Source of the DNA: a virus
Direction: 5' to 3' (one strand)
IMG/VR virus record: IMGVR_UViG_3300031159_000070
Coordinates: 73,048-137,047 of that record
Length of the DNA: 64,000 bases
The notes below the pieces were generated by a model that searched no databases, was not told the origin of the DNA, and saw nothing but the letters and a program-made list of their open reading frames with translations. Shown here one piece after another: positions 1 to 64,000 of the stretch (position 1 is the stretch's first letter; the number at the start of each line of letters is the position of its first letter). Position numbers and translations under genes: made by a program.

Positions 1-110
1 TGCTGCACGAGCGGCTTCGTGAAGCCGGTCAGTTCGGCCAGCGTGTCGAGCGACACGCCGGCCCTCTGCCGCAGGCGACGCAGATTGTAGGCAACGAGCT
101 GATTGTTCAG
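1..110 (-). CDS. XRE-family HTH protein (partial, runs off left edge, start uncertain)
   Basis: Reverse strand reads LNNQLVAYNLRRLRQRAGVSLDTLAELTGFTKPLVQ, a typical XRE HTH N-terminus. Confidence 0.6.
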   Translation of the reverse strand, partial: MNNQLVAYNLRRLRQRAGVSLDTLAELTGFTKPLVQ

Positions 111-1027
111 AGCAGCCGCCCCGAGGCCGCCGGCTCCAGATTGCCCTCGATCTTCGCTTTTCCGAGTTCGTGCTTCAGTGCGTGCCATGCTGTCGGGAGC
201 TCATGATAAACGTGGCCGTCGAGCGTTGCGCCGCCCTTCTCATCGGGTTCCTTCTCGAGCCCGCGCGCAATCGCGAGCTGGAAGGCCTTCTGTATCGTGA
301 TCCGCTCCTCCTTGGCAATTCTGACGGCGTAGGGGTTGTTCTTCGGGTGCCCGTACTGCTTGAACCAGATCGCAGCGTTGGCAGCGCGCGACTTGTCGAT
401 CGATGACTTAAGCCAGTCGAGCGCCATCGGCCGGCATTTCGGACCCGACTCGCCACCGATCAAGATCCAGTCGCACCCTGAGAAGTCGACCTTGTCGATT
501 GGCCCGATCAATGGCTCGACGGACAGGAAAGCGCAGGAGACGTTGTGGCGGGCCTTGATATCGCGCAGCACGTCCGTGCGCTTGGCCACGTCATTGTTCT
601 CGATCGACGTGCCGAACCAGAGGTGGAATGGCGCACGGTTATGCCCATATCGGCGGCGCAGGTAGCGACCGGCAACGCCTGGGCGTTTGGTGAGTAGCTG
701 GAAGATGGTGATGGGATTGTCTTCCATTGCATCGAAGACCTGATCTCGAAATGTGTCTGGGATCTGCTCGTGAAAAATGTCCGACATTGAGTTCAGGAAG
801 ACCATCCTTGGCACGACTTCTCCCACAGCGTTTCGCAGGGGTTTCATCGCGCGAATGTCCTCCAGCCTCTTGGGGTAATAGCGAATTTCCTCGAACGGGT
901 TTTTTCCCAACCGGTCGTTGATGGCTTCGGCATAGCAGAAGTCACATCCTGCGCTGACCTTCGTGCAACCCCAGGTGGGATTGATTGTCGTGTTGGTCCA
1001 AGAGATTCCGGTCTTCAGGACGGTCAT
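107..1027 (-). CDS. DUF5131 / phage Gp37-Gp68 family protein (radical-SAM-like)
   Basis: TGISWT..TINP..GCTKVSAGCDFCYAE, VFLNSMSDIFHE, FQLLTKRP, FLSVEPLIGP, WILIGGESG and WFKQYG motifs. Confidence 0.9.
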   Translation of the reverse strand: MTVLKTGISWTNTTINPTWGCTKVSAGCDFCYAEAINDRLGKNPFEEIRYYPKRLEDIRAMKPLRNAVGEVVPRMVFLNSMSDIFHEQIPDTFRDQVFDAMEDNPITIFQLLTKRPGVAGRYLRRRYGHNRAPFHLWFGTSIENNDVAKRTDVLRDIKARHNVSCAFLSVEPLIGPIDKVDFSGCDWILIGGESGPKCRPMALDWLKSSIDKSRAANAAIWFKQYGHPKNNPYAVRIAKEERITIQKAFQLAIARGLEKEPDEKGGATLDGHVYHELPTAWHALKHELGKAKIEGNLEPAASGRLL

Positions 1028-1619
1028 TCGACTTCCTCTCGATTGTTCGCTTGATGACGGATATGGGAACGTTGCTGTTCTTCACCGGTCTTCTGTTGAT
1101 ATGGAAAAGAGTCTCATCTGCTGGTGCGGTGTGAAGTACATGCAGGGGGAGACCTAAAGCTTTTGCGTATCGAATTTTTCGGCTGAGATCGCGACGTCGT
1201 GCTCCGGTCACTTCGACTGCAACGCGTTTTCCTTCGTAGGTTGCGGCAATGTCGAATGGAGATCCATGTGAGAGTTCCGATAGGTGCACGATTTCTGTGT
1301 ATCCGAGTTTCGGAAGGATTCTCGCTATAGCTCGTCTTTCAAGCCTGCGACCTGTGCCGACAGTATCGCCGCGCGACCCTGATGGCCTCTTGGCGAAGCC
1401 GTACCATGCTGTGTTGAAGGCTGAATGCCAGTCCTTCTGAGTGCGTCGCCGTTCCGCCGCTTTTTGACGCCGGGCGATATGATAGCAACTCTGCGAGCAG
1501 TATCTGTTCCTGTGATCTCTGTCGTATTTTTGGCCGCGGTACGGTGTAGGGCCGCCGCAGACACCGCATGGTCTGTCACTGATCCCATAGCTTATCACCG
1601 CTTGCGCTCCTCGCGGCAT
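942..1619 (-). CDS. Zn-finger plus PD-(D/E)xK-like nuclease (possible freestanding endonuclease)
   Basis: CGVC and YCSQSC at the N-terminus; E...PFDIAA..RVAVEVT nuclease-like core; lower GC. Confidence 0.5.
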   Translation of the reverse strand: MPRGAQAVISYGISDRPCGVCGGPTPYRGQKYDRDHRNRYCSQSCYHIARRQKAAERRRTQKDWHSAFNTAWYGFAKRPSGSRGDTVGTGRRLERRAIARILPKLGYTEIVHLSELSHGSPFDIAATYEGKRVAVEVTGARRRDLSRKIRYAKALGLPLHVLHTAPADETLFHINRRPVKNSNVPISVIKRTIERKSNDRPEDRNLLDQHDNQSHLGLHEGQRRM

Positions 1620-1636
1620 TGTTGAGGCTTTCGAGC

Positions 1637-1921
1637 TTAGGATAGCTCTTTCTCAAGCTGGTCGAGGAGCTCTCTGGCTTGGCGCAGGCTTCTATCGATC
1701 AGCGGCTTGTTGAAGCGCGAAGCGAGGTCGTTCAAGGCGTCTGCGATGGCTTCCTTCTCTTCGGGCGTATGTCCATTCCAAGTGCAATCAACTGTTGGCG
1801 GGCGCTCACCCTGACAAAGATTGCCATGTTTCACCGACCACCTTCTGGCGAGCGCCCTGTCGATGTTGCTCAGTGTCCCCATGAGAGCGTGCAGCGTCTC
1901 GTTCTTTGACTCCGTGAACAT
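1637..1921 (-). CDS. Hypothetical phage protein
   Basis: ATG ORF with upstream GAGG, co-oriented with the early block. Confidence 0.6.
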   Translation of the reverse strand: MFTESKNETLHALMGTLSNIDRALARRWSVKHGNLCQGERPPTVDCTWNGHTPEEKEAIADALNDLASRFNKPLIDRSLRQARELLDQLEKELS

Positions 1922-1995
1922 GAGTTCGCGTTCCTCGTGTGATTGCGGAAGCTCGTGAGTATAATAGCACTATACTATTCCATCAAGTCGCGGTG

Positions 1996-2076
1996 CGAGC
2001 GCGATGCTCGGTGCCGTGCAGTCTCAGGGGCGATCCCTGGAACTCAGTTCAACCCGCGTCGCAGCGCGATGCTGCG
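1996..2076 (+). promoter_or_regulatory. Three GCGAT-loop hairpins in the terS leader
   Basis: cgagc-GCGAT-gctcg, caggg-GCGAT-ccctg and cgcagc-GCGAT-gctgcg, then AGGAG (2081) and ATG (2095); TATAAT at about 1960. Confidence 0.7.
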
Positions 2077-2094
2077 GTCAAGGAGAAACCCACC

Positions 2095-2568
2095 ATGTCT
2101 GCAATGAACGGCGGGAGCGATTCCCGGCGGGAAGGCAACTACACTGGTAAGCCTCCGCGTTTTACGGTCGAACAGGTCATCGAGGCATTGCGTGCCGCGG
2201 CCGGTGTCCAGCACATCGCCGCGCAAAAGCTCGGGTGTGCGCGCTCCACCATCACCTATTACAAGCGCAAGCACCCCGAGATAGAAGAGGCGCTCGAGGA
2301 GATCAAGGAAAGCCTCATCGACCTTTCCGAGGGTGTCGTCTGGCACCACGTCCGCAAGAAGAATCTGCGTGCAGCACAGTTCGTGCTCGAAACGATCGGC
2401 AAGCAGCGCGGCTGGGTCAAGCGCGGCGAGATCGCCGGCGTCAACGGCGAGCCGATCGAAGTGCGTCTCGGGCTCGACCTTTCGAACCTGTCGCCCGAAG
2501 AGCTGATTACCCTCGATCAGCTGCTGGCACGAGCTCAGGGCAAGCCCACAGAAGCCGTTCCGAACTGA
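2095..2568 (+). CDS. terS: Terminase small subunit
   Basis: HTH (AAQKLGCARSTITYY), helical hairpin ending AAQFVLETIGKQRGW; directly upstream of terL; SD AGGAG. Confidence 0.75.
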   Translation: MSAMNGGSDSRREGNYTGKPPRFTVEQVIEALRAAAGVQHIAAQKLGCARSTITYYKRKHPEIEEALEEIKESLIDLSEGVVWHHVRKKNLRAAQFVLETIGKQRGWVKRGEIAGVNGEPIEVRLGLDLSNLSPEELITLDQLLARAQGKPTEAVPN

Positions 2569-2569
2569 C

Positions 2570-4123
2570 GTGCTCTCTGCCGCGCAGTGGCGGCAGCTCA
2601 ACGAACGTCCGCGCGACGTCGTTGATCTTCGGGCCGCGATAGATCGGACGCTCTGCGAGAAGTCGTTCTCGCATTTCGTGCGTCAGGCCTGGCCGTACAT
2701 CGATCCGGCGCACTACCTGCACAACTGGCACATCGATGCGATCGCCGAGCATCTTGAAGCGGTGATGCGCGGCGAGATCCGGCGGCTGCTCATCAACATC
2801 CCGCCGCGGTCGATGAAGAGCCTCATGTGCTCCGTCGCGTTCCCGGCCTACGTGTGGGCGCAGGAGCCGATCAAGGGGCCGGACGGCGTTCAGCTGCCGA
2901 CGTGCGGGCCCCACTGCCAGTTCTTCTATGCGTCCTATGCCGCAGAGCTGTCGACTGAGCACTCGGTCAAGACGCGCGATCTCATACTGTCGCCCTGGTA
3001 TCAGAGCCGCTGGGGCACTCGCTTCAAGCTCAAGGGCGACGCCAACCTAAAGACCAAGTTCGACAACGACAAAGGCGGCAAGCGTCTCGCCGCCTCGGTC
3101 GGCGGCATATCGACCGGTTTCGGCGGCGACATCATCGTCGTCGACGACCCGCACAACACCAAGACCTCGGAAAGCGACGTCGTCCGCGATGAGACGGTGC
3201 GCTGGTATTTCGAGGTTCTGCAAACCCGTCTCAACGATCCGAAGCGTGGCGCGTTCATCGTCGTCATGCAGCGCGTTCACGAACGTGACGTCGCTGGCGA
3301 GATCATCGCGCGAGAGGCAGGCTACGTTCATCTGTGCCTACCGGCGCGGTTCGAATCCGATCATCCGTTCGTGTGGGTCCGCGATCCGCGCGCCGTCGAG
3401 AACGGCGGGGAAGGGGACGGCCAGCTGCTCTGGCCAGAGCGCTTCGGCGAGAAGGAGCTCGAAGAGCTCGCCATCATGGGAGAGTACGGCGTCGCCGGCC
3501 AGCTGCAGCAACGTCCGGCTCCGCGCACCGGCGGCTTCTTCGAGACCGACAAGATCGAGGTCATCGATCACCTGCCGGTCGACGCAGACGGCAAGCCGAT
3601 CAAGATCGTCAAACGCGTAAGGGCCTGGGACCTCGCTGCCACCAAGGATATCGGCTCGCTTGACCCGAGCTGGACCGTCGGCGTCCTGATGGCCAAGGGC
3701 GAGAACGGTGTCTTCTACGTCGAGGACGTGCAGCGGTTCAGAGAGAACCCGCACGAGGTCGAGGTGCGCATTCGTCGGACTGCGCAGATCGACGGCCGTG
3801 ATGTCGAGATTTCGATTCCGAAAGATCCGGGTGCGGCCGGCAAGACGGTTGCTGAGCATCTCATCAGGATGCTCGCCGGCTTTATCGTCAAGGAAGAGCC
3901 GCAGTCAGCCGACAAGGCCCAGCGGGCCAAGCCGTTCGCTGCGCAGGTCGGCGGACGAAACGTGAAGCTCATCCGAGCCAGTTGGAACCGGGCGTACCTG
4001 GACGAGCTGCAGACGTTTCCTATGGGTCGGCATAATGACCAGGTCGACGCATCGGCGTCGGCTTTCAACCGGCTCGCTGATCCCGGCAAGATCGGCTTCA
4101 TCATCGGTGGTGGTCGCAGATAG
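2570..4123 (+). CDS. terL: Terminase large subunit
   Basis: LLINIPPRSMKS Walker A, IIVVDDP Walker B, QLQQRP, RAWDLAAT and FPMGRHNDQVDA nuclease motifs. Confidence 0.95.
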   Translation: MLSAAQWRQLNERPRDVVDLRAAIDRTLCEKSFSHFVRQAWPYIDPAHYLHNWHIDAIAEHLEAVMRGEIRRLLINIPPRSMKSLMCSVAFPAYVWAQEPIKGPDGVQLPTCGPHCQFFYASYAAELSTEHSVKTRDLILSPWYQSRWGTRFKLKGDANLKTKFDNDKGGKRLAASVGGISTGFGGDIIVVDDPHNTKTSESDVVRDETVRWYFEVLQTRLNDPKRGAFIVVMQRVHERDVAGEIIAREAGYVHLCLPARFESDHPFVWVRDPRAVENGGEGDGQLLWPERFGEKELEELAIMGEYGVAGQLQQRPAPRTGGFFETDKIEVIDHLPVDADGKPIKIVKRVRAWDLAATKDIGSLDPSWTVGVLMAKGENGVFYVEDVQRFRENPHEVEVRIRRTAQIDGRDVEISIPKDPGAAGKTVAEHLIRMLAGFIVKEEPQSADKAQRAKPFAAQVGGRNVKLIRASWNRAYLDELQTFPMGRHNDQVDASASAFNRLADPGKIGFIIGGGRR

Positions 4124-4164
4124 CGAAAAACAAGCCGCGAGCTGAGAACTCGTGAGCAAGTGTC

Positions 4165-4734
4165 ATGAGCAAGGATTGCACGTCGGTCTTCGAGGCCGAT
4201 TATGTTGCGCGGCAGCTTTGCACGAAAGCGCCGCTGGTCGAAGGCTGGCAATGGACTCGTCATCGCCGGCCGCCGCTGCCGTTCTACGAGAACCACGATC
4301 TGCTGCCCGCGGCGCATGGGTACTGCCGCATCTGCGCCGGACCTGTTTACGCCGACGGCGCGCATTTCGGCTCGCACCTGAGCAAGCGGACCTGGCACAA
4401 CATCTGCCTCAAGGCTTTCACGTTCTGGACGCAGCCCGACGCCAACGTGCTGGGTCCACGCCAGCAATGGGCGTGTGCGTCCTGTGGCAGAGATCTTTCG
4501 CGGGAGCGTTCGTCTGGCCCCTGTTTCGCTGACGTCGCCCAGGTCGACCATATCGTGCCGCTGTACCGCGTCTGGCGAGACCTCAGAGGCCTCCATTGGA
4601 CGGAGCTGCTTCACTACTGGTCGCCCGACAACTGTCAGGTGCTCTGCGTTGCCTGCCACAAACTCAAGTGTTCCGCTGAAGCCGGCGAGCGCGCCGCCTT
4701 CCGCGCCGATGGTCCGCAACTCGTCCTGATCTGA
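4165..4734 (+). CDS. HNH endonuclease
   Basis: CASCG...QVDHIVPL...NCQVLCVACHKLK. Confidence 0.85.
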   Translation: MSKDCTSVFEADYVARQLCTKAPLVEGWQWTRHRRPPLPFYENHDLLPAAHGYCRICAGPVYADGAHFGSHLSKRTWHNICLKAFTFWTQPDANVLGPRQQWACASCGRDLSRERSSGPCFADVAQVDHIVPLYRVWRDLRGLHWTELLHYWSPDNCQVLCVACHKLKCSAEAGERAAFRADGPQLVLI

Positions 4735-4798
4735 GCCCCGCACAATCCGAAACCTTAGAGCCTGGAGCGCAAGCCCCGGGCCGCAGGAGCATGCGCAA

Positions 4799-6373
4799 AT
4801 GCCAACTCCGCTCCCCCGCATTTCGTCGGACACCAAGACCGGTGGTCAGGGTCGCATGCGCGATCCGAGCACGCCGTCCTACGCCTACCTGCGAATGGAG
4901 GAAGACTGGCACGTCGTTCGCACCGTCTACGAGGGCACTCGGGCGATGCGCGAAGCGCGCCACCGGTATCTGCCTCAGCACACCCGTGAGACCGATGACG
5001 AGTACGAGCGGCGCCTGCAGTGCACCACGCTGCACAACGTGCTTCGCGATGCCGTCCAGAACACAGCCGCCCGCCCGTTTCGCAAGCGCATCGCCCTCAC
5101 CGAAACGAGCCCCGAGGTTGCGCAGTTCTGGGCCGAAGATATCGATCTGATCGGCAACAGTCTGCATATGTTCGCCGTCCGCGCCTTTCGCGAGGCGCTG
5201 CTCGACGGCATGGTGCACGTCCTTGTCGATATGTCGATCGTGCCGCCCGGCGCGACGAAGGCTGATGAGATGGCGCTCCGGACTCGTCCGTTCTGGACGC
5301 TTGTTCCCGCACGGGACCTCATTGCCGCCTACAGTCGCTTTGACGAGGCCGGCAACAAGATCTGCTATCACGCGCGCATCCGCGAAACGGTTACCGAGCT
5401 CGAGGACGATTTCTTCGAGGTGGAGGTCGAAAGAGTCCGCGTCTACCGGCTGAAACCGGAGGAAGATGAGTTTGGCAATCCGATCGAAGGTGGCCGCGAA
5501 GTCGCCGTGTGGGAGCTGTGGGAGCGGACTTCTGCCGGCTGGGAAGTCATCGACGGAGGACCGCTGCTCAAGGCCGGCGGCGAGCCCTGGGATCGCGTGC
5601 CGCTCGAGACCTTCTATTGCGGCAACTTCATCGACGATTATGTCGCCACGCCGCCGTTTCTCGATCTTGCATGGAAGAACGTCGAGCACTGGCAGTCATC
5701 CTCTGACCAGCGCAACATCCTGACCAAGGGACGCTTTCCGATCCTTGCCGCCTCCGGCATCGAAGATCCATCGAAGCTGCTCAATGACAAGGGCGAGCTG
5801 GAGATCGGCCCGCACACAGCGCTCGTCACGCCGCACAAGGAAGCCAAGTGGTATTATGTCGAACCACAAGGCAATGCGATCAAAGCGGGCGCTGAAGATC
5901 TGAAGCAGCTCGTCGAGGACATGCGCATCATGGGCCTCGACCCGCTGATGCCGCAGAACGGTGGCATGCAGACGGCCACGGAGCGCTCGATCGATGAATC
6001 CAAGGCGCGCGCGCCGCTTGAGCAGTGGGCGTGGGAGTTCGCCGATTTTATTTCACGTTGCTTCGATCGCATGTTCGAATGGGTCGGCCTGGGTCAATAC
6101 GTCGGACTGGCCAAGGTCCTGCTCGATATCGACATGGGGCTTGGTGACGAGAACAAGCACGACCTGCAGACGCTGCTACAGCTGCGTCAGCTCGGAGACA
6201 TCTCGCGCCACACGCTCTACGAGGAGCTGAAACGGCGCGGCCTGCTCGGGCCGTACTTCGATCCGTTGAGAGAAGAGCAGTTCATCGAGCAGGAGCTGAT
6301 GATGATCGCCCGCACCAATCCCAATTTCGATGACGACAGCGACGGTGCAGGCGATGAGTCGTTTCTCAATTAA
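4799..6373 (+). CDS. Portal protein (DUF4055-like)
   Basis: YLPQHTRETDDEYERRL, PPFLDLAWKNVEHWQSSSDQRNIL, TATE and GDISRHTLYEELKRRG motifs; follows terL. Confidence 0.9.
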   Translation: MPTPLPRISSDTKTGGQGRMRDPSTPSYAYLRMEEDWHVVRTVYEGTRAMREARHRYLPQHTRETDDEYERRLQCTTLHNVLRDAVQNTAARPFRKRIALTETSPEVAQFWAEDIDLIGNSLHMFAVRAFREALLDGMVHVLVDMSIVPPGATKADEMALRTRPFWTLVPARDLIAAYSRFDEAGNKICYHARIRETVTELEDDFFEVEVERVRVYRLKPEEDEFGNPIEGGREVAVWELWERTSAGWEVIDGGPLLKAGGEPWDRVPLETFYCGNFIDDYVATPPFLDLAWKNVEHWQSSSDQRNILTKGRFPILAASGIEDPSKLLNDKGELEIGPHTALVTPHKEAKWYYVEPQGNAIKAGAEDLKQLVEDMRIMGLDPLMPQNGGMQTATERSIDESKARAPLEQWAWEFADFISRCFDRMFEWVGLGQYVGLAKVLLDIDMGLGDENKHDLQTLLQLRQLGDISRHTLYEELKRRGLLGPYFDPLREEQFIEQELMMIARTNPNFDDDSDGAGDESFLN

Positions 6374-6401
6374 CTCCGCATGAAAAAATGGACTGACCGC
6401 A

Positions 6402-8927
6402 ATGCCGACGCCGCGAAAGCGCGATGCCTACCGCGCCGATCTGATGCGAGAGATGAATGGCGCCGGCCGGACAAGCGCTACCGGCGCGCGCCGCGCCAGC
6501 GCCTCGTCGACCCCGCGCGTCTCGAGCCCGCCAGCACCCAGCTTCGACGCCCAGGCGATAGCTGAGGCTGCTGAACGCAAGCTGGCGCAAAAGCGGGCCC
6601 TCGAAACGGTCAATGCCGCGCGTGTGCGGGGGCTCACGGACACCACGCGCTCTGCACGCGAGATCAAGCGCGCTTCATTCGAAAAGGCTCGACCGCAGGC
6701 GCGTGGTGGCGCCGATCGGGTCTGGGTCGAGGGCTTCACGCGCAAAGATGGGACCCGGGTCAAGGGCCATTGGCGGACCAATCCGAACCCAGCCGAAGTG
6801 GACGATGCGCTGCCGTTTCCGAAGGTCACCGATCCCAAAGCTGCCGAAGCTGGCATAGAGAACATGCCGCTCACGGGCATGTTCTCGCCGGTGGGCCTGG
6901 CACTGATGGGCGCTGCCACCATCAAGAGTGTGCATGATGCCTACAAGGCGATGAAGGGTGCCTTTGACATTACGCTGGGCCGCGCTCCGGCAACCTATCA
7001 GCTTGACAAGGACGGCAAGCTCGTCAGCCGCATTCCGACGGAGATCCAGGCCGGCGGCATGGCCGCGGCCGGGCTTGCAGCAACCGGCTCGGTGGCCGGC
7101 ATGGGCAGGGTAGGCGTGAGAAATGCCGTTGGCTCAGGCCCAACTCGCCTTGCTTCTGGTGTGGCGCCCGACATCAACGAGCTTGGGCTTTACAGCCAGG
7201 CCTTGCGCGCAGCGCGCGCGCTGCCACAGGAGAAGGGTACGCCCCAACAGATGCTGGAGATGCTGAAGCGCGCCGGCGTCAAGGATGATGAGATCAAATG
7301 GACTGGGCTCGACAAGTTCCTTCAGCAAAGCGGCAAGCAGGTTACCAAGAAGGACATTGTCGAGTTTATCGATGCCAACCGAGTGAGGTTGCGCGAGCGG
7401 ACATACGGCGGCGGATATAATGCCGAGGAGCTTTTCGTCGACCTTGGCGAAAATTTGCGCCGGCTCGGAAGTGGCTGGTATGCGCAGACGCTGAATCATG
7501 GAGATTGGATCGTTCGGCCTCTGGGCGGCAACAGATACAAGGCTCGGTCGGATCGAGGCATTCAATTAGAGATCGATTTGACGGGTAATCCCACTGTGGA
7601 ACGCGTGGCGGCAAAAATTGCGGACGCCCTTGAAAAGAGTGGCGGGGGAGAGCCAGCGCGTTATGCCAAATACTCGTTTGATCCCGATAACCCGACCTAT
7701 CGAGAGCAGGTTTTGCAGTGGCTGCATCCTGAAGGTATGTCGGTGCAGAGGACCCTTCCCGGAGGTCACTTCAGTGTATCTGGCACCGTGGCTCATGTGA
7801 GGTCCCTGGTCGATGAGCTTCGCGAGCCTCCTGCTGGCACCAACCTCAAGTCCGGCGATCGCATTCTTCACATTGAAGAGATCCAGAGCGATGCGGCGCA
7901 GGAAGCACGCAAAATTGGGATTAAGCCGACCGGAGAGGAAGGTGAGAAGCTTCGCGGTGAGTTGAAGCGCGTCGGCAAGGAGCTGTCTCGCGTTACAGAC
8001 CAAACGGCAGAACTCCACGCCGAGATGGTCAGGTTCACCAGCAAGCATGGCGTTTCCGGCGGTGATGTTACTGATCTCATTGGGATTGACGTTGACCCCG
8101 CGGTGCGTGATCAAGCGTGGGCTTTACTTGAGCGTAACAACCAGCTCATTCAGCAATACAATCGCTTGAGCCAGGAGTTTCATGCGTTGCAGCAGCTTAC
8201 GCAGGGTGTCGAGCCGATGCCCTACATCGACTCCACCAACAAATGGGTTGATCTCGCTCTCAAGACGCAGCTTGTCAGGGCCGCGCGTGATCCTAGTGTT
8301 AAGGGGATTTCCCTTATTGCCGGCAAGGATGTTGCGCAGCGCTTTTCCCAAATCCGCGTGTTCGATTATGTCGAGTACCAGCCCATTGGCGATAAATTCG
8401 AGGTTCGCACGAGAGACGTTTACGGCAACCGACGGAAAGACATTGTGTCATCGGAGCAATTGCCGGATGTCGTTGGCTCTGAGATTGCCGAGCGCATTCT
8501 CCGCGGGGAGGGCGAAAAGCACGGCATGATTCACGAGCTACTTCCTCCATTTGCTCCGATGATAACGAGGAAGGGTCAGGGTAACATCGCCTTCTACAAC
8601 AAGATCGTCCCGCAACGCCTGAAAGAGATCGTCCGCAAGATCGATCCGCAGGCCAAGATCGGCGAGGGCAAGCTCTCTGTCCAGTCGACCGATCAGTCGC
8701 CCGTCAAGGTCCTCGAGATGACGGAAAAGATGCGCGAGAAGATCATCCGTGATGGTCTCTCCCTCTTCGTCAACCGGCCGGGCGCTGGCGTGCCGGCCCT
8801 GCCCCTCATGACGCCGCGCGAGCAGCGCGAAGCCGAGCACCGCGCTGCCTTGCGTGAAAGCGTGCGCCGTCGCTCTCGCCAACGCCGGGAGTTCTATCGC
8901 GCTCTCGCTCGTGGAGATGCCACCTGA
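6402..8927 (+). CDS. Candidate virion-cargo protein A (conserved N-terminus plus polyvalent-protein-like domains)
   Basis: N-terminal ~230 aa are paralogous to 8927..10603; GLYSQALRAARALPQEKG..GVKDDEIKWTGL and ILHIEEIQSD segments resemble phage large polyvalent proteins. Confidence 0.7.
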   Translation: MPTPRKRDAYRADLMREMNGAGRTSATGARRASASSTPRVSSPPAPSFDAQAIAEAAERKLAQKRALETVNAARVRGLTDTTRSAREIKRASFEKARPQARGGADRVWVEGFTRKDGTRVKGHWRTNPNPAEVDDALPFPKVTDPKAAEAGIENMPLTGMFSPVGLALMGAATIKSVHDAYKAMKGAFDITLGRAPATYQLDKDGKLVSRIPTEIQAGGMAAAGLAATGSVAGMGRVGVRNAVGSGPTRLASGVAPDINELGLYSQALRAARALPQEKGTPQQMLEMLKRAGVKDDEIKWTGLDKFLQQSGKQVTKKDIVEFIDANRVRLRERTYGGGYNAEELFVDLGENLRRLGSGWYAQTLNHGDWIVRPLGGNRYKARSDRGIQLEIDLTGNPTVERVAAKIADALEKSGGGEPARYAKYSFDPDNPTYREQVLQWLHPEGMSVQRTLPGGHFSVSGTVAHVRSLVDELREPPAGTNLKSGDRILHIEEIQSDAAQEARKIGIKPTGEEGEKLRGELKRVGKELSRVTDQTAELHAEMVRFTSKHGVSGGDVTDLIGIDVDPAVRDQAWALLERNNQLIQQYNRLSQEFHALQQLTQGVEPMPYIDSTNKWVDLALKTQLVRAARDPSVKGISLIAGKDVAQRFSQIRVFDYVEYQPIGDKFEVRTRDVYGNRRKDIVSSEQLPDVVGSEIAERILRGEGEKHGMIHELLPPFAPMITRKGQGNIAFYNKIVPQRLKEIVRKIDPQAKIGEGKLSVQSTDQSPVKVLEMTEKMREKIIRDGLSLFVNRPGAGVPALPLMTPREQREAEHRAALRESVRRRSRQRREFYRALARGDAT

Positions 8928-10603
8928 TGCCAGAGAATCGCAGCGCCTACGCCAGGGATCTTCTGCGGTCCATGACTGCCGAGACCCCGAAGACGTCCGT
9001 CGTGCGCATTTCCAGTCCACCACGTGCCGAGCTCACCCCCCAAGACTACGTCGAGGCCGCACGCCGCAAGCGCGCACAGCGCGAGGCGATGGAAGTGCTC
9101 AATGCGGCGCGCAGCCGCGGCATCACCCCGGTCATGCGCGAGGCCAAGGACGCCAAGCGCGAGGCGTTCTCGACCACTGCTATGAACGTCAAGCCGGGAC
9201 CAACTCGTGTCTGGGTCGAAGGCTTCAGGCGCAAGGACGGCACCCGGGTCGAAGGTCACTGGCGCACCAACCCCAGCCCGGCAAAGCCGCCTCAGCCCAA
9301 GACGCATCCCATGGCGCGGCCGAAGTCCGCTTCAGCGCCCGGCGAGAAAGAGATCGCCGATATGTCGCTCATCGACATGGCCTCGCCGACCGGTGCCGTT
9401 CTGGTCGGAGCCGCTGCCATCAAGGCGCTCTACGACGGCTACAAGACGGTCAAGGCTTATACCGACGCCATTCGCGGCAAACGCCCGCTCACCTACACGA
9501 TCCGCCCGGACGGCACTGTCGCGCCATACTCGGATCAAGCGGCAGAAGCCGGAAAGGTGCTCGCCGAGATCGCGGTCACAAAAGGCCTGCCAGCAGCCGT
9601 GGCGCGCTCTGCAGTACGCGGCATAGCACGCGACCGCCTCAACACCTTCATCGGCCCGGAAGGTGCGGAAAACCTCGCCAAGGCTGGGCTGCGTCATCCG
9701 GATGACTGGGGCGGCATCAACCGGCTCGCTGCCGCCAAGCAAGCCTGGGGCAAGGGCAAGGGCGATGAAGAGGTCTGGCGCGAGTTCGGCTGGACCAGAG
9801 CCAATACCTGGGGGCCGTGGAACCAGGGCGATCAGCCGGCCACAGTCATTGCGGATAATCGCGTCGCCCTGAAGCCGTTGAGTCCCGGCCAGCATGGCGG
9901 ATCGCTCAAGGATTTCATTGATGCGGATGAGCTGTTCGTCGCGGAACCCAGGTCAGCGATGGTGCCAACCGTCGTCACCATCAGGGAAGGGTTGACGCAT
10001 GGTGGCGCGACACGCCCCTACGAGTCAGGCCAGCCCAAGAAGCCAGAAAAGTGGCCTCGTATGTCATCGCGGCAGCGGGCGATGTGGCTTGATGCCAATC
10101 GGCCGCGCCTTCTTCCACGGGATATCGATGTCACGGCTCCTGTCGCCGATCGCAATCTGCTGGAAACGCTGATGCACGAGACTCAGCACACCGTGCAGAT
10201 GTTCCAGAATGTCCCGACCGTTCACATGGAGATGCTGGGGTACATGCTGCATGGCACCGAGGCACAGCGTTTGCTGGCTTTACGCGTGCGCGATGTCGAG
10301 AACCAACTCCTCGCCATCAAGGCTTCGCCGCAACCCGACTGGGAACAGATCTTCAAGCTGAATGAATTGCTGTCCGACCTGAAATGGCGGATGGACAGAT
10401 CTGCAACGCACGCGCGCTATCTGGACGTCCCTTGGGAGCGGCAGGCGCGCGAAGGGCACCTGCGGCGGCGCATGACGCTCGAGGAAAACCGCGAGGTGGT
10501 GCCCGGCAAGATGGACGTCTACGCGCCGGAAGCTTTTCCGGGATTGGATTATGCCGGCACCTGGGGGCTCCCGCCGTCAGCCTTCAGGCCTCCGAAGAAG
10601 TAG
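8927..10603 (+). CDS. Candidate virion-cargo protein B (LPD23-like plus HExxH metallopeptidase)
   Basis: FIGPEGAENL, EEVWREFGW, GSLKDFIDADELF and TLMHETQHTVQ motifs; N-terminus paralogous to protein A. Confidence 0.7.
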   Translation: MPENRSAYARDLLRSMTAETPKTSVVRISSPPRAELTPQDYVEAARRKRAQREAMEVLNAARSRGITPVMREAKDAKREAFSTTAMNVKPGPTRVWVEGFRRKDGTRVEGHWRTNPSPAKPPQPKTHPMARPKSASAPGEKEIADMSLIDMASPTGAVLVGAAAIKALYDGYKTVKAYTDAIRGKRPLTYTIRPDGTVAPYSDQAAEAGKVLAEIAVTKGLPAAVARSAVRGIARDRLNTFIGPEGAENLAKAGLRHPDDWGGINRLAAAKQAWGKGKGDEEVWREFGWTRANTWGPWNQGDQPATVIADNRVALKPLSPGQHGGSLKDFIDADELFVAEPRSAMVPTVVTIREGLTHGGATRPYESGQPKKPEKWPRMSSRQRAMWLDANRPRLLPRDIDVTAPVADRNLLETLMHETQHTVQMFQNVPTVHMEMLGYMLHGTEAQRLLALRVRDVENQLLAIKASPQPDWEQIFKLNELLSDLKWRMDRSATHARYLDVPWERQAREGHLRRRMTLEENREVVPGKMDVYAPEAFPGLDYAGTWGLPPSAFRPPKK

Positions 10604-11009
10604 GGGCGAGCCATGCTGCCCGCCAGGCCTCGTTCCAGCCCGGTGGGCTGATATCGTCGTCATCGTCGAAGTCCACCGGTGGATCGGCGATGACCCGGCC
10701 TTCGACCCGTCCCACACGACCGAAGCGCCGGCGCATGACAAGGCGTTTGCTTTCTCCGTCGAGCTCATCACCGATCGTTACCCAGCCGAGCGCGACGGCG
10801 CAGTCTAAGCCAATGCCGAGCCCCTGCAGGTCCTCGCCGCGCCGGAAAAAGCGCTTCACCCCGTTCGGCCACGCGTGCGGAGCAACCGCGCACGTCTGCT
10901 CGTCAAGATAAGCCCAGCGCCAGCTCTTCTGCCACCAGACAGCGACCTTGCCGGCGTAGAGATCGAGGTCCCAGGCACTCGCGCGGACGATGTGTTCGTG
11001 AGTGAGCAT
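10584..11009 (-). CDS. Hypothetical protein (opposite-strand insert)
   Basis: MLTHEHIVRASAWDLDLYAGK... has protein-like composition and fills the gap between 10603 and 11124. Confidence 0.45.
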   Translation of the reverse strand: MLTHEHIVRASAWDLDLYAGKVAVWWQKSWRWAYLDEQTCAVAPHAWPNGVKRFFRRGEDLQGLGIGLDCAVALGWVTIGDELDGESKRLVMRRRFGRVGRVEGRVIADPPVDFDDDDDISPPGWNEAWRAAWLAPTSSEA

Positions 11010-11123
11010 TCCGAGTCTCGTGCGGCAACCAGCCGTTCTTACCGACTTTGCACTGAATTTGCCGGACGTCGAGGCGTCCATCAAGGCTGGCTCGATCCTG
11101 GTCGGGCCTTCACGGAGATCGTC

Positions 11124-12068
11124 ATGCCTGAAATCACGGACGACAGAACGCGTTATCGCAAGGCGCTCGTGCACGTGATGGCGGAAGCCGCCCGCGGCGC
11201 GACCATCCTGAACGTATGGGCGCCGCCCACCACTCCGCCGCCAGCACGCGTGGCGCTGGGCGTCCTCGGCGGAGCTGGGATGGGGGGAATTGCAGCCATG
11301 GGTGTCATCTGGCGCGGCGCAAGCGGCGAAGAGCTGACGCCGCCGCTGCGCTTCTCACCTATCGAGCGCATTCTCGGCGAGGCGGCAGCAAGCGGCGGCA
11401 CCGGCTTCGTCATGGCGGCCGGCATCACCCGCAGCCTCGCCAGATCATCCGTCATCGGCGGGCGCATCGCTATGGCGACGGCCGCCGGTGCTGCTGCCGC
11501 CGAAACGGTGCGTGCGCTCGATGACGTGATCGCGCGTGGTCGCGTCATGGATGAAGCGGCCGAAACGCTCCAGGAGTTGAAAGAGAAAACCGAGGAGCGT
11601 CTTGACCGAGTCCGTGAACTGATCAACGAGCGCATCGAGGAAATCGCCCCCGACATACCGAAATTGCCGGCAATTTCCGAAATGCCGGTCTTCGACTTCA
11701 TCTCGCGTCAGGTCGCGAAGTTTCGTGAGCGCAAGGCAATCGAAGACAAGAACGTGGCCCGCGTCACTGGCAATACCGAGGCCAAGCGCGAAGCCACGGA
11801 GAAGGTCCAGAGAGTCTTTGGTCTCGGCCGCGAGATCAAGGGCGCCGAGCTTGAGGCGCTTCTAGAGGCAAGTGACCGCGCTCGTGAGGTCGCTCGCGCC
11901 CTAATGCGCAAAGCCCAGCCAGCCCCGGCGCCAAAGGTGCTGCAGCTCAAGAGCGAAGTGCCGACGCGAAAGCAGGTCTCAAACGTCAAGGGTTTCTGGC
12001 GCACGCGGACGTCGCCCGATGGCCGCAAGATCCGTGAGTACGTTCGCCCGCATAGCCGGAAAATTTGA
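11124..12068 (+). CDS. Candidate virion-cargo protein C
   Basis: SD GGAGA then ATG 11124; Gly/Ala-rich hydrophobic segments; C-terminal motifs shared with A, B and D. Confidence 0.65.
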   Translation: MPEITDDRTRYRKALVHVMAEAARGATILNVWAPPTTPPPARVALGVLGGAGMGGIAAMGVIWRGASGEELTPPLRFSPIERILGEAAASGGTGFVMAAGITRSLARSSVIGGRIAMATAAGAAAAETVRALDDVIARGRVMDEAAETLQELKEKTEERLDRVRELINERIEEIAPDIPKLPAISEMPVFDFISRQVAKFRERKAIEDKNVARVTGNTEAKREATEKVQRVFGLGREIKGAELEALLEASDRAREVARALMRKAQPAPAPKVLQLKSEVPTRKQVSNVKGFWRTRTSPDGRKIREYVRPHSRKI

Positions 12069-12091
12069 TCTTCATCAGAAAGGATAAGGTC

Positions 12092-12982
12092 ATGCCAAAG
12101 CGTCGGAAGCCTGGTCAGGATCATCGCAGAAGCTATCTCGATATCCTGAAGAGCGCCGCGCGCAGCGTGCAGAAGGAGATCGACGAGAATCTCGAGGAAG
12201 CCAAGCGTTTCGCGCGTCAAGTCGAGACAGAAGCCAAGCGGCGCATCCTGCTCACCATCGTGCAGGACAACGGCAACCTGCAGGCCAAGGCGCTGCGATT
12301 CGCCGCCGACAAAGCGCCCATCCAGACGTTCGACGTCATCACCACCATGGCCTTGCGAAATCCCGAGGGTGTTGCATGGTTCCTCTTCGGGCCAGAGGCT
12401 GCACAAAAGGTTACCAAAGGGCTGAAGTTCGCCGATGACCTGAAGCGGTCGATCCGTGCACAGTTCCCTGGCTCCAAGCGCACTGAGGAGTCGATCAGAC
12501 GCCAGAAAGAATTGCAGCAGCGGATGCGCGAGCGGGCGAGGGCGCGCGCTGAGCAGGAGGCGCTCGCCATCAAGCCGAAGCCCGGGGAGCTTGCCGGCGA
12601 ACGGCTTGAGCGTCTGTTGCGGGAAAGCGATGAGCGCAGAGAGCGCGCCTTGCGCGAAAGAGGCGAGCTCCCACGGCGAACATCTGACAGCCTGACCACA
12701 TCTCGCGATGCCAGCGTCGCTTTTGTTCAAGATGCCGTTGCGGTGCAGGCGGCCAAAAACCGGCAACGTCGTGCGCTCGAGCAGAAGAACGCACTGCGTG
12801 TGAGCGGTGCTGACCCGGAAAAGATCCGTGCTGCCAATCAGGCGTTTCGCGATGCCATCGCAGCCGTGCGCCGGCAGCGGGAAGATGAGCGGGAAGAGAC
12901 CAACAGCCGCGGCGACATCAAGGTCAGGAGCTATGTGCGCTCCGACGGCACTCGCGTGCGCGCCTTCCGCCGGTCGAGGTGA
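12092..12982 (+). CDS. Candidate virion-cargo protein D
   Basis: SD-like AAGG before ATG 12092; ends IKVRSYVRSDGTRVRAFRRSR. Confidence 0.65.
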   Translation: MPKRRKPGQDHRRSYLDILKSAARSVQKEIDENLEEAKRFARQVETEAKRRILLTIVQDNGNLQAKALRFAADKAPIQTFDVITTMALRNPEGVAWFLFGPEAAQKVTKGLKFADDLKRSIRAQFPGSKRTEESIRRQKELQQRMRERARARAEQEALAIKPKPGELAGERLERLLRESDERRERALRERGELPRRTSDSLTTSRDASVAFVQDAVAVQAAKNRQRRALEQKNALRVSGADPEKIRAANQAFRDAIAAVRRQREDEREETNSRGDIKVRSYVRSDGTRVRAFRRSR

Positions 12983-12985
12983 TTC

Positions 12986-13396
12986 ATGAGCAGCAATATC
13001 ATCGGCGATGTCGCTCGGCGTGAGAAGCTGCGCAGGGAAATCGAACACGGCGCCGAAACCCAGCGCCAGCTCGTCAACTCTCTCTCGCCCATCGATCGCG
13101 CGCGCCGCGCACGCCTTGATCCTGATGCAGTGAAGGGTCGTTTTCTCGATCGCTCTGCGCTTTCCGCCTACGGACACCAGGAGCAGCAGGGCAGGGATGA
13201 TCCGCTGGCGTCCTATGGCCATTCCCATCAGCAGCAGCTCGGAATCGTGAACGATCAGGTCGCCGTTCTGAAAAATCGCCTCGCACAGTCCGACGAAGAT
13301 GCCGAGCGCGCCGAGTGGCAAAAGCAACAGCGCGTTTCGGCGCCCGATCCTGAGACGATCGATCCGCGGGGGCTTGCAAACCGTAAGGACGCCTGA
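12986..13396 (+). CDS. Hypothetical protein with a short internal repeat
   Basis: Closely spaced in the operon; LSAYGHQEQQ / LASYGHSHQQQ repeat. Confidence 0.6.
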   Translation: MSSNIIGDVARREKLRREIEHGAETQRQLVNSLSPIDRARRARLDPDAVKGRFLDRSALSAYGHQEQQGRDDPLASYGHSHQQQLGIVNDQVAVLKNRLAQSDEDAERAEWQKQQRVSAPDPETIDPRGLANRKDA

Positions 13397-13404
13397 GTTC
13401 CTGC

Positions 13405-16400
13405 ATGCCGGATACTCGCCTCGACGAGCTCGTCAAGCACCGCATCGGGCTTGAGAGATACCAGACGAGCATTTTGCGCCAGGTCATCCCTGTGCTGCAC
13501 GACGCTGAACAGGATCTCGTGCAGATCATTCGCGAGAAGCTGTTCGATCCGCGTCTTACGCTGTCGGAGGCCCGTCGCCTCGAGACCACGCTGCGCATGG
13601 TGCGCAAAGCGCAGCTCGAGGCCTACGAAGTCATCTTCAAGCGACTGTGGAGCGAGTACCGCGGTCTGTCCGCCCATGAGGCAGACTGGGCGAAAAGCTA
13701 CTATCGCGATCTGTTCGCCGTCCAGCACAGCATCGAGGTGCCTTCGGCATCCATGCTTGTCGCCGCGGCTTTGGAGCGGCCGATGTCCGGCCGCCATCTC
13801 AAGGCCTGGGCCGACAAAATGACCGCCGAGCACATTGCCGAGGTCGAGCGGCAGATCAGGCTTGGCGTCATTGAAGGCGAGTCCATCGATCAGATGGTGC
13901 GCCGGCTCCGTGGCACCGAGGCCTTCCGGTTTCGCGATGGCGTGACGGCAAAGCAAAGGCGCAGTCTCGAGGCTCTGGTCCGCACGTCCGTCAACCACAT
14001 CACGAACGCAGCGCATCTGAGCTTTCTGCAGCAGAACCCCGAGGTCTTCAAGAAAGTCCAGTTCGTTGCGGTGCTCGACAACCGCACGACGCCGCGCTGC
14101 CGGTCGCTCTCAGGCCAGATCTTCGACGTCGATAAGGCGCCCGTCCCTCCCTTGCACGTCAACTGCCGTTCGACGCTGGTCGGGCTGCCGACGGCGCCGG
14201 ACGGCACACCGGCTGCTGAGCCGCTGGCCGATGTCTCATACGAGGAATGGCTTCGCGAGCAGCCGGTTGCGGTCCAGGAAGATGTGCTGGGCGTCGCCAA
14301 GGCCAAGCTCTTCCGCATCGGCGATCTCAAGCTCGATCGCTTTGTCGACCACACCGGCAAGGAGCTGACCCTCGATCAGCTGAAGCGTCAGGAGCGTGCC
14401 GCCTGGGAGCGTACGTTTCTGACCGCCGAAGATCGCCGCGCAATGTCCGTCATCCGACGCGTCAACAGCCTCGTCAACCGCGCGCCAGAGGACCTGAGGC
14501 CGCTGGCAGAGATCGGTCAGCGCGCCTGGCAGTTCCTGCGCTTTCATTCCAGTCAGTGGCTCGAGGCTGTCGCGACCCAATGGAGCCGGCCGGTTGATCC
14601 TGAGCTCGTCAGCCTCGTGTTCCTGCTCGATTTCTTCGATGGGCCGGTAACCGTCCAGCTCTACCGCTCATCGGCGTTCTGGCGCTCGATCATCCGCCGG
14701 GGATTGCGGCCGCGGCCGGCTCTTGTCTACCCTCATACCCGCATGCCGCGCGGGCTCATCGTGCATCCGACCGTGCGGCGTGTGCGCGGCGAGCTGTTCC
14801 CGCCGCCAGGTCGCTCACGCTCTCCGGTGCCCGTCGGTCCACGGCCGCGGCCGGGCGAAGGCATCATCATCGACATCGATCCGACCCGTCCACCGCAGCC
14901 ACCGACACCCAGGCCGATCGTTCCGCCCCGCCGGCCTGACAGCATCATTATCCCTCCGGGCCGCAGAGGGCCTGCAACACGACGGCCGCCTGCCGACATG
15001 CCGGTGCCACCACCGCGCGCGCCGGTGCCGACGGAGCGCCTGCCGCACGTCATGCGCGTCATCCCCGACAAGGGCGCCGAGGCGATCATCCCGAAGATCG
15101 CCGATGACGTGCAGTCGCTGCCGCCGCCGAGCCCGGTGCGCGTTCTGCCCTCGCCACAGCCAAGCCAGCTGCCGGCAAGAGTTCCGGCGCTCACCAACAA
15201 TCTTCCGGCACCCAAGAATCCGCTGCGCATCACGGTGCCTGAGCTCGAGGCCGAGCTCGATCGTCTGCTGCCCAAGGAAGGCGCTCGCTTCAATGTCGAG
15301 GATGCGTTGCGCAATCTCTGGAACGCGTTCAAGCAGCGCGGGCACGATGGCTTCGAGATCCTCGACAGCCAAGGCGTGCCGCGGGTCAGGATCGGCATCA
15401 ACGAGGATCAGCTCACCACGTTTCTCGACCGCTGGCGCGCGGCGCGTGCCGCCTTCGACCAAGCTCAGCGCCCGCTGCTGCCGGCTCCACCCGCACGTCC
15501 TGCGTTGCCCGGGGCAGCACGTGTCGCCGATCGGATCGAGGTGCGGCCGGGTGCGCAGGCGCCGAATGTCATTCATCTGCCCTATCGCCCGCCACCGCAC
15601 CCATTGCCGCCCCACGGCGTACCAGGCGATCTTGCGGCTGTGGCCAAGAACCAGCTTGGCAATGGTATCAGAGCCATCGAGGATCTGCCCAAGCCACGCG
15701 CGCGTCGCCGCGTGCCGCTTGCGCCCCGCATTGCCGCGCGCCGCGCGCGCGAGGCAGAGGCGCGCCGGCTTGTCGCCGAACAGCAGATCCGCGATCTGCT
15801 TGCCGAGCTCAATGAGATCAACGCCGGGCTGGAAGGCCTGCGTCCGATCTCACGCCAGCTGCAGGCGCGTGCCGACGTGCTGCAACGACTCACCTTGCAG
15901 AACAGGCTCGAAACGGACGTCACGGTCTATCGCCCCGTCCGCTGGGCGAACTTCGCCGAGCGTATGGGCCCGTCTCCGGCGCGACTCGATAAGGTCATCT
16001 TCGAGTCTCCGTCGTTCCTGAGCGGCACCGGGAACGAGATCACTGCCTTCGAGGCAGGTGCTCGCTTCGGCAAAGGGCCGCTTGTCGTCATGCGCATCAA
16101 CCTCAAGAAGGGCGACGTCGCCCTGGCAGGCAACCGTGAGGCGCATGAGCTGGTGCTGCCGGCAGGCTCCCGCCTCAAGGTGACGGCGGTGCGCCGCATG
16201 CGCGCTTCCGAGATTCCGGCCGATCTGCGCAATCTCTACCCGCAGAACCAGGAGTTCTGGCTGGCTGACATCGAGATGGTGCGGCCAGGAGATCCGGTCG
16301 ACCGTGCCATCACGGCCGCCCGCACGACCCAGCAGCGTTACGTCGACCGCATGCTGCGCACGCCGCTCGACAACGAGGCCGAGCAGGCCATGCGGCGCAC

Positions 16401-19400
16401 GCCATACGCTCCGTTCCGTCAGGTGGGTGAAGGCGTTGACGAGTGGCCGGTCTACGATCCGTCGTCCGGCGAGATGCTGGTCGGTCCGCCGAAAGCCCAT
16501 CCCATCATTGTCCTTGGCCGCGAGCAGCGTGCGATCGATCCGACGGATGCGGCATCGGCTCCGCTGTTCCGTCGGGCGCTGGGCACGCTCATCAATCGGT
16601 CCGGCCGTGCTCAGCCGTTGACGAATGAGATCGCCAAAGAGGCTGAGGAGATCGGCAATCGCTACGTCAAAGGCTTTTCTCTCGAGCGGTTCCTGCGCCG
16701 GCTCGATGCCGGCAATCTCTCGAAAGCGGATCGCTTTCTGCCTGAGCCGCGCGCCGACATCGTGCGCAAGGTGCGCGAGCTGATCGATGTCGATATGGAG
16801 CAATTCGGCGATGCCGCCGGGCCGCTCGGGCATGCGCTGCTGAAGAAGGATCCGGTGGCGTTCGCGCGCATGGTCTCGCAGCTGTCGGACGCGCGCATGA
16901 GCCAATACTTCCTCGACCGCGGCTATGATGCGACGCGCGCCGCAGTGGAGGGCGCGGAGCTCCAGCGTGGTGCCCGGCTGTTCGCTGAGCTGGTCGATGG
17001 CATCACCAAGGGCAAGGCGCGCGTCAAGTTCTACGACCTCGCCAACGTGGATGGAGCGCTCAGAACCTATCGTGGCAGAGAGCATCTGGCGCAGGCCTTT
17101 GAGGCTTGGTTCGCGCTGGAGTACAGCCCGAACCCGACCTGGCGCCGGATGATCGATCACATGATGCCTGGGCTGGACGAGGTGATGCGTCGGGTGCTGA
17201 GGGCGCGCTCGCGCGAGGCGTTCCCGGACGTGTGGGCGCCGACGCTGCGCATGGCCCACAACCGGCGCATCGTGGCCGATCCGCGCGCCATCGATGTCGA
17301 TCGTCTGACGTTTGAGCTGGAGGCGCCACCGGCCAGCATTGCCGCCGGCATACGCGAGAGCGTGCGGCAGCGGTTCTATGACTACCTCGAGGGCGAAGGG
17401 TCGCTCGCCAAGCGCGTTCACAACCAGATCGCCAAGGACCTCGGTATCTCGCGGCAGGATGTCGAGGTGCTGATCCGTGAAGCGCAGCGCGCGGGCTGGG
17501 TCAGGGCTCAGGGTCGCGGCTTCCGCGTGGTGCCGGCCGACAGGCGTCCGCCGCGCCCCGTCGGCACGCCGGCCATCTCCCCGACGCAGCATCAGCGCGA
17601 CCTATTCTACGACTATCTGGAAGGCAAGACCGGCGGCTCGGAGAAATCTCTCGGCTCGCTGAGCCAGGCTGCCTTGCGCGATCTGCAGCGCGAGATCGGC
17701 GCGACGCCGATACAGATGAGCCGCCTGACGTTTGAAGCGCAAGAGGTGGGCTGGCTCAAGCGCGATGCGCGCGGACAGCTCAGGCGCACATGGACCCGCG
17801 GTCTGGAGCGGACTGACAAGGCACCGCCGCCGCGGCCAAAGTCGCAAGATATCGAGCGGATCGAGGGGACACTTGGCACGCCTGCTGGTAGGATCGAACC
17901 GGCAGAGGCGCCGAAGCGACGGCGAGGTGACGATGGCGACTTTGGCGGAACTGGAGGCGCGGGAGAAGGACCTGCTGGGCCGGGCCCCCAAGGCGGAGGA
18001 CTATCCGAACCCGGAGGCCTTCGCGGAAGCGAGAGCGAGCTGGATCCGAACATACGGGCCAGCGCTGAGGATCCTCCGCTCAGAAATCTCCCGACGCAGA
18101 TCACAGTCCCGGGCCGCGGCAAGGTCACGTTCGGGCCGCTGAAGCAGGCGCGGCAAGCGGCAATCGACTACATGCGCGACGCGGGTCTGCCTTACAACCC
18201 GCCGCGCACCTACGTGAAAGTCGATCCGGCGCGTGCCAGGCGCATCGCCGAAGCCTATGAGGCGATGCCGCACAATCCCAACGATCCCGAGGTGAAGGCC
18301 GCCTTCAAGGCGATGATCGAGGAGACTCTGGCTCAGTATCAGTACATCAAGAAGACCGGTCTCAAGATCGAGATGATGGACCTCGATCAGCCCGACCCCT
18401 ATGCCGCTTCGCCGCGGCTCGCTCATCTCGACGTCATCGAGAACAACCACCTCTGGGTCTATCCGACGGACGCCGGCTTCGGATCGAATGCCGATTTCGA
18501 TGTCAGCGACAATCCGCTGATGCAGTTCACCGATGAGTACCTGAACGGCAAGCGCCTCAGGGCAAATGACGTGTTCCGCATCGTCCATGACTACTTCGGC
18601 CACTTCAAAGAGGGCGTCGGTTTCCGTGCAGATGGCGAGGAGAACGCGTGGCGCTCGCACAGCGCCATGTACTCGCCGCTCGCCCGGCGAGCGATGACGA
18701 CGGAGACGCGCGGACAGAACTCCTGGGTCAACTTTGGCCCGCACGGTGAGAAGAACCGCACGGCCAAGGCCGAAGATACGATCTTCGCCGACCAGAAAAC
18801 GGGCCTGCTCCCGCAATGGGTTGTTGACGAAGGCGCAGGCGATCCGCCGGACGTGACGCCCCCTGCGCAACCAGAGCCGACCCGAAACATTCTCGATCGG
18901 GCGCATCTCACAGAGCTTGTCCAGCGCATCGTCTCTGAAATGCGTGGTGTTCCGCTCGATCGCATCGCCCATCAGCGCCTCCCGGTGCGCACCGAGTCCG
19001 AACAGACGATGGTGAATGAGGTCTGGCGCCACGCCACGCTGTCGCCAGAGATCGAAAAGGTGATTTCAGGTGCCGAGTCCATCACGCTCTCTGAGCCGAC
19101 CGACGGGCCCACCTACTACGATCCTGTGACGGGAACGCTTGAGATCGGCCGGCGCAATCCTTCGGCGCCTCAGGACCGGGTCTGGATCCGCCACGAGTTC
19201 GGCCACCACCTCGACCTGCCGATGACGCCGGACGGAACGGTGGTGCAGTATTCGGCCGCGCCAGAGTTCGGCCTGGCCAAAGCGATGCAGGCCGATCTCG
19301 AGCAGCTGGCGCGCAGCTACGCGCCTGATGCGAAGGTCGTCCTGCGTGCCGAGTCCGCGCTGCAGCGGTTCAAGGATCGTTACGGGATCGATCTTGCGAA

Positions 19401-19797
19401 AAACGTCTCTGATATTGGGCTTGCGCATCGCATGGCTGAATACGCGTTGACCGGCAATGCGGCGTTCCTGAAGCTGGTTGACCAGGCCGTGCGGACTGGT
19501 GCGATCAGAGACGCCAAGATCGCCAGCGAGTTCATGGTCTATTCAGACTTGACGGCTGCGGTGACAAAGCTCAAGCTTGGCACCGGCCATCCTGAGACGT
19601 ACTTCGCCGGTGGATTTGATATCGGCGAGGGTTACACGAGTCGTCATGCCAATGAGGCATTCGCCAACTGGTTCGCGCTGCATTCGAGCGATGTGACCGG
19701 TTGGCGCCTGCTTATGCAGCAGTATTTCCCGCGCGTCGTGGAGTCCAATGCGTCGATCCTGGATCGCATGGGAGCCGATGCGCATGGCGAACAGTGA
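13405..19797 (+). CDS. MuF (phage Mu gpF / SPP1 gp7-like) minor head protein fused to ADP-ribosyltransferase-like, wHTH, HDYFGH and zincin domains
   Basis: LVRTSVNH..FVAVLDNRTTPRCRSLSG..PPLHVNCRSTLV (MuF); VYR..FLSGT..EAHELVLPAG (ART-like); HEFGH..EAFA (zincin). Confidence 0.9.
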   Translation: MPDTRLDELVKHRIGLERYQTSILRQVIPVLHDAEQDLVQIIREKLFDPRLTLSEARRLETTLRMVRKAQLEAYEVIFKRLWSEYRGLSAHEADWAKSYYRDLFAVQHSIEVPSASMLVAAALERPMSGRHLKAWADKMTAEHIAEVERQIRLGVIEGESIDQMVRRLRGTEAFRFRDGVTAKQRRSLEALVRTSVNHITNAAHLSFLQQNPEVFKKVQFVAVLDNRTTPRCRSLSGQIFDVDKAPVPPLHVNCRSTLVGLPTAPDGTPAAEPLADVSYEEWLREQPVAVQEDVLGVAKAKLFRIGDLKLDRFVDHTGKELTLDQLKRQERAAWERTFLTAEDRRAMSVIRRVNSLVNRAPEDLRPLAEIGQRAWQFLRFHSSQWLEAVATQWSRPVDPELVSLVFLLDFFDGPVTVQLYRSSAFWRSIIRRGLRPRPALVYPHTRMPRGLIVHPTVRRVRGELFPPPGRSRSPVPVGPRPRPGEGIIIDIDPTRPPQPPTPRPIVPPRRPDSIIIPPGRRGPATRRPPADMPVPPPRAPVPTERLPHVMRVIPDKGAEAIIPKIADDVQSLPPPSPVRVLPSPQPSQLPARVPALTNNLPAPKNPLRITVPELEAELDRLLPKEGARFNVEDALRNLWNAFKQRGHDGFEILDSQGVPRVRIGINEDQLTTFLDRWRAARAAFDQAQRPLLPAPPARPALPGAARVADRIEVRPGAQAPNVIHLPYRPPPHPLPPHGVPGDLAAVAKNQLGNGIRAIEDLPKPRARRRVPLAPRIAARRAREAEARRLVAEQQIRDLLAELNEINAGLEGLRPISRQLQARADVLQRLTLQNRLETDVTVYRPVRWANFAERMGPSPARLDKVIFESPSFLSGTGNEITAFEAGARFGKGPLVVMRINLKKGDVALAGNREAHELVLPAGSRLKVTAVRRMRASEIPADLRNLYPQNQEFWLADIEMVRPGDPVDRAITAARTTQQRYVDRMLRTPLDNEAEQAMRRTPYAPFRQVGEGVDEWPVYDPSSGEMLVGPPKAHPIIVLGREQRAIDPTDAASAPLFRRALGTLINRSGRAQPLTNEIAKEAEEIGNRYVKGFSLERFLRRLDAGNLSKADRFLPEPRADIVRKVRELIDVDMEQFGDAAGPLGHALLKKDPVAFARMVSQLSDARMSQYFLDRGYDATRAAVEGAELQRGARLFAELVDGITKGKARVKFYDLANVDGALRTYRGREHLAQAFEAWFALEYSPNPTWRRMIDHMMPGLDEVMRRVLRARSREAFPDVWAPTLRMAHNRRIVADPRAIDVDRLTFELEAPPASIAAGIRESVRQRFYDYLEGEGSLAKRVHNQIAKDLGISRQDVEVLIREAQRAGWVRAQGRGFRVVPADRRPPRPVGTPAISPTQHQRDLFYDYLEGKTGGSEKSLGSLSQAALRDLQREIGATPIQMSRLTFEAQEVGWLKRDARGQLRRTWTRGLERTDKAPPPRPKSQDIERIEGTLGTPAGRIEPAEAPKRRRGDDGDFGGTGGAGEGPAGPGPQGGGLSEPGGLRGSESELDPNIRASAEDPPLRNLPTQITVPGRGKVTFGPLKQARQAAIDYMRDAGLPYNPPRTYVKVDPARARRIAEAYEAMPHNPNDPEVKAAFKAMIEETLAQYQYIKKTGLKIEMMDLDQPDPYAASPRLAHLDVIENNHLWVYPTDAGFGSNADFDVSDNPLMQFTDEYLNGKRLRANDVFRIVHDYFGHFKEGVGFRADGEENAWRSHSAMYSPLARRAMTTETRGQNSWVNFGPHGEKNRTAKAEDTIFADQKTGLLPQWVVDEGAGDPPDVTPPAQPEPTRNILDRAHLTELVQRIVSEMRGVPLDRIAHQRLPVRTESEQTMVNEVWRHATLSPEIEKVISGAESITLSEPTDGPTYYDPVTGTLEIGRRNPSAPQDRVWIRHEFGHHLDLPMTPDGTVVQYSAAPEFGLAKAMQADLEQLARSYAPDAKVVLRAESALQRFKDRYGIDLAKNVSDIGLAHRMAEYALTGNAAFLKLVDQAVRTGAIRDAKIASEFMVYSDLTAAVTKLKLGTGHPETYFAGGFDIGEGYTSRHANEAFANWFALHSSDVTGWRLLMQQYFPRVVESNASILDRMGADAHGEQ
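17933..18142 (+). CDS. Putative overprinted (+1 frame) 69-aa gene nested in the MuF ORF
   Basis: GAGGTG SD then ATG; MATLAELEAREKDLLGRAPKAEDYPNPEAFAEARASWIRTYG; overlaps a Gly-rich linker of the main frame. Confidence 0.5.
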   Translation: MATLAELEAREKDLLGRAPKAEDYPNPEAFAEARASWIRTYGPALRILRSEISRRRSQSRAAARSRSGR

Positions 19798-20083
19798 GCT
19801 CACACCTGCTGCCATCAGTGTCCTGGCCGATGAACCATTTGCCAAGCGGATCGAGGACAACGGGCGGGTGCTGTCCGTTGATCTCTTCTTCGATGGCCCA
19901 GAATGCAAGGCGCGGCTCAAAGCCGGCAAGATCGACATCGTCTTGAGCGCCGGCGGCGCGGAGCGGCTGTCGCACGTGCTTTATGAGGCGGCGCGCACGG
20001 CAGAGCGCAAGATGCACTGGGCCAAAGTTCGCGGGCTTTCGCCGGCGCCTACCGCGAGTGCGCAAGCCGATCTTTTTGGTTGA
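19784..20083 (+). CDS. Hypothetical protein (possible immunity or partner of the MuF protein)
   Basis: Start overlaps the end of the MuF gene. Confidence 0.55.
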   Translation: MANSELTPAAISVLADEPFAKRIEDNGRVLSVDLFFDGPECKARLKAGKIDIVLSAGGAERLSHVLYEAARTAERKMHWAKVRGLSPAPTASAQADLFG

Positions 20084-20111
20084 AACAAATCAAAAAGCAC
20101 TGAGCCGGCTG

Positions 20112-20321
20112 ATGTCCAAAGACAACTACGAGATCTTCCAGGATCTTCCTTGCGACAGGACGCTTCACGTCGTGCCGCTTGGCGATCTTCGCGAGCACGA
20201 GACAGAGCGCACGTGCTGGTGCCGACCGCGTCTCGAGATCGAGGGAGCCTATTGGATCCTCGTGCACAACAGCCTCGACGGCCGCGAGGCATTCGAGGAA
20301 GGCAGGAGAAAACCGTCGTGA
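20112..20321 (+). CDS. Small His/Cys phage protein
   Basis: HVVPLGDLREH..CWCRP..LVHNSLDGRE motif. Confidence 0.6.
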   Translation: MSKDNYEIFQDLPCDRTLHVVPLGDLREHETERTCWCRPRLEIEGAYWILVHNSLDGREAFEEGRRKPS

Positions 20322-20590
20322 CACTCACCATCTGTTGTCCCGCTTGCGGCTGGACGGGGTCAAAAGAAGATCCACATGAAATCCTTCATAAGGTCCTGGA
20401 TGAGCCGAAGCTCTCAGGAAAAGATGACCTCGCCTACCAACCCATTCGCTGCGGTGCCTGCGGACACGAGTTCTATCCGCTGGCAATTATAGGCGGCAAG
20501 CTCACCAGTCACTTCTTCGACGAAAACGGAAAGCGCTGGGAAGGCGATCAGAAGCATTTCTGGTGGAATCCGAATCCTGCCAATGCCTGA
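20318..20590 (+). CDS. Zn-ribbon protein
   Basis: GTG start overlapping the previous stop; CPACG...CGACG. Confidence 0.55.
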   Translation: MTLTICCPACGWTGSKEDPHEILHKVLDEPKLSGKDDLAYQPIRCGACGHEFYPLAIIGGKLTSHFFDENGKRWEGDQKHFWWNPNPANA

Positions 20591-20804
20591 CCCTGTTTTT
20601 GATCACGGTCCCCTCAAGGATGATTGGGACCGTTATGCAGAGTTGTTCGGCCCGTTGCCGTTTCACGTTCACAAACTCGAGTCCAAAACACTGCGTGCGC
20701 TAGCAGATCTGATCTCAGCTGCAGTTGCGCGCGGCTCCCCAATCACAAAGTCCGAACTTGACGGGATCGGCTACGAGCACCCGCACCCTGGGCTTTTCCA
20801 CTGA
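20583..20804 (+). CDS. Small hypothetical protein (candidate immunity protein)
   Basis: Overlapping start; Y..LFG..P...ISAAV..G.P pattern. Confidence 0.5.
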   Translation: MPDPVFDHGPLKDDWDRYAELFGPLPFHVHKLESKTLRALADLISAAVARGSPITKSELDGIGYEHPHPGLFH

Positions 20805-20823
20805 ACTCAAGAGGGCACTGGCT

Positions 20824-21261
20824 ATGAGCAAGTCGAACGCCTTTGAAACGGCGCTGCTGAAGCTGATTTTCCAGAATACCGACATCACCAACCTTGGCGA
20901 TGCGAATGGAGTTCTTGGCAGCGATACCGCCGGCAATCTCTATGTCAGCTTGCATACCGGTGATCCCGGCGAGAGTGGTAATCAGGAAACCAATGAGGCT
21001 GACTATACCGGTTACGAGCGTGTCGCTGTGGTCCGATCTGCTTCGGGATGGACGGTGAACGGGAACGCGGTCAATCCGGCTGCCAATATCGATTTTCCGC
21101 AGTGTACCGGTGGCACCAATACCATCACGCATTTTGGTGTCGGCACGGCAGCAAGCGGTACTGGTATGCTGCTCTACAAGGGAACAGTCACCCCGAACAT
21201 CAATGTCAGCGAGGGCGTGACGCCAAGGCTGACTACCGACACGAATATCACCGAGGACTGA
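20824..21261 (+). CDS. Small beta-rich virion structural protein (fibre/appendage subunit family)
   Basis: MSKSNAFETALLKLIF..LYVSLHTGDPGE..EADYTGYERVAV..IDFPQCTGG..ITHFGVG..LLYKG motif of phage structural proteins. Confidence 0.75.
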   Translation: MSKSNAFETALLKLIFQNTDITNLGDANGVLGSDTAGNLYVSLHTGDPGESGNQETNEADYTGYERVAVVRSASGWTVNGNAVNPAANIDFPQCTGGTNTITHFGVGTAASGTGMLLYKGTVTPNINVSEGVTPRLTTDTNITED

Positions 21262-21287
21262 TCGGTTCGATTCCGTCGGGATCGAAC

Positions 21288-21319
21288 GGGGACCGCCTAG
21301 TGCGGTCCCTTTCTTTTTT
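21288..21319 (+). terminator. Intrinsic terminator
   Basis: gggaccgc-ctagt-gcggtccc followed by TTTCTTTTTT. Confidence 0.75.
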
Positions 21320-21329
21320 GGGGTTCGCG

Positions 21330-22016
21330 ATGGGAAAGCTTTTCGATCTTGTGCGCGTCGTGACGAGCACGACCGGGCAGGGGACCATAACGCTTGGGCC
21401 GGCGGTTGATGGATTCCTGACGTTCGCCGAAGCCGGTGTGCAGAATGGCGACGTCGTCTCTTATGGCCTGCGCACTCTCGATGGTCAGCACGCCGAGGTC
21501 GGCGAGGGCACCTATTCCTCGAGCGGGCCGACGATGACGCGATCCGTCTCGGCTTCGACAAATGGCGGAGATCCCATCGACCTCGATGGACCAGCGGTCA
21601 TCTTCATCACGCCGAGAGCCGTCGATTTTCTGCTGGCCGCCGTCGCGGCCGATTTTCGTGTCGGCACTGCGCTCAACAAGGCGCTCACGCCGAAGGCGGT
21701 TTGGGACGGCGCCGAATACGTCTCGCTGACGGATGCGAGCACGATTGCCGTCGACATGAGCGCCGGCTTCAATTTCCAGGTCACACTCGGCGGCAACCGG
21801 ACATTAGGCAATCCGACGAGCGCCAAGCCTGGTCAATCCGGCGTGATCAAGATCAATACCAACGGCAGCAACCGCACTTTGGCATTCGGCTCCAACTGGA
21901 AAGCGGCTGGCGGCGAGGCGCCGGATATCTCTGATACCGACACGATCGATCTGCTGTTCTACCACGTCGTCGAATCCGATTTCATCGTTTACTCCCTGCT
22001 GACGGACGTGAGCTGA
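21330..22016 (+). CDS. Virion fibre/adaptor protein
   Basis: LVRVVTSTTGQGTITLG..EVGEGTY N-domain; C-domain (TLGGNRTLGNPT..FGSNW..GGEAPD) paralogous to 41707..42831. Confidence 0.7.
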   Translation: MGKLFDLVRVVTSTTGQGTITLGPAVDGFLTFAEAGVQNGDVVSYGLRTLDGQHAEVGEGTYSSSGPTMTRSVSASTNGGDPIDLDGPAVIFITPRAVDFLLAAVAADFRVGTALNKALTPKAVWDGAEYVSLTDASTIAVDMSAGFNFQVTLGGNRTLGNPTSAKPGQSGVIKINTNGSNRTLAFGSNWKAAGGEAPDISDTDTIDLLFYHVVESDFIVYSLLTDVS

Positions 22017-22060
22017 TGATCCTGGCTGCAACAGCCGGATAAGTCGCCGAGGGCGCGGCC

Positions 22061-25000
22061 GTGGCCAATAAGCCAACCGATATCCACTATGAAGGCCAGA
22101 TTCTTTTCGGATCTGTCGGGCAGTTCGGTCTTGGTGACCCAGGGTTTCCCCGGGGCAGCGCTGTTGGAACCGCCGCCGGCTCATCATCTGCATCTGGTGG
22201 CGGTGGCCGGCTTACCGCACCACTTCTCCCTGTCCATCTCGTCGGGCATGTACTTTTCGGCGCGATAGGACAGTTCGGGCTTGGGGATGCGGGCGATCTC
22301 AATCCGATCGTTGAAGCCGCTGGCTCCGCATCGGCCAGCGCTGAAGCCAACGCGTCAGCGACCACCGTTCTCTCATCGACCGCCTCGGCTGTCGGTTCGG
22401 CAACCAGCACAGGTGCTGGAACCGGCATATTCGATGCGGCGGCCAGCGCCGATGGTGACGCGCAAGCATCGGCGACTGGCCTTGGTTTGGCGGTCGTCGC
22501 GGCAGTAGGCAGCGCATCAGGAACTTCGCAAGCAACGAGTGCGAGTGTTGCGACTGCTGCAGCCTCCGGCAGCTCATCCTCGCTCGCAGAGCTTGTCGCA
22601 GTTGGTGCTGCGACCTCGGCCGCGGCAGCTTCGAGCTCTGCCGCAGCTACAGCTGCCGCCATTGGCGCTGCTGCGGTTCAAGCTATCGGTGTAAGCACTG
22701 GATCTTCTGCAGCCGAAGGAACGTCAGCGCCCGTTGCTGCTGGAGCCGGCGAGAGCGCTGCATCTGCTGCTGTTGCCGGCTCGCTTCACGCACGAGCCGA
22801 TGCGACTGGCTCGGTTTCAGGAACGTCAACCGCATCAGCTGCGGCGTTGCTGACAGCTGCGGCGACTGGCGCGAGTTCCGCAGCAGGCAGCGCAACAGCT
22901 GCCGGGCGAGAAGTTGCCCTCCAGACGCGCGTTGACCGCGAGGGCCACGTTCTCTTCGGTGCGCTGGGCCAGTTCGGGCTTGGTGATGCCGGCGAGATCC
23001 CCGGTATCCTGCTTGCTTCGGCCGGAATCAGCGCTGGCGTAGCGGCGGCAGATGCAATCGGGCGGTCAATCGCAACCGCTGCCGGATCGGCTGTCGCCAC
23101 CTCCACCGCCGCCGCGTTTGGTATCGGCGAGATCGGCACGTCCGGAACCGTTGCCGGACAGAGCACCGCTGCGGGCGTTGGCAGCGCCATTGCTGCTGCT
23201 GCTGGATCCGTTGTCGACGCGAGCGGTTCCGCTGACGGCCATGCACTTTCACAAGCTTCCGGCGTCGGTGTTGCTATCGGCAACGCGTCGGCCAGCGCCG
23301 TCGGCAGATCAACATCTGATGCCGCTGGCACTTCTGCAGCCGTTGCTTCCGCGGTCGCGGCCGGTGCAAGCATCATTGACTCGTCAGGCGTTGCTGCGGC
23401 TGCCGCGACAGCTGCCGCGCAAGGTGCCGCCACTGCAGCCCGCGCTGGGATTGTTTCGTGTTCTGCTGCTGTCAGCGGGAACACTGCTGCCACCGCATCG
23501 GCCTCAGGCAACGCATCGGCCGAGACAACCGCTCTTGCTGATGGCGCCTCTACGAGCGAGGCAGCTGGCAGCACATCCGCCACGGCCGATGCGGACGGGC
23601 GCGGTCGAGCTGTCGCCCCACTGAGGCCCGTTGACCGCGAAGGTCACGTTCTCTTCGGTGCGCTGGGTCAGTTCGGACTTGGCGATGCTGGCGATAATCT
23701 TACTGGCACCGTTCAGGCCGTGGGCTCGAGTAGTGGTGCGGCGCAGACATCTGCGATTGGCGCGTCCACTGCAGCAGCGGATGGCGTTGCAGCTGCTGTC
23801 GCCAGTACGAGCGGCGTTGCGTCAACGATCGCTGCCGCGTCCGGTCAGTGCCAGGCGCAGAGCGGCGTCGCCGGTGCTGGCTCGACGGTCATCAACGCAA
23901 GCGGCTCTGCTGAAGCTGCGTCCGGCGCTGAGGGGCGCGGCGCATCCATAAGCGCAGCCGCGGCCACGGCGGCAGGCGCAAGCACGACCAGCGCGAAAGG
24001 CGCATCGCGGTTTTCGGCTTATGGCCTTATCATCGCCATGGCCGCCGCGCTCGCGCTGTGGATTGCTACCCACAGCAGTATCGGCCTGTCCGTTTCTGGT
24101 GCTTCTGCTGCAGCCCGTGGGGCTTCCATCGCGGCAAGCGCAGGGCAGGCGAGTGGCACCAGTGCTGTCGATGGTGGCGGTGCATCAACGCATGCCGCAT
24201 CTGGGTCAAGCGCCGGCGCAGCCACAGCATCTGCCGAGTCGGCGCTGACCGGCGAAGCGAGCGGTCTGGCGCAAGGTCTTGCAGCCGTCGAAGGTGTCGG
24301 TCAGTCGACCGCGGCAAGCGCGGGTGCTGCTGGCGGTGATGCCGCGAGCCAGGCTGTTCTGGCAGCGACTGCCAGCGCAGTCGGATCGGCGCAAGGAACC
24401 GCGAACGCTGCAGCCGACGGCGCCAGTTCCGCTGCCGGCGTCGGTACAGCGATTGGCCAGAGCGAGGTTGCCGGCGAGGCCAGATCGTCTGCTGCATCGG
24501 CCGGATCCTCCCCTGGCCTTGCAACCGTCGAAGGCACTGGCGCGGCCACAGCCGCTGCTGTCGGTGTGTCGGATGCTATTGCATCCGTGTCGGCCGGCTT
24601 CTCGGCCACCGACGCTGGCGTCGGCGCGGTTGCCGGTGTTGCAACGGCGGCGGCGAAGGCCGAAGCGACCGCTGCCGGGACAGGCAAGGCCGAAGGATCG
24701 GTTGCTGTCCTGGGCGCTGGAACCGGCATCGCCCCGGCCGCTGGCAGTGGCGATGGTGCTGCAGAGGCCGCAGCTGCTGGCGAAGCCGCGGCGATCACTG
24801 TCGGCGAGACGGCCGGCTCGAGCACTGTTGCTGGAACCGGCGCTGCCACCGCGGAAGGCTCCGGTTCCGCGATCGGCACCAGCGTTGTCAGCGGCGGCGC
24901 AAGTGCGACAGCTGCCGGCGTCGGACAGGTTGCTTGCGTCGCAACGTCGGAAAGCACCGGAGCTCCGATAGCGGCTGCTGCTGGTGGCGTGTCAGGCGAT

Positions 25001-26362
25001 GCCATCGTTGATGGTCAGAGTCTGCCGCTTGTCACCCTCTCCGGCGACGGTCTTGCCGAGGGCTCTGCGACCGCTAACGGCGTCGTCGCCGCAACGCATG
25101 CATCCGCCGCCGAAGCCGTAGCCGCATCGCTTGTTTCAGCTGTTGGCGCTGCGACGGCTCAAGCCCGTGGGTCCGTCGAGGCGAGCTCGAGCGTCGCCGG
25201 CGTTGTCTTCTCGACAGCAGCCGCGACCGGTGCGGCGGCGGGCAGCTCGACTGCCGATGCGGAAGCTGCTTGGACGGCAGCTGCTGCCGGCGACGCGGAT
25301 GCCAGCGCTTCTATCAGTGGTGATGCGGAATCAACCGCCGCAGCTGCCGGTCGGTCCGAAAACCTGGCCGCGGTTGATGGGCGAGCTGCGGCCCGTGCTG
25401 ATGCTGCAGGTGTCGGTGCCGGCGTCGCTACTGCCGATGGCGCACTTCGCGCGGATGCGTTTGCTGCAGGCTTTGGCCAAGGCGAAGCGGCAGCGGCGGC
25501 GCAAGGAGCGGCGGCGGCGGCTGCTGCCGGGGAGGTCTCCGCCAGCGCGAGCGTGGCAGGCGCAGGCGCTTCGACGGCAGCTGCTGTTGCGGAGAGTGCC
25601 GGCGCTGTTGCAGTCGAGGGCAGTGCTGCAGCCACTGCCGCTACCGTTGCAACGGCCGAAGCTGTTGCCGATGCTCATGCGACCGGTGCTGCGACGGCGA
25701 GCGCAGCTGGTGTTGCTGCTGGTGAGGCGAGCGCTGTCGCCGATGCCCGAAAGCTCCTGTCGGGCGCCGGCGCGAGCGAGGGCCAGGCGAGCGCAAGTGC
25801 CCACGGCGTTGCGCTACGCATGGGAGCGGGCGCTGCGGTCGGCGAGGCCTCCGCGGCTGCGACGGGCCGGGCGACGCATTCGGCTGTTGCGGCTGCGTCC
25901 GGTTCCGCAGAAGTCGCGGCACAGCACGATTCGATCCTGTGGTGGGAAGGCCTGGCCTCGGGCCACGCCACCGCCGCCGGCGTCGGTAAGGCGCTGCATC
26001 AGCTCAACATCCAGTCCGATCACTGGCCTGCAGCGGCGCTCGCCGTGTCCGCGGAGCCCGCCGCTGAGATCGACGTGGTTGCGCAGGCGCCGGTCGCAAT
26101 TGCTGTAAGTGTGCGTGGCGAGGCACCACCAAAGACAGCGAAGTCTCGCAAGCTGCATGTTGCCACGCGCGTGATGTCGCTGAGCGAAGTCGAAGTCTCA
26201 CACGATAGTGCGATGGAAATGTCGGTCTCGAGCGGCCCGGCGGTGATCATCTCGACGCTTGTTCTCGAGCTGGTCGAGACGGGGTCGAGCAACGGACCCG
26301 AGATCGACACCGATGCATCTCATGGGCCGAAGGCAAGAATTGCAACCCGAGCGAGGTCGTGA
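22061..26362 (+). CDS. 1433-aa Ala/Gly/Ser-rich repetitive protein (filament or scaffold-like)
   Basis: Long A-x-G-x-S-x-A-type repeats; four GxxLFGxxGQFGLGDxG motifs. Confidence 0.75.
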   Translation: MANKPTDIHYEGQILFGSVGQFGLGDPGFPRGSAVGTAAGSSSASGGGGRLTAPLLPVHLVGHVLFGAIGQFGLGDAGDLNPIVEAAGSASASAEANASATTVLSSTASAVGSATSTGAGTGIFDAAASADGDAQASATGLGLAVVAAVGSASGTSQATSASVATAAASGSSSSLAELVAVGAATSAAAASSSAAATAAAIGAAAVQAIGVSTGSSAAEGTSAPVAAGAGESAASAAVAGSLHARADATGSVSGTSTASAAALLTAAATGASSAAGSATAAGREVALQTRVDREGHVLFGALGQFGLGDAGEIPGILLASAGISAGVAAADAIGRSIATAAGSAVATSTAAAFGIGEIGTSGTVAGQSTAAGVGSAIAAAAGSVVDASGSADGHALSQASGVGVAIGNASASAVGRSTSDAAGTSAAVASAVAAGASIIDSSGVAAAAATAAAQGAATAARAGIVSCSAAVSGNTAATASASGNASAETTALADGASTSEAAGSTSATADADGRGRAVAPLRPVDREGHVLFGALGQFGLGDAGDNLTGTVQAVGSSSGAAQTSAIGASTAAADGVAAAVASTSGVASTIAAASGQCQAQSGVAGAGSTVINASGSAEAASGAEGRGASISAAAATAAGASTTSAKGASRFSAYGLIIAMAAALALWIATHSSIGLSVSGASAAARGASIAASAGQASGTSAVDGGGASTHAASGSSAGAATASAESALTGEASGLAQGLAAVEGVGQSTAASAGAAGGDAASQAVLAATASAVGSAQGTANAAADGASSAAGVGTAIGQSEVAGEARSSAASAGSSPGLATVEGTGAATAAAVGVSDAIASVSAGFSATDAGVGAVAGVATAAAKAEATAAGTGKAEGSVAVLGAGTGIAPAAGSGDGAAEAAAAGEAAAITVGETAGSSTVAGTGAATAEGSGSAIGTSVVSGGASATAAGVGQVACVATSESTGAPIAAAAGGVSGDAIVDGQSLPLVTLSGDGLAEGSATANGVVAATHASAAEAVAASLVSAVGAATAQARGSVEASSSVAGVVFSTAAATGAAAGSSTADAEAAWTAAAAGDADASASISGDAESTAAAAGRSENLAAVDGRAAARADAAGVGAGVATADGALRADAFAAGFGQGEAAAAAQGAAAAAAAGEVSASASVAGAGASTAAAVAESAGAVAVEGSAAATAATVATAEAVADAHATGAATASAAGVAAGEASAVADARKLLSGAGASEGQASASAHGVALRMGAGAAVGEASAAATGRATHSAVAAASGSAEVAAQHDSILWWEGLASGHATAAGVGKALHQLNIQSDHWPAAALAVSAEPAAEIDVVAQAPVAIAVSVRGEAPPKTAKSRKLHVATRVMSLSEVEVSHDSAMEMSVSSGPAVIISTLVLELVETGSSNGPEIDTDASHGPKARIATRARS

Positions 26363-26658
26363 TGATACCCCTTGGCAATACTGTCGTCGTCTCTGCTGTC
26401 ATCAGGGACAAGGCCACGAAGGCGCTGATCGATCCTGAAACGCTGCGCTGTCGCGTCAAGCGGCGCGCGAAGGACGCGGAAGAGACCGTTTATGTGTACG
26501 GCACGCATCCCGAGTTGACCCGGCGCAGTGTGGGCACCTATGAGCTGAGAATCACACCAGACGCGCCTGGCGCCTGGATCTATCGTTGGGAAGGCGACGG
26601 ACCGTTTGAGAGCGCGCGGGAAGGCACGTTCAACATCGAGCCGAGCAATTTCGGATGA
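26359..26658 (+). CDS. Small Ig-like (BppU-like) structural protein
   Basis: GNTVVV..IDP..RRSVGTYELRI...PGAWIYRWEG.G..ESAREG.F.I. Confidence 0.6.
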   Translation: MMIPLGNTVVVSAVIRDKATKALIDPETLRCRVKRRAKDAEETVYVYGTHPELTRRSVGTYELRITPDAPGAWIYRWEGDGPFESAREGTFNIEPSNFG

Positions 26659-26942
26659 CGGACTATTCTCCTGAAAGCTTCGCCGACCATCCAGAATCGA
26701 TCCAGGAGCTTCGCTCCGACAGGACGCAGAATGCCGCTGACTGGTCACCGCGCGATGCGCTGATTGCGATGTTGAGAAAGATCGATCGCGGCGAGATCGA
26801 CTCCGATGCGCTGGTTGTGGTCTGGCGCCAGCGCAAGGGCGAAGGCGTAGCTGAGTCGGGTTTTGCTGTGGCAAGTCCGGATGTGCATGTAACGCTCGGC
26901 TTGCTGGTTCACGCCCAGCACAAAGTGATGGGATTGCCCTGA
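26655..26942 (+). CDS. Hypothetical phage protein
   Basis: ATGA overlap; WSPRDALIAMLRKIDRGEI. Confidence 0.65.
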   Translation: MTDYSPESFADHPESIQELRSDRTQNAADWSPRDALIAMLRKIDRGEIDSDALVVVWRQRKGEGVAESGFAVASPDVHVTLGLLVHAQHKVMGLP

Positions 26943-27157
26943 TGGCTGACGAAGACGAGGATGAGATCGAGATCCCAGAGCGTACCTTCGAGCAGGCGCT
27001 GGAAGGGCTCGTTTCGGTCGGCGGCGCGGGACCTGGCGGAGCGCTGCGGTTCTATGATGCCGAGGGCCATATCCTGACGCCTGAGCAGATCGCGCGGCGC
27101 CCGCCGCCGAGGAAGGCGCCCAACATCAAGCTGAAGTTTCGCGCTCGCCGGGATTAG
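26942..27157 (+). CDS. Hypothetical protein
   Basis: TGATG stop-start coupling. Confidence 0.5.
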   Translation: MADEDEDEIEIPERTFEQALEGLVSVGGAGPGGALRFYDAEGHILTPEQIARRPPPRKAPNIKLKFRARRD

Positions 27158-27356
27158 TCTCGTCGCACCACGCCATGAGCGCGCCGATCTTCTGAGTTGC
27201 TTCGGCTTCGATCTCGGCGCAGGTCGGTCTTCCGAGTGCTCTGTCGATGCGGTCCAGTATGTGCTGTCGCGCGAACGGAGTTGCCGGGCCGCCGTAGATC
27301 ATGTGGTAGGCGTCATTCAAAAGGCGCTCCAGCTCTTTCACGCGATCGGCAGTCAT
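27126..27356 (-). CDS. Hypothetical protein
   Basis: ATGA overlap with the upstream minus-strand gene. Confidence 0.55.
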   Translation of the reverse strand: MTADRVKELERLLNDAYHMIYGGPATPFARQHILDRIDRALGRPTCAEIEAEATQKIGALMAWCDETNPGERETSA

Positions 27357-27655
27357 GGGCGGGGTTCCAGCTCAGCCTCGAGCTCGACCACTACCGCGTC
27401 GACCTCATTCAGGAATTGCAGCGCCGCGCGGGCCAGCTTCTTCTGTCTCTCAAAGGACTTCGAGTAGATCATGTCGCGATAGAGCGTCGGGTCGAGGATG
27501 TGTCCGACGTTGTGCATGTGGTGCTCCGCTTCCAAAAGCGTTTCGAGGTGCGGCTTCACCGCCTTCAGGTTCTGATACAGGAAGCCGATCGTGTCCATCG
27601 CCAGCTTGTGCTCGGGCGATACGTTGTTCCTGTACTTCTCGGCTGGATCAACCAT
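27353..27655 (-). CDS. Hypothetical protein
   Basis: Helical ORF containing GHILDPTLYRD. Confidence 0.55.
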   Translation of the reverse strand: MVDPAEKYRNNVSPEHKLAMDTIGFLYQNLKAVKPHLETLLEAEHHMHNVGHILDPTLYRDMIYSKSFERQKKLARAALQFLNEVDAVVVELEAELEPRP

Positions 27656-27801
27656 GAATGCCCATCCCGGGTGCCAAAGCATAGGGTTCTAGTCTAGGAG
27701 CACTAGACCGCTCAGTCGAGCAACTATTCGGGCTTTCCACTGCCGACTTCTCGTCATAGTATTGATCTACGGAGACCGGTTATCGAATGTAGGTGTTCGC
27801 C

Positions 27802-28188
27802 ATGATTGATCGTCGCTCGTTTCTCACTGCAGGCGCTGCGCTTCTGCCGGCCTCCTGGCTCACTCCTGCACGTGGCGCTGAGACGCTCGCCGGCGAGCCG
27901 ATCATCGGCACATATGCCATCACCCTGCCGCGCGACGGCGTTTACCGGGTGATGGCGGACGGCATCTGGGCCAAAGATCCGACAGAGCTGTCGATGTTTC
28001 TGACGCGCGGCTCTGACATCAGCATGATCGCGGCTGCGGTTCGCGCGCCGCGGCCGGGCGAGGGCGGCGAGCTGGTGCTGGCGACGCGCATCGATGCCAA
28101 GGCACACGATCGCATCTCGATCGAGGTCTCGAGCGATACCAACTCGATGCCGCGGCTTGCCGCGATGCCTCTCATCTTCTACGCGTAA
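27802..28188 (+). CDS. Tat-exported small protein
   Basis: MIDRRSFLTAGAALL..ARGA twin-arginine signal. Confidence 0.65.
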   Translation: MIDRRSFLTAGAALLPASWLTPARGAETLAGEPIIGTYAITLPRDGVYRVMADGIWAKDPTELSMFLTRGSDISMIAAAVRAPRPGEGGELVLATRIDAKAHDRISIEVSSDTNSMPRLAAMPLIFYA

Positions 28189-28204
28189 ATCTGTCTAGCG
28201 TCAC

Positions 28205-28254
28205 TTGACCTGAATCTGCGTCGGGCATAGCGTCACCTCTACAGGAGGTGGCGC
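28205..28254 (+). promoter_or_regulatory. Sigma70-like promoter overlapping an SD-sequestering hairpin
   Basis: TTGACC-N17-TAGCGT; gcgtcacctc/gaggtggcgc stem covers AGGAGG. Confidence 0.5.
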
Positions 28255-28554
28255 ATGAATGCTTTGGAGCAACATCTAAAGCCCGATCAGCTGTTGCGGC
28301 TGCGATGTCTCGAGCTGGCGCTCAACAACCGGCACGCGTTCTCCGATGGAGAGCGACGATCGTTCACGGAATGGGCTGATCTCTTCCAGCAGTTCGTCAT
28401 GACCGGCGTGCCCTTCACGGATAATCCGTGGATCACGGGGAACGTCACCCGCCAGCATGAAATCATGCAGAAGAACCCAGAGCTTGCCAGGAAGCTCATT
28501 GCCGAAGTGAGCGAGGCTCGCGGCGAAAACTCAGCACCAGCAACCCAGGAGTAG
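28255..28554 (+). CDS. Small protein with a scaffold-like C-terminal motif
   Basis: Strong SD; NPWITGNVTRQHEIMQKNPELARKL resembles the scaffold C-terminus. Confidence 0.7.
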   Translation: MNALEQHLKPDQLLRLRCLELALNNRHAFSDGERRSFTEWADLFQQFVMTGVPFTDNPWITGNVTRQHEIMQKNPELARKLIAEVSEARGENSAPATQE

Positions 28555-28558
28555 TGAC

Positions 28559-28783
28559 ATGCCTGTGCAGATTCGCATGGATCATACCGGTGACACCCGC
28601 TTTACGTTCGATGCTGCCGATGAGGCGGCTGTCGCCGAAGCCGAGGCCCGTTTCAAGGAGCTGACCGGAAAGGGCTTCCGCGCCGCAGCCTTGGGTGAGA
28701 GCGGTGAGCCTGGACGTCTGCTCAAGGAGTTCGATCCGACCGTCGAGCGCACGCTCTTCATTCCGGCTCTGCAGGGCGGCTAG
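28559..28783 (+). CDS. 74-aa protein ending in di-glycine (ubiquitin/ThiS-like C-terminus)
   Basis: SD AGGAG; ends TLFIPALQGG-stop. Confidence 0.7.
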   Translation: MPVQIRMDHTGDTRFTFDAADEAAVAEAEARFKELTGKGFRAAALGESGEPGRLLKEFDPTVERTLFIPALQGG

Positions 28784-28786
28784 TCC

Positions 28787-29432
28787 ATGTGGCCACCAGA
28801 GGGGATCAATGATCTCCAGTATCTGGAAAGGGAGATCGAGCGGGCCGCGACGCGATCTCCAGTACATGGGCATGCAGGTGGTCGTGGATGCTGCGGATCA
28901 GGCCGACAACACTGGCTTGATGGGCTTACGCATCGATCGGGCTCTTCTCGATCCTGTAGACAGCGATGTCGGGATCGGCCTCTGTGCTCCCAATTTCGAG
29001 GCGGAGCTGGCTGAACACGCGCGGCGTATCTCGCAGGCCGACGTCGTTATCGACCGCTACAATGATTTCGGGGGCGACAAGAAGGCCAGCGAGAAGTCCA
29101 TCAAGCTGCTCAAGGAAAACCTGACGCCCAAGCAGCTCGAAACCTATGAGAAACATCGCTGGTTCGAGGTGAAGGGCGGCGACACCGGCCGGACCTACCG
29201 CATCTATCACCGCCGGCAAATGAACGTCTCGGTGCGCAACTGGCGCGGCAAGCACAAACACGGGCTCTGCTTCCTGCCCACCGGCGGCCTCGCCATTGGA
29301 GATATCCTGCTCGGACAGAAGATCGCGCTCGAGCTCTACGAGCACGATGCCCTCAAGGTCGCCAACCGGTTCGATCATGACCCTGGCATTTGGGTCACGC
29401 CCTTCGAAACTTCTTTCGAAGAAGTGGTCTAG
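28787..29432 (+). CDS. Cys-containing partner protein (apparent frameshift near 28850; alternative start 28866)
   Basis: LLKENLTPKQLE..FEVKGGDTGRTYRI..N..GLCFLP.G.L..GDILLGQKIALE..E..ALKVANRF. Confidence 0.6.
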
Positions 29433-29489
29433 TGACGCTTGACGTCTCCGCTGGCTGACCTTACACGTGATTCTGCCACGAGCGAGCGG

Positions 29490-29564
29490 TGTGGGGTGGA
29501 GCAGTGGTAGCTCGCTGGTCTCATACGCCAGAGGTCGTCGGTTCGAATCCGACCCCCGCAACCA
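29490..29564 (+). tRNA. tRNA-Met (CAT), initiator-like body with an altered anticodon stem
   Basis: Cloverleaf TGTGGGG..CCCCGCA-A-CCA, D arm GAGC/GCTC, anticodon loop CTCATAC, GTTCGAATC T-loop; TTGACG-N17-TACACG upstream. Confidence 0.9.
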
Positions 29565-29657
29565 ATCGATCCCATCCGAGATAAAAGCCGCCGGGGATGG
29601 GAAAAAGGAAGTGGTGACAGCGCGCATCTCGCGCCAACACACGGAGGCTTGCCATTC

Positions 29658-30092
29658 ATGTTCAAGAGCGCAGCATACCCCGATACTCCGCTCGATCACT
29701 CCAAATCGCGCGATTTCATGCGCACCAACCTCGGCCTTTCGCCAGTACAGGATTCGCTCGAACTGAATGGCGAGGCGGCAACCGACGTCACGCTCGAAGC
29801 CTATCAGACGACGCTCGTCTCGGCAGACGCTGGCGCCCAATACAATCTGCCGGATGGCGAATACGTTGGCCAGCGCAAGCTGCTGAAGGCCGATGTCTCC
29901 GACGCAGGAACATGCGTCGCTTCCGACGCGGCCAAGGCGAAATTGATCGTCAATGGACTCCATGGCCAATCGGCAGCGAACGTCACTGCGCTCACCTTCG
30001 ATGCCGATGGCGAACTCGCTCTCCTCGAGTGGACAGGCGCGAAATGGAATGTCGTCTACGCAACCGCTACGGTCACGGATGATTCGGTATAG
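29658..30092 (+). CDS. Beta-rich virion (head decoration/fibre-like) protein
   Basis: SD GGAGG; YNLPDG..GQRK..LTFDADGELALLEWTGAKWNVV pattern. Confidence 0.55.
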   Translation: MFKSAAYPDTPLDHSKSRDFMRTNLGLSPVQDSLELNGEAATDVTLEAYQTTLVSADAGAQYNLPDGEYVGQRKLLKADVSDAGTCVASDAAKAKLIVNGLHGQSAANVTALTFDADGELALLEWTGAKWNVVYATATVTDDSV

Positions 30093-30112
30093 CGCGCGGC
30101 AAGACCAATTTG

Positions 30113-30145
30113 AACGGGCACCTTCGGGTGCCCGTTGTATTTTGA
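30113..30145 (+). terminator. Intrinsic terminator
   Basis: aacgggcacc-ttcg-ggtgcccgtt followed by a T-rich tail. Confidence 0.75.
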
Positions 30146-30269
30146 TTGCAAATCAGCAACACCTTTGCACCTTTCAGAAAAAAATCTTGACAGGCGCATT
30201 TTTGCTGGTTGACGCAAGAGCCAATTTGGTCTAGCACCACGATACCATCGGCTCATTGCGAGCGATGAG

Positions 30270-30338
30270 CTATGGGCCCTCCTTGGGCGTTGTTTCCTCC
30301 CTAGACTTGGGCCGTTCGGAAATCCGGACGGCCTTTTT
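30270..30338 (+). ncRNA. suhB/MmgR (alpha-r8)-like small RNA
   Basis: CTCCTTGGGCGTTGTTTCCTCCCTAGACTTGGGCCG core, then ggccgttcgg/ccggacggcc terminator and T run; TTGAC boxes upstream. Confidence 0.75.
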
Positions 30339-30466
30339 CGTTGGGGGATCGTTCAGTACGGCGAAGGCGGGGTGCCTGCGCTTTGCGATTGTCCTGAGAT
30401 GTGCTGCTCAATACGCCCACTCGATTTTGGAGTGCGGCAGGTCACGGCTTTCCGAAAAAGCAGCGC

Positions 30467-30703
30467 TCAGGGTCGTCGATCGATGCGGGACCATTTGGGC
30501 TCGTCGAGACCTCGCTCGACGCGCCGCATCTTCGTCTTTACCGCCGCAAACGAGCGGTGGTCTGAGGGTGAGCTCGGCGTAAAAACGATCGTCCTGTGCC
30601 GAGGATGCGTCAGCCTGTAATGCTGATTCTTGGTCTGCTCGATATCCCAGCCACGCTTCTTCGCGTAGCTCAATAGCTCGCGGCGGTAGTGTGCGGGGTT
30701 CAT
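30467..30703 (-). CDS. HicA-like (dsRBD-fold) toxin
   Basis: RELLSYAKKRGWDIEQTKNQHYRLTHP..IVFTPSSPSDHRS..KMRR. Confidence 0.65.
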   Translation of the reverse strand: MNPAHYRRELLSYAKKRGWDIEQTKNQHYRLTHPRHRTIVFTPSSPSDHRSFAAVKTKMRRVERGLDEPKWSRIDRRP

Positions 30704-30713
30704 GGGCGTCTCC

Positions 30714-31067
30714 TCAGGCGGCACGCTTGATGGAGACTTGCTGAAGCTGCCACTGCAGAATGATCTTTTCGCGCAGCCACGCTCGAAAAAGAGCTTCATG
30801 CAGCGGTTTCGAGTAGGACCAGTGTCCATTCACTCCCATCTGTCGCGCGCGGCTGCAGGCGACCTCGAGCTTTAGGATAAGTGCTCGCGTATTGTGGATC
30901 GCGGCCTTGGCATCGACCAGGAGATGCGCGGCTGGATCAACGAGCATATTCGGATCGTCAATGATCGGCGCCCATTTCGGAATGTCGCGACGATCATAAC
31001 TGCCGATCTTCGCACGTAAATCAGCACAGCTTTGTTGCCAGGATTTGACGTCCTGCAGCTCGATCAT
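30714..31067 (-). CDS. Hypothetical protein
   Basis: SD AAGGAG; GHWSYS..LHEALFRAWLRE. Confidence 0.6.
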   Translation of the reverse strand: MIELQDVKSWQQSCADLRAKIGSYDRRDIPKWAPIIDDPNMLVDPAAHLLVDAKAAIHNTRALILKLEVACSRARQMGVNGHWSYSKPLHEALFRAWLREKIILQWQLQQVSIKRAA

Positions 31068-31242
31068 GGTGGTCTCCTTGGGGCTCGCGTCCGGGTCGGG
31101 CAGGCGGTAGTCTCACGCCACTTGCCATCATGCGTCTAGTATAACTGGTCTTGATGCCGTCCAGCAAGGATCAGTCCAGCTCTCCACAGCTGGGTCAGTC
31201 GGGCGCCGTTCGCCTTCGTCCGTAATCGATCAGAGTGCCGGG

Positions 31243-31338
31243 CCGGCGCGATGCCGGGTCGGATCACCTCAACTGCCAGCTTGTCTGCCGGCGCGATGCC
31301 GGTCGAGAGCCGAGGCCAACCGCGGGCGCGATGCCTGC
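31243..31338 (+). promoter_or_regulatory. Three GCGAT-loop hairpins in the scaffold leader
   Basis: ccggc-GCGAT-gccgg twice and gcgggc-GCGAT-gcctgc, then GAGGA SD. Confidence 0.7.
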
Positions 31339-31351
31339 ATTGAGGATTGTG

Positions 31352-32224
31352 ATGTTCGACTTTCCACTGACCGTCAAATCAATCGACGAAGTTCCCGAAG
31401 AGTACCGCATCCTTTACGAGCTGAATGACGACGGCGAGGGCGCGACGCTCATCGCTAGTCTGAAGCAGCGCATAGAGGGTGTCGGTCCTGCCGGACAACG
31501 CGCTCTGCAGGAAGAGCGCAAGGCCCGGGCTGCTGCCGAAAAAGCCGCGAAGGCTTGGAAGGAGGCGGCCGGTGTCGAAACTCCGGAAGAGCTCACTGCC
31601 AAATTCGAGGAAATCGAATCCGAGTGGCAGCAGAAGCTCGAGGAAGCGCAGGCCACTAAAGGCGGCGACAAGGACGAAGATCTGAACAAGCGATTGCAGC
31701 AGGTCAGATCCGAAGTCGAGCGCGAGTGGAGCAAAAAGCTCGATCGGGAAATTGCCGAGCGCAAGAAGGCCGAGGAAGAGCGCGACCAGATGTTCAAAGA
31801 CATGCAAAGGAACATGCTGGAGCGCGAAGCCATGGAGGCCATCGCAGCGCACAAGGGCAAGCCTACGCTGCTCAGGCGCGAGGTTATGGCCCAGCTCAAA
31901 CTCGCCAAGACGGACGCCGGCTGGAAGGTCCGCGTCGTCGATGAAGATGGCGATGAGCGCTACGACGGCGATGGAAAGCCGATGACGGTCCACAACCTCG
32001 TGGCACTGATGCGCCAGTCCGATGACTACGCGGCTGCTTTTGAGGGCGATGGCGCCACTGGAAGCGGTTCACGGTCGCCGGCCGGCGGCACGAAGATCTC
32101 CTCAAAAACCAACCCCTGGTCCAAAGCGACGTTCAACGCAACGGAGCAGGCCAAAATCCTGAAGTCGAATCCTCAGCTCGCCAAGCAACTGCAGGCGCAG
32201 GCTGAGGCCGAGGCTCGCAGGTAA
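31352..32224 (+). CDS. Capsid scaffolding protein
   Basis: VKSIDEVPEEYRILY N-terminus, coiled coil, GSGS linker, NPW C-terminal helix; directly upstream of the capsid gene. Confidence 0.85.
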   Translation: MFDFPLTVKSIDEVPEEYRILYELNDDGEGATLIASLKQRIEGVGPAGQRALQEERKARAAAEKAAKAWKEAAGVETPEELTAKFEEIESEWQQKLEEAQATKGGDKDEDLNKRLQQVRSEVEREWSKKLDREIAERKKAEEERDQMFKDMQRNMLEREAMEAIAAHKGKPTLLRREVMAQLKLAKTDAGWKVRVVDEDGDERYDGDGKPMTVHNLVALMRQSDDYAAAFEGDGATGSGSRSPAGGTKISSKTNPWSKATFNATEQAKILKSNPQLAKQLQAQAEAEARR

Positions 32225-32343
32225 GGCCACAGCTCACTTCCGAAGTTTCAAGACCCCGTCTCTCGTGAGAGTGGCGGGGTCTCGTCGTTTCGGGAGCCGC
32301 GTCGGCGCGCTGAGGGCCACCAGCGAAAGAGGGCACCCCAGAA

Positions 32344-33309
32344 ATGACTGAGACTCGCCTTGCAGACGTTATCGTTCCCGAGCATTTCAATCAGTATTCG
32401 ATGCAACTTACCACCGAGTTGTCTCGATTCCGGCGCTCTGGGCTTGTGGTCGACTTCTCCGCGGAGCTTGGCTCCCAGATGGGCGGCACGACCGTCAACA
32501 TGCCGTACTTCAACGATCTGGAGGGTGACGACGACGTCGTCGACGACACCCAGGATCTCGAGCTCAACAAGATCACGACCGGGCAGGATGTTGCGGTCAA
32601 GCTGTACCGCGCCAAGGCTTTCGGTGCAACCGACCTGTCCGGCGATCTCGCCGGCGCCGATCCTGTCAAGGCGATCGCCACGCGCTTTGCCGAGTGGTGG
32701 ATCCGCAAGGAGCAGGAGGTTCTGATCTCGGTCTGTCAGGGCGCGCTCGGTTCGGCGCTGATGACCGATAACGTCCTCGATATTTCAAACCTCGAGGGCG
32801 CTGCCGCAAACTTCGATCCCTACAGCTTCATCGATGCGCAGGCGCGTCTCGGTGACCACCAGGATCTTCTGTCTGGCATTGCCTGCCACAGCAAGACCTA
32901 CACGGCCATGAAGAAGGCTGATCTCATCGAGGAGATCCGGCCGTCGGATGGCGGTGATCCCATTCCGACCTACATGGGCAAGGTCCTGATCGTCGATGAC
33001 AAGATGCCTTATTCTGAGGGCGTCTATACGACCTTCATCTTCGGCCAGGGCGCCATCGGCTACGTCTCCGCAAGCCCGAAGGTTCCCGTCGAGGTCGGTC
33101 GCGAGCCTCTGAAGGGCGGTGGCCAGGACTATATCGTCCAGCGCCGCTTCTTCGTCATGCACCCGCGCGGCGTGCGCTGGTCTCCGCAGCCTGGCGTCCC
33201 GGCGAGAGCGACGCCCACCAACGCCGAGCTGGCCAATACGGCCAACTGGCAGCGCTGCTATGACCCGAAGAACATCCGGATCGTGATGTTCAAGCACAAG
33301 GTCGGCTAA
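32344..33309 (+). CDS. Major capsid protein
   Basis: TRLADVIVPEHF..GGTTVNMPYFNDL..AGADP..IPTYMGKVLIVDD..MHPRG..PTNAELA..NW.R.YDPKNI. Confidence 0.92.
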   Translation: MTETRLADVIVPEHFNQYSMQLTTELSRFRRSGLVVDFSAELGSQMGGTTVNMPYFNDLEGDDDVVDDTQDLELNKITTGQDVAVKLYRAKAFGATDLSGDLAGADPVKAIATRFAEWWIRKEQEVLISVCQGALGSALMTDNVLDISNLEGAAANFDPYSFIDAQARLGDHQDLLSGIACHSKTYTAMKKADLIEEIRPSDGGDPIPTYMGKVLIVDDKMPYSEGVYTTFIFGQGAIGYVSASPKVPVEVGREPLKGGGQDYIVQRRFFVMHPRGVRWSPQPGVPARATPTNAELANTANWQRCYDPKNIRIVMFKHKVG

Positions 33310-33330
33310 GGCTGATCACCCGCGCACTTA

Positions 33331-33371
33331 CAAGCGGAAAGGCCGATCGGGATTGCCGGCCTTTCCGCTTG
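33331..33371. terminator. Strong hairpin after the capsid gene
   Basis: caagcggaaaggcc...ggcctttccgcttg inverted repeat; weak U tail. Confidence 0.5.
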
Positions 33372-33405
33372 CTCCTCCATAACGACAGCAAAGCCGAGCC
33401 TCCCC

Positions 33406-34035
33406 GTGGAATATGATCAACTTTCTGAGCTGATGGAGCGGCGTGCCCGCAAGCGGGCCAAGCGCCGCCGTGCTCAAATGCGCGCGGCCCAGGCGGCCGT
33501 ATTGCGCGTGCGTGCCGTTTACGTCAATGCCTGCGACAACGGCTGGAAAAGCGATGAAGCCCTGGCTCTGCAGCGCGCTTTTGTCGACGCCATGCAGATT
33601 GGCGATGAAGTGCATGCCGCGGCCATCGAACATCTGAGCCATCTGACCCCAGCCGAAGCCAACGCCGCCATCGACAAATACGAAGCGATCGTTGCAGCCC
33701 AGCATGCTGCCGAGCAGCAGGCCGATCCCGTTGTTGAGACCGCACCCTCTGCGGAAGAAATCGCAGAGCCGGAACCGAAGCATCCTGTTTCCCCAGAACC
33801 GGAGCCGGAAGCCCAGCCCGTTGCTACGGGTGCAGCGTTTGACGATGACGACGATCCATTCACCGATTGGGTCGACAATCCCGAAGCGAACGCAATAGCC
33901 GAGACGGCGCTGGAGCCTGTCGTTGAAAGCCCGCCGGTAGAATCCACGACAGAAATCGAGACCGTGGCGAGTCCTGTCTCTGAGCCTGCGCCGGCGGTCG
34001 AGAAGCCGAGGCGTAGACGTCGCTCGCGCAATTGA
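33406..34035 (+). CDS. Hypothetical protein (acidic/Pro-rich C-terminus)
   Basis: Position after the capsid gene; overlaps the next gene. Confidence 0.6.
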   Translation: MEYDQLSELMERRARKRAKRRRAQMRAAQAAVLRVRAVYVNACDNGWKSDEALALQRAFVDAMQIGDEVHAAAIEHLSHLTPAEANAAIDKYEAIVAAQHAAEQQADPVVETAPSAEEIAEPEPKHPVSPEPEPEAQPVATGAAFDDDDDPFTDWVDNPEANAIAETALEPVVESPPVESTTEIETVASPVSEPAPAVEKPRRRRRSRN

Positions 34036-34043
34036 GTCTCATC

Positions 34044-34481
34044 ATGGCCTACGCGACCCGGGAAGACATCGAAAGCCTTTACGGCCCTCAGCTCGTTTCC
34101 ATCATCGCTGATCTCACCGAAGACGGTCAGCCCGAGGATGTCGCGGTCGAGCGAGCCCTCAACGAAGCCTCTTCCGAGATTGATACCTATCTCGCAGTCC
34201 AGTATCTGACGCCTATCAATCCTGCGCCGCCGATCCTCGTCCAGCTTTGCCGTGACATGGCGATCTATCGCCTGGCGCTGCAGTCGAGCGTGCGCACCAC
34301 GGAAATGCGCACGCGATACGAGGACGCCATCAAGATGCTCGAACGCATCGCGGCCGGCAAGGCAAGCCTGCCGCCCGTTGACGGCGATCTCAACAGAGAT
34401 GGCGAGGTCAACGAGGATGATGATGCGCTTGCTGAGGCGCTGAAGCGGCCTTACATCCTGCGCACCGTTCGCAATGGGTAA
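34044..34481 (+). CDS. Head-tail adaptor, Mu gp36 / DUF1320-like
   Basis: MAYATREDI..YG..ALNEASSEIDTYL..Y..P..L..LCRDMAIYRL..RYEDAIKMLERIAAGKASL. Confidence 0.9.
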   Translation: MAYATREDIESLYGPQLVSIIADLTEDGQPEDVAVERALNEASSEIDTYLAVQYLTPINPAPPILVQLCRDMAIYRLALQSSVRTTEMRTRYEDAIKMLERIAAGKASLPPVDGDLNRDGEVNEDDDALAEALKRPYILRTVRNG

Positions 34482-34490
34482 GGGCTGCAG

Positions 34491-34913
34491 ATGATTGTCG
34501 TCCACACTCATGGTTTTGATCGGGCTGTTCTGCAGATCAACGAGTTCGCGGAATTTGATCGCCGCGCTCTGCTTGCTGCTCTTGCAGAGACCGTGCGGAA
34601 GCAGACGATCCGTCGTTTTGCGACGAAGACAGCCCCGGGCGGCGGCAAGTGGGCCCCATTGAAGCCGTCATCCGTGCGCGGCCGGCGCACGCCTCGCGAC
34701 ATTCTGGTCGATACCGGGCGGCTCAGGAACTCGATCGCATCGAAGGTGTACGGCCACACCGCCGAGATCGGCACCAATGTCTTCTACGGCAAGTTCCACC
34801 AGTTCGGGACAAAGAAGATGGTGGCGCGGCCGTTCTTAGGAATTGACTCATCGGATGTCGCGGAGCTTCGGCGCGTGGCTGAAGCTTTCATCCGTGCTGC
34901 CACGGTCGCGTGA
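34491..34913 (+). CDS. Phage virion morphogenesis protein (Mu gpG / P2 gpS-like)
   Basis: RRFATKTAPGG.KWAPL..ILVDTGRLRNSI..GTN..YG..HQFG..ARPFLGI. Confidence 0.9.
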   Translation: MIVVHTHGFDRAVLQINEFAEFDRRALLAALAETVRKQTIRRFATKTAPGGGKWAPLKPSSVRGRRTPRDILVDTGRLRNSIASKVYGHTAEIGTNVFYGKFHQFGTKKMVARPFLGIDSSDVAELRRVAEAFIRAATVA

Positions 34914-34922
34914 GGTCGCGCG

Positions 34923-35522
34923 ATGTCGTTTCGCCAATATCGCGACGCTGTCATCGACGACATCCGCAAGGAGCTGGTGATCAATGTGAGCGAAGGTCTG
35001 ACGGACAGGCCGTTTCTGCAAGTCGCTGCAGCGCCGCGCGTCGTTGACGAAGACTGGCTCGAGCACGTGATCCGCAAGGTGCCGTCCGTTCACGTTGCCT
35101 TTATCGGGAGTGGGCGGCGTCTGGAACGCCTTGCCAACGGACAGCTCAGAGGCCCCTGGTCAATGGTGGCGCATGTTGTCGTCGGCACCAGACCGAAGGT
35201 CCCGGCAGAAACTCTGCTTCTCGACAAGCTCTACGAGTTCGCCATGTGGATCGAAGGCCGCACGTTCGGCTATCCGCTGGCGGCGCCGGCACAGGTCGTT
35301 GAGATCGAGAACCTGTGGAACCTGCAGGTTGACAAGGAAGGTTTTGCCATTGGCAGCGTCTCCTGGCAGCAGATGGTGACCTTCGGGCGGGACCTTGCGG
35401 CAGAGGCGTTTGCAGAAGGCGGGCCGGATTTTCCGGTGACCGCGCCGGCTGGTGGCCTGCCCTCAATGCGTGAGCTGTTTGTCCATCCCGACGGGTCCAG
35501 AGCCTGGCCCGAAGAAGATTAA
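34923..35522 (+). CDS. Tail completion/terminator-like protein
   Basis: Position in the neck module; ENLW..SWQQ. Confidence 0.55.
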   Translation: MSFRQYRDAVIDDIRKELVINVSEGLTDRPFLQVAAAPRVVDEDWLEHVIRKVPSVHVAFIGSGRRLERLANGQLRGPWSMVAHVVVGTRPKVPAETLLLDKLYEFAMWIEGRTFGYPLAAPAQVVEIENLWNLQVDKEGFAIGSVSWQQMVTFGRDLAAEAFAEGGPDFPVTAPAGGLPSMRELFVHPDGSRAWPEED

Positions 35523-35564
35523 GCCGCTTCGCTTTCATCCCTCTCGCCCCTGGAGATTGCACTG

Positions 35565-35771
35565 ATGATCATCGGCCTGCTCAACCCTATCCGCTGGGTT
35601 TTCGATCACAGCCGTTGGGCTGTCGATCGCACCCGCTTTGGTCCATCCCGCCATGCAACGCTGCAGCGCGAGAAGGTCGAGTACCGCTTTATTTTCGATC
35701 ACGACCGCTGGATCTTCGACCGGGCCCGCTGGTGGGGCACGGAGGCGATGACTCCGGAAGAGCTGGAGTAA
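35565..35771 (+). CDS. Small aromatic-repeat protein
   Basis: SD GGAG; RWVFDHSRWAVDRTRF / RFIFDHDRWIFDRARW. Confidence 0.55.
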   Translation: MIIGLLNPIRWVFDHSRWAVDRTRFGPSRHATLQREKVEYRFIFDHDRWIFDRARWWGTEAMTPEELE

Positions 35772-35777
35772 GCGCTG

Positions 35778-36338
35778 GTGGCGCGGCACGCCCTCATTGA
35801 GCTCGTCATTGAGTTACGCGAGGAGTTGATCGAGGCGCGCCGCGAAATCGCTGAGCTGCATCGGCGCATGGCCCACATCATGCGCCCGGCGCGCGTGACT
35901 CAGGTTGATGCGGAGAAGGGTCTGTTCAAGGTCGCGTATGCGCTCGACGATGAAGGCAATCCCGTCGAGAGTCCATGGATTCGCTACGCGCATCGCAATA
36001 GCAAAAAAAATCAGGTTTGGGACCCGCCGGGTGTCGATGAGCAGGTGATTCTGTTTTCGCCCGGCGGCGATGTCTCGCCGCTGTCGTGGATCATGCCTGG
36101 CGGCTTTTATGATGACATCCCGAAGAACCACGACAAGGAAGACGAATACAAGCGGACCGTCAGCAGCTCGTTGTTCCTGATGAAAGACGGGGAGATTCGC
36201 TTCAAAGCCGACAAATTGATTCTTGAAGGCGAAGTGCATCTCGGCGGCGAAGGTGGTCAGCTGGTGCATCGCAAAGGCGACGTCGATAGCGACGGCGATA
36301 CGGCTGAGACCTCGGCCAGCAAAGTCTACGCCGTCTGA
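35778..36338 (+). CDS. Baseplate assembly/spike protein V
   Basis: ELHRRMAHIMRPARVTQVD..SPWIRY..WDPPGVDEQVILFSPGGD. Confidence 0.88.
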   Translation: MARHALIELVIELREELIEARREIAELHRRMAHIMRPARVTQVDAEKGLFKVAYALDDEGNPVESPWIRYAHRNSKKNQVWDPPGVDEQVILFSPGGDVSPLSWIMPGGFYDDIPKNHDKEDEYKRTVSSSLFLMKDGEIRFKADKLILEGEVHLGGEGGQLVHRKGDVDSDGDTAETSASKVYAV

Positions 36339-36366
36339 TCTTTTCCCTAGATAACGGAGATTTCCG

Positions 36367-36687
36367 ATGACGACCAAGACCTACCGGTCGAGCGGCGGCT
36401 GGGTGCTCGGCTCGTATGTGGCTGAGAATCAGCGGCTGAGGCTGCACCCGAAGCAGGCGGCGCCTTACGTGCAGAACGGCACGCTCGTTGAACTCGGTGC
36501 CGATGGGCAGCCTGTCAAGAAGGTGGCCAAGAGCGCAAAGCCGACGCCCGTCGAGGCGCCTGTCAAGCCGGCTACTCCTCCGTCTCCGCGCCCTCGCCGC
36601 TCGCGCCGCGTCTCTGAAAGCGTCTCGGCAAGCTTGCCCCAAAATCTTGTTGGCCTCGCGCCGCTCACCGACAGGTCCGAGCAGTAA
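36367..36687 (+). CDS. Hypothetical tail-region protein
   Basis: SD GGAG; lies between V and W. Confidence 0.55.
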   Translation: MTTKTYRSSGGWVLGSYVAENQRLRLHPKQAAPYVQNGTLVELGADGQPVKKVAKSAKPTPVEAPVKPATPPSPRPRRSRRVSESVSASLPQNLVGLAPLTDRSEQ

Positions 36688-36700
36688 GGAGGTTTGAGCG

Positions 36701-37036
36701 GTGGCCGGGATGAACCGCCAGACCGGCAAGCCGCTTGATGGCTGGCAGCACGTCTCGCAATCGATCGGCGATATTCTCTCGACGCCGATTGGTACGCGCG
36801 TCATGCGCCGCGACTACGGCTCACGTCTTTTTGAGCTTGTTGATCGCCCGATGAACGAAGCGACCGTGATGGAGGCAACGATTGCCGTTGCCGAGGCGCT
36901 CGATCGTTGGGAGCCGCGGTTTGAGCTGCGTCGCGTGATGATCCTTGAAGGCGGCCAGGACGGCCATCTCAGCATCGATGTCATTGGCGTCTATGTGCCG
37001 GACGGCCATTTGAGAACCGTGCGCGTGACGATCTGA
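36701..37036 (+). CDS. Baseplate protein W (gp25-like)
   Basis: GMNRQTG..HVSQSIGDILSTPIGTRVMRRDYGS..ALDRWEPRF. Confidence 0.93.
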   Translation: MAGMNRQTGKPLDGWQHVSQSIGDILSTPIGTRVMRRDYGSRLFELVDRPMNEATVMEATIAVAEALDRWEPRFELRRVMILEGGQDGHLSIDVIGVYVPDGHLRTVRVTI

Positions 37037-37048
37037 AGGGGCGCTCTC

Positions 37049-37960
37049 ATGACCACCCAAGTCACGCATCCGCCGCGCTTCGACGCGATCGATCTGTCGC
37101 AACTGCCTGCTCCAGAGGTTGTCGAAACCCTCGACTACGAAGCGATTCTCGCTGAGCTCAAGGCGGACTTCAAAGAGCGCTGGCCCGACTACGACGTCGA
37201 GATGCTGGAAAGCGATCCAGCGATCAAGCTGCTTGAGGTTGCGGCATTCCGCGAGCTGGTCCTGCGCGCCCGCGTCAATGATGCGGCCCGGGCGGTCATG
37301 CTTGCATTTGCGAAGTCGTCCGATCTCGATCATCTGGGCGCGCTTTTCAAGACGTCGCGCAAGCTGATCCAGGAAGCCGACCCGACGATCAATCAGCCGG
37401 AAATCTACGAGAGCGACCGGGAGTATCGCGCGCGGGTGCAGCTGGCGCCGGAAGCCCTGTCGACCGCCGGCCCGATCGGGGCTTATATCTACCATGCATT
37501 ATCAGCGCACCCGGATGTTCGTGACGTCGGCGTCTATTCTCCAGAGCCTGGCAGCGTGCATGTTCTGCCGCTCGTGCGCGCCGACGACGGCATTCCTTCC
37601 GAGGAAGTGCTTGATGCCGTGCGCGACCGGCTGATGCTGGAGACTGTCAAGCCGCTCACCGACTCGCTTGCGGTGCGTGCGCCTGAGCGTATCGATTTCA
37701 CGGTCGAGGCAACGCTCGTCATTCCGCATGGACCGGACTCGTTGACCGTCAAGCAGGCGGCAGAGGCCGCTCTTGCGACCTACCTCAGCTCAAGGCACAG
37801 AGTTGGCCGCACGGTCTATCGCTCAGGAATAACTGCAGCGCTTTCCGTGGCCTCCGTCGAGACCATCGTGCTCGCCAGTCCGGCCCAAGATGTGATCGTG
37901 GGCCCCGATCAAGTCGCTTGGGCGACGGATATCTCGATCTCCATTCAAGTCGCCGACTGA
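37049..37960 (+). CDS. Baseplate protein J
   Basis: IDLSQLPAPEVVETLDYEAIL..ESDP..LRARVNDAARA..STAGP.GAY.YHA..VKPLTD. Confidence 0.93.
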   Translation: MTTQVTHPPRFDAIDLSQLPAPEVVETLDYEAILAELKADFKERWPDYDVEMLESDPAIKLLEVAAFRELVLRARVNDAARAVMLAFAKSSDLDHLGALFKTSRKLIQEADPTINQPEIYESDREYRARVQLAPEALSTAGPIGAYIYHALSAHPDVRDVGVYSPEPGSVHVLPLVRADDGIPSEEVLDAVRDRLMLETVKPLTDSLAVRAPERIDFTVEATLVIPHGPDSLTVKQAAEAALATYLSSRHRVGRTVYRSGITAALSVASVETIVLASPAQDVIVGPDQVAWATDISISIQVAD

Positions 37961-37963
37961 GCG

Positions 37964-39199
37964 ATGCACCAACATCTGCTGCCGCCCAACTCGACGCCGC
38001 TCGAGATCGCGCTCGCGCAGACTATTGCGCGCATCTCGATGATTCCCGATCCCGTCGAGGTCGTCTGGCGTCCTTGGGAATGTCCGGAAAACATCTTACC
38101 GTGGCTCGCGTGGGCGTTATCTGTCGATGTCTGGGATAATACCTGGACGGAAGAGCGCAAGCGCCACGTCATCGCGAATGCGGTCGAGCTGCATCGCCTG
38201 AAAGGGACTGCGGCAGGTCTCAAGCGTCACGTCAAGCTCGTCGATTCGGAAGTCAAGCAGCTCGTCGTCCCGCCGCAGAGCGCATTCGCGTCGCGCTCTC
38301 TCACCAAGGAGGAGATGGACGCTTGGCTCAGGACGATGCCGCAGATCCGGGTCTATCTCGCGCGCGAGGTGGGCTCTGGACAGGGGCTCTACTTTGCCAA
38401 CCAGCATTTCGTCGACAACGCGTTTGCCTGCTTCGATGCCGGCAGGGCACTCTATGGTCGCACTGCCCGCCTATGGGATCGCGGCGAGGAAGTTCCGCTC
38501 AAGATCGTCGATCTGACGACGCAGCGGGAAGAGAGACAGGCTCTGAGAATTGAGCGCGTCTCGATTCCCGGTAATGCCGGCAAGGGTGCGTTCGTCGGGC
38601 GGTTCATCAATCACACATTCGTCGGTCATGTCGGTAAGGCGGCGCAGATTGTCACTTACCGTCAGAACATCAGCTATGAGCACCGGCTGTCGTCCCTGTC
38701 GATGCGCTCTGCTCATCCTGGCCTTGATCCCGTTGACGTGCGTTCGGAAAGGGTTAGCGAAACAGGGCATGCCGGTGCATACGCGTTTGTCAGGCGTTTT
38801 GTCGGTCACGTGTTTGCCGGCGAGGATCGAGCGCCGTGGATGATGTACGACCGCATCGTCCTGCATGATCCGGCGCGCGCGGCGATCAAGGTGCCGGCCT
38901 GGTCTTTTGCGGGTTACGCCCGGCTCGGCATCCGGCCCTATACGGCCAAAACGATCATCGATCTCAAGGATACGATGCACGCGCGCGCCGCGGCCGTCGG
39001 CAAGTTCATCGGCAGGTGCTACGCGCTACCTGAAAAGACCCGCAAGAGGACGAATGCGCGACTCGCCGTGCGTGCTTCCAAGGCCGCACGCGACCGCATC
39101 TTTGTTACCCACAAGCTCACGCGCCCGCGCACCTTCGCGGACGGCATCCCGCTCGACGGGAGCTTCACGTTCGGCGCGCGCGTCGCATTCCGCCTTTAA
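37964..39199 (+). CDS. Tail protein I (P2 gpI) with a C-terminal extension
   Basis: LLPPNSTPLE..CPENILPWLAWALSVDVW..LHRLKGT. Confidence 0.9.
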   Translation: MHQHLLPPNSTPLEIALAQTIARISMIPDPVEVVWRPWECPENILPWLAWALSVDVWDNTWTEERKRHVIANAVELHRLKGTAAGLKRHVKLVDSEVKQLVVPPQSAFASRSLTKEEMDAWLRTMPQIRVYLAREVGSGQGLYFANQHFVDNAFACFDAGRALYGRTARLWDRGEEVPLKIVDLTTQREERQALRIERVSIPGNAGKGAFVGRFINHTFVGHVGKAAQIVTYRQNISYEHRLSSLSMRSAHPGLDPVDVRSERVSETGHAGAYAFVRRFVGHVFAGEDRAPWMMYDRIVLHDPARAAIKVPAWSFAGYARLGIRPYTAKTIIDLKDTMHARAAAVGKFIGRCYALPEKTRKRTNARLAVRASKAARDRIFVTHKLTRPRTFADGIPLDGSFTFGARVAFRL

Positions 39200-39216
39200 C
39201 TCGGAAGGACCACTCC

Positions 39217-41475
39217 ATGGAGCGGCGTGTCAAGATCCATCAGAATCAGCAGATCACTGATACCGATCTCAACAACATGGGCGAGTTCCCGCGTGCGTCG
39301 CTTGATCACGTCGTGCATGACGGTATCGATAATGGGCGCAAGTTCTGGGGTTTTCCTGTTGTTGCAAGCGGCCCGCTTGAGGTCACCGTTGGTGCCGGCC
39401 GGTATTACAATCAGGGCAAGGTGTTTTATCGCGACGATGACGGCGGTGTGACGCTGTCCGTTGCCGATTACGTGCCTGTCGTCACAAAGCGCATCGTCAC
39501 TGTCGCGGTCTGGGGTCAGGAGGTCGATACCAACGTGCAGCCGCGCACGTTCCTGCAGAATGTCGATACTCTTGAGACCGAAGCCGAGGCGGTCGCCACC
39601 GAAAGCCGTCGTCACGCCGAAATCAATCTCGTGGCCGGCATCGAGGCCGTCGAGCCGCAGCCGGCTCCGCTCGATGCCAACGTCATCGCGGTTGCCTATA
39701 TCACCATGTCGCCGGGCGGCATCGAATCGATCGAGGCTGTCGAGATCAACCGTATCACGTCGGTTGCCGCCAATCGGCAAAAGATCAATGAACTAGACGC
39801 ATGGCGCAGTCAGGCAGGGTCGATCCTTGATACCCTGCGGTCGGACGTGGCTGGCATCGTCGATCGGCAGCGCGGATTGATCGGGCGCACGGAGTTCAAC
39901 GATGTGACCGCGGACGTAGCGGCAATCAAGGACTTGCTGGAGCTTCCTGATGATCTGACGACTTACTCCGCCGACCACTTCCTCGACCTGAGCGGTAGCG
40001 ATCCGGATCATCCCGATTGGCTTGCCAAGGTCGAAGAGGGTGTTCGCTTTCCGCATGCCCAAGAGCGCCTTGCTCAAATCGGTCTGCTCAATCAGTTCGA
40101 GGAGCGCGTTACGGTCACCAACGGCTTCATGCTGCCAAAGTGGCATGAGGTGACACGCATCGCCGTCGTCGGAAACGACGGCGAGCTGAGTCTGTCTCAG
40201 TACCAGTTCCAGACTGTGACGGTTGTTGAGAAGAAGCGCTCTCGTCGCCGCGTCCGCTACGGCGAGGTAATGAAGAAGTGTACGAACTCCTCCTGGTGGA
40301 AGTCCGGACACTACAATGCGCATGAGCGTATTTTCAGCCGCGGCGACGAAGTCTTCGAGGTCGTCAGCAAGGACGGCAAGTGGGTTCGCCTGCGTCAATA
40401 CTGGGTTGATTACGTCGAGGAGAGCTATTGGGAGGAAGTCGTCGTTACCGAGGGCGTCAACGGCTCGGTAACGGGGCAGACCTTCCTCAATGCGCAAGAC
40501 GGCTGGCTGACTTCGATCGATCTCTACTTCACCCGCGTCGCCAGCACCGGCGATGTCCATGTGCTGATCACGGAAACCGCAGGTGGCGCGCCAGATTTCA
40601 CGAAGACGATCGCCAAGGTCACGGTTGCTGCCGCCGATTTGAAGGTCTGGCCAGACGCGACGCGCATTCCGTTCTCACCAACGCACCTAATCGCTGGCCG
40701 CTATGCGATCGTGATCATCACTCCAGGCAACCATTTCTCTGCACTTGTCTCCAACAATAAATTCGCCGAAGGCTCGCTCTTCTACAGCACAGACAGTGCT
40801 TGGTTCATGGGCGACCTGACGCGCGATCTGGCGTTCCGCGCCAACTTCGCCGAGTTTGAGAGTCCGCGCGTCGAGGTCCAGATGCAGCCGCTGGAGCTCG
40901 CCAATGGTATTGCCGCGATTGACCTTTTGATGGAATCAATCGTTCCGACGGGTTGCGAGATCCATCACGAGGTCCAGATCAATTCCGTCTGGAAGCGGCT
41001 GTCAGAGGAAAACCAGAACCTTCTGAACGGCCTGCCGGCTCTGGTGCCCTATCGCATCGTGTTTGTTGGCACAACCGACAATCATGGCGGTGTCGCGCTG
41101 GGCGCGCCGTCAACGGCGCTCACATTGCGCCCGCGCACGGATTTCCAGCACGTTTCCGCGACACGGACGCTGCCGGCTCCGTGCGACGAGATCGAGGTCA
41201 GGGCAGAGGTCGAATGGTGGGATGACGACCGCCATACACTCGACATCAAGCTGCTGACAGGCGCCGAGTTCGATACCGAGGTGCCGGCGGACAGCACAGA
41301 AGAAAGGGCGTTGCCGAACCTCGCCGGCGTCACGGATCGCAAAGAGTTCCGCGCCAAATTCACTCTCGGTGCCCCGATCGAGGCTTACAAGATCCTGCTC
41401 GAAGGCACAACCAACAACGCGCTCGTCACCTATCACGTGTCAAAGCGTGTCGACATCGCGTGGGCGGCAGAGTGA
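39217..41475 (+). CDS. Baseplate/tail structural protein
   Basis: GQTF..GWLTSIDLYF..YAIVI module; position in the tail operon. Confidence 0.65.
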   Translation: MERRVKIHQNQQITDTDLNNMGEFPRASLDHVVHDGIDNGRKFWGFPVVASGPLEVTVGAGRYYNQGKVFYRDDDGGVTLSVADYVPVVTKRIVTVAVWGQEVDTNVQPRTFLQNVDTLETEAEAVATESRRHAEINLVAGIEAVEPQPAPLDANVIAVAYITMSPGGIESIEAVEINRITSVAANRQKINELDAWRSQAGSILDTLRSDVAGIVDRQRGLIGRTEFNDVTADVAAIKDLLELPDDLTTYSADHFLDLSGSDPDHPDWLAKVEEGVRFPHAQERLAQIGLLNQFEERVTVTNGFMLPKWHEVTRIAVVGNDGELSLSQYQFQTVTVVEKKRSRRRVRYGEVMKKCTNSSWWKSGHYNAHERIFSRGDEVFEVVSKDGKWVRLRQYWVDYVEESYWEEVVVTEGVNGSVTGQTFLNAQDGWLTSIDLYFTRVASTGDVHVLITETAGGAPDFTKTIAKVTVAAADLKVWPDATRIPFSPTHLIAGRYAIVIITPGNHFSALVSNNKFAEGSLFYSTDSAWFMGDLTRDLAFRANFAEFESPRVEVQMQPLELANGIAAIDLLMESIVPTGCEIHHEVQINSVWKRLSEENQNLLNGLPALVPYRIVFVGTTDNHGGVALGAPSTALTLRPRTDFQHVSATRTLPAPCDEIEVRAEVEWWDDDRHTLDIKLLTGAEFDTEVPADSTEERALPNLAGVTDRKEFRAKFTLGAPIEAYKILLEGTTNNALVTYHVSKRVDIAWAAE

Positions 41476-41515
41476 CGTTTTGCTGAAATAGCAGAAAATC
41501 AGACGGAGACCTGAT

Positions 41516-41707
41516 ATGGCCCCCCGAAAAAAGGAGCCAGCCCTTGAGCTTGGCGCAATTGAAGCCGATCGCCAGTACAGGGTGAAGTTCCGTCTGCCGC
41601 ATGCAATTGGGCGGACGCGCTTCTCACCGATCCACAGCTACAGGATCAAGGGTAAGTTGCTGACCGAAATTCCGGTTGAAAAGCTTTCGAGCGTGGAAGC
41701 TATCTGA
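41516..41707 (+). CDS. Small tail-associated protein
   Basis: SD GGAG; TGATG coupling to the next gene. Confidence 0.55.
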   Translation: MAPRKKEPALELGAIEADRQYRVKFRLPHAIGRTRFSPIHSYRIKGKLLTEIPVEKLSSVEAI

Positions 41708-42831
41708 TGGCAGAAGTCGTCGATGCTTTCGAGCGGGCGTTTTCGGCCGCCTCCCTCAAGGGCATCAACGCCGAAACCTGGGACCGCTTTATCCGCACGA
41801 TCAACGTGCGACTCAAAGGCGTCGAGGAAAAGAAGGCAGATTTTGAGGCGGCAGAGCAGCTGCTTATCGGTCTTGGGTTGCAGCGGATCAACGAAGCGCT
41901 GCTGCCGGCATTCCAGACGATCACGGGCCTATCGCATCTAGGCGCGATATTTTCAACCACCTCATCGACAACACTCGAGATCGGCGTTGGCTCGAAAGAG
42001 CTCACCATAGCCGAGGCGGATCGCGACCGTTTCGCTCCGTCGGCCTATCTGGCAATTCGCGCGACTGGCGAAGGCGTGCGCGTGATGACCGGCTACCTTG
42101 TCGAGTATCAACGCGAGACTGGTACGCTCAAGATTGATGTCGATCAATTCCGCGGAGAAGGCTCTCACAACGATTGGACCATATCGGCTGCGGCAGCACC
42201 TGATTTCGCAAGTTTTGCGGACATCAGAGGAGAGGCGCCGGAAGGACTGGATACACTCGAAAAGATTGCTCAAGCGATCGACAACGATCCCACATTCGCC
42301 GAGACTATCAACTCCGCATTGGCCTCGTTGAACGCGAGCCTGGTCAATGGTCTGTCCGGCAAGGTATCGCTTTCTCGAAAGATCGAGACCTCTGGATTGG
42401 CTCAGGGAGGGGGTACACTTGCTTCGGATCGCACCATTCTGGTGCCAAAGGCCAATGCTGCTTCACTTCGCGGCGGGACAGACGATACCAGCGCGCTAAC
42501 AGCGAAGGCAGCTTATAGCGCCATGGCCGAGGTGACGCTGACGGATGCCGCAACCGTCACTATCGATTTGACCGCGGGCACGGATTTCTACCTTCCGCTC
42601 GGAGGCAACCGCACCCTCGCCAATCCGACCAATGCCGACAAGGTGATCGGAAAGAAGGGCCGCATTCGCATCGTCCACAGCGACCGCACGCTCTCATTCG
42701 GGTCGAATTGGGAGTTTGCTGGCGGGGAGGCACCGGACCTGAGCGAGGGCAGCAACAAGACCGACATTCTCTATTACGACGTTATAGCCGCCGATCGCAT
42801 TCTCGGCGCGCTGGTTCCGGAGATTTCGTGA
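41707..42831 (+). CDS. Tail fibre protein
   Basis: APEGLDTLEKIAQAIDNDPTFA and GLAQGGGTLASDRTI fibre motifs. Confidence 0.85.
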   Translation: MAEVVDAFERAFSAASLKGINAETWDRFIRTINVRLKGVEEKKADFEAAEQLLIGLGLQRINEALLPAFQTITGLSHLGAIFSTTSSTTLEIGVGSKELTIAEADRDRFAPSAYLAIRATGEGVRVMTGYLVEYQRETGTLKIDVDQFRGEGSHNDWTISAAAAPDFASFADIRGEAPEGLDTLEKIAQAIDNDPTFAETINSALASLNASLVNGLSGKVSLSRKIETSGLAQGGGTLASDRTILVPKANAASLRGGTDDTSALTAKAAYSAMAEVTLTDAATVTIDLTAGTDFYLPLGGNRTLANPTNADKVIGKKGRIRIVHSDRTLSFGSNWEFAGGEAPDLSEGSNKTDILYYDVIAADRILGALVPEIS

Positions 42832-43586
42832 TGACGCCTCCGCTTGCGCTTCCCCCCCCTGATTTTCCTCTCCCCGCCTATGTGCGGCGGGCTGAGAGTG
42901 GGCTGCTGACGCCGGTAGCTGCTGTTCTGCCTGGACTCTACATGCTGCCGGGGTTCTTCGGTGGCGCACGCAAGGTCGAGTTTTTCGATAGTGCGACCAG
43001 CAAGAGCGCGACGATCCAAGTCCCGCCCGGTGTGCGGGCTGGCGACATCATCGTACTGGCCGACTATGCGATTGAAGATGGTGACGAGCCGGATCTGGTC
43101 ATCCCGTCCGGCTTTACTTCGTGGATGGACTATGGCGGCGACACCAGCGCCAGTGGCTGGGAGTCCCGGCTGCTGGCGAGCTACAAGATTGCCGCTGGCA
43201 CCGAGGGCGGGACGAACCTCACCGGCATGGCGGGCGATGAAGAGTCGAAGGCGTTGGTGGTGTTTCGGCCGAACTTCGCGGTGGGCGCAGTTACGAGGAC
43301 CGATTCGGGCGGGTCGAACACCAACAGCAACCCAGCGCCTGTGTCGATTCTGTCCGGCGCTGGAGCCCCACCGCTGATCGTGTTCGGGTTCTACGCGGTT
43401 GCGTCCGGTTCGATTAGCCCGCGCACCATGACTCCGGCGAAGGACTCCGAGATCAACGCGGCGGGTGATCCTGTCCTCTACATGGCGTGGAAAATTTACA
43501 ACTCATCTCCCGCCAACGTCCAAATCGACATGGATGACGAAGGCAACCTGAACACGCTCGCGGGCGGATTTTTGGAGGTAGCGTGA
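42831..43586 (+). CDS. Putative fibre tip / receptor-binding protein
   Basis: Beta-rich (P.GVRAGDIIVL..PSGFT..YKIA.G.E); coupled to the fibre gene. Confidence 0.55.
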   Translation: MTPPLALPPPDFPLPAYVRRAESGLLTPVAAVLPGLYMLPGFFGGARKVEFFDSATSKSATIQVPPGVRAGDIIVLADYAIEDGDEPDLVIPSGFTSWMDYGGDTSASGWESRLLASYKIAAGTEGGTNLTGMAGDEESKALVVFRPNFAVGAVTRTDSGGSNTNSNPAPVSILSGAGAPPLIVFGFYAVASGSISPRTMTPAKDSEINAAGDPVLYMAWKIYNSSPANVQIDMDDEGNLNTLAGGFLEVA

Positions 43587-44113
43587 TGCTCGTCTACACC
43601 CTCCCCGACAACCGCCAGATCCAGCAAGGACAAGCCTTCGAGCTGGACGGTATCAAATACCCGCGCAACTGGCTCACCCGTGCCACCCCAGAAGATTTGC
43701 AGGATCGCGGAATTACCGTCGAGGAAATTGCTGATCCGGAGCCCGAGCCCTATCAGCCGACAGTCGATGATGTGATCGCCGAGCGCGCGCGACGCTTGGC
43801 GCTCGGCTTCGACTATGACTTCGGTGACGAGCGCGGCGTTCATCGTATCGGCACGACCGATAACGATATGAAGGGCTGGGATGAGGTAACAAAGATATCG
43901 AATGCCTTTCTAGCGATTGGCGAAAACGACGCGACTATTCAGATCGAAACCAATACCGGCCCGACACAAGTTACCGCGTTGGAATGGCAGTATATTCTGA
44001 TTGCTGCCGCGCAGTTCCGGCAGCCGATTTGGCTGGCATCCTTCGCGCTGCAGAAGATGGACCCGATTCCGGAAGACTACGCCGACGACAGCTATTGGCT
44101 GCCGAGCGAATGA
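43583..44113 (+). CDS. Tail fibre assembly protein (DUF4376-like)
   Basis: GIKYPRNWL..DVIAERARRLALGF..MDPIPEDYADDSYW. Confidence 0.7.
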   Translation: MMLVYTLPDNRQIQQGQAFELDGIKYPRNWLTRATPEDLQDRGITVEEIADPEPEPYQPTVDDVIAERARRLALGFDYDFGDERGVHRIGTTDNDMKGWDEVTKISNAFLAIGENDATIQIETNTGPTQVTALEWQYILIAAAQFRQPIWLASFALQKMDPIPEDYADDSYWLPSE

Positions 44114-44247
44114 TCGATTCACCGAGTGAATATCTGAGTTTGGCCGATTCCTGATCCGGCATCGTGATTTCGCGCTGCGACCTACGGTTCGCGGCGTTTT
44201 TTGCGTTCTCGCGCCCTCTCACCCACGTCATTGAAGGAGGCCATCTG

Positions 44248-45984
44248 ATGGCTGCCGCTCTTCGCTATCTGCACGGCGTTGAGGTTATTGAGGTGTCGGA
44301 TGGCATCCGGCCCATCCAGACCCTCAAGTCCGCCGTGATCGGTATCGTCGGCACGGCTCCCGACGCTGACCCGGAAATCTTTCCTATCAACGAACCCGTC
44401 CTGCTTATCGGCGATCAACGCACCGCACAGCTGCTCGGATCTTCCGGCACGCTGCTCGATGCTATGAAAGACATCTATTCCATCATCGGCGCCACGGTCG
44501 TGCTGGTGCGCGTCGAGGAAGGCGAAAACGACGCCGAGACGCTTTCCAACGTCATCGGCAATCCGATCACCAAGACCGGCGTGTGGGCCTTGATGACGGC
44601 CAACGAGAAGGTCAAGGTAAAGCCGCGCTTGCTGTGCGCTCCCGGCTTCACTGGATTGCGCCCGACAGACGGTATTGCGAGCGTCACTGTCAACACCGGC
44701 GGCGCAAACTACGACCCGCTCCGGCCGCCCAAGGTGACATTCCAGAGCGACAGCGGCTACGGCGCCGAAGCCGTCGCGGTCATTCAAAACGGCCATGTCA
44801 ACTCGATCATCGTCACCAACCCGGGTCACGGCTATGCTTCGCCGCCGACGGTTACGATCGAAAGCACGGCGCCCACTCTCTCGGTCCAGGCTGGCGAGGA
44901 GAACGCCGGCAATGGCACGCTGACGCTGGCTGAGCCTGGTTATAGCACCGACATCAAAGCTGGCCGGTATGTCATCACCTGCACGGCTGCAGCACAGGAT
45001 GGCGGCACCTTCAGCGTCGTCGATCCCAATGGTGATACGGTCGGCGAAGCCACTGTTGGCCTGGCCTTCGATGACGAGATCAAGTTCACGATCGCCGATG
45101 GCGAAGACGACTTCGAGGAAGGCGACACCTTCTTCGTGGACGTGACCATCAACGGCGGCTTCGGCGCCACGGCGACGGCTGTTCCCGGCGCTGCTGCTAA
45201 TCCGGTCGGCAAGGCGCTCGAGGCGCTTGCGATGCGACTGCGTGCTATCGCGTTCCTCGACGGTCCGAACACGACCAACGAGGCAGCCGTTCAGTATCGC
45301 GGCGACTACGGGTCGGATCGTGTCATGATTCTCGATCCGTATCCGCTCGTCTGGTCAACCGACGTCAATGCCTATGTGGCGCGGCCGGGCTCGCCGCTCG
45401 CTTGTGCGCTGCAGTGCCGTATCGATAACGAGAACGGTTTTTGGCACTCGTTCTCGAACAAGGTGCTGCCCAACATCGGCGGGATTTCGCGTCCCATTAG
45501 CTGGGAGATCGACAACCCCGACACGGACGCCAACTACCTCAACGAGAACCGCGTCACGACTATCGTCAGGACCTGGACAGCGCAAAACGGCGGCTTCCGG
45601 TTCTGGGGTGTGCGGACGACGGCATCCGATCCGGTGTGGACTTTCATGTCGGTCCGGCGCACGGCTGACATGATCTACGAGTCGATCATCGACGCCTTCC
45701 TGTGGATCGTTGATCAGCCGATCAGTCCGCAGCTCCTCGAGGACGCCGTGCGCTCGGTGCAGGCCTATCTCCGTCTGCTCACCCGCCGCGGTGCGACGCT
45801 TGGCGGTGATGCCTGGCTCGATGTGCACCTCAACACCAAGGAGGAGCTGGCCTCCGGCAAGCTGTCGATCAGCTTCGACTTCGAGCCGCCGGCTCCCGTC
45901 GAGCGCCTGACGTTCCACGCACACAGGAACATCGCCTACTACGATGTGCTGCTCGAGGAAGTCATTCGCGAGCTGAGCCTCTAA
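44248..45984 (+). CDS. Tail sheath protein with an inserted domain
   Basis: YLHGVEVIEV..SAVIGIVGTAP..KPRLLCAPGF..GFWHSFSN..ANYLNE..FRFWG.RT..VRRTAD. Confidence 0.95.
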   Translation: MAAALRYLHGVEVIEVSDGIRPIQTLKSAVIGIVGTAPDADPEIFPINEPVLLIGDQRTAQLLGSSGTLLDAMKDIYSIIGATVVLVRVEEGENDAETLSNVIGNPITKTGVWALMTANEKVKVKPRLLCAPGFTGLRPTDGIASVTVNTGGANYDPLRPPKVTFQSDSGYGAEAVAVIQNGHVNSIIVTNPGHGYASPPTVTIESTAPTLSVQAGEENAGNGTLTLAEPGYSTDIKAGRYVITCTAAAQDGGTFSVVDPNGDTVGEATVGLAFDDEIKFTIADGEDDFEEGDTFFVDVTINGGFGATATAVPGAAANPVGKALEALAMRLRAIAFLDGPNTTNEAAVQYRGDYGSDRVMILDPYPLVWSTDVNAYVARPGSPLACALQCRIDNENGFWHSFSNKVLPNIGGISRPISWEIDNPDTDANYLNENRVTTIVRTWTAQNGGFRFWGVRTTASDPVWTFMSVRRTADMIYESIIDAFLWIVDQPISPQLLEDAVRSVQAYLRLLTRRGATLGGDAWLDVHLNTKEELASGKLSISFDFEPPAPVERLTFHAHRNIAYYDVLLEEVIRELSL

Positions 45985-46063
45985 GATCCCAAACCTGACG
46001 CAATCGCGGTCGCCGGCGAAAGCCGGCGGCTTTCTCTTTATCGGCCAATGACGGAGAGCGCAG

Positions 46064-46591
46064 ATGGCCCAGCTAAACAATCTTCTTCGGTACTACGCCG
46101 TCTACCTCAACGGCGTTGGCTACATGGGCGAGGCTGAAGATGTCAAGCTGCCCGAGCTCAAGATCAAGCGCGAGGAGTTCCGCGGAGGTGGCATGGACAT
46201 CCCCGTTGATGTCGACCTCGGCATGGAAAAACTCGAGACGGAGTTCAAGCTCTTCTCCTACGATCCCATGGTCTTCCGCCGTTTTGGTCTCCTCGGTCAG
46301 TTTGCGCGCACGCCGCTCACTTTCCGCGGCCACCTTGAGGGCCAGGACGGCGTGACTCAGGGCATCAAGATCAACATGGACGTCAGGTTGATGGAGAACG
46401 TGCCCGACAACTGGCAGGCTGGCGAGAAGGCTTCCGTGACGGTGCGCTGCGCGGTCGATTTCTATGAGTATATTCAGAACAATCGCGTGCTCATCAGGAT
46501 CGATCCGCTTGGATTCCACCGCATCATCGATGGCGTCGATCAGCTGCTCGAGGCGCGCATCAATCTCGGCCTGCTGGCTGGCGCCAACTAA
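46064..46591 (+). CDS. Major tail tube protein (P2 FII-like)
   Basis: LPELK..EEFRGGGMD.PV..DLGMEKLE..IIDGVDQL..RINLG. Confidence 0.92.
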   Translation: MAQLNNLLRYYAVYLNGVGYMGEAEDVKLPELKIKREEFRGGGMDIPVDVDLGMEKLETEFKLFSYDPMVFRRFGLLGQFARTPLTFRGHLEGQDGVTQGIKINMDVRLMENVPDNWQAGEKASVTVRCAVDFYEYIQNNRVLIRIDPLGFHRIIDGVDQLLEARINLGLLAGAN

Positions 46592-46691
46592 TCACCCCGC
46601 CTGATCCGTCGTTGGGCCGACGCCCATGAGTTCCGCGCCGGCCGGATCGGCTTTTCTCTCAACTCTCACCCCCAACTGACGAGCCCTTCCA

Positions 46692-47240
46692 ATGAACGAT
46701 AAGCCGCAACGTGAATATGTTCTGACTGAAGCAGAGGCCAAGAGGCTTGGTCTGATTGCCGAGGATATGCAGCGTCCTCCGCAGCGCCGCGCCGCACAGG
46801 TCCAGGCCGCGCACGCCGTGCCGACACCGCATTCGGCCCGCGTGCTTCCCGGGATCCCCGGCGGCGAGCCGGTCGCGGAGGAGACTGAGACGTCGCCGGC
46901 CGCGGTGGCGGCAGCAACGGGCGAGCCTGCACCTCATGAGAAGCGCATCAAGCTCGAGGTTCCGGTCACCGATCCGTCGGGTAAGGTGTGGACTGAGGTT
47001 GTCCTGCGCCGGCCGAAGTGGTCGAAGATGGAGGAGTATGCGGGGCATCGTCTTGTGACGTCCGGCAAGCTCACCACGAACTCGGCGATCATTGCCGCGT
47101 GTGCCGGCGTGCCGCTCGACTTCATGCTGGACCTTGACGGGTTCGACGGCATGCGGCTGTTGGGCGCGCTCACAGATTTTTTCCCACAGGACCTTCGGGA
47201 CAAAATCCAGTCCACTACGTCAGCATCGGAGCAGACCTAG
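46692..47240 (+). CDS. Tail assembly chaperone (gpE-like)
   Basis: IKLEVPV..VVLRRPK..LDGFD..L..FF; slippery T TTT TTC at 47177. Confidence 0.8.
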   Translation: MNDKPQREYVLTEAEAKRLGLIAEDMQRPPQRRAAQVQAAHAVPTPHSARVLPGIPGGEPVAEETETSPAAVAAATGEPAPHEKRIKLEVPVTDPSGKVWTEVVLRRPKWSKMEEYAGHRLVTSGKLTTNSAIIAACAGVPLDFMLDLDGFDGMRLLGALTDFFPQDLRDKIQSTTSASEQT

Positions 47241-47407
47241 CGGACCGGTTCCGCTGGTCGCCTGACGTGTGGGAAGACTGGCCATGGGAGCGCCTCGTGC
47301 TGTGGCACGAGGAAGCTCTCCGGCGAGCCAAGCGCGAGCAGGATGAGATCGAGAAGTCGAAGCGCCAGTCACGTACAAAGGCGCCAGGGGTCAATCAGCC
47401 ATTCTGA
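47177..47407 (+). CDS. -1 frameshift extension (gpE+E'-like)
   Basis: -1 frame reads ..ADLADRFRWSPDVWEDWPWERLVLWHEEALRR, like P2 E'. Confidence 0.75.
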   Translation, partial: FFPTGPSGQNPVHYVSIGADLADRFRWSPDVWEDWPWERLVLWHEEALRRAKREQDEIEKSKRQSRTKAPGVNQPF

Positions 47408-47887
47408 TCAGAGTGTCAGGTTGATTTCCTGCATCTTTCCGTTCTTGCCGTTGTGGACCCGGATGCTGATGATCTGCGCCGGCTCTGTTTCGGCTTTGCC
47501 GTTGGGTCGGCGCGGGCGCTTGTAGTGCTCGCTCACCCTCACGCCGTCTCTGCGCATGTAGGGAGCGACGTAGACCGTCTTCCCCTCATTGGTCGATCTG
47601 GTAGGCTGATCCGACGGCCGTGCCGGGTTGTCGGATACGGCAGTCAGGGTGAAGATCACACCGTTGGCGGTCTCTCGAGCGACGATGCGGTTGCTGGCGA
47701 TGAGGTTCTGGAGATTGCGGAAGGCTGTGGTATAGCGCAGCCGTTCCATGTGCTCGGCGCTGACGAATGCACCGCGTTCTGTGACTGTGATGGTTGCCTC
47801 CGACATCCACGCAGCCGGGAAGCCGGCTTCGTGAAGTAGAGACATCACGTTGCGAGATGTGGTATAGGCGTGGCCAGCCTGGGCCAT
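47408..47887 (-). CDS. Moron protein carrying the R-x-D-G hairpin motif
   Basis: SD GGAGG; VYVAPYMRRDGVRVSEHYKR. Confidence 0.65.
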   Translation of the reverse strand: MAQAGHAYTTSRNVMSLLHEAGFPAAWMSEATITVTERGAFVSAEHMERLRYTTAFRNLQNLIASNRIVARETANGVIFTLTAVSDNPARPSDQPTRSTNEGKTVYVAPYMRRDGVRVSEHYKRPRRPNGKAETEPAQIISIRVHNGKNGKMQEINLTL

Positions 47888-47996
47888 GGGGACCTCCATT
47901 GGCTTGGGTTAGGGCCTCGCGCGGTGGTAGGAGCACCCGCGAGGTCCGCTTGTCAGTTTAGCAGATTTGATCGTAAAACCAACGCCTTAATTGCTA

Positions 47997-48359
47997 CTAA
48001 AGCTTGCCGGTCAGATACTCCACTATTATGCCGATAGCTATAATCATTATGAGTGGTCCGAGAAAATTGTAGCGCCGTGGTTCTCTGGCGGACTGCTGTA
48101 AAGCGGCCTTTAAGGTGTGGTTATCTGCTAAGGCGCTGGGCTCAAGCGTGCTGCTTTCGTCTCTCGCTTCGTCAGAAGTCAGGAGTGGTGAATATTCTCC
48201 GCAAAGCTCGCTCTTATACACCTCTGGCCAGTAAGTATTACCATATCTGGTTATCTGTGGCGGCAGACGCCGACAGATCCCATCACGCTCATCTCGCGCA
48301 TCACGAACTGGCTTGAAGTATTGGCACGTGCCGCAACGAATATCGTTTTCCTCCGGCAT
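47997..48359 (-). CDS. Moron: Cys-cluster protein with a C-terminal TM helix
   Basis: CGTCQYF..GICRRLPP..WP.V...CGEY; low GC. Confidence 0.65.
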   Translation of the reverse strand: MPEENDIRCGTCQYFKPVRDARDERDGICRRLPPQITRYGNTYWPEVYKSELCGEYSPLLTSDEARDESSTLEPSALADNHTLKAALQQSAREPRRYNFLGPLIMIIAIGIIVEYLTGKL

Positions 48360-48383
48360 TGCTTAGTGCTCCCCGACACGTAA

Positions 48384-48896
48384 TCAGCGTCTGGTGACCC
48401 TTAGGCGTTTGAAAAGCCGTAGGCAAAAAGATTGTGCGTAGTAGTTGTTCTCGCAATAGTCCAAGGCTCCCTTGGCGGCGATTGGATCTACATGCTCAAC
48501 TTTTGCGAAGTTGAGAATCATCGCTGAAGAAAAGCCAGAGTATTCAATTTTCTGAAGATCAGATGTTCTGATGCTGAGCCGTAATACGGGCTGCATTGAT
48601 GATTTGTTATAACGATTACGAACAGACACCTTCATAATCCAAACTACGCGATCGGCAGATTTATCTCCTGTCTCCTTTATCCACTTCCCGAATCGGCGCA
48701 GATCGATGGCGCTTAAAGCGAATATGTCAGCGTCGGTGAATAGAGGGTCAGCTGATTTTGTTACTATTACAGTCTTTCCTGACCTCTCGACCGTGTAGTC
48801 GTCGCTTCCGAAGAATCCTTCTATGGATTCTTCTGCTTTAGGATGTGCGCTTGCAATTACGCAGGCCGCCAAGATGCCAGCGATGAGAGTTCGCAT
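48384..48896 (-). CDS. Moron: secreted/periplasmic protein
   Basis: Signal peptide MRTLIAGILAACVIASA; low GC. Confidence 0.65.
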   Translation of the reverse strand: MRTLIAGILAACVIASAHPKAEESIEGFFGSDDYTVERSGKTVIVTKSADPLFTDADIFALSAIDLRRFGKWIKETGDKSADRVVWIMKVSVRNRYNKSSMQPVLRLSIRTSDLQKIEYSGFSSAMILNFAKVEHVDPIAAKGALDYCENNYYAQSFCLRLFKRLRVTRR

Positions 48897-49018
48897 TGCT
48901 CAGTTCTCCCCTCATTTGCGAGAGTTGCAGCGAGAAAGTAGCAGCAGCTACTCGCACCATCCACGTGAACGAAAAAAGAACTCCAGCTCATCTACCAACA
49001 CTGGACTAAACCTCACCC

Positions 49019-52000
49019 ATGGCCGCAATGGACGTCTCCGTGCAGCTCCGGCTGCTCGATCAGATGAGCGCGCCCGCTCGCCGTGCGGCCGAAGCGTTGC
49101 GCAATATCGAGCGCCGCGCGCGAGCGCTTGGTCCGGCGGCACGTGGCGCTCTTCAGATGGCACATGCCTACGATCGTCTCGCTCTCAGTGCGCAGCGTGC
49201 GCAGGCGAAGATTGGTGCGCTGCGCGGCAAAGCGCTTGGTGTTGCTCTCGGTGCTTTCGGTTTGTCACTGCCGCTGAGAGTCGGGGCTGACTTCGAAAAG
49301 TCGCTGGTGCGGTTCGGCCAAGTCGCTGGCTGGACCGCCGAGAACATGCAGCAGAACATCCTGGCTCTTTCCCAAGAGCTGACAACGATGGCGCGAGCGA
49401 CGCGCCAAAGCTCCTCCGACTTGCTGCAAGGCATGACCACCATCGTCAACCTCGGCGTCGAGGCTGACGTCGCGCGCGTGGCGATGCTTGGTATCGGCCG
49501 CGCGGCAACTGCGAGCGGTGCTTCCGTCGACGAACTCGCACGCACCTGGCATGCGGCCAGCATTCACCTTGGCCTCAGCGCGGAAGCTGCTGAGCGCGCC
49601 ATGAACGTACTGCATCAGGCCGGCAAGAAGGGTGGCTTTGAGCTCACCGACATGGCGCGGTTCTTCCCGTCGTTCCTGGCCAACGTCGGCGTGCTTTATG
49701 CGGACTTCATCAAGCGCTCTACCGCCGGCATGACACCGGAGGAGGCCAAACGCTGGAGAGATGAGTTTGCGCTGCGAAAGCTGACTGAGATTGCGAGTTG
49801 GGCACAGGTTGTCCGACTTGGTGCCGCTGATGCCGAAACAGCTGGCACCAACCTGCAGAACATCTTCCAGAAGAACCTCATTCCGGAGACGTCGAAAAAC
49901 TTCTCAAAGGCCCTCGGCATCGATCTGCGCAAAGCGATGTGGAACGTCGTCAACCAAGGCGGCGATCCGATTCTGTTCGTCGCCGAGCGCATTGCCGATC
50001 TCGTCGAAAAGAACAAAGGCAACCCGCTGTTCCTTGGCGAGCTGTTTGCCGACAAGCAGGCGATGGAAGGCTACCTGCCTATCATCCGCAAGGTGATGCA
50101 CGAGCGCGGCCAACTCAGGGAGTTCATGAAGCAGGTTTATGCCGCGCGTGATGAGGGCATTATCAGCAAGGACTTTGCGACAGCGGTTAACACGGTCTCT
50201 TTTGCCTTCAAGTTCTTTACCGACGCGCTGAGCGAGCTCTACAAGGCGCTCACGCTGCTTGGCCTCGGCTCGCCACTGCGGTCGTTCTTCGAGTTCCTCG
50301 GGGATCGGATCTACGATCTCGTCCAGTTGATGCAGAGGAACAAGGAGCTCGCAGGCTGGCTGATTCGCATCGGCTCCGGAATCATGACGGCCATGGGGGC
50401 GCTCGTACTGCTGCGCTTCGTAATAGCAGCGCTCGAGTTTGCATTCGCTCGCGCCGGCATGGGAGCAATTACACTTGCCCGTGCGATCCCCGGTGCAGCA
50501 ACTGCAATCGGTCTTTTTGGAGCTGCTGCAGGTAGACTGCTGCGTCTGGGTCTGATTGGTGGCGCGGTGGGCGGTCTCGGCTTCCTGGCCTGGCAGCACT
50601 GGGATCAGCTCAGACCACACATGGAGTCTGTCGGGACTTGGTTCCTCGGCTTCATCAGCCGTCTGTCCACGATGTTTCCGGAGACGTTCGGCTGGTTCAC
50701 GGACACCGCGCTGCCGGCGATCACCGAGTGGTTCCAGACGAACTTCCCAACCCTTGCCACTTTCTTCTGGACGCTGGTCGATGCAGGTAAGCAGCTTTGG
50801 GAAGCCTTGAAATGGCTGTTCACCGGTATCGGTGATGCCAATGCGTTCGAAATTTTCAAGTCGAGTGTCGCTTCGCTTGGTGAGCTGCTGGGTGATCTGT
50901 TTCCGAGGCTTGAGGCTATCAGGGAGTTCTTCTCTCAACTTTGGGATGATCTCGGTTCCGATAGCTTGTTCACGCGTGTCGGCGCCTGGATGAAAGCTCT
51001 CGGCCTTGGTTTTCTTGCCAGCTCCGCAGGTATGATTCTGGCACGGGGACCTGCCGGCCTGCTGATGTCGCTGATGGCCCTGCGTACGATAATGTTCGTA
51101 GCCGGCATTCTGATCGGCCTCTTCAGCATGCTGGCGTCGATCGTGACGACATTTCTGACGCCATTCATCGAGTCGTTCTTCGATTCCGATCTATGGAAAA
51201 CGCGCATGGCGGGACCAGTTGCCGGGTTCTTTGGCAGCATCTTCGCGGTCATCGGCCTGCTGATTCTGTTCAGAGAGCATTGGGAGGCGGTCAAGGCAAG
51301 CCTTTCCGGATTCGTGGAGGGGGTGCAGTCGATAGTAGGTCCGGCATTCCAAGTCTTGCAGGAAGCCTGGACCGACCTCATGCGCACCCTGTTCGGCGAG
51401 GGTGAGGTCAATTACACCGAACAGGATCTTCAAGACATTCTATCGTTCTGGCGCAATATCGGCAGGATTGTCGGCGCAATTCCAGCATATGCTTTCCGCG
51501 GCTTGGCTTGGGCTATTCGCGAGCTCACTGCTGCGCTGAAGGAATTTCGCGATCTGGTCGGTCAGGAGCGGTTCGACGCCATTGTGAAATGGGGATCGAT
51601 CATCGCTGGCGCACTTGTCTCCTGGCTTGCGCTGCGAGGCGCCATCAAGGCTGTCGGCACTGCCTTGGTGTGGGTGCTGTCGAAGCTCAACCCCTTCAAA
51701 TGGGGCGGCGGCGGGATCCTCGGACGTATCACTGGTTTCGCAATGGGCGCTCTCGGCAGTACGGCGGCCGGGAAAATCATCGAGGCGTTGAGGACTGGTA
51801 CGCTTGCAAAATGGGCACCCAGATTGCTTCGTTTTGTAGGCGGTCCCGTCGGATTCTTTTTGCTGCTCTTTACGGTTATTGGCGCCGTCATCGACCACCT
51901 GGATGAACTCAAAGCAAAGCTAGATGAGATTTCCAACTGGGGTAAGGATACTTGGATCGGCAAGCTGTTCAGCTTGATGGGCGACAACATTGAGCGAGAT

Positions 52001-52339
52001 TCGACAATTGCTCGAATTTTGGGTCTCTGGCTGAAATCGAAGATGCAGCCGGCGCCGGCCGATTCAAACCTGCAGCCACAGTCAGGTGTCGAGAGTCCCT
52101 TCGGTCATTGGGCGCAAATGGCAAGCCAGCTCAACACCGGTATCGAAGCTGCCGGCCGGCAGGCCGCGACTGAGATCCAGAGCAGCGGCAGCCTCATCAG
52201 GTCGGCCGTCGAGCAACTGGCCGCGGCCATCCGCTCGTCCGCTGCGAGCGTAGCCCACGCCGCGCATGTGCCGGGGGGATCGCTGTCCAATCGCGCCGAA
52301 GGTCAGCTGGCCGACGCGCCATACTCGTCATATCCCTGA
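49019..52339 (+). CDS. Tail tape measure protein
   Basis: LRLLDQMSAP N-terminus, AGKKGGFELTDMARFFP core, W/F-periodic hydrophobic region. Confidence 0.92.
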   Translation: MAAMDVSVQLRLLDQMSAPARRAAEALRNIERRARALGPAARGALQMAHAYDRLALSAQRAQAKIGALRGKALGVALGAFGLSLPLRVGADFEKSLVRFGQVAGWTAENMQQNILALSQELTTMARATRQSSSDLLQGMTTIVNLGVEADVARVAMLGIGRAATASGASVDELARTWHAASIHLGLSAEAAERAMNVLHQAGKKGGFELTDMARFFPSFLANVGVLYADFIKRSTAGMTPEEAKRWRDEFALRKLTEIASWAQVVRLGAADAETAGTNLQNIFQKNLIPETSKNFSKALGIDLRKAMWNVVNQGGDPILFVAERIADLVEKNKGNPLFLGELFADKQAMEGYLPIIRKVMHERGQLREFMKQVYAARDEGIISKDFATAVNTVSFAFKFFTDALSELYKALTLLGLGSPLRSFFEFLGDRIYDLVQLMQRNKELAGWLIRIGSGIMTAMGALVLLRFVIAALEFAFARAGMGAITLARAIPGAATAIGLFGAAAGRLLRLGLIGGAVGGLGFLAWQHWDQLRPHMESVGTWFLGFISRLSTMFPETFGWFTDTALPAITEWFQTNFPTLATFFWTLVDAGKQLWEALKWLFTGIGDANAFEIFKSSVASLGELLGDLFPRLEAIREFFSQLWDDLGSDSLFTRVGAWMKALGLGFLASSAGMILARGPAGLLMSLMALRTIMFVAGILIGLFSMLASIVTTFLTPFIESFFDSDLWKTRMAGPVAGFFGSIFAVIGLLILFREHWEAVKASLSGFVEGVQSIVGPAFQVLQEAWTDLMRTLFGEGEVNYTEQDLQDILSFWRNIGRIVGAIPAYAFRGLAWAIRELTAALKEFRDLVGQERFDAIVKWGSIIAGALVSWLALRGAIKAVGTALVWVLSKLNPFKWGGGGILGRITGFAMGALGSTAAGKIIEALRTGTLAKWAPRLLRFVGGPVGFFLLLFTVIGAVIDHLDELKAKLDEISNWGKDTWIGKLFSLMGDNIERDSTIARILGLWLKSKMQPAPADSNLQPQSGVESPFGHWAQMASQLNTGIEAAGRQAATEIQSSGSLIRSAVEQLAAAIRSSAASVAHAAHVPGGSLSNRAEGQLADAPYSSYP

Positions 52340-52348
52340 GGCCCATCG

Positions 52349-52906
52349 ATGATCCTTGCTGCTTTGGGACCGGCTTTCGAGCCGGTCATCAAGGACGCGC
52401 TCTCGCGCTTGCATCGCTTGCCGGTCGTGTATGATCCGGAAAACATTCCCGATCTGTCCGAAGTACGCTCGCCCGTCGAGACGCTCGCCGAACAACCGGT
52501 CAAGCTCAACGAGACTTATGGTCGTGCATACGTCTTCGCGATGAACGACCTTCCGCAGACGATGCTCGATCGCAACTTCGAGTATCGCTGGGACCCGGCC
52601 AACCGTCTCGGCCGCCGGCCGGCGATGCAGTTCCTCGGGCCGGGCGAGGAGACCGTATCAATCAAGGGCATCATCTACCCGCCGCACTTCGGCTCATTCA
52701 GCATGCTGCAGTCGATGCGCGCGGAAGCCATGGCCGGCACGCCACGCCCCTTCGTGACGCAGTACGGCGAATATCACGGCATCTGGTGCATCAAGGCGAT
52801 CCGCGACAACCAGGGCCCCTATTGGCCAGACGGATATCCACGCAAAGTCGAGTTCACCATCGAGCTGACCCACTACGGGCCTGACGGCTTCAGCCTCGGA
52901 TTCTAG
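52349..52906 (+). CDS. Tail protein U (P2 gpU)
   Basis: YRW..NRLGRRPAMQFLGPGEETVSIKG..G.WCI..PRKVEFTIEL. Confidence 0.88.
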   Translation: MILAALGPAFEPVIKDALSRLHRLPVVYDPENIPDLSEVRSPVETLAEQPVKLNETYGRAYVFAMNDLPQTMLDRNFEYRWDPANRLGRRPAMQFLGPGEETVSIKGIIYPPHFGSFSMLQSMRAEAMAGTPRPFVTQYGEYHGIWCIKAIRDNQGPYWPDGYPRKVEFTIELTHYGPDGFSLGF

Positions 52907-52919
52907 CGAGACTTTAGAA

Positions 52920-53144
52920 ATGGCTTATCGCCTCTACCAGACCAAAGACGGCGACATGATCGATCTGATCGCCTGGCAGCACTACGGCAAGTCGAGCGGC
53001 TTTGTCGAAAAGATGCTGGAGGTCAACCGCGGCGATCGCGCGCACGCCCTGTCGAGCAAGCCGCTGGTTCTCCCGAGAGGCCTCAACATCCTGCTGCCGG
53101 AAGCAACCGAGGAACCGCGTCGCATCATCAGCCTCTACGACTGA
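52920..53144 (+). CDS. Tail protein X (LysM-like)
   Basis: YQTKDGDMIDLIAWQHYG..LEVN..LPRGLNILLP..ISLYD. Confidence 0.88.
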   Translation: MAYRLYQTKDGDMIDLIAWQHYGKSSGFVEKMLEVNRGDRAHALSSKPLVLPRGLNILLPEATEEPRRIISLYD

Positions 53145-53162
53145 TCGCAAGGTCGCTCAGCG

Positions 53163-54272
53163 ATGCGCCCGATGGTCAGCATCTCTGGTCTATCGGCCAA
53201 TGCCAATGACAGGATCATCGCCGTTGAGGTGCGAGACGAGGAAGGCCGCCAGTCCGATTCTGTCGACATCACGCTTGATGATCGCGACCAGGCAATCGGC
53301 CTACCGAGCGAGGGGCAAACGATAAGCGTCTCGATCGGCTACGTCGAAACCGGCCTCGTCTTCATGGGCTCGTACAAGATCGACAGCGTCAAGGCGAGCG
53401 CTCCGCCTTACGAAATCAAGGTCTCCGCCAAAAGCATCGACCTTCTGAAGAAGGGCAAGCATAAGCAGTACAAGGCTTACGAGAACAAGAAGCTCGGCGA
53501 GATCATTCAGGACCAGGCCAAGATCATCGGCGCCCAGGCGGTGATTTCGCCTGGGCTCGCCAATGAGCTTGTCGAATACATCGCGATGCAGGACGAGTCG
53601 GCGCTGCATTTCGTGACTCGTCTCGCCGATATGTATGATGCCAACGCCAACGTGAAGGACGGCCGGCTTGTTTTCACGGAGCGTGGCACGCTGACGTCTG
53701 GCTCGGGCTTGTCGCTCGGCACTGTCACGGTTCTCGGCCCCAACGGTGGCGGCATCACCGGATTCGGTATGCTGCCGGGGAATGTGATCGATTTCGACTG
53801 TGATATCGTCACGCGCCCGCAGGTCAAGCAGGGCGTCAAAAAGGGCTGGGACAAGGACAAGGCCGAAGAGTGGAGAGAGTCCGTGCTGTCTTTGATCGGC
53901 CCGGAAGCCGAGCAGACGGCGCGCTATCAGACCGCCGAGCGTGCCCGCGCCAAGCGTGAAGCGCAGGGAAAAGCGCGATCCCTGAAGCGCAACAAAGGGC
54001 AACTCTCACTCACGGTCGTCGGTGATCCGACAATTCGCGCTGAGTCGCCGCTCCTCGTTCAGGGCCTACGTGCTGGTGTTGACGGCATGTGGCGCGTGAA
54101 ATCCGCCACGCACACGTTCTCCGGCGGCGCCGCCTACGTCACGAAGATCGAAGCGGAAAAGCCAAACTCCGGCGGCTCCTCTTCAGGTGGTGCCGGCGGT
54201 GGTTCTGGCGGCGGCTCCAGTGGCGGCATGAGCGGCGCGACTTCGGGACCCCTTTCTCTGTTGGACGAATAG
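53163..54272 (+). CDS. Late control / baseplate hub protein D
   Basis: DEEGRQSDSVDITLDD..IGY..GLVFMGSY.ID..QDESALHFVTRLA..VKDGRL. Confidence 0.9.
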   Translation: MRPMVSISGLSANANDRIIAVEVRDEEGRQSDSVDITLDDRDQAIGLPSEGQTISVSIGYVETGLVFMGSYKIDSVKASAPPYEIKVSAKSIDLLKKGKHKQYKAYENKKLGEIIQDQAKIIGAQAVISPGLANELVEYIAMQDESALHFVTRLADMYDANANVKDGRLVFTERGTLTSGSGLSLGTVTVLGPNGGGITGFGMLPGNVIDFDCDIVTRPQVKQGVKKGWDKDKAEEWRESVLSLIGPEAEQTARYQTAERARAKREAQGKARSLKRNKGQLSLTVVGDPTIRAESPLLVQGLRAGVDGMWRVKSATHTFSGGAAYVTKIEAEKPNSGGSSSGGAGGGSGGGSSGGMSGATSGPLSLLDE

Positions 54273-54283
54273 GAGCCCATCCC

Positions 54284-54517
54284 ATGAAGAGACTGGCCAA
54301 TTTCGCAGGCGTGCTTGCGCTTTTCTTCTCTGGCTATCTGACCATCGGCGCGCTGTTCCATTGGCTGCTGTTTGGCCCATTCGTCGATTGGTCGTATCTG
54401 CCGAGCATCGTCATCCTGCTCGCGTGGCCCGTCATCTTCATCGCTGCTGGCATCATCTACGGCGCGCTCGAGAAAATCGTGCAGGTTGCGCGCCACACCA
54501 CCAAGCCAAACGCCTGA
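54284..54517 (+). CDS. Two-TM membrane protein (possible holin)
   Basis: SD AGGAG; two hydrophobic helices; upstream of the endolysin. Confidence 0.5.
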   Translation: MKRLANFAGVLALFFSGYLTIGALFHWLLFGPFVDWSYLPSIVILLAWPVIFIAAGIIYGALEKIVQVARHTTKPNA

Positions 54518-54542
54518 CGTTCCTCTAACCCCAGGCTGATCC

Positions 54543-55934
54543 ATGACTTTCTATCCGACAGAGGCGGAGCTCCGCCTCTATTGCCCGAACGCGCCCAAAG
54601 CGTGGATCGAGACTTTCGCACGCCTCGCGCCGGTTCTTTGTCAGCACTATGAGTTCAATCGCCTGCGCTGGATCCACTTTGCCGCGCAATGGGGTTTTGA
54701 AAGCGGCGGGCTCACGATCATTCGTGAGAACATGACCTTTACCACTGTCAAGCGGATCAAGGAGGTCTACAGCTATCGGCTGAGCCTGTGCATCCAGAAG
54801 GTCAACAGCGGCCAGGAAACAGAGCCGAAGATCGCCAAGGGTTCGACGGTCACCAAGCTCGCACAGGCATGCGTGCGCAATCCAACGCTGCTCGCTGATA
54901 TCGTCTATGGCGGGCGCGAGGGAACGCCGTGGATGCAGGGCTCTCGTTACATCGGTCGAAGCCCGCTGCAGGTCACGCACCTCAACAATTATCTGAAAGT
55001 CTGCAACGAGATTCGGCAGCAACCCGGTGGCGAGAACTGTCCCGACCTCGTCGCACAGCCTCAAGCGCTCGAGTTGCCTGAATGGGGAGTCAGGGCGGCG
55101 TTTGCCGATTGGATGATCAAGGGCCTGCACGAGTGGGCCGATCGTGATGATGTCGATATCGTCTCCGACATCCTGAACACCGGCAATCATCGCGACAACG
55201 TCAAGCCGCATGGGCTTCAGGAGCGCCGGCGCTGGCTCGCCAAGGCTGCCGCGCGTTGGCCCCGGGAGGAGCATCGCCCCGTGCCAGCAACAGCATTGCA
55301 ACCTGCACCGGCAGCTCAACCCGCGCCGGAACCCGTTGTCGAAGATGAGCTCGTCGTGGTTTCCGCACCTCAGGGGCCGATTTTGCGTCCAGGTGACCGG
55401 GGCGTGTTTGTCAAGGCTCTGCAGGAAAGGCTCAAAGAGCTCGGCTATTTCTCGGGCTTGATCGATGGAAAATATGGGCCGCTCACCGAGCGTGCCGTCA
55501 CCAATTTCCAGCGCGAGCACGGCCTTGTTCCCGATGGCATTGTTGGAGACCGCACCAGGCAGGCACTCGATCGCTCTGCGCCGCTTGATCTCGGGGAACG
55601 TGCGGACCTCGACGAAAAGGATCTGCTGAAACGCGGCTCGCGCATCGTCAAGTTTGGCCGCCGCATTCGCGCTTTCGGCAAATGGCTGTGGGGTATCACG
55701 TTCGGCGCGCTACTCGGTGAAACAACCGGTTTCGGTGTTATCGAGAATGCGATGTCCGTTGGCGAGCGCATCAATGCATTCGTCGACAAGTTCAACGTCG
55801 GTGGACCAAAATTCTGGATCCTCCTCACCCTCGTCGTGGTCAGTGTCGCAGGATTCCTCATCTCCAAGTGGGGTGATGAGACGGTGAAGGCTCGCGTCGA
55901 CGATGCGCGCAAAGGCGCAAACCTCGCGAGGTGA
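54543..55934 (+). CDS. Endolysin: GH19-like plus PG-binding domain plus C-terminal TMs
   Basis: HFAAQWGFESGGL..RENM, YIGRSPLQVTH.NNY, LQERLKELGY..IDGKYGPLTERAV..FQ..GLVPDGIVG. Confidence 0.85.
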   Translation: MTFYPTEAELRLYCPNAPKAWIETFARLAPVLCQHYEFNRLRWIHFAAQWGFESGGLTIIRENMTFTTVKRIKEVYSYRLSLCIQKVNSGQETEPKIAKGSTVTKLAQACVRNPTLLADIVYGGREGTPWMQGSRYIGRSPLQVTHLNNYLKVCNEIRQQPGGENCPDLVAQPQALELPEWGVRAAFADWMIKGLHEWADRDDVDIVSDILNTGNHRDNVKPHGLQERRRWLAKAAARWPREEHRPVPATALQPAPAAQPAPEPVVEDELVVVSAPQGPILRPGDRGVFVKALQERLKELGYFSGLIDGKYGPLTERAVTNFQREHGLVPDGIVGDRTRQALDRSAPLDLGERADLDEKDLLKRGSRIVKFGRRIRAFGKWLWGITFGALLGETTGFGVIENAMSVGERINAFVDKFNVGGPKFWILLTLVVVSVAGFLISKWGDETVKARVDDARKGANLAR

Positions 55935-55938
55935 TCCC

Positions 55939-56406
55939 ATGAAGATTGCTGAGGTGAAGGACCGCGCCACCGCCGCGGTCGAGCAGGTGCGCGATGCGGC
56001 CGTCGAGGCGGCCGTTCGTATCCGCGAGGGCGAGATACTGGATCAATTGCGTCGCCTCAAGGTCGATCCGCCGTCATGGTCGCTGAAGCAGCTGCTCGTT
56101 CTGGTGCTTGTCATCGCCGTGCTCGGCTTTGGCATCTACTGGCTCAGCTATGACCGCGGATGGGATGCGCGTGGTGCTGCCTTCGAGCAGGAGCGCCGCG
56201 AGATGACGGAGAAGGTCACGCGCGAGAACGAGCAATTGGTTCGCGAACTCAAGGCCGAGATTGCAGAGCTCAAACGTCAGATCGCCGGCGAGATCGCGAA
56301 CGCGGCCAGTCTCGACAGCGAGAAGCTGCGTCGCATCGCCGGCTACCAGGCCAAGGCCACGAGCTGTGGCTGGGTGCCCGAAACCATCAAAGAGCTGAAC
56401 AACTGA
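55939..56406 (+). CDS. TM plus coiled-coil protein (i-spanin-like)
   Basis: Single TM then coiled coil, Cys near the C-terminus; follows the endolysin. Confidence 0.5.
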   Translation: MKIAEVKDRATAAVEQVRDAAVEAAVRIREGEILDQLRRLKVDPPSWSLKQLLVLVLVIAVLGFGIYWLSYDRGWDARGAAFEQERREMTEKVTRENEQLVRELKAEIAELKRQIAGEIANAASLDSEKLRRIAGYQAKATSCGWVPETIKELNN

Positions 56407-56423
56407 AAGCAGGAGCCGCTTCC

Positions 56424-56699
56424 ATGACCGACACTGCTCGCTTCCAGCGTGATGTTGCCGGCCCGTACTTCGACGGGTTCACCATTACGCCGAATGATGA
56501 CGAGGACCTGCCGCGGCTGGCGCGCGGCATTTATGTTGGCGGCGGCAATGGTGAAAGTCCTGGTGATGTCAAGATCGTCACGCCGGCGGGCTCGACGCTC
56601 ACCTTCAAGAATGTGCCGGTCGGCTCAACTCTGCCTTGGGTCGCCAAGCGCGTGATGAACACTGGCACGACGGCCACCAACCTGATCGGCGGAGTCTAA
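56424..56699 (+). CDS. Head spike base protein, RcGTA Rcc01079-like
   Basis: FTITPNDDEDL..ARGIYVGG..GDV..TLTFKNVPVGS.LP..KRV..TGTTATNLIG. Confidence 0.75.
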   Translation: MTDTARFQRDVAGPYFDGFTITPNDDEDLPRLARGIYVGGGNGESPGDVKIVTPAGSTLTFKNVPVGSTLPWVAKRVMNTGTTATNLIGGV

Positions 56700-56700
56700 T

Positions 56701-57015
56701 ATGCTTCGCCTCGCGATTCTCATTGCAGCACTGATTTTTGCGGGTTGCGATAAGGAGCCTCAATATGTGCCGGTCGATCTCGGCAAGCGCGTTCCGAAAG
56801 AGCCTGCCGAGTGCACCGCGACGCCGCCGGTCTTTCCGGCGATTCCCGAACCACCTTTTGCCGAGTGTCCCGATCCCGGCGTGATGTGCCCGGTTGCGCA
56901 GGCCAAGTACCTCTTGGCCGTGCAGCAGTGGCGCCGCCGGATGGAGGGCGACCGCAAGATCTGCAGGGCCTACGTCAAGCGTATCGTGCCCTACGTCAAC
57001 CGCGCGTCGAAATAG
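56701..57015 (+). CDS. Pro-rich lipoprotein (o-spanin-like)
   Basis: Lipobox IFAG-C; Pro/Cys-rich. Confidence 0.55.
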   Translation: MLRLAILIAALIFAGCDKEPQYVPVDLGKRVPKEPAECTATPPVFPAIPEPPFAECPDPGVMCPVAQAKYLLAVQQWRRRMEGDRKICRAYVKRIVPYVNRASK

Positions 57016-57039
57016 AACGCTGGCAGAGGAGATGGGATC

Positions 57040-57501
57040 GTGGTCGCAAGTTCTCTTGATGAGAGGGTCGGACGCCTTGAGGATGATTTCCGCACCATCC
57101 TCAAGGACGTCAACGAGACAAGGTCTAAGGTCGAACGTCTGGACGCCAACGTCGCTCGTCTCGACGCTGGCGTATCCGAATTGAACGTTGGCATGAAGCA
57201 GCTCCTCGAGCGCGACCGCGGTCGACCGGAGCCTCTATCGTGGGGCAAGATCGGCGCGGCATCGGCAACAACTATCGTCACGCTGCTGGCGCTCTGGGGG
57301 CTGATTACGCAGGTCGTGGATTATGCGTCGGTCAAGCGGCATGAGGCGATCGACAAGCGGCTGACCAGCATCGAGCATCAGCTGAAGTTCAACACGGAGT
57401 TTGTAAACCGCTGGAACGATAACGGCCGCCTGCTTCTAATCGAGCAAAGCGTGCGTCGGCTCGAGCAGTCGGCTGCCTGGATTCCGATCGTCAAGCACTG
57501 A
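57040..57501 (+). CDS. Coiled-coil plus TM protein (lysis region)
   Basis: LDERVGRLE heptads then one TM. Confidence 0.55.
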   Translation: MVASSLDERVGRLEDDFRTILKDVNETRSKVERLDANVARLDAGVSELNVGMKQLLERDRGRPEPLSWGKIGAASATTIVTLLALWGLITQVVDYASVKRHEAIDKRLTSIEHQLKFNTEFVNRWNDNGRLLLIEQSVRRLEQSAAWIPIVKH

Positions 57502-57597
57502 CGTGATCGGCAAGATGTTCGGCGTGCGGCTTCGCCGAACAACCGGCCCAGATCGCACCGACTGAAGCCGGTTCAAACTGCTCAACTCTGATCGAGC

Positions 57598-57647
57598 ACC
57601 CCGCTTGAGCCCGGATCTTCCCGGTGTCTCAGGCGGGGTCTTTTTTT
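57598..57647 (+). terminator. Terminator ending the late operon
   Basis: accccgcttgag...ctcaggcggggt followed by T7. Confidence 0.7.
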
Positions 57648-59332
57648 GTTTCTGGAAACATAATCGATGTCACTCGTACATAGCCTGGGGCAGGATAATC
57701 CAACAAGCCAAGCGTCCTTAATCGCCCAAGATTGTTGGTGAAAGCGGAGCTCGACGCTGATACATGGACTTCGGCCGCGAGTGTCCCGCGGTCAATTTGC
57801 TCGGGATAGATCTCGATAAGGGCCTCCATGATTCGCCGTTGAGCCGGTGCGAGCTTCTCGAAAACCTGCTCATGCAGCGCTTCGTTCGTGCGCGGCAGCT
57901 CTATTTGGCCCACGTGAGCCTTGCCAGCTTCCGTCAGCGATAGCAGTCCAGGCCCTGGATACTCAATCAGGCCGCTAGTGCGCAGCGAACCGAGGTTGTT
58001 GCTGTAGGCAGAGGACTGACTAGACGTGCCTGCGATGAAAGCCACGGCTACGCGCTCGGGCTGCGCAATGCCGAGTTCTTGAAACCAGGCGATCGCGTCG
58101 AGAATGCGCTGCTTTGCCGGTGATAGGCGTGCTTCATCGTATGGTGTAGTGCGCTTTGGTAGGGCTGGGGCTTTGCGCTCTACCGGAGCCGGCGTGTTCG
58201 CCTCCCGAATGCTCTTGCGGTACTCAGCCTCGACAGTGCGGAAGATCTCCTGCATCGCAGCGACTCTTCCATCAGCATATCCGCGGCGATAGGCTTCTTC
58301 GATCTTTGCATTGAGCTCGGCTGTTCCGCGCTCGTAACCTCGTTGTTCCGCAGCGACGATCTTCGCTGGATCTTCGGCTTCGTGATCGTCGCTCTTGGAC
58401 TCCTCAGCTTCCTCGACCGTCTCGAGGGCTAGGCTGGCGATGCGTTCGCGCAAGCGAGCAATGTCCGCTTTCGCGATCGCTACCGATGACAGGTCTGCCG
58501 GCTTGTCGCCGGCCTTCGGCGTGGCCGATGTGTCGAGCGTCTTGATACGAGGAAACTTCGCGCGCTTCAGCACGTCGATCTCTGGGGCCCACACCCAGCC
58601 TTCACCGACACCAAGGCTGGCAAGCGAGTTCATCACTTCTCTGGCCTGTTGCCGATCTGCGTTGCCTTTGATCCAGGCTTCGATAGCACCGCGATCGTGC
58701 GGGCTTGTGACGCCGAGAGCGATCAACGTCGAAAGCTGGGTCAGTACATCTTTATGAAGGCGTGCTGGGCGCTGGGTTATCGAGATCAAGCGGAAGCCTC
58801 TGGCGCGACCGCGGCGCGCCAGGATCTCTGCTTCGTGCAGCAGACGAGTTGCCTCGCGCATGGGCATTTGCGGGGCGAAAACGTCGGCTTCTTCGAGCAC
58901 CAGCCATATCGGCGCGCGGTTGCGCGCGTAGAGTTCCGCAAGAAAGTCCGTCGAGAACCGAATCAGCTCTCCCTTGCGTAGATCGCCAAGGTCGATGACG
59001 GCGGATAGAGGCTCATCCACAAGAGCTTGTGCCATAAGCTCGCCGGCCTCGGCATCGAGGGCAATATCGGCATGAGGGCCGCCGATGACGGCCACCGGAT
59101 AGCCCGACCATCCATTTGCGCCAACTTTGAGTCCCCACCAGCTTGACAGAGGATCCAAGACGATGACCCGTCGGCCCATATCAAGCAGGCGCTCGACTAG
59201 ACCGCGGGCCAGATAGCTCTTGCCCTTCCCCTTCCTGCCGAGGATCGCGATATCGCCATCAAGTGCCTGATCTGGCACGGGATGTTGGTCAACTTTCATC
59301 ACCAGCTCTTGCATGATTGGCTTACTGCTCAT
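57629..59332 (-). CDS. HerA/DUF87-like P-loop ATPase with tandem C-terminal wHTH
   Basis: ILGRKGKGKS, VIVLDP, LVLEEAD.FAPQ, RRGRARG..ITQRPA..KDVLTQ; two NNLG.LRT.GL..YP repeats. Confidence 0.85.
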   Translation of the reverse strand: MSSKPIMQELVMKVDQHPVPDQALDGDIAILGRKGKGKSYLARGLVERLLDMGRRVIVLDPLSSWWGLKVGANGWSGYPVAVIGGPHADIALDAEAGELMAQALVDEPLSAVIDLGDLRKGELIRFSTDFLAELYARNRAPIWLVLEEADVFAPQMPMREATRLLHEAEILARRGRARGFRLISITQRPARLHKDVLTQLSTLIALGVTSPHDRGAIEAWIKGNADRQQAREVMNSLASLGVGEGWVWAPEIDVLKRAKFPRIKTLDTSATPKAGDKPADLSSVAIAKADIARLRERIASLALETVEEAEESKSDDHEAEDPAKIVAAEQRGYERGTAELNAKIEEAYRRGYADGRVAAMQEIFRTVEAEYRKSIREANTPAPVERKAPALPKRTTPYDEARLSPAKQRILDAIAWFQELGIAQPERVAVAFIAGTSSQSSAYSNNLGSLRTSGLIEYPGPGLLSLTEAGKAHVGQIELPRTNEALHEQVFEKLAPAQRRIMEALIEIYPEQIDRGTLAAEVHVSASSSAFTNNLGRLRTLGLLDYPAPGYVRVTSIMFPETKKDPA

Positions 59333-59570
59333 TATAGGCAGATGGCCAATCGTAGCGAGCGAGCGCGTCAAGACTTTCCTGCGGCGGATCGTTCGTGGGC
59401 TGCGTGTCCCGCTGCCGTAGTCTGACGACGGCATCCGTGATCTCATCGATCATGCGACGTCTGGAGATCGCGCCCTGGGTGAGCGATATCAGAATGTCGT
59501 GCACGAACTCGCGCTCTCGGTTGACCTCGCTGTCATAGGCCCGTTTCAGAGCCTCGATTTCCCTTTGCAT
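59322..59570 (-). CDS. Hypothetical protein
   Basis: TGATG coupling. Confidence 0.5.
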   Translation of the reverse strand: MQREIEALKRAYDSEVNREREFVHDILISLTQGAISRRRMIDEITDAVVRLRQRDTQPTNDPPQESLDALARYDWPSAYNEQ

Positions 59571-59830
59571 CAGCGCCTCCGCATCTCCTGTCGGCTTGCT
59601 CCAGGCACGCTGGCATTCTGCCCGGCTTCCCATGTGCGCCCCTTCTTCATCCTCTCGAACCAGGCCCTGGCTTGTTGCCGTGAGCTGAACCGGTCCGTGG
59701 CGATGATGGCCGCCACCTTGCCGGTAACGGTCTTTGTGTGGATCACCGCTTCATATGCGCCATGCCGCCAGTTGATTCTCAGGAAGAGTTCAGGCTCGCG
59801 GCCGATCGCCTTTCTCAGGACCGGGTGCAT
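59570..59830 (-). CDS. Hypothetical protein
   Basis: In operon after dUTPase. Confidence 0.5.
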   Translation of the reverse strand: MHPVLRKAIGREPELFLRINWRHGAYEAVIHTKTVTGKVAAIIATDRFSSRQQARAWFERMKKGRTWEAGQNASVPGASRQEMRRR

Positions 59831-59834
59831 CGCC

Positions 59835-60284
59835 TCAGCGTCCTGTGCTGCCGAATCCAGCCTCTCCGCGTGCTGTCGGCGTCAGGGTTTCCGATTCCGT
59901 GACGATGGCACGAGCTACGGGTGCAATGACGAGCTGCGCGATGCGATCGCCGCGGTTGATGTGGAACGGCTCACGACCATAGTTGGCGAGCTGCACACCG
60001 ATCTCGCCGCGATAGCCGGCGTCGATTGTGCCGACGCCTTGCGCCACGGTAATGCCCTTGCGGCCGTTTCCAGATCGGCCGCGGATCTGCCCCTCATAGC
60101 CTTCCGGGATCTCGACGCAGAAGCCGGTCGGAACGATGATGATGTTGCCCGGGAGCATGATGACCGTGGCCGGCACCGCGGCGCATAGGTCGAGCCCGGC
60201 ATCGCCGGGATGGGCATAAGAAGGCAGCGGCAGGCCTTCGGCATGCGGCAGGCGCTTGAATGTGATCATCGGATGATTGGACAT
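59835..60284 (-). CDS. dut: dUTPase
   Basis: AGLDL, IRGRSG, GTIDAGYRGEI, GDRIAQL and RGEAGFGSTG motifs. Confidence 0.95.
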   Translation of the reverse strand: MSNHPMITFKRLPHAEGLPLPSYAHPGDAGLDLCAAVPATVIMLPGNIIIVPTGFCVEIPEGYEGQIRGRSGNGRKGITVAQGVGTIDAGYRGEIGVQLANYGREPFHINRGDRIAQLVIAPVARAIVTESETLTPTARGEAGFGSTGR

Positions 60285-60295
60285 CGTGCGGCTCC

Positions 60296-60763
60296 TTAGA
60301 ACGGGATTTTGGGCCCGACTGTGTTCTCGGCTTTCGAGGCATGGCCGTTCTTTTTGTCCTCCGGCCACGGCAGGACGCAGCGCAGGATGACCTCGCCGGT
60401 GTCCTCGTCCTTGATGATTTCGTCGCCCTCGAGGATGAGAAGGCCGGTCAGGTCGCAGAACAGGATCGTGTCCATGTCCTCGTTGAGCATGGGCTCAGGC
60501 GCATTGAGCGCTTCGATCTGCTCATCGATAGCATCCATTTTCTTTCCGAACTGAGCATGGATCTCGTCGATGCGCCTGCGGAGCGGAGCAAGCTGTTTCT
60601 TCACCTCGGCCATGAGCTTGTCTCTCATCGCTTCGTATTCTTCACGCAGAGGTTTTGTGGCTTCCCACTCCGCATCGGAGAGCTTGGCCTGCTCTTCGAT
60701 CAGAGCGCCGAGCTTCCGTCGCAATTCGAGGTGGGGCACCTTCGACAGGTCAAGTGTAGTCAT
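60296..60763 (-). CDS. Hypothetical coiled-coil protein
   Basis: SD GGAG; coiled coil plus Cys region. Confidence 0.6.
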   Translation of the reverse strand: MTTLDLSKVPHLELRRKLGALIEEQAKLSDAEWEATKPLREEYEAMRDKLMAEVKKQLAPLRRRIDEIHAQFGKKMDAIDEQIEALNAPEPMLNEDMDTILFCDLTGLLILEGDEIIKDEDTGEVILRCVLPWPEDKKNGHASKAENTVGPKIPF

Positions 60764-60817
60764 TCATGTCTCCATGTGGTCTAGCGACGCGATACCAACT
60801 CGGCAACAAAAAGCGCC

Positions 60818-61288
60818 TCAGAACGGGATTTCGTCATTCAGCGGATCATCGCGCCACGACTTGCTGCCGTTCTTCGCAGCGGCGTAACTGGAGCTGTAAT
60901 CATCCGGCGGCTCGAGCGGTGCTTCCGGCCGCCGGCCGCCGCCCTCCTTGCGGTCGAGAAGCCGGATCATGCCGCCCATGCCGCTGACGACGATCTCCGT
61001 CGACCAGCGATCATCTCCTTTCTGGTCCTGCCACTTGCGCGTCTGGATCTTGCCTTCGACGTAGAGCCGCGATCCCTTCCGCACGTACTTGTCGACCACC
61101 CCGACCAAACCTTCACCCCACACCACGATGGTGTGCCACTCAACTGCTTCTTTCTGCTCGCCCGTGTTGCGGTCCCGCCATTTTTCGGATGTGGCGAGCG
61201 AAAAGCGAGCTACTTGGGCGCCGTTATCGAGGCGTCTGACTTCCGGGTCCTTACCGACGTGGCCGATGAGCATGGCGCGGTTCAGCAT
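60818..61288 (-). CDS. ssb: Single-stranded DNA-binding protein
   Basis: NRAMLIGHVGKDPEVR..EWH..KGSRLYVEGKIQTRKW..DEIPF. Confidence 0.95.
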   Translation of the reverse strand: MLNRAMLIGHVGKDPEVRRLDNGAQVARFSLATSEKWRDRNTGEQKEAVEWHTIVVWGEGLVGVVDKYVRKGSRLYVEGKIQTRKWQDQKGDDRWSTEIVVSGMGGMIRLLDRKEGGGRRPEAPLEPPDDYSSSYAAAKNGSKSWRDDPLNDEIPF

Positions 61289-61635
61289 GGCTCTTCCTCC
61301 ACTCCAATGAGACGGCCCGTGTTCGGCTCCACAGCGGTGCAGCGATCGTCGTAGAGGTGGATCATCGCGAAGTCCTTCGTGCAGGTAGCCCGAAGAGCGA
61401 CGCCGATGTGTCGTCGCGTCCAGTCCGCGATTGCATCGTGGATCATATCGAGCTCAGGTTGTTCGCGCGTGGAGACTCGTGCCGTGAACACGCGCACCTC
61501 ACAACCTTCGGCGAGGTACTTCTTGACGAGCTTGATCATGGCCGGCACAGGCTCACCGATGTGTGTTGGCCCTTTCCACCCATCGTATTTGGCAAGCACC
61601 CCATCCAAGTCGAAGCCTATCCATCCCCCGCTCAT
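61282..61635 (-). CDS. HAD-family phosphatase-like protein
   Basis: WIGFDLDGVLA..IGEPVP..VFTAR..LYDDR. Confidence 0.8.
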   Translation of the reverse strand: MSGGWIGFDLDGVLAKYDGWKGPTHIGEPVPAMIKLVKKYLAEGCEVRVFTARVSTREQPELDMIHDAIADWTRRHIGVALRATCTKDFAMIHLYDDRCTAVEPNTGRLIGVEEEPC

Positions 61636-62120
61636 GCCGTCTCCTCTTCCATGATGGCTGGCATCGGTCTTGCCGGCTGGTTCTGGTACTTGCCGCGATA
61701 TGGCCGGTCTGTCGGTTGATCGAGTGGTGCGAACATGAGCTGCGCGATCGGGTCTCCGTGGTGGATCGTGATCACGCCGTCGCCTTCGTTCTTCAGCTCC
61801 AGAGTCAGGTAGCCGTGCCAGCCAGGCTCGGCGACCGTATTCTGCACCGTGAGCCCCCGCCGCACCCACGTGCTCTTGTCCTTGATCTCGGCTACGAGAT
61901 CGTTTGGCAGCCGCACATATTCGAGCGCCACCTGAAGTGTGAACCGGCCTGGCCACAGGCTGATCACCGGCTGGTCCGTGAGAGCGATGCGGATGTCGTA
62001 GCCGGCCGGCCCCAGTCCGTAGGAAAGGCCGCGGACGTTCCGCGCCTCGATCTCGAACGGACGGATCGCGAGATCACCGGCGTTGATGCGGCTCACGATG
62101 CTTTGGCTAGAGAGGTACAT
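61632..62120 (-). CDS. dcd: dCTP deaminase-like protein
   Basis: SYGLGPAGYDIR, DKSTWVRRG..NTVAEPGWHGYLTLEL, PIAQL, Y.GKYQNQ. Confidence 0.88.
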   Translation of the reverse strand: MYLSSQSIVSRINAGDLAIRPFEIEARNVRGLSYGLGPAGYDIRIALTDQPVISLWPGRFTLQVALEYVRLPNDLVAEIKDKSTWVRRGLTVQNTVAEPGWHGYLTLELKNEGDGVITIHHGDPIAQLMFAPLDQPTDRPYRGKYQNQPARPMPAIMEEETA

Positions 62121-62500
62121 GCTGCCTCTTCCTCAGGTTGTGCTTTGGCGGCGCGCGCCGGCGCGGCTGCGATATCGGCATGGATCGTGACGCGGAAGGT
62201 ACGATCTCGCAGGAGCTTCTCGATCTCCGGCGAGATCGCTGCTCCGTACTCGTGGAAGCTGTAGTCGGCCGGCACGAGCGCGAGATCGCGCACCATCCGA
62301 TCTACCCAGGTCAGCAGATGCAGAAGGTCGAGGTCAGCGCCGGACGGCAACCGCACGTCGAGGATGGCTCTCTCGACAACATCGTCAGCTCGCCATGCAG
62401 GCTCAGCGATGACGCTGCGGCAGCGCTCGACCCAGCCCTGGTAGAGACCTGAGCCGAGCCGGTCCGGCAGGGGGAAATCGTAGATCCTGAAGGCTCGCAT
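62093..62500 (-). CDS. Hypothetical protein
   Basis: First ORF of the minus-strand block next to the att site. Confidence 0.5.
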   Translation of the reverse strand: MRAFRIYDFPLPDRLGSGLYQGWVERCRSVIAEPAWRADDVVERAILDVRLPSGADLDLLHLLTWVDRMVRDLALVPADYSFHEYGAAISPEIEKLLRDRTFRVTIHADIAAAPARAAKAQPEEEAACTSLAKAS

Positions 62501-62607
62501 TTGTTAGCTAGCTTCCTTTCCAACTTGCCCCTCGAAAAGCCCGCAAATACGCGCAATGCAAGCGACACAAAAGTTGGAAAAGGCGTTGATTCTATTGAGC
62601 TTTCAGT

Positions 62608-62656
62608 CGGCCTGTCACGCCGGAGGCCGCGGGTTCAAGTCCCGTCGCTCGCGCCA
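62608..62656 (+). repeat. attR-like: 3' half of tRNA-Asp(GTC)
   Basis: CGGCCTGTCACGCCGGAGGCCGCGGGTTCAAGTCCCGTCGCTCGCGCCA has anticodon arm, T arm and CCA but no 5' acceptor strand or D arm. Confidence 0.85.
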
Positions 62657-62902
62657 TTGGTTTCAATGGCTTACAGTTTCTCTGAACGAGTTATAAGAGC
62701 CCCTGGCCGGCGCCTAAAGCTCTTGGCCGGTTTTGCCCCCGCAGCTTGGCCCTTCCACGCTTCCGCGCTTCGTCCGCACCCACACCGCCGCGAGCTGAAC
62801 TGGCGCGTAAGCCGTCTCTTACGACGTTTTGGGGTCAACCGAACCCTAAGACCGCCTTGAGCCTTCTGTGTGCAAGACGAGTTATGAACACAGGGTGCCG
62901 AA

Positions 62903-64000
62903 ATGACTGAAAGCACAGGGTTCCACTTCCTCGATGGTGGAGGAGAAGTGGCGATCGCTATTCGGCACCTCAATTGGGCCTCCAATCCATTGGGTCCGAT
63001 CGAAGACTGGCCCTCAAGTCTCAAGACCATCGTGAGCTTGGCGCTGAACTCAGCGTTTCCGATGTGGATCGTATGGGGGCCGGAGCTGACTAGCATCTAC
63101 AATGACGCTTTTCGCCCAATACTTGGCGACAAGCCCACAGCCCTCGGCAAGTGCATTTCCGACGTATGGCCAGAGATCTGGGATACAATAGGGCCGTTGG
63201 TGAAGCGGACGTTCGCCGGCACACCGACTTTCCTTGAAGACATGCTGCTAACAATCAATCGAAAAGGTGAACCGGAAGAGGCTTACTTCACCTTCTGCTT
63301 CAGCTCCCTACGGGATGAGGCCGGTGAAGTGCAAGGTATGCTCGCCACCGTGTACGAAACCACTCGGAAAGTGAAGGCGGAGCGGCAAGCGGAGCTGCTC
63401 ATTCGCGAGCTTTCTCACCGCGGCAAGAATATGTTTGCGATCGTGGCGGCCATTGCGCGGCAGACGTTCCAGTCAAAACTCCCGCGGCACAAGACCGAGC
63501 AAACGCTTTTGGGTCGGATCGATGCACTGGCCAATGCACAAGCGGTCCTTGCTGGCCCGATGTTTGATCGCGGGCCAATTCGCGTCATCATCGAAGCGGT
63601 CTTAGAGCCGTATCGATTTGAGCGTGAGCCATTTATCATTGAAGGCCCAGATTGCGAGCTCTCGTCGCGGCAAGCGCTATCGCTCGCTCTGGCGATCAAT
63701 GAACTCGCGACCAATGCCCTGAAGCATGGCTCGCTCCGCGCGAGCAGTGGCACTTTTCGCATTACATGGTCAGCCGGGCGTCCGAAATCGAACGACGAGT
63801 TCCGCTTGAGTTGGATTGAGGAGGGCGGGCCGCCGATCCGTGAACCATCGAGCAAAGGGTTTGGCTCCAGGATCTTGACCGTGGCTGTTCCCCAGGAGTT
63901 CGGAGGGAAGACGCAGCTCACCTTCCGGAAGCAGGGCCTGATATTTGAGTTGTCCACGACGATGGCTGAATTGGAATTGCCATGCGACGACAAGGATTAG
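62903..64000 (+). CDS. Host PAS plus HWE-family histidine kinase
   Basis: WASNPLGPIEDWPSSL PAS-like region; RELSHRGKN, NELATNALKHGSL, W.EEGGPP, GFGS. Confidence 0.9.
   Translation: MTESTGFHFLDGGGEVAIAIRHLNWASNPLGPIEDWPSSLKTIVSLALNSAFPMWIVWGPELTSIYNDAFRPILGDKPTALGKCISDVWPEIWDTIGPLVKRTFAGTPTFLEDMLLTINRKGEPEEAYFTFCFSSLRDEAGEVQGMLATVYETTRKVKAERQAELLIRELSHRGKNMFAIVAAIARQTFQSKLPRHKTEQTLLGRIDALANAQAVLAGPMFDRGPIRVIIEAVLEPYRFEREPFIIEGPDCELSSRQALSLALAINELATNALKHGSLRASSGTFRITWSAGRPKSNDEFRLSWIEEGGPPIREPSSKGFGSRILTVAVPQEFGGKTQLTFRKQGLIFELSTTMAELELPCDDKD

Follow-up and report, generated by a model that had tools for sequence, protein, structure and literature searches.

A small gene overprinted in the +1 frame of a phage MuF gene, upstream of the HDYFGH domain that its product is predicted to bind

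The locus and its nested reading frame

The stretch of viral DNA analysed here, referred to as the window, comprises 64,000 nucleotides of the IMG/VR record IMGVR_UViG_3300031159_000070 (positions 73,048 to 137,047). It includes a long gene for a multidomain MuF protein and, wholly within this main ORF, on the same strand and in frame +1, a second and much smaller ORF. The features of the locus are the following:

13405..19797, plus strand: host gene in the main frame, encoding a 2130-aa MuF-domain polyvalent protein (ORF; Pfam Phage_Mu_F match)
13840..14178, plus strand: MuF (PF04233) domain of the host gene (residues 146–258 converted to window coordinates)
17900..18129, plus strand: main-frame linker under the nested gene, a Gly-rich filler that is kept open and not conserved as protein
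17924..17929, plus strand: Shine-Dalgarno-like GAGGTG, in which GAGG ends 5 nt 5' of the nested ATG
17933..18142, plus strand: nested +1-frame gene, 69 codons and TGA (GC3 switch; leave-one-out profile; homologues in 38 of 80 loci)
17981..18076, plus strand: conserved core of the nested protein, residues 17–48 (alignment A1), the part modelled as touching the HDYFGH domain
18130..18870, plus strand: HDYFGH domain in the main frame, the predicted binding partner (alignment A2; structure model; co-fold)

An N-terminal MuF domain, by which MuF toxin/immunity systems are recognized, is found in the host gene above the gathering score (Pfam Phage_Mu_F, residues 146–258, E = 3.5e-15, 57.2 bits against a cut-off of 29.6). 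The HDYFGH domain is very highly conserved, with a mean column identity of 68% in alignment A2, and its model has a pLDDT of 91.2 and a pTM of 0.89. No Pfam or LPD family matched this region at E ≤ 0.1, Foldseek returned nothing significant (best E 0.38), a profile search of the PDB gave no match below E = 0.33, and the best Z obtained with VIA was 2.8, the weak zincin-type rows (Z 2.0–2.8) not being taken as evidence. The Atlas clusters that match the domain are all labelled 'hypothetical'. It occurs in 236 viral-contig stretches and in 211 named phage records, 199 of them from Mycobacterium phages, and is a widespread, virus-restricted domain.

The start of the nested ORF is as described in the initial annotation: GAGGTG (17924–17929) is followed by ACG and by the ATG at 17933, which opens a 69-aa reading frame inside the MuF gene that ends with the TGA at 18140–18142. 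Its reading of the main frame at this place as a low-complexity linker is also borne out, the sequence being Gly-rich, and the HDYFGH domain does begin directly afterwards, at about 18130. The nested gene carries no annotation in GenBank MW202675.1, and in protein collections the nested protein is named only 'hypothetical protein'.

The length of the nested ORF is no greater than expected by chance. It lies in a +1 stop-to-stop segment of 136–137 aa, and length is uninformative in this gene because alternative-frame ORFs of 432, 580 and 343 aa are also present in it (65–69% GC). These longer ORFs favour the view that the nested frame is a chance ORF or an artefact without a separate product, whether a GC-rich alternative ORF, a compensated double frameshift or an assembly error. 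The same can be said of a second GC3 anomaly, at 18800–18980, which proved meaningless; it was rejected as a nested gene, the +1 frame there consisting of stops and junk. Between 17900 and 18080, GC3 is 0.50–0.55 in the main frame and 0.85–0.90 in the +1 frame, and it reverts afterwards. A peptide profile built from 24 homologues, from which the window's own copy was excluded, matches the nested +1 segment with E = 3.5e-11, and this is the sole significant match among the 1363 six-frame segments of the window (runner-up E 0.3).

An assembly error is contradicted by independent metagenome contigs, which reproduce the region without indels: one of them (X2) spans 17400–18346 with 0 differences and 0 gaps, and those from X3 and X4 show 0–2 differences and no indels across the nested ORF. 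The nested ORF is no assembly artefact. From an RNA-library run (X14), a 156-nt contig at 18003–18158, together with an unrelated piece, was obtained, which cannot show transcription.

Conservation, selection and linkage to the domain

The peptide family comprises 331 database proteins, and 13 lineages are present within the 28 distinct sequences analysed; on this distribution, the family is neither young nor lineage-restricted. The predicted product is 69 aa long in the window; it ranges from 42 to 69 aa among the 28 distinct homologues measured and reaches about 100 aa in a few more. Its consensus is essentially the motif P-K-x-E-D-[YF]...E-A that had been picked out from the window's copy, and P19, E32 and A33 are invariant in the core (alignment A1). 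Pfam returned nothing over the cut-off for the peptide or for 10 longer proteins bearing the motif.

For its distribution, a peptide HMM was run on the best 80 of the 236 domain-bearing viral stretches, plus the window. A homologue was found in 38 of the 80 domain-selected loci and in the window, and all 39 matches lie in frame +1 relative to the domain, 0–330 nt upstream of it, with no further match elsewhere in the loci or the window. The copies fall into 13 clusters at 60% identity or more, in loci whose GC ranges from 0.38 to 0.65. As a control for ascertainment, loci were fetched by an alignment of the peptide only, 10 of the 12 being new contigs; in all 12, the peptide is nested in the +1 frame of an ORF of 503–2616 codons, and the domain starts 10–100 nt downstream.

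The remaining 42 of the 80 domain-bearing loci gave no significant match to the peptide profile, two of them (L030 and L052) having too little upstream DNA to be judged. A copy of the peptide is absent from the one Mycobacterium phage stretch covered (that of Cali) and from a Microcystis phage stretch, and loci without the nested peptide yielded no in-frame copy of the motif. An earlier search of viral contigs with exact 8-mer patterns from a single peptide, which yielded 220 pattern matches and 0 confirmed ones, was too insensitive and was superseded by local tblastn and the HMM. The expectation that the nested gene travels with the HDYFGH domain is borne out: 38 of 38 copies in domain-selected loci and 12 of 12 in peptide-selected loci sit directly upstream of the domain. 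The motif recurs beside HDYFGH domains in other viral loci (38 of 80). A tblastn search of named phages with the 69-aa peptide gave no match.

All 28 distinct sequences have a start codon at the corresponding position (25 ATG, 2 GTG and 1 TTG), 11–29 aa upstream of the core. An SD-like motif precedes it in 21 of the 28, a count inflated somewhat by a choice of start codon that favoured candidates with an SD, compared with 437 of the 3401 ATG triplets (12.8%) found anywhere in these loci. The initial annotation would have been undermined by the loss of the +1 ORF and its SD in homologues; among the 28 distinct sequences, the start is kept in all and the SD-like motif in most. Translation of the nested ORF from its own start is predicted in silico.

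Purifying selection in the two frames was compared by counting substitutions between nearest-neighbour pairs from groups G1–G3, which cover 16 of the 28 distinct sequences; the sequences without a close relative (L001, L006, L021, L023, L025, L048, L062 and the window) were left out. In the overlap, changes that are synonymous in the +1 frame and nonsynonymous in the main frame number 105 over 358 sites (0.29), against 43 over 492 (0.087) for the reverse class. In the adjacent domain the pattern is inverted, with 63 over 793 (0.079) against 337 over 708 (0.476) for the same classes, and the frame switch of purifying selection between overlap and domain is supported by a Fisher p of 5.9e-34. 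Group G4 was misaligned (81–102 differences in 150 nt) and was dropped; with it included, the direction is the same (overlap 0.376 vs 0.196; domain 0.127 vs 0.529). The comparison of both frames that had been suggested at the outset thus points to purifying selection in the +1 frame over the overlap and in the main frame over the domain. Amino-acid identity over the overlap block is 0.397 in the +1 frame, 0.314 in the main frame and 0.322 in the unread third frame, which serves as a control. Over the whole saturated family, phase-specific diversity (0.464, 0.445 and 0.525) is only mildly skewed, a test that discriminates weakly because of saturation, and linker Families B and C show no clear frame preference (0.131 vs 0.104 and 0.42 vs 0.26).

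The main frame, although not conserved as protein in the overlap, is kept free of stops. A T at position 3 of the +1 codon before AA, AG or GA codons, which would create a stop in the main frame, occurs 0 times in 472 contexts against 82.4 expected, and the simulated probability of main-frame openness given the peptide is 0.000–0.36 per sequence. In every Family A locus, the main ORF extends 699 to more than 3000 nt upstream, and it continues for at least 861 nt downstream of the domain start. For the window's copy alone, P_open is 0.17 and the stop-creating context is found 0 times in 17 against 1.7 expected, values that are not individually significant. Sequence comparison indicates that the main frame in the overlap is held open by selection.

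Set against these results, the reading of the nested ORF as chance or artefact has a very low probability and is regarded as already refuted, on the grounds of selection, starts, openness, the 12 of 12 peptide-selected loci and the contigs. Purifying selection is specific to the frame, conservation reaches down to 38% GC, starts and stops are conserved, and a compensated frameshift would not retain a +1 start and a pre-domain +1 stop in 13 lineages in which the main frame is selected to be open.

Programmed +1 ribosomal frameshifting would be another source of the +1 peptide, which would then form the C-terminal end of a shortened MuF protein. In some sequences the +1 frame is open for 66–75 codons upstream of the ATG (68 codons in the window), and SD-like elements can stimulate +1 shifts, as in the case of prfB. 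In 8 of the 28 distinct sequences, however, a +1 stop precedes the start by 0–1 codons, so that in these the shift would have to fall at or after the start. The conservation of ATG, GTG or TTG in all 28, the spacing of the SD, which is typical of initiation, and start contexts in which a conserved slippery site was not seen by eye also make frameshifting highly improbable.

Comparative sequence evidence confirms that the ORF at 17933–18142 genuinely codes for a protein and that it is overprinted, in frame +1, on the linker before the HDYFGH domain. Dual coding, frame-specific purifying selection, conserved starts and strict linkage to the domain are established here by computation.

Predicted binding and possible roles of the nested protein

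Co-folding of the peptide with the HDYFGH domain, which had been proposed as a check, supports direct binding in the models. The ipSAE was 0.91, 0.92 and 0.91, against 0.00 for the best of three controls, the pLDDT of the partners was at least 87, and at least 85% of the contacts were common to the runs. The ipSAE mark is reached by 58 of 80 solved complexes and by 2 of 110 mismatched pairs, counts that are roughly valid here, where own alignments were used. The predicted interface has 107–110 contacts and involves peptide residues 14–21, 29 and 31–51; the contacts of lowest error join peptide residues 32, 33, 35–37, 40, 41, 43 and 44 to domain residues 91–98, 111–113 and 146, and the interface also takes in domain residues 150 and 154. 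Domain residues Y91, P95, R96, T113, N146, R150 and D154 are invariant in alignment A2. The conserved core of the peptide is thus predicted to sit on the invariant face of the domain, including the Asp of the HDYFGH motif.

With a probability that we put at roughly 60%, the overprinted +1 gene encodes a protein that binds the next domain and acts in trans as an inhibitor or immunity-like cap. According to this proposal, the same DNA would be read twice. Ribosomes translating the MuF gene would pass through the region as an unconstrained Gly-rich linker, and those starting at the internal SD and ATG would make the small protein, whose conserved helical core would bind the HDYFGH domain encoded immediately downstream on its most conserved face. 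The cap would mask this effector domain inside the producer and would stay behind at packaging and injection of the polyprotein. With the small gene nested in the adjacent linker, recombination that shifts the domain would also shift its partner. An inhibitory or immunity-like role is plausible, and it is the part of the proposal that we infer.

A genuine nested protein that binds the domain might instead be an obligate subunit, a folding chaperone or an activator, which may be co-packaged. The observations that support a real gene and binding hold equally for such a protein, a large interface over invariant residues would be equally expected of a structural subunit, and the very high conservation of the domain is as for an enzyme with a co-evolving partner. 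An obligate subunit should, however, be indispensable, barring an unrelated substitute, and none was found. The interface residues of the domain are invariant also in the loci without a peptide match; as the interface-bearing domain occurs in these 42 of 80 loci, it is not universally dependent on the nested partner. A subunit-like role is therefore judged rather unlikely.

The nested protein could also be an adaptor for assembly or capsid targeting, akin to a scaffolding motif, that links the HDYFGH polyprotein to the procapsid. Nine of 25 peptides match phrog_8865, a 'head scaffolding protein', at positions ~110–150 of 297 (best E = 0.003). P0131, a scaffolding-like protein of 377 aa, has two in-frame copies of the motif and resembles annotated scaffolding proteins of Vibrio podophages (27–31% identity, E = 2e-5 to 3e-6), and the host gene, as a MuF gene, belongs to head morphogenesis. 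These matches are weak, though, and composition may contribute to them, the helices being Glu-rich; the window's own peptide has no match to phrog_8865. Vibrio phages are absent from the tally of the 211 named phage records with an HDYFGH domain, no second copy of the motif exists anywhere in the window, its own head genes included, and association with the head is already supplied by the MuF domain. The adaptor role is thus improbable, and the trans-acting cap is the role favoured here.

Relation to known systems and significance

In phage lambda, the small gene Rz1 lies entirely within the gene Rz, in its +1 frame, and the two products bind each other. The present locus shares with Rz/Rz1 the complete same-strand out-of-frame nesting, the small gene's own start signals and two products that form a complex, which here is predicted. 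The Rz and Rz1 proteins are similar in size and function in lysis, whereas the small gene here sits in one that encodes a 2130-aa multidomain virion protein. Its overlap is restricted to a linker free of constraint, its product's partner is the domain that follows in that polyprotein, and the two systems are unrelated in sequence.

MuF polymorphic toxins, as outlined by Jamet et al. (2017; PMC5576092), combine an N-terminal MuF domain with effector domains, and a small cognate protein, thought to neutralise the C-terminal effector in the producer, is encoded alongside, by a small ORF that lies downstream. The locus resembles this arrangement in its N-terminal MuF domain, its effector-like domains and its small cognate protein, but its small ORF is nested out of frame and upstream of an internal domain, and the toxin status of HDYFGH is putative. 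The initial proposal of an embedded inhibitor or immunity gene with its cognate domain is consequently upheld for the overprinted gene, its linkage to the domain and the modelled binding; inhibition stays a matter of interpretation, and nesting upstream of the domain is unlike the known MuF pairs.

The host gene is likewise reminiscent of the polyvalent proteins known from phages and conjugative elements (Iyer et al., 2017; PMC5512222), with which it shares a giant multidomain product that is delivered with the virion and in which linkers connect a MuF anchor and effector-like domains. In that text, 'overlapping' and 'frameshift' occur 0 times and 'embedded' once. With viral overprinted genes, in the outline given in a review (PMC8227390), the locus has in common a second protein in an alternative frame and asymmetric selection between frames. 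Compared with overprinted genes in general as outlined there, it is here the overprinted frame that is more constrained, the older frame being reduced to a spacer that is kept open.

In tailed phages it is rare for a same-strand, out-of-frame nested gene to withstand strict comparative testing, and annotation pipelines drop such genes. In the present case, both frames are demonstrably maintained, for different reasons, one for its protein and the other only for its openness, and the nested product has a specific predicted partner, the domain encoded directly downstream. The nested protein also gives a handle on the HDYFGH domain, and the locus suggests a general search strategy, namely to screen the linkers of polyvalent proteins for selection that switches frame.

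More tentatively, and with odds below even, polyvalent effector proteins may carry 'effector plus antidote' cassettes, in which an antidote overprinted on the linker before its cognate domain masks the active face of HDYFGH in the producer and is stripped off at packaging or injection; as the DNA is shared, shuffling would always move both. If this were general, regulators of injected effectors would be systematically hidden in the linkers of giant phage and plasmid proteins, where annotation pipelines never look for nested genes. The case bears on how injected effectors stay harmless in the cell that produces them.

The nested reading frame and its host gene

The initial annotation had described a 69-aa ORF opening with GAGGTG-ACG-ATG in the +1 frame of the MuF gene, and reading the sequence bears this description out. 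The N-terminus of the 2130-aa host protein matches the Pfam family Phage_Mu_F (aa 146-258, E = 3.5e-15).

Features of the nested ORF and its surroundings (strand as presented)
13405-19797: MuF gene, main frame, 6393-nt ORF encoding 2130 aa
17924-17929: GAGGTG, followed by ACG
17933: ATG of the nested ORF, in the +1 frame of the MuF gene
18140-18142: TGA of the nested ORF, which has 69 codons
18130-18870: HDYFGH domain, main frame

Because the local GC is 0.65-0.69 and longer alternative-frame ORFs of 432, 580, and 343 aa are also present within the MuF gene, the length of the nested ORF is no evidence for it. Main-frame GC3, which is about 0.8 along the gene, drops to 0.50-0.55 at 17900-18080, where +1-frame GC3 climbs to 0.85-0.90 before the pattern reverts. 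Taken by itself, this plot fits an overprinted gene no better than an assembly error or a compensated double frameshift. A second site, at 18800-18980, also has higher GC3 in the +1 frame (0.80-0.90) than in the main frame (0.55-0.70); as a second nested gene it was rejected, as its +1 frame holds stops and reads as junk, and it represents only a compositional fluctuation. The MuF protein also gives sub-threshold Pfam matches at 17356-17526 (main-frame aa 1334-1371) to Tautomerase (E = 0.003) and wHTH-PRTase_assc (E = 0.028).

The region is also covered by metagenome contigs from independent sequencing runs, which span 17400-18346 with 0 differences and 0 gaps in X2, 17413-18017 with 0 differences and 18015-18502 with 2 in X3, and 17532-18180 with 1 in X4. 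No indel occurs in this region in the contigs of any run compared, which excludes an assembly artefact as the source of the frame structure. The only variant inside the nested ORF, 18044 A>G (X3, X4, and X14), is an Ile-to-Val change in the +1 frame and an Asp-to-Gly change in the main one, a single observation that points the same way as constraint on the +1 frame. X14, an RNA-seq (PolyA) library of a gut metagenome, holds a 156-nt contig over 18003-18158, which covers the nested core and end with one difference and cannot show transcription.

Conservation and selection in the two frames

The HDYFGH domain region (18130-18870) has 236 relatives in viral contigs, the best 80 of which were retained and analysed by local tblastn and by translation of 270 nt about the domain start (240 nt upstream and 30 nt into the domain). 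At many loci, ranging in GC from 0.38 to 0.65, the +1 frame upstream of the domain encodes a recognisable conserved peptide with the approximate consensus P-x3-D-F-x3-E-x-Y-x-E-A-x3-[FW]-x-H-R, which is frequently a discrete ORF delimited by +1 stops, while the main frame over it is open but encodes a variable, Gly-rich filler. The initial annotation had proposed looking for its motif beside HDYFGH domains, and a profile built from 25 nested peptides (alignment A1) matches 38 of the 80 loci as well as the window, all 39 directly upstream of the domain, in the +1 frame with respect to it and no more than 330 nt away, with no other significant match elsewhere in the 80 loci or the 64-kb window. 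When the window's own sequence is left out of the profile, only its +1 segment, out of 1363 in six frames, gives a significant match (E = 3.5e-11, as against 0.3 for the runner-up). The nested ORFs span 42-69 aa, and the 28 distinct sequences fall into 13 clusters at 60% identity or more.

Start signals are conserved as well, contrary to one part of the refuting condition set in the initial annotation, a lack of conservation of the +1 ORF and its SD in homologues. All 28 distinct sequences have a start codon (25 ATG, 2 GTG, 1 TTG) 11-29 residues upstream of the core. An SD-like motif, taken as a match of 4 nt or more to AGGAGG between -17 and -4, precedes 21 of the 28, a somewhat generous count since the choice among candidate starts leaned to those with an SD, compared with 437/3401 (12.8%) of ATG triplets generally in those loci. 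In eight of the 28, a +1 stop lies 0-1 codons ahead of the start, which leaves almost no space for entry by frameshifting.

In a single ungapped block of DNA, amino-acid identity averaged over sequence pairs comes to 0.397 for the +1 frame, against 0.314 for the main frame and 0.322 for the third, unread one; in the overlap, the main frame is thus conserved no better than a frame that is not read. Selection on both frames, a check suggested at the outset, was assessed by classing each nucleotide difference between close relatives by its effect in the two frames, normalised by available sites. The pairs compared were those of minimum spanning trees in three groups, which together hold 16 of the 28 distinct sequences.

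Substitutions per available site, by effect in each frame; the control is 300 nt of the HDYFGH domain
Overlap, synonymous in +1 and nonsynonymous in main: 105/358 = 0.29
Overlap, synonymous in main and nonsynonymous in +1: 43/492 = 0.087
Overlap, nonsynonymous in both: 61/852 = 0.072
Domain (300 nt, control), synonymous in +1 and nonsynonymous in main: 63/793 = 0.079
Domain (300 nt, control), synonymous in main and nonsynonymous in +1: 337/708 = 0.476
Domain (300 nt, control), nonsynonymous in both: 114/1703 = 0.067

The overlap is constrained in +1 and the domain in the main frame (Fisher p = 5.9e-34). Including a fourth group, left out as misaligned, gives the same direction (overlap, 0.376 vs 0.196; domain, 0.127 vs 0.529). 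The main ORF extends from 699 to more than 3000 nt upstream at every locus carrying the nested peptide (linker Family A). When the synonymous codons of each +1 peptide were redrawn from the codon usage of its own locus, the main frame stayed stop-free with a probability of only 0.000-0.36, and T at +1 position 3 before a codon beginning AA, AG, or GA, the single context able to make main-frame stops, occurs 0/472 times against 82.4 expected. Both frames are therefore maintained, +1 for its protein and main for its openness.

Linkage to the HDYFGH domain and predicted binding

The idea that the nested gene travels with the HDYFGH domain is borne out in domain-selected and in peptide-selected loci. 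As a guard against an ascertainment artefact, a peptide-only sub-alignment (A3) was used to fetch 12 viral loci, of which 10 are contigs not among the earlier ones; in all 12, the peptide is nested in +1 of an ORF of 503-2616 codons and the domain begins 10-100 nt downstream. Overall, 38/38 domain-selected and 12/12 peptide-selected copies sit directly upstream of it. Two peptide-selected loci, L085 (about 3890-4189) and L087 (about 3880-4180), have a nested +1 ORF of about 100 aa with an extra conserved-looking helical N-terminal part, and the overprinted region can thus reach twice its length in the window. A profile search of 1.84 billion representative proteins gave 331 matches at E <= 1e-3 and 31 at <= 1e-10, mostly of 49-130 aa. 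Many of the 331 terminate in a tail such as S-K-D-S-P, which is how the conserved E-G-L-P at the opening of the domain in the main frame reads in +1, and the tailed matches are therefore the same nested ORFs, called by gene finders on short contigs. Named database copies are called “hypothetical protein”, and in a public annotated phage genome (MW202675.1; L093, 2834-2977) the nested peptide (E = 3e-21) carries no annotation within a hypothetical-protein CDS. In-frame occurrences of the motif, joined to a Cys-rich module, are seen in P0067 and in P0140, a bacterial chromosomal protein of Sphingomonas sp. RB1R13 (WP_332749360.1, 490 aa).

The converse link does not hold, as the domain often occurs without a match to the nested peptide: the peptide profile finds nothing significant at 42 of the 80 loci that carry the domain, two of which (L030 and L052) have too little upstream sequence for a judgement. 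Two other linker families, B (L020, L028, L031-L034, and others) and C (L018, L024, L029, L044, L072), look conserved in both frames 30-180 nt upstream of the domain, and showed no clear frame preference in the substitution test.

The domain itself shows a degree of conservation unusual among phage proteins (mean column identity of 68% across 22 diverse loci in the domain alignment A2), with H153, D154, and H158 of the HDYFGH motif among its invariant residues, and its model is confident (pLDDT 91.2, pTM 0.89). It is virus-restricted and has no detectable known fold or family: the best Foldseek E is 0.38, VIA-align reaches a Z of at most 2.8, its weak rows including several minimal zincin-type hydrolases, the PDB profile search gave nothing below E = 0.33, and the only PHROGs match is phrog_3170, of unknown function. 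Of the Atlas clusters listed, the top three bear the name “hypothetical protein” and have a viral share of 78-100%. Among 211 named phage records with the domain, 199 are Mycobacterium phages (e.g., Cali gp102; about 32% identity); nearly all of the 40 phage rows listed name the protein hypothetical, and one names it “lysin”.

Co-folding of domain (A2) and peptide (A1), also suggested in the initial annotation, predicts a complex, with ipSAE of 0.91, 0.92, and 0.91, where the best of three controls scores 0.00; pLDDT of the partner is 87 or higher, and the runs have at least 85% of contacts in common. The mark used is reached by 58/80 solved complexes and 2/110 mismatched pairs, and applies only roughly here, since own alignments were used. 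On the peptide side, the modelled contacts of lowest error involve residues 32, 33, 35-37, 40, 41, 43, and 44, which belong to the conserved core and of which E32 and A33 are invariant; on the domain side, they involve residues 91-98, 111-113, and 146. The modelled interface further includes domain residues 150, 154, 164-166, 196, and 200. A number of these domain residues do not vary in A2, also at loci without a nested-peptide match, so the peptide is modelled on a functionally conserved face and not on a docking surface of its own. Judging from these models, the nested peptide probably binds the domain directly and covers this face.

Function of the nested protein

A dual-coding segment with a conserved, independently initiated small ORF in strict genomic linkage to one domain is shown computationally, and we put the probability that the nested gene is real at about 0.9. 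The proposal of an embedded inhibitor or immunity gene stands as far as a real overprinted gene, linked to the domain and modelled in complex with it, is concerned; the inhibitor role is a tentative reading, at somewhat less than even odds. The main rival is that the protein is an obligate subunit or chaperone of the domain, which would likewise have it as a partner. Hints of a scaffold-like or adaptor role come from matches of 9 of the 25 nested peptides to the same region of phrog_8865, weak but consistent in position (best E = 0.003), and from P0131, a scaffolding-like protein of 377 aa with two in-frame motif copies that resembles annotated head scaffolding proteins of Vibrio podophages, but the 211 domain-bearing records include zero Vibrio phages and the window has no second motif copy. 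P0131 and phrog_8865 may represent an evolutionary source of, or a functional link to, the nested peptides.

As an inhibitor or immunity protein, the small protein would cap the HDYFGH domain in the producing cell, and the cap would be lost upon packaging and injection of the MuF-anchored polyprotein. Nesting in the adjoining linker would secure co-inheritance under domain shuffling, and perhaps also allow local assembly on the nascent domain.

The closest analogue is presumably lambda Rz/Rz1, the likeness being one of architecture. In known MuF toxin-immunity pairs, the small ORF follows the effector (PMC5576092), whereas here it is nested and precedes the domain. Among the papers listed by term searches of open-access literature, none describes nesting of a gene within a MuF or polyvalent protein, which is not proof of absence, and a survey of polyvalent proteins uses “overlapping” and “frameshift” 0 times (PMC5512222). 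The nested ORF is a real, conserved overprinted gene that had not been annotated before and for which a specific partner is predicted, and it is a variation on known kinds, overprinted phage genes and effector-partner pairs.

Follow-up and report, generated by a model that had tools for sequence, protein, structure and literature searches.

The stretch of DNA analysed here (the window) is 64 kb long and represents the right-hand part of a 137-kb provirus record. The phage is temperate, a myovirus of roughly 130 kb whose head module is of the SPP1 type, and nearly all genes of the window are carried on the + strand. A small gene encoding a 99-aa protein is located at 28255..28554, downstream of the portal gene and upstream of the genes for the head scaffolding protein and the major capsid protein. 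The features of this region are as follows.

2570-4123, large terminase.
4799-6373, portal.
28193..28209, no strand assigned, 17-bp palindrome GTCTAGCGTCACTTGAC, operator-like, overlapping the -35-like TTGACC (28205-28210).
28205..28233, + strand, candidate promoter (TTGACC, 17-nt spacer, TAGCGT), read from the letters of the DNA.
28243..28248, + strand, ribosome-binding site AGGAGG, 6 nt 5' of the ATG of the small gene.
28255..28554 (stop included), + strand, gene for the 99-aa accessory protein, from the ORF list and the sequence.
28255..28410, + strand, N-terminal domain of this protein (residues 1-52), predicted helical hairpin, from the tail-less homologues P0002 and P0009 and AF2.
28414..28521, + strand, scaffold-tail module of this protein (residues 54-89), from BLASTP, HMMs and alignments.
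28559..28783, + strand, next gene, encoding 74 aa with a Gly-Gly end, starting 5 nt past the stop of the small gene.
31352..32224, + strand, head scaffolding protein, 290 aa from ATG 31352 (phrog_206, E 4.3e-25).
32108..32221, + strand, C-terminal module of the scaffold itself, from BLASTP, alignments and HMMs.
32344..33309, + strand, major capsid protein of the SPP1 gp13 type (phrog_247, E 9e-103; PF20036).

The portal gene is followed by about 22 kb of large ORFs, one of which encodes a protein of 2,130 aa that contains a Mu F domain. The gene order then continues with a mosaic stretch of small genes, the scaffold gene, the capsid gene and the adaptor, neck, baseplate and sheath genes. The small gene is located in the structural half of the prophage, between structural operons, but, unlike head scaffolding genes, it does not adjoin the capsid gene. 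The 3.8-kb region between the small gene and the capsid gene contains five ORFs, a tRNA, two terminator-like hairpins and the true scaffold gene. Neither an integrase nor a satellite hallmark is found near the small gene among the Pfam and PHROG matches of the neighbourhood. The 74-aa gene is probably co-transcribed with the small gene.

The small ORF is a real gene, as indicated by its ribosome-binding site, its coding-like GC3 and the presence of a full-length homologue (P0001) with 81% identity. The GC1/2/3 values of the small gene are 0.62/0.39/0.71, as compared with 0.66/0.41/0.73 for the scaffold gene, and those of the capsid gene are similar. The exact 99-aa protein is recorded from 5 contigs, and identical contigs from two further runs also span the small gene. 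The contigs from four DNA runs are identical copies of the same phage only, and none of them is divergent. No Pfam or PHROG family matches the protein at E 0.01 or better, and neither a PF06810 nor a PF14265 nor a phrog_206 body is detected in it. The ESM Atlas gives no usable feature match for the small protein, and every structure row has a TM of < 0.5. The AF2 model of the small protein has a mean pLDDT of 64 (low confidence). In this model, the N-terminal domain is predicted to contain helices at residues 10-24 and 37-50 (pLDDT 68-80 per 10-residue block), and the tail part is predicted, with low confidence (pLDDT 54-65), to contain helices at residues 64-73 and 75-88, which flank Asn74-Pro75.

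The C-terminal part of the small protein is similar to the C-terminal part of the resident scaffold. In a single BLASTP comparison, residues 50-89 of the small protein are aligned with residues 286-328 of the scaffold ORF (window 32090-32218; core from 32108), with 18 of 43 positions identical, 27 of 43 positive and 3 gap positions (E 1e-6). In a comparison with the 1,211 six-frame ORFs of at least 30 aa in the window, these two tails are reciprocal sole matches (E 5.8e-5 and 3.4e-5), and the next best match has an E of 1.5 or worse. The motif HMM detects exactly two carriers across the 137-kb record. An HMM built from nine foreign scaffold tails detects the small protein with an E of 1.3e-8 among 3,823 ORFs, the next non-scaffold ORF having an E of 3. 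The copy of the scaffold C-terminal motif that the first-pass annotation described is thus real, and its description of the N-terminal half as unrelated is likewise borne out, this half having no similarity to the resident scaffold and, with a best E of 0.5, no paralogue elsewhere in the record.

The module of the small protein has the layout NPW-x2-GN-x-T-x-Q, helix, NP and a helix with LA[RK]xLxA. It fits the pattern of the tail module, which consists of NP[WF], 4-6 residues, N-x-T-x-Q, about 6 residues, and NP-x-[LK]A-[KR]-x-[LM]-x-A. In an alignment of 10 rows for the small protein, Q67, P75 and L77 show little or no variation. The module stops at residue 89 of the 99 residues, and comparable short extensions are present in the scaffolds of LR1, 9g, NP1 and PhiJL001. 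When the small protein is compared with 50,697 phage records by tblastn, all of the eight matches with an E of 1 or better are located within annotated scaffold genes, which belong to Lactobacillus phage LR1, to SPP1 and to Bacillus phages related to SPP1. Two of these records, those of SPP1 gp11 and the LR1 scaffold, were inspected, and in both the matched stretch is the extreme C-terminus. The motif HMM was also used to scan 2,308 six-frame ORFs from 15 phages with a capsid protein that matches that of the window. It detects a match with an E of < 1e-3 in ten of these 15 gp13-type phages. In each case the matched stretch forms the end of the ORF that immediately precedes the capsid gene, and none of the remaining ORFs of the 2,308 is matched at an E of < 1. 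The independent count is 8 of 13, because two of the ten carriers were training sequences of the HMM. Eta, Shashou and Jersey contain a degenerate module only, as judged by eye, and Javan128 and phiCD111 (2 of the 15) contain no recognisable module. These matches indicate that the motif is a helix-NP-helix module at the very C-terminus of the scaffolds that accompany capsid proteins of the SPP1 gp13 type, and that residues 54-89 of the small protein are a bona fide member of this module.

The scaffold body that precedes the module is PF06810 in SPP1 and PF14265 in LR1 and phiFL3A, and has no Pfam match in the window phage and BDU-MI-1. The PF06810 match stops at residue 171 of the 214 residues of gp11, the PF14265 match stops at residue 159 of the LR1 scaffold, and no Pfam model covers the tail module. 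In a search with the tail-module profile, 116 of the 120 matches listed carry PF14265, and these listed matches, beside 261 further ones, are dominated by scaffolds of Limosilactobacillus. The scaffold of 80alpha has a PF14265 body and a RIIK end and is not matched by the motif HMM, and the capsid protein of 80alpha shows no BLASTP similarity to that of the window. Thus, the tail tracks the head type and not the scaffold body, because it is shared across differing bodies and is absent from the PF14265-bodied scaffold of 80alpha. A sequence search of the PDB with the tail-module profile gives a single chance-level match (E 0.15) and no chain that holds the module, and the same kind of search with the scaffold gives apolipoprotein-like coiled coils only.

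A phmmer search of 1.84 billion protein representatives gives five matches to the small protein (P0001-P0005). P0001, which consists of 98 aa and comes from other contigs, is similar to the small protein over its full length. It is the sole full-length homologue, and the motif is kept in it, with residues 53-75 identical, so that the conservation of the motif that the first-pass annotation had asked for is found. P0002 (65 aa) consists of the N-terminal domain only, as does its cluster mate P0009, and neither of them has the tail module. P0003, P0004 and P0005 are tail-only matches, with two tandem copies in P0003 and three in P0004, and P0005 is a shortened gene call of the scaffold-like protein P0010 (244 aa). 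A search with the family profile of the small protein gives this protein, P0001 and P0002 only. These results indicate that the small protein consists of a small domain, found elsewhere as a protein of its own, fused to a scaffold tail, and that this fusion is rare. The fused form has two members only, and the small protein is considered to be dispensable, because this protein and P0001 are its whole family. The fused protein comes from two near-identical lineages only, which limits its significance.

The module of the small protein is identical to that of the resident scaffold at 14 of 31 aligned positions, with a 2-residue indel, to that of SPP1 at 14 of 31 and to that of LR1 at 15 of 31. 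The closest tail is that of a foreign scaffold, P0005/P0010, with 18 of 31 positions identical and no indel. The module nevertheless retains every position that is conserved in the family. Recent duplication of the resident scaffold tail is rejected as the origin of the module because of the 14/31 identity and the indel, and a remnant of a second scaffold gene is rejected because the N-terminal domain exists as a free protein (P0002, P0009). No related locus is found when viral, genome and metagenome contigs are searched with the small protein or its family profile, or when viral contigs are searched with P0010 and P0003. A degenerate DNA pattern for NPW[IV]TGN.T gives a single match in viral contigs, which is out of frame within a transposase-like ORF. 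In the relative L006, homologues of the flanking genes are present and the small ORF is absent. In the relative BDU-MI-1, small ORFs and a tRNA are located between the portal and scaffold genes, and no second motif carrier is present. L006 and BDU-MI-1 are syntenic with the small-gene region except for the small gene; its absence from relatives rests on these two, since L005 does not reach this position.

The palindrome, which has the form GTCTAG-N5-CT[A/T]GAC, is located 45 nt 5' of the ATG of the small gene. The TTGACC/TAGCGT candidate promoter that it overlaps is not reported by a consensus promoter scan. With two or fewer mismatches, 26 sites of the palindrome are detected in the whole record, as compared with 4.55 expected (at most 7 in 20 shuffles). 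Copies of the palindrome are also located just upstream of the exonuclease VIII-like, ParB-like and phosphatase-like genes, which are early-region genes, and copies flank the CI-like repressor gene, at record positions 14881-15543, on both sides. Further copies are present at window 27692 and 29427. In L006, a copy of the palindrome immediately precedes the homologue of the 74-aa gene, with no small ORF between them, and the cassette of two downstream genes is inverted relative to that of the window. The inverted repeat formed by the palindromes at 28193 and 29427 was considered as an invertase site and set aside, because both of its arms are copies of the record-wide palindrome. Recombination between these two palindromes could be the source of the inverted cassette of L006. 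The palindrome appears to be a scattered repressor operator. Its location on both sides of the CI-like repressor gene points to repression of the small gene in the lysogen, and suggests that the lytic cycle turns on a cassette in which this gene is promoter-proximal. Such repression would weaken one proposal of the first-pass annotation, namely that the protein blocks capsid assembly of superinfecting relatives, because the protein would have to be made in the lysogen in order to act on incoming phages.

The resident scaffold shares 27% identity with SPP1 gp11 across 212 aligned positions that reach the C-terminus (E 5e-11). Its start is more likely to be ATG 31352 than GTG 31235, because residue 41 is the first one covered by the phrog match and 31242-31337 is taken up by three hairpin repeats. 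The capsid protein of the window and SPP1 gp13 share 45% identity from end to end. Tyr18, Asp106 and Pro107 (Y18, D106 and P107) of the capsid protein are invariant in 50 homologues, and are aligned with Y18, D109 and P110 of gp13. According to the report on the SPP1 procapsid, the Y18A, D109N and P110A mutations of gp13 lead to gp13 structures without gp11 (PMC6813328). In the same account, gp11 is untraceable in the procapsid, and the N-terminal helices of a PHYRE2 model are fitted to low-resolution density on gp13 (PMC6813328). The conserved site of the capsid protein and the conserved tail of the scaffold would fit together. However, their co-occurrence cannot separate the capsid protein from the portal or a gp7-like/MuF-type protein as the partner of the tail, because the head genes are inherited as one module. 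The first-pass annotation took it as established that the C-terminal helices of the scaffold bind coat protein, which stands for P22, in which these helices are the coat-binding element, but is not established for the SPP1-type scaffold. It also stands for 80alpha, in which the last 16-21 residues of the scaffold are seen on the N-arm of the capsid protein and are copied by CpmB of SaPI1 (PMC5644958).

The preferred reading, which is held tentatively and at slightly less than an even chance, is that the small protein docks on the inner face of the procapsid via its scaffold-type tail, and thereby brings its N-terminal domain into the head. The tail module would be the scaffold end that contacts the capsid protein at a site formed by the N-arm and the spine helix and marked by Y18, D106 and P107. 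Through this same contact, the small protein would be seated beside the scaffold on the inner face of the procapsid, so that the N-terminal domain and anything bound to it would be carried into the assembling head. The tail module would then be a natural address tag, as in engineered P22 scaffold-tail fusions. This tag would not be clipped, because no family match to a head protease is found among the tested ORFs from the portal to the neck. It is also conceivable that this helical protein of 11 kDa exits the head along with the scaffold.

The observations that count for docking are the homology of the tail, the confinement of the module to scaffold ends, its tracking of the capsid family, the invariant residues of the capsid protein, and the fact that the 80alpha tail is a capsid-binding element copied by SaPI1 CpmB (PMC5644958). 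The modular build of the small protein, the signs that its gene is real and the lytic timing suggested by the palindrome are counted on the same side. Those that count against docking are the published SPP1 model, which seats the N-terminal hook of gp11, not its C-terminus, on gp13 (PMC6813328), the finding that the module is no closer to the resident scaffold than to that of SPP1, and the absence of the gene from L006 and BDU-MI-1. The absence of a recognisable module from Javan128 and phiCD111 and its degeneration in Eta, Shashou and Jersey also count against docking, as do the joint inheritance of the head genes, the two-member family, the possible exit with the scaffold and the low confidence of the AF2 model. 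Prediction of the complex between the capsid protein (50 rows) and the small protein (10 rows), carried out without controls, gives values of 0.48, 0.00 and 0.23 in the runs, with a median of 0.23 as compared with a mark of 0.32, and is counted on neither side. It is doubtful, though conceivable, that the SPP1-type tail serves more generally as a portable label for the capsid interior, such that, in a head without a protease, the N-terminal domain is kept in the virion, is delivered with the DNA and acts early, for example against host defence. If this were true, the C-terminus of gp11, and not its N-terminus, would be the capsid-binding end in SPP1.

Alternatively, the small protein may be a competitor at the capsid site of the scaffold, either as a mini-scaffold that alters the curvature, size or scaffold load of the head, or as a decoy that poisons the heads of other gp13-type phages. 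This alternative is rather unlikely. Its model is the CpmB protein of the satellite SaPI1, which is small and helical, has an N-terminal domain followed by a C-terminal copy of the tail of the 80alpha scaffold (gp46), and binds the same N-arm site of the capsid protein through this copy (PMC5644958). In the same description, CpmB is encoded by the satellite and redirects the capsid size (PMC5644958). The N-terminal domain of CpmB-like scaffolds is a dimerisation domain. The small gene, in contrast, is carried by a phage between its structural operons, and is absent in relatives of similar genome size. One of them, BDU-MI-1 (121 kb), has the same capsid type without the gene, indicating that the gene is not needed for size determination. 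The CpmB motif is a helix-and-hook with RIIK, and 80alpha gives no match to the HMM, whereas the motif of the small protein is a helix-NP-helix of the form NPW...N.T.Q...NP.LA. Thus, the small protein shares the tail-copy trait of CpmB in kind only, because its tail is that of the scaffold family of its own phage and the motif is different. A competitor would be consistent with the retention of every family-conserved position of the module. The greater similarity of the module to P0005/P0010 than to the resident scaffold (18/31 and 14/31) would fit a target other than the resident capsid protein. The decoy variant is disfavoured by the operator-like palindrome, which argues, through the repression it implies, against the expression in the lysogen that an exclusion decoy would need. 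Phage-borne proteins of the inner capsid surface that affect head size are represented by DarA and Hdf of P1, which are non-essential, influence head morphogenesis and load further proteins (PMC12810830). DarA is a large protein that is cleaved by the head protease and remains in the virion (PMC12810830), and the likeness of DarA and Hdf to the small protein is a phage-borne, non-essential role at the inner surface, which for the small protein is a proposed one.

It is also possible, but quite improbable, that the module binds a partner other than the capsid protein, such as the portal, a MuF/gp7-like protein, other scaffold molecules or a host factor, and that the small protein is recruited by this partner or interferes with it. 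The SPP1 procapsid paper gives the capsid contact to the N-terminus of gp11 (PMC6813328), and SPP1 assembly is proposed to begin with the association of the portal and the scaffold (PMC13212656, PMC6316719). The co-occurrence of the module and the capsid type fits such a partner equally well, the portal, MuF-type, scaffold and capsid genes being co-inherited. However, the fit of the gp11 N-terminus is that of a fold-recognition model to a density too poor to trace (PMC6813328). In addition, the scaffold-linked residues of the capsid protein are invariant, and the tail is the only scaffold element seen to be conserved to a similar depth. The conserved C-terminal elements of the scaffolds of 80alpha and P22 bind the capsid, which argues against another partner as well.

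It is very unlikely that the small gene is a chance chimera, in which recombination fused a stray scaffold-tail fragment without function to a small gene. In favour of a chimera, the region is mosaic, with genes on both strands and two downstream genes inverted in L006, the family is tiny, and the homologues of the N-terminal domain work without the tail. Against it, the reading frame is preserved from end to end in the 81%-identical P0001 with the first helix of the module (residues 53-75) 100% conserved, all family-conserved positions are kept at only 14/31 identity, which is not expected of a fresh copy, and the gene has a strong ribosome-binding site and a coding-like composition.

Docking of the small protein via its scaffold-type tail would resemble several known systems. 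In T4, a short capsid targeting sequence addresses unrelated small proteins (the internal proteins) to the interior of the prohead. These T4 tags are found at the N-terminus, attach to the core of the scaffold and are cleaved off by the head protease, whereas the tail of the small protein is C-terminal and copies the end of the scaffold itself, and no head protease is detected among the tested ORFs. In engineered P22 virus-like particles, cargo is fused to the C-terminal portion of the scaffold, which binds the capsid, and enters the procapsid by co-assembly. The P22 system is man-made and uses the helix-turn-helix of P22, whereas the module of the small protein matches no PDB chain. SPP1 gp11 (PF06810) and the other gp13-type scaffolds also resemble the small protein, since their C-terminal 35 residues are the same module. 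Compared with gp11, the small protein consists of 99 aa, lacks a scaffold body and is encoded 3.8 kb upstream of the capsid gene. Thus, the general kind of protein is already known from CpmB, the T4 targeting sequences and the engineered P22 cargo. New are the tail module itself and its use on a non-scaffold protein inside a phage. In the open-access literature searched, no description of the tail motif or of a non-scaffold carrier is found.

If the module docks on gp13-type capsids, the capsid-binding end would be identified for a very widespread scaffold type, which occurs in phages of Bacillota, Pseudomonadota and cyanobacteria, and a testable question mark would be placed over the published SPP1 model. 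The small protein would then also be a natural precedent, within a phage, for the loading or steering of a head by a copied scaffold tail, which was previously represented by CpmB and engineered P22, and the module would provide a 35-residue tag to try for the loading of proteins into SPP1-type capsids.

Very large ORFs occupy about 20 kb (6402-26362) of the region between the portal and scaffold genes of the window. In SPP1, this region contains no more than gene 7 and several small ORFs. The features of the portal-scaffold region are as follows.

Within 6402-26362: Mu F domain (PF04233, E 3.5e-15) at the N-terminus of a 2,130-aa protein
Within 6402-26362: 1,433-aa protein, rich in Ala, Ser and Gly
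27793-28188: 131-aa ORF directly upstream of the small gene; homologue in the related phage locus L006
28559-29432 (L006, 4441-5958): two-gene cassette, consisting of a gene for a 74-aa protein with a Gly-Gly end and the next gene
29490-29564: tRNA-Met gene, downstream of the small-gene cassette and upstream of the scaffold gene
30467-31067, minus strand: two overlapping ORFs immediately ahead of the scaffold operon
27692-27708, 28193-28209 and 29427-29443: 17-bp palindrome, with further copies elsewhere in the 137-kb record

The scaffold tail module is absent from all of the very large ORFs of 6402-26362. It is present in tandem within two scaffold-like proteins that match the small protein through this module only, with two copies in P0003 and three in P0004, and hence a single protein can contain multiple copies of it.

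The 131-aa ORF shares 38% identity over 121 residues with its L006 homologue. By eye, its N-terminus has a twin-arginine-like signal, in which RRSFL precedes a hydrophobic stretch. The Gly-Gly cassette is inverted in L006, and is preceded there by the same 17-bp palindrome. Bradyrhizobium phage BDU-MI-1 has a tRNA-Asn gene (L007 18708-18780) at the matching portal-scaffold position. The minus-strand ORFs of 30467-31067 have homologues in L005 and L006, two related phage loci, and one of them matches phrog_2089 (E 4e-11) and, weakly and below the cut-off, the HicA toxin family (PF07927, E 0.0016).

The hairpin-forming 16-mer GCCGGCGCGATGCCGG occurs three times, once at 88%, and takes up the leader of the scaffold-capsid operon (31242-31337), which makes ATG 31352 a more likely start of the scaffold than GTG 31235. 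Three short segments (30092-30565, 27722-27958 and 32699-32935) are matched by contigs at a depth of up to 900, as compared to 2-7 for the remaining phage, in all four metagenome runs. This far higher depth indicates that abundant other organisms hold sequence similar to these segments. The first of them overlaps two terminator-like hairpins and a putative sRNA-like stretch.

The palindrome, GTC[T/A]AG-N5-CT[A/T]GAC, is found with two or fewer mismatches at 26 sites of the whole 137-kb record, as compared to 4.55 expected. Copies closely precede early-region genes and flank a CI-like repressor gene on both sides. Phage P1 uses scattered operators, and by analogy the palindrome looks like a scattered operator of this kind.

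Follow-up and report, generated by a model that had tools for sequence, protein, structure and literature searches.

A conserved gene pair of phages and Bradyrhizobium, encoding a Gly-Gly-ending, predicted beta-grasp protein and an invariant-cysteine partner, as a candidate minimal ubiquitin-like module

The window analyzed here is a stretch of 64,000 nucleotides from a virus record of 137,047 bases. Two adjoining genes on its plus strand, which we term A and B, encode a small protein that stops directly after two glycines and a larger protein with a single invariant cysteine. The features of the locus, numbered from the first base of the window, are as follows.

28547-28551, plus strand: Shine-Dalgarno-like AGGAG, 7 bases 5' of the gene A ATG, read from the sequence
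28559-28783, plus strand: gene A, 74 amino acids, protein end LFIPALQGG, from the ORF list and 23 homologues
28775-28783, plus strand: last codons of gene A, GGC GGC TAG, the Gly-Gly codons being 28775-28780
28787-28843, plus strand: 19 codons left over from the original start of gene B, matched by residues 1-19 of relatives P0025 and P0026 in tblastn
28809-29432, plus strand: gene B as it stands, with its stop at 29430-29432, in an enclosing frame of 28695-29432
28809, plus strand: possible ATG start of B, giving 207 amino acids, preceded by GAGGGG at 28799-28804
28843-28845, plus strand: deletion junction in B, from tblastn with the full-length relatives P0025 and P0026
28866, plus strand: possible ATG start of B, giving 188 amino acids, as in the database gene call P0024
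28872, plus strand: third candidate ATG start of B
29073-29375, plus strand: C-terminal domain of B, residues 70-170 of the 188-residue form, element order a-a-b-b-b-b-loop-a-a
29268-29270, plus strand: invariant Cys codon TGC (C135 of the 188-residue form); the Cys closes strand 4 and precedes helix 144-157 by nine residues

A preliminary description of this DNA, made from the sequence alone, drew attention to a 74-residue protein ending LFIPALQGG, and the reading frame and codons bear this out. We identified 23 homologues of gene A in the databases. The terminal Gly-Gly, whose conservation the description had named as a check, is present in 24/24 A sequences (the window protein and these homologues), in 18/18 viral-locus rows (13 distinct loci) and in 79/79 genome loci (65 distinct sequences). 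The relative of A in the megaphage LR756511 ends in GG too, and one distant relative, in the virus Rctr197k, ends in IPG, keeping the terminal Gly and not the GG. Across the genome loci the tail follows the pattern LF[IFY]PxLxGG. The invariance of the GG of A, together with that of the Cys of B described below, is far beyond chance, and the free C-terminus of A is predicted to be under functional constraint. A search for A-B fusions, or for precursors extending beyond the GG, turned up three "longer" proteins, of which two are over-called at the N-terminus and still end in GG and the third is a read-through, apparently frameshifted; this search is weak evidence. A further candidate fusion, at locus L050, is actually a frameshift within A in a MAG.

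The Cys-containing motif that had been quoted for the downstream gene can be read directly in the frame 28695-29432, with its elements YRI, N, GLCFLP, GD, QK, E and AN. Conservation of this Cys was likewise proposed as a check, and the residue is invariant in 15/15, 61/61 and 150/150 aligned homologues of B. It is also kept in the distant Rctr197k_112, where hhalign places Cys on Cys (probability 61.7%, E 7.7e-5), and in the B relative of LR756511. The B family is large, with 7,039 cluster representatives at E<=0.001. No His is invariant across the 150 B sequences. The HPN motif was not found in B; the Cys is preceded, at a distance of 15 residues, by an invariant Asn, N120, whose equivalent is replaced in Rctr197k.

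Gene A was originally said to be immediately followed by a gene. The next frame does carry the quoted motif, but this wording does not show that a rearrangement has put the ancestral start of B and the Cys domain in different frames. The 19-codon remnant at 28787-28843 is read in another frame than the Cys domain, and its ORF (28787-29014) continues out of frame beyond the match. About 136 codons, corresponding to residues 20-155 of the 318-residue relative P0025, are gone at the junction, and the frame is shifted. The B gene of the window has thus lost its N-terminal domain by a 136-codon out-of-frame deletion. Contig X3 of another run, which covers 28804-29027 with zero differences, spans the junction, so the deletion is not peculiar to one assembly. 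The resulting short form is similar to the natural 140-residue chromosomal copies of Bradyrhizobium; most phage copies of B have a variable N-terminal domain.

Linkage of the two genes is strict. Gene A lies directly upstream of B, on the same strand and abutting or overlapping it, in 3/3 loci found with A. It is upstream of B in 15/17 viral-contig loci found with B, the remaining two being cut by the contig end, and in 79/80 genome loci, the remaining one also being cut. Wherever upstream DNA exists, then, A adjoins B (3/3, 15/15 and 79/79), and the proposed linkage across homologues holds. When ORFs were clustered across the 13 distinct viral loci (the duplicates L006, L008, L009, L013 and L014 having been dropped), A and B were the sole clusters common to all of them. 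Other ORF clusters, considered as a possible third conserved gene, consisted largely of antisense shadow ORFs, a product of GC-rich DNA. B is predicted to be the dedicated partner of A.

The pair is found both in phages and in bacterial chromosomes. We found 20 viral loci, a 595-kb megaphage is among the carriers, and the ESM Atlas clusters near B are 75-86% viral. In viral genomes the pair sits in accessory regions, outside the conserved structural and replication blocks. Many of the genome loci bear Bradyrhizobium titles, and A was detected in 70/101 genomes of the genus of host genome G006, a genus with a Bradyrhizobium locus, with as many as 7 matches in a single genome of that sample. The hypothetical gene pairs that the preliminary description mentioned for rhizobial genomes are therefore real. 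In 36/80 genome loci the pair stands behind the same upstream flank, and its chromosomal neighbors in Bradyrhizobium include SLT, shikimate-dehydrogenase-like, MaoC and LuxR genes. In many Bradyrhizobium species the pair is a syntenic chromosomal locus among housekeeping-type genes, and it is thus not purely a phage counter-defense device. In wider samples, B was detected in 5/401 genomes of the phylum sample, all matches being strong, and A in 1/301 genomes of the class sample, this being a strong match in the genome at the center of the sample itself.

A and B are two large unannotated families. Neither matched any family in Pfam, PHROGs, NCBIfam or PADLOC, apart from chance matches: for A, FLAD1_M at 0.18 and nothing else in Pfam at E<=1; for 61 members of B, scattered chance matches in Pfam; and for one long B, PDC-M02B in PADLOC (E 0.028). 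The Pfam ThiS model did not detect the A locus of host genome G006. PDB sequence searches with A and B profiles gave chance matches only, and that with the B profile found no E2. No DNA-binding domain or HTH match was found for A, and neither protein matched a known toxin or antitoxin family. Matches in the ESM Atlas were confined to unnamed clusters, mostly viral. A tblastn search with B against the phage collection gave no match, and in a blastn search of 27000-31000 against phages the sole match was a tRNA. No RNA runs containing the stretch were found.

A fold prediction for A, another of the checks proposed at the outset, gave a beta-grasp. The AlphaFold2 model has a pLDDT of 85 and the order bb-a-bbb (E-E-H-E-E-E). 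Its Foldseek list and two VIA-align lists consist almost entirely of beta-grasp domains, including ubiquitin, MoaD, TtuB, UFM1 and an Mth1743-type protein, with modest best scores (Z 5.4; Foldseek E 0.039). A is thus predicted to be a ubiquitin/ThiS/MoaD-like beta-grasp protein. Its tail resembles that of the host MoaD, AFFPP[MI]TGG; in hhalign the two proteins align over the last 11 columns, the tail, only, with a probability of 8%.

The C-terminal domain of B is modeled with a pLDDT of 92-98, and its nearest folds are weak matches. In a wide VIA-align search the best match was Ubc9 (rmsd 2.9 over 82 residues) at Z 5.6, which falls below the best Z of 7-8 typical of models with no clear match, and RWD domains followed at Z 4.8-4.5; 17 of the 50 rows in the list are titled E2, UEV or RWD. 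A second look put a phage P1 head chain at the top (Z 4.6), with E2s at just Z 2.7, and Foldseek gave no match in the PDB. An hhalign comparison of B with three Prok-E2_B sequences gave a probability of 0.9%, from a thin profile of a family present in just 3/201 genomes. The Ubc9 score is too low to serve as proof of homology to E2s, and the modeled domain weakly resembles the UBC/RWD/UEV folds. The preliminary description had offered the Cys as a possible thioester or transpeptidase site. In the models a thioester, E2-like role would fit better than that of a transpeptidase or protease, because there is no invariant His and the nearest, if weak, folds are UBC, RWD and UEV rather than sortase or papain.

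Prediction of a complex between A and B gave ipSAE values of 0.92, 0.91 and 0.92 in three runs, against 0.01 for the best of three controls. Such values express how confident a model is, and they could stem from E2~Ub structures that it has memorized. The mark used for this score is attained in 58 of 80 solved complexes and in 2 of 110 mismatched pairs. At least 98% of the contacts were common to the runs, and the pLDDT of the partner was at least 94. The predicted contacts join residues 66 and 68-74 of A to residues 135-143, 146 and 149-154 of B, so that the invariant Cys of B is predicted to lie where the tail of A docks. Residues 7, 43, 66 and 68 of A pack in the model against the helix of B that follows the Cys, an arrangement that we take to resemble the packing of the ubiquitin L8/I44/H68/V70 patch on the crossover helix of a charged E2. 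The predicted interface is very large, at about 90 contacts, and looks more like that of a stable heterodimer than that of a transient E2~Ubl complex.

No E1/ThiF or JAB gene had been seen in the window, and HMM searches extend this to the whole 137,047-base record, in which neither ThiF (PF00899) nor Prok-JAB (PF14464) was detected; ThiF was also absent from the five other virus records searched. All five host genomes with the pair carry ThiF-family genes, four of them above the cut-off, and none of these genes is adjacent to the pair. The characterized bacterial conjugation operons that PMC11601603 presents in its introduction each encode an E1 of their own.

We tentatively favor, at a little short of probable, the reading that A and B constitute a minimal Ubl/E2-like module charged in trans by an E1 of the host. 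It starts from three observations, namely the constraint on the A terminus and the B Cys, the strict linkage and the lack of E1 genes in the phage records, and joins to them two predicted folds and a predicted complex geometry. The reactive group would be the free Gly-Gly carboxyl end of A. The putatively E2-like (UBC/RWD-type) C-terminal domain of B would bind A tightly and keep its tail against the single invariant Cys. The terminal Gly of A would be adenylated by a ThiF/MoeB-type E1 encoded elsewhere, most likely by the host; A would then pass to Cys135 of B as a thioester, and from there to an amine on a target, which the variable N-terminal domain of B might pick. As for the protein-tagging module suggested in the preliminary description, the predicted beta-grasp fold, the predicted dedicated partner and the predicted position of the Cys at the tail dock speak for it; the missing E1, the weak E2 fold, the lack of a sequence link to E2s and of an HPN motif, the size of the predicted interface and the IPG end of the one distant relative speak against it. 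The MoaD-like tail of A and the ThiF-family genes of the host genomes are in line with an E1 acting in trans. A more specific version, which seems to us rather unlikely, would have this E1-less Ubl system parasitize the host's sulfur-carrier machinery: the tail of A would mimic MoaD and be adenylated by MoeB or ThiF, B would represent a clade of tiny, unrecognized E2-like proteins with thousands of members and no Pfam entry, and host or phage proteins picked by the N-terminal domain of B would be tagged.

The size of the predicted interface points as well to a stable, non-covalent heterodimer, in which the tail of A would plug a pocket of B around the Cys in a regulatory or inhibitory role, with no thioester and no conjugation. 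The models for such a plug are the MoaD tail in MoaE and an antitoxin-like lid on an enzyme, the GG being kept since nothing bulkier fits; in either form we consider it unlikely. It would account for some 90 confidently predicted contacts (ipSAE 0.92 vs 0.01), for the MoaD-like tail, for the tight coupling of the two genes with their stop/start overlap and for the absence of any E1 or DUB gene nearby, and the presence of more than one copy in a genome (as many as 7 matches) and phage carriage are typical of addiction-type and accessory modules. The coupled layout and multiple copies also fit a type II toxin-antitoxin system; no toxin, antitoxin or HTH family was detected, A is a predicted beta-grasp protein with no DNA-binding domain match, and A is conserved as much as B, unlike most antitoxins. 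Nor does a plug obviously need a stop codon straight after the GG in all of about 120 sequences, and the fold lists indicate the Ubl and E2 worlds.

The resemblance of the A tail to MoaD could instead reflect sulfur chemistry. A would then be a MoaD/ThiS-type carrier, adenylated by the host MoeB or ThiF and turned to a thiocarboxylate, and either a persulfide on the B Cys would load A or B would be the enzyme that thiolates a small molecule, tRNA or cofactor with A-COSH. The invariant Cys at the predicted docking site, the presence of TtuB, MoaD and an Mth1743-type protein among the fold matches of A, and the position of the Bradyrhizobium copies among metabolic genes are all in its favor; sulfur-carrier partners, moreover, are often encoded without their E1. 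We nevertheless regard it as quite doubtful: the fold matches of B are UBC, RWD and UEV rather than MoaE, ThiG, TtuA or rhodanese, the Pfam ThiS model misses A, the pair has, across the 13 distinct viral loci, no conserved neighbor that encodes a sulfurtransferase, a cysteine desulfurase or an enzyme of cofactor synthesis, and the variable N-terminal domains of B suggest protein targets. Counter-defense by phages, the decoy idea of the preliminary description, in which A would mimic the Ubl or the CD-NTase tail of a host Bil, Bub or type II CBASS system and soak up or misdirect its E1 or E2, with B helping in capture or discharge, appears improbable. Many phages do carry the pair, as the 20 viral loci and the largely viral Atlas clusters near B attest, its location is in accessory regions, and, lacking an E1, it must come into contact with an enzyme of the host; that bacteria use Ubl conjugation against phages is known (PMC11601603). 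Against this stand the presence of A in 70/101 genomes of the genus, the shared flank of 36/80 loci beside SLT, shikimate-dehydrogenase-like, MaoC and LuxR genes, and the lack of a PADLOC match.

Ubiquitin-like conjugation in bacteria and phages is a young field, and the characterized systems (Bil, Bub and CBASS Cap2) all bring their own E1. A widespread pair with no E1 would mean either that a Ubl/E2 core can use a borrowed E1 or that a beta-grasp/GG protein and a Cys domain serve some other chemistry; if the reading of a parasitized host E1 were true, it would link sulfur-carrier systems directly, in functional terms, to protein tagging. Among the papers listed by full-text literature searches, none describes an E1-less pair of a Ubl and an E2-like protein from phages or Bradyrhizobium; the family tables of PMC1779556 and later censuses could list these families.

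The nearest known systems share some features with the pair and differ in others. Bil types I and II, Bub ("6E"/DUF6527) and type II CBASS Cap2/Cap3 lie, like the A/B pair, on mobile or accessory DNA. They join a beta-grasp protein, or a C-terminal tail, that ends in Gly to an E2-type domain that bears a Cys, an arrangement that A and B would share if their predicted folds are right, and Cap2 (Z 2.9) and a BubCD-BubB-BubA entry (Z 3.3) are among the weak fold matches of B. According to PMC11601603 and PMC1779556, their operons include an E1 of their own and, in most cases, a peptidase of the JAB or another type. The A/B pair, in contrast, has two genes only, with ThiF in 0/6 and Prok-JAB in 0/1 virus records and no match in PADLOC, Pfam or NCBIfam. 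MoaD/MoaE and ThiS pairs also include a small beta-grasp protein ending in GG, with the shared tail F-[FYI]-P-x-x-x-G-G; as in the MoaD/MoaE type, the A tail is predicted to be inserted into the partner, and the E1 (MoeB/ThiF) lies elsewhere in the genome. Unlike these pairs, A aligns only over the last 11 columns and is missed by the ThiS model, B is not MoaE- or ThiG-like, and phages carry the pair. The predicted likeness of B to eukaryotic E2 (UBC), RWD and UEV domains comprises an N-terminal helix, a four-strand meander, a loop and C-terminal helices, with one invariant Cys between strand 4 and the next helix; unlike E2s, the B domain has about 100 residues instead of about 150, lacks HPN and has no sequence similarity to them. 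Phages also provide a parallel to A. As described in PMC1779556, the TAPI protein (gpI) of lambda and T1 is a ThiS/MoaD-like beta-grasp protein with a functionally important C-terminal Gly. TAPI is encoded in the tail-assembly cluster, has an extra C-terminal domain and is partnered by TAPK, a JAB/NlpC peptidase. A, unlike TAPI, has no JAB in its own record, lies outside the tail genes and is a free-standing protein that ends at the GG.

We examined a pair of adjacent genes, the first (gene A) encoding a small protein that ends in Gly-Gly and the second (gene B) a protein with an invariant Cys, which lies in a source record of 137,047 bases classed by IMG/VR as a provirus (estimated completeness 95%); the window covers positions 73048-137047 of that record. 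Features in and around the pair are, in window coordinates:

22061-26362, 1,433-residue Ala/Ser/Gly-rich ORF, 5' of gene A
28559-28783, + strand, gene A, 74 residues ending ...LFIPALQGG then TAG; AGGAG seven bases 5' of the ATG
28787-29014, remnant of the old B start, 19 codons fused to 56 out-of-frame codons
28809, 28866 and 28872, candidate ATG starts of B, the first with GAGGGG four bases upstream, the second that of the 188-residue database call P0024
29268-29270, + strand, TGC codon of the B Cys, read from the sequence
29432, + strand, stop of the B frame that holds the Cys motif quoted in the preliminary description
29490-29564, tRNA-Met (CAT), 58 bases 3' of the B stop
31235-33309, head scaffolding gene and major head gene, further downstream

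Because the tRNA-Met comes next and the scaffolding and major head genes are found only further downstream, the pair lies in accessory DNA within a large phage genome. The Ala/Ser/Gly-rich ORF and the small ORFs at 26359-28554 gave either no PHROG match at E<=0.01 or chance-level matches only. The ORF at 27793-28188 weakly matches a twin-arginine signal (E 0.038). Contigs from all four sequencing runs stack on the tRNA-Met, to depths of about 215, since this sequence is common to many unrelated organisms.

The preliminary description had proposed a minimal conjugation or decoy module, and had set beforehand what should count against it: loss of the terminal GG, of the partner Cys, or of gene linkage. 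None of these was found. A search of 5.8 billion clustered proteins gave 23 homologues of A, and all 24 sequences, including that of the window, carry GG at the exact C-terminus, as do the A genes at viral loci (18/18 rows, representing 13 distinct loci) and at genome loci (79/79, representing 65 distinct sequences). The conserved part of B, about 100 residues long, is its C-terminal domain, whose profile matches 7,039 cluster representatives among 1.84 billion proteins at E<=0.001 and 4,219 at E<=1e-10. Across 150 aligned B members C135 (numbered by the 188-residue form) is invariant, together with L86, Q90, Y111, N120, D146, Q151, K152, E156 and A166. B lies just downstream in all three viral loci found through A. 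Conversely, A is directly upstream on the same strand in 15 of 17 viral loci found through B, the other two ending at a contig edge, and is upstream in 79 of 80 genome loci found through B, the last being cut. Linkage is strict as far as the data allow, with the A stop and B start abutting or overlapping; no third gene common to all 13 distinct viral loci was found.

Among cellular genomes the pair is narrowly distributed but common. A is present in 70 of the 101 genomes in the genus of G006, a genome whose locus is titled Bradyrhizobium centrosematis, and many of these genomes are multi-copy, with 2 to 7 matches (seven in G270). An even sample of the class yielded A in 1 of 301 genomes, the centre genome itself, and an even sample of the phylum yielded B in 5 of 401. 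Upstream flanks align with the B. centrosematis locus in 36 of 80 genome loci, where the neighbours include an SLT_2 transglycosylase, a shikimate-dehydrogenase-like gene, a MaoC dehydratase and a LuxR/PAS regulator; the pair is therefore also a chromosomal module and not phage cargo alone. Some A matches in this genus are partial or split, which suggests that, besides the syntenic chromosomal locus, prophages or other mobile DNA carry copies in decay. At one MAG locus (L050, 2326-2623) a frameshift splits A, placing its first 24 residues in the frame of B and the remainder in another; either this copy is broken or there is a sequencing error.

The copy of B in the window is shortened. Its closest full-length relatives, P0025 (318 residues) and P0026 (291 residues), start four bases past the A stop. 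Bases 28787-28843 of the window code for the first 19 residues of both, the segment 28845-29387 corresponds in a different frame to residues 156-313 of P0025, and residues 20-155 of P0025 are without counterpart in the window. This copy of B has thus lost its N-terminal domain, about 136 codons, by an out-of-frame deletion with its junction at 28843-28845. The sequence GATCTCCAGTA is present on either side of this junction, at about 28825 and 28851. A contig from another run (X3, 28804-29027) spans the junction with no differences, so the junction is not an error of a single assembly; in a third run (X2) 0.91 of sampled words were present, and its contig stops ten bases past the junction. The ORF of the Cys domain is still intact, and since Bradyrhizobium copies of B are naturally short (about 140 residues), the shortened gene may still work.

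Neither A nor B matched Pfam, PHROGs, NCBIfam or PADLOC, and neither had a sequence match among solved structures. AlphaFold2 models A (pLDDT 85) as two strands, a helix and three strands, with a floppy tail, and Foldseek and VIA-align matched the model almost only to beta-grasp domains (Raf RBD, PB1, ubiquitin, UBX, UFM1 and the sulfur carriers TtuB and MoaD), at modest scores (best Z 5.4; best Foldseek E 0.039). In the modelled C-domain of B (pLDDT 92-98), a pair of helices leads into a meander of four strands that ends at C135; a loop and another pair of helices complete the domain. Foldseek found no match for it in the PDB. Exhaustive VIA-align placed Ubc9 at the top (Z 5.6, rmsd 2.9 A, 82 residues), followed by RWD domains (Z 4.8, 4.7 and 4.5), all below the tool's convincing level; among the 50 matches listed, 17 name E2, UEV or RWD in their titles, and about ten more are complexes containing such domains (FANCL, Knl1, BRISC, VPS37A, Cap2, BubCD-BubB). 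Because Z is low, hhalign found nothing between B and three Prok-E2_B sequences, and B has no HPN motif, "E2-like" is the best available description of the predicted fold and not a family membership.

The complex was predicted from residues 66-175 of B with A, both entered as alignments, in three runs with three controls. The ipSAE was 0.92, 0.91 and 0.92, against 0.01 for the best control; in calibration of the tool, 58 of 80 solved complexes reached this mark, as did 2 of 110 mismatched pairs. The runs had at least 98% of contacts in common, with partner pLDDT at least 94. Residues 66 and 68-74 of A lie on residues 135-143, 146 and 149-154 of B, and A residues 7, 43, 66 and 68 face the helix after the Cys, which corresponds to the placing of the ubiquitin L8/I44/H68/V70 patch and tail on a closed-state charged E2. 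The predicted geometry may be memorised from such charged E2 structures; as a prediction it supports A-B binding and placement of the tail at the Cys.

The preliminary description had noted no E1 or JAB gene, and this holds for the whole of the record, in which ThiF/E1 and Prok-JAB models found nothing; the ThiF/E1 model also found none in five other pair-carrying virus records, two of them at least 90% complete. ThiF-family genes occur elsewhere in 5/5 pair-carrying host genomes (over the cut-off in 4/5), the only match near the pair being the Rossmann motif of the shikimate-dehydrogenase-like gene. The host MoaD tail, AFFPP[MI]TGG, is like that of A, LF[IFY]PxLxGG, and just those 11 tail columns were aligned by hhalign. 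From these genes and this likeness, activation of A in trans by a MoeB/ThiF-type enzyme is at most a reasonable guess. One Bradyrhizobium genome encodes a third ThiS-family protein (G007:C1:6317597-6317764), which ends ...FFPYLEGG and has a tail between those of MoaD and A.

A conjugation-type role for the pair would rest on prediction and comparative genomics. The best-supported mechanism, to which we give slightly less than an even chance, is a minimal thioester module of Ubl/E2-like type, which an E1 would charge in trans; it is favoured because the free-Gly terminus is strictly constrained, the partner Cys lies at the predicted docking site, and the folds come from the Ubl and E2 worlds. 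The very large predicted interface and a distribution like that of addiction modules would also suit a non-covalent A-B heterodimer, which we think rather unlikely, and the MoaD-like tail of A would suit a sulfur-carrier system, which seems to us more doubtful. The anti-defence decoy raised in the preliminary description is possible, at a quite low probability, and the chromosomal Bradyrhizobium locus argues against this as its sole role. Known bacterial conjugation operons, as described in two reports, all encode E1 (PMC11601603, PMC1779556). A full-text search of articles found no description of the A/B pair.

Distant phage relatives keep the A+B design. In megaphage LR756511 (595 kb), the A-like gene (hhalign probability 96.8%) ends ...AGG and is separated by one 98-residue ORF (L122, 1124-1420) from a B-like gene that keeps the Cys; the latter matches the Rctr197k protein by tblastn at E 1e-9, and the family by hhalign at only 8%. 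In Virus Rctr197k (KX853510.1), 18 bases separate an A-like gene that ends ...IPG (hhalign probability 97.6%, E 3.5e-12) from a downstream B-like gene of 268 residues, in which the Cys aligns (hhalign 61.7%, E 7.7e-5; Foldseek BFVD E 6.3e-6). Y111, C135 and D146 are kept across the relatives from both phages; N120 and Q151-K152 are not. About 1.2 kb after the first, Rctr197k has a second B-like gene (5234-5971, 245 residues, Cys kept), not preceded by any obvious A-like ORF. The A-like protein of Rctr197k (2800-3228) is 143 residues long, and by eye the N-terminal half looks like a second, degenerate beta-grasp copy, in which case the protein would be a tandem, ISG15-like Ubl. An annotated CRISPR repeat region and a transposase-like gene lie about 1.3-2.8 kb upstream of the A-like gene.
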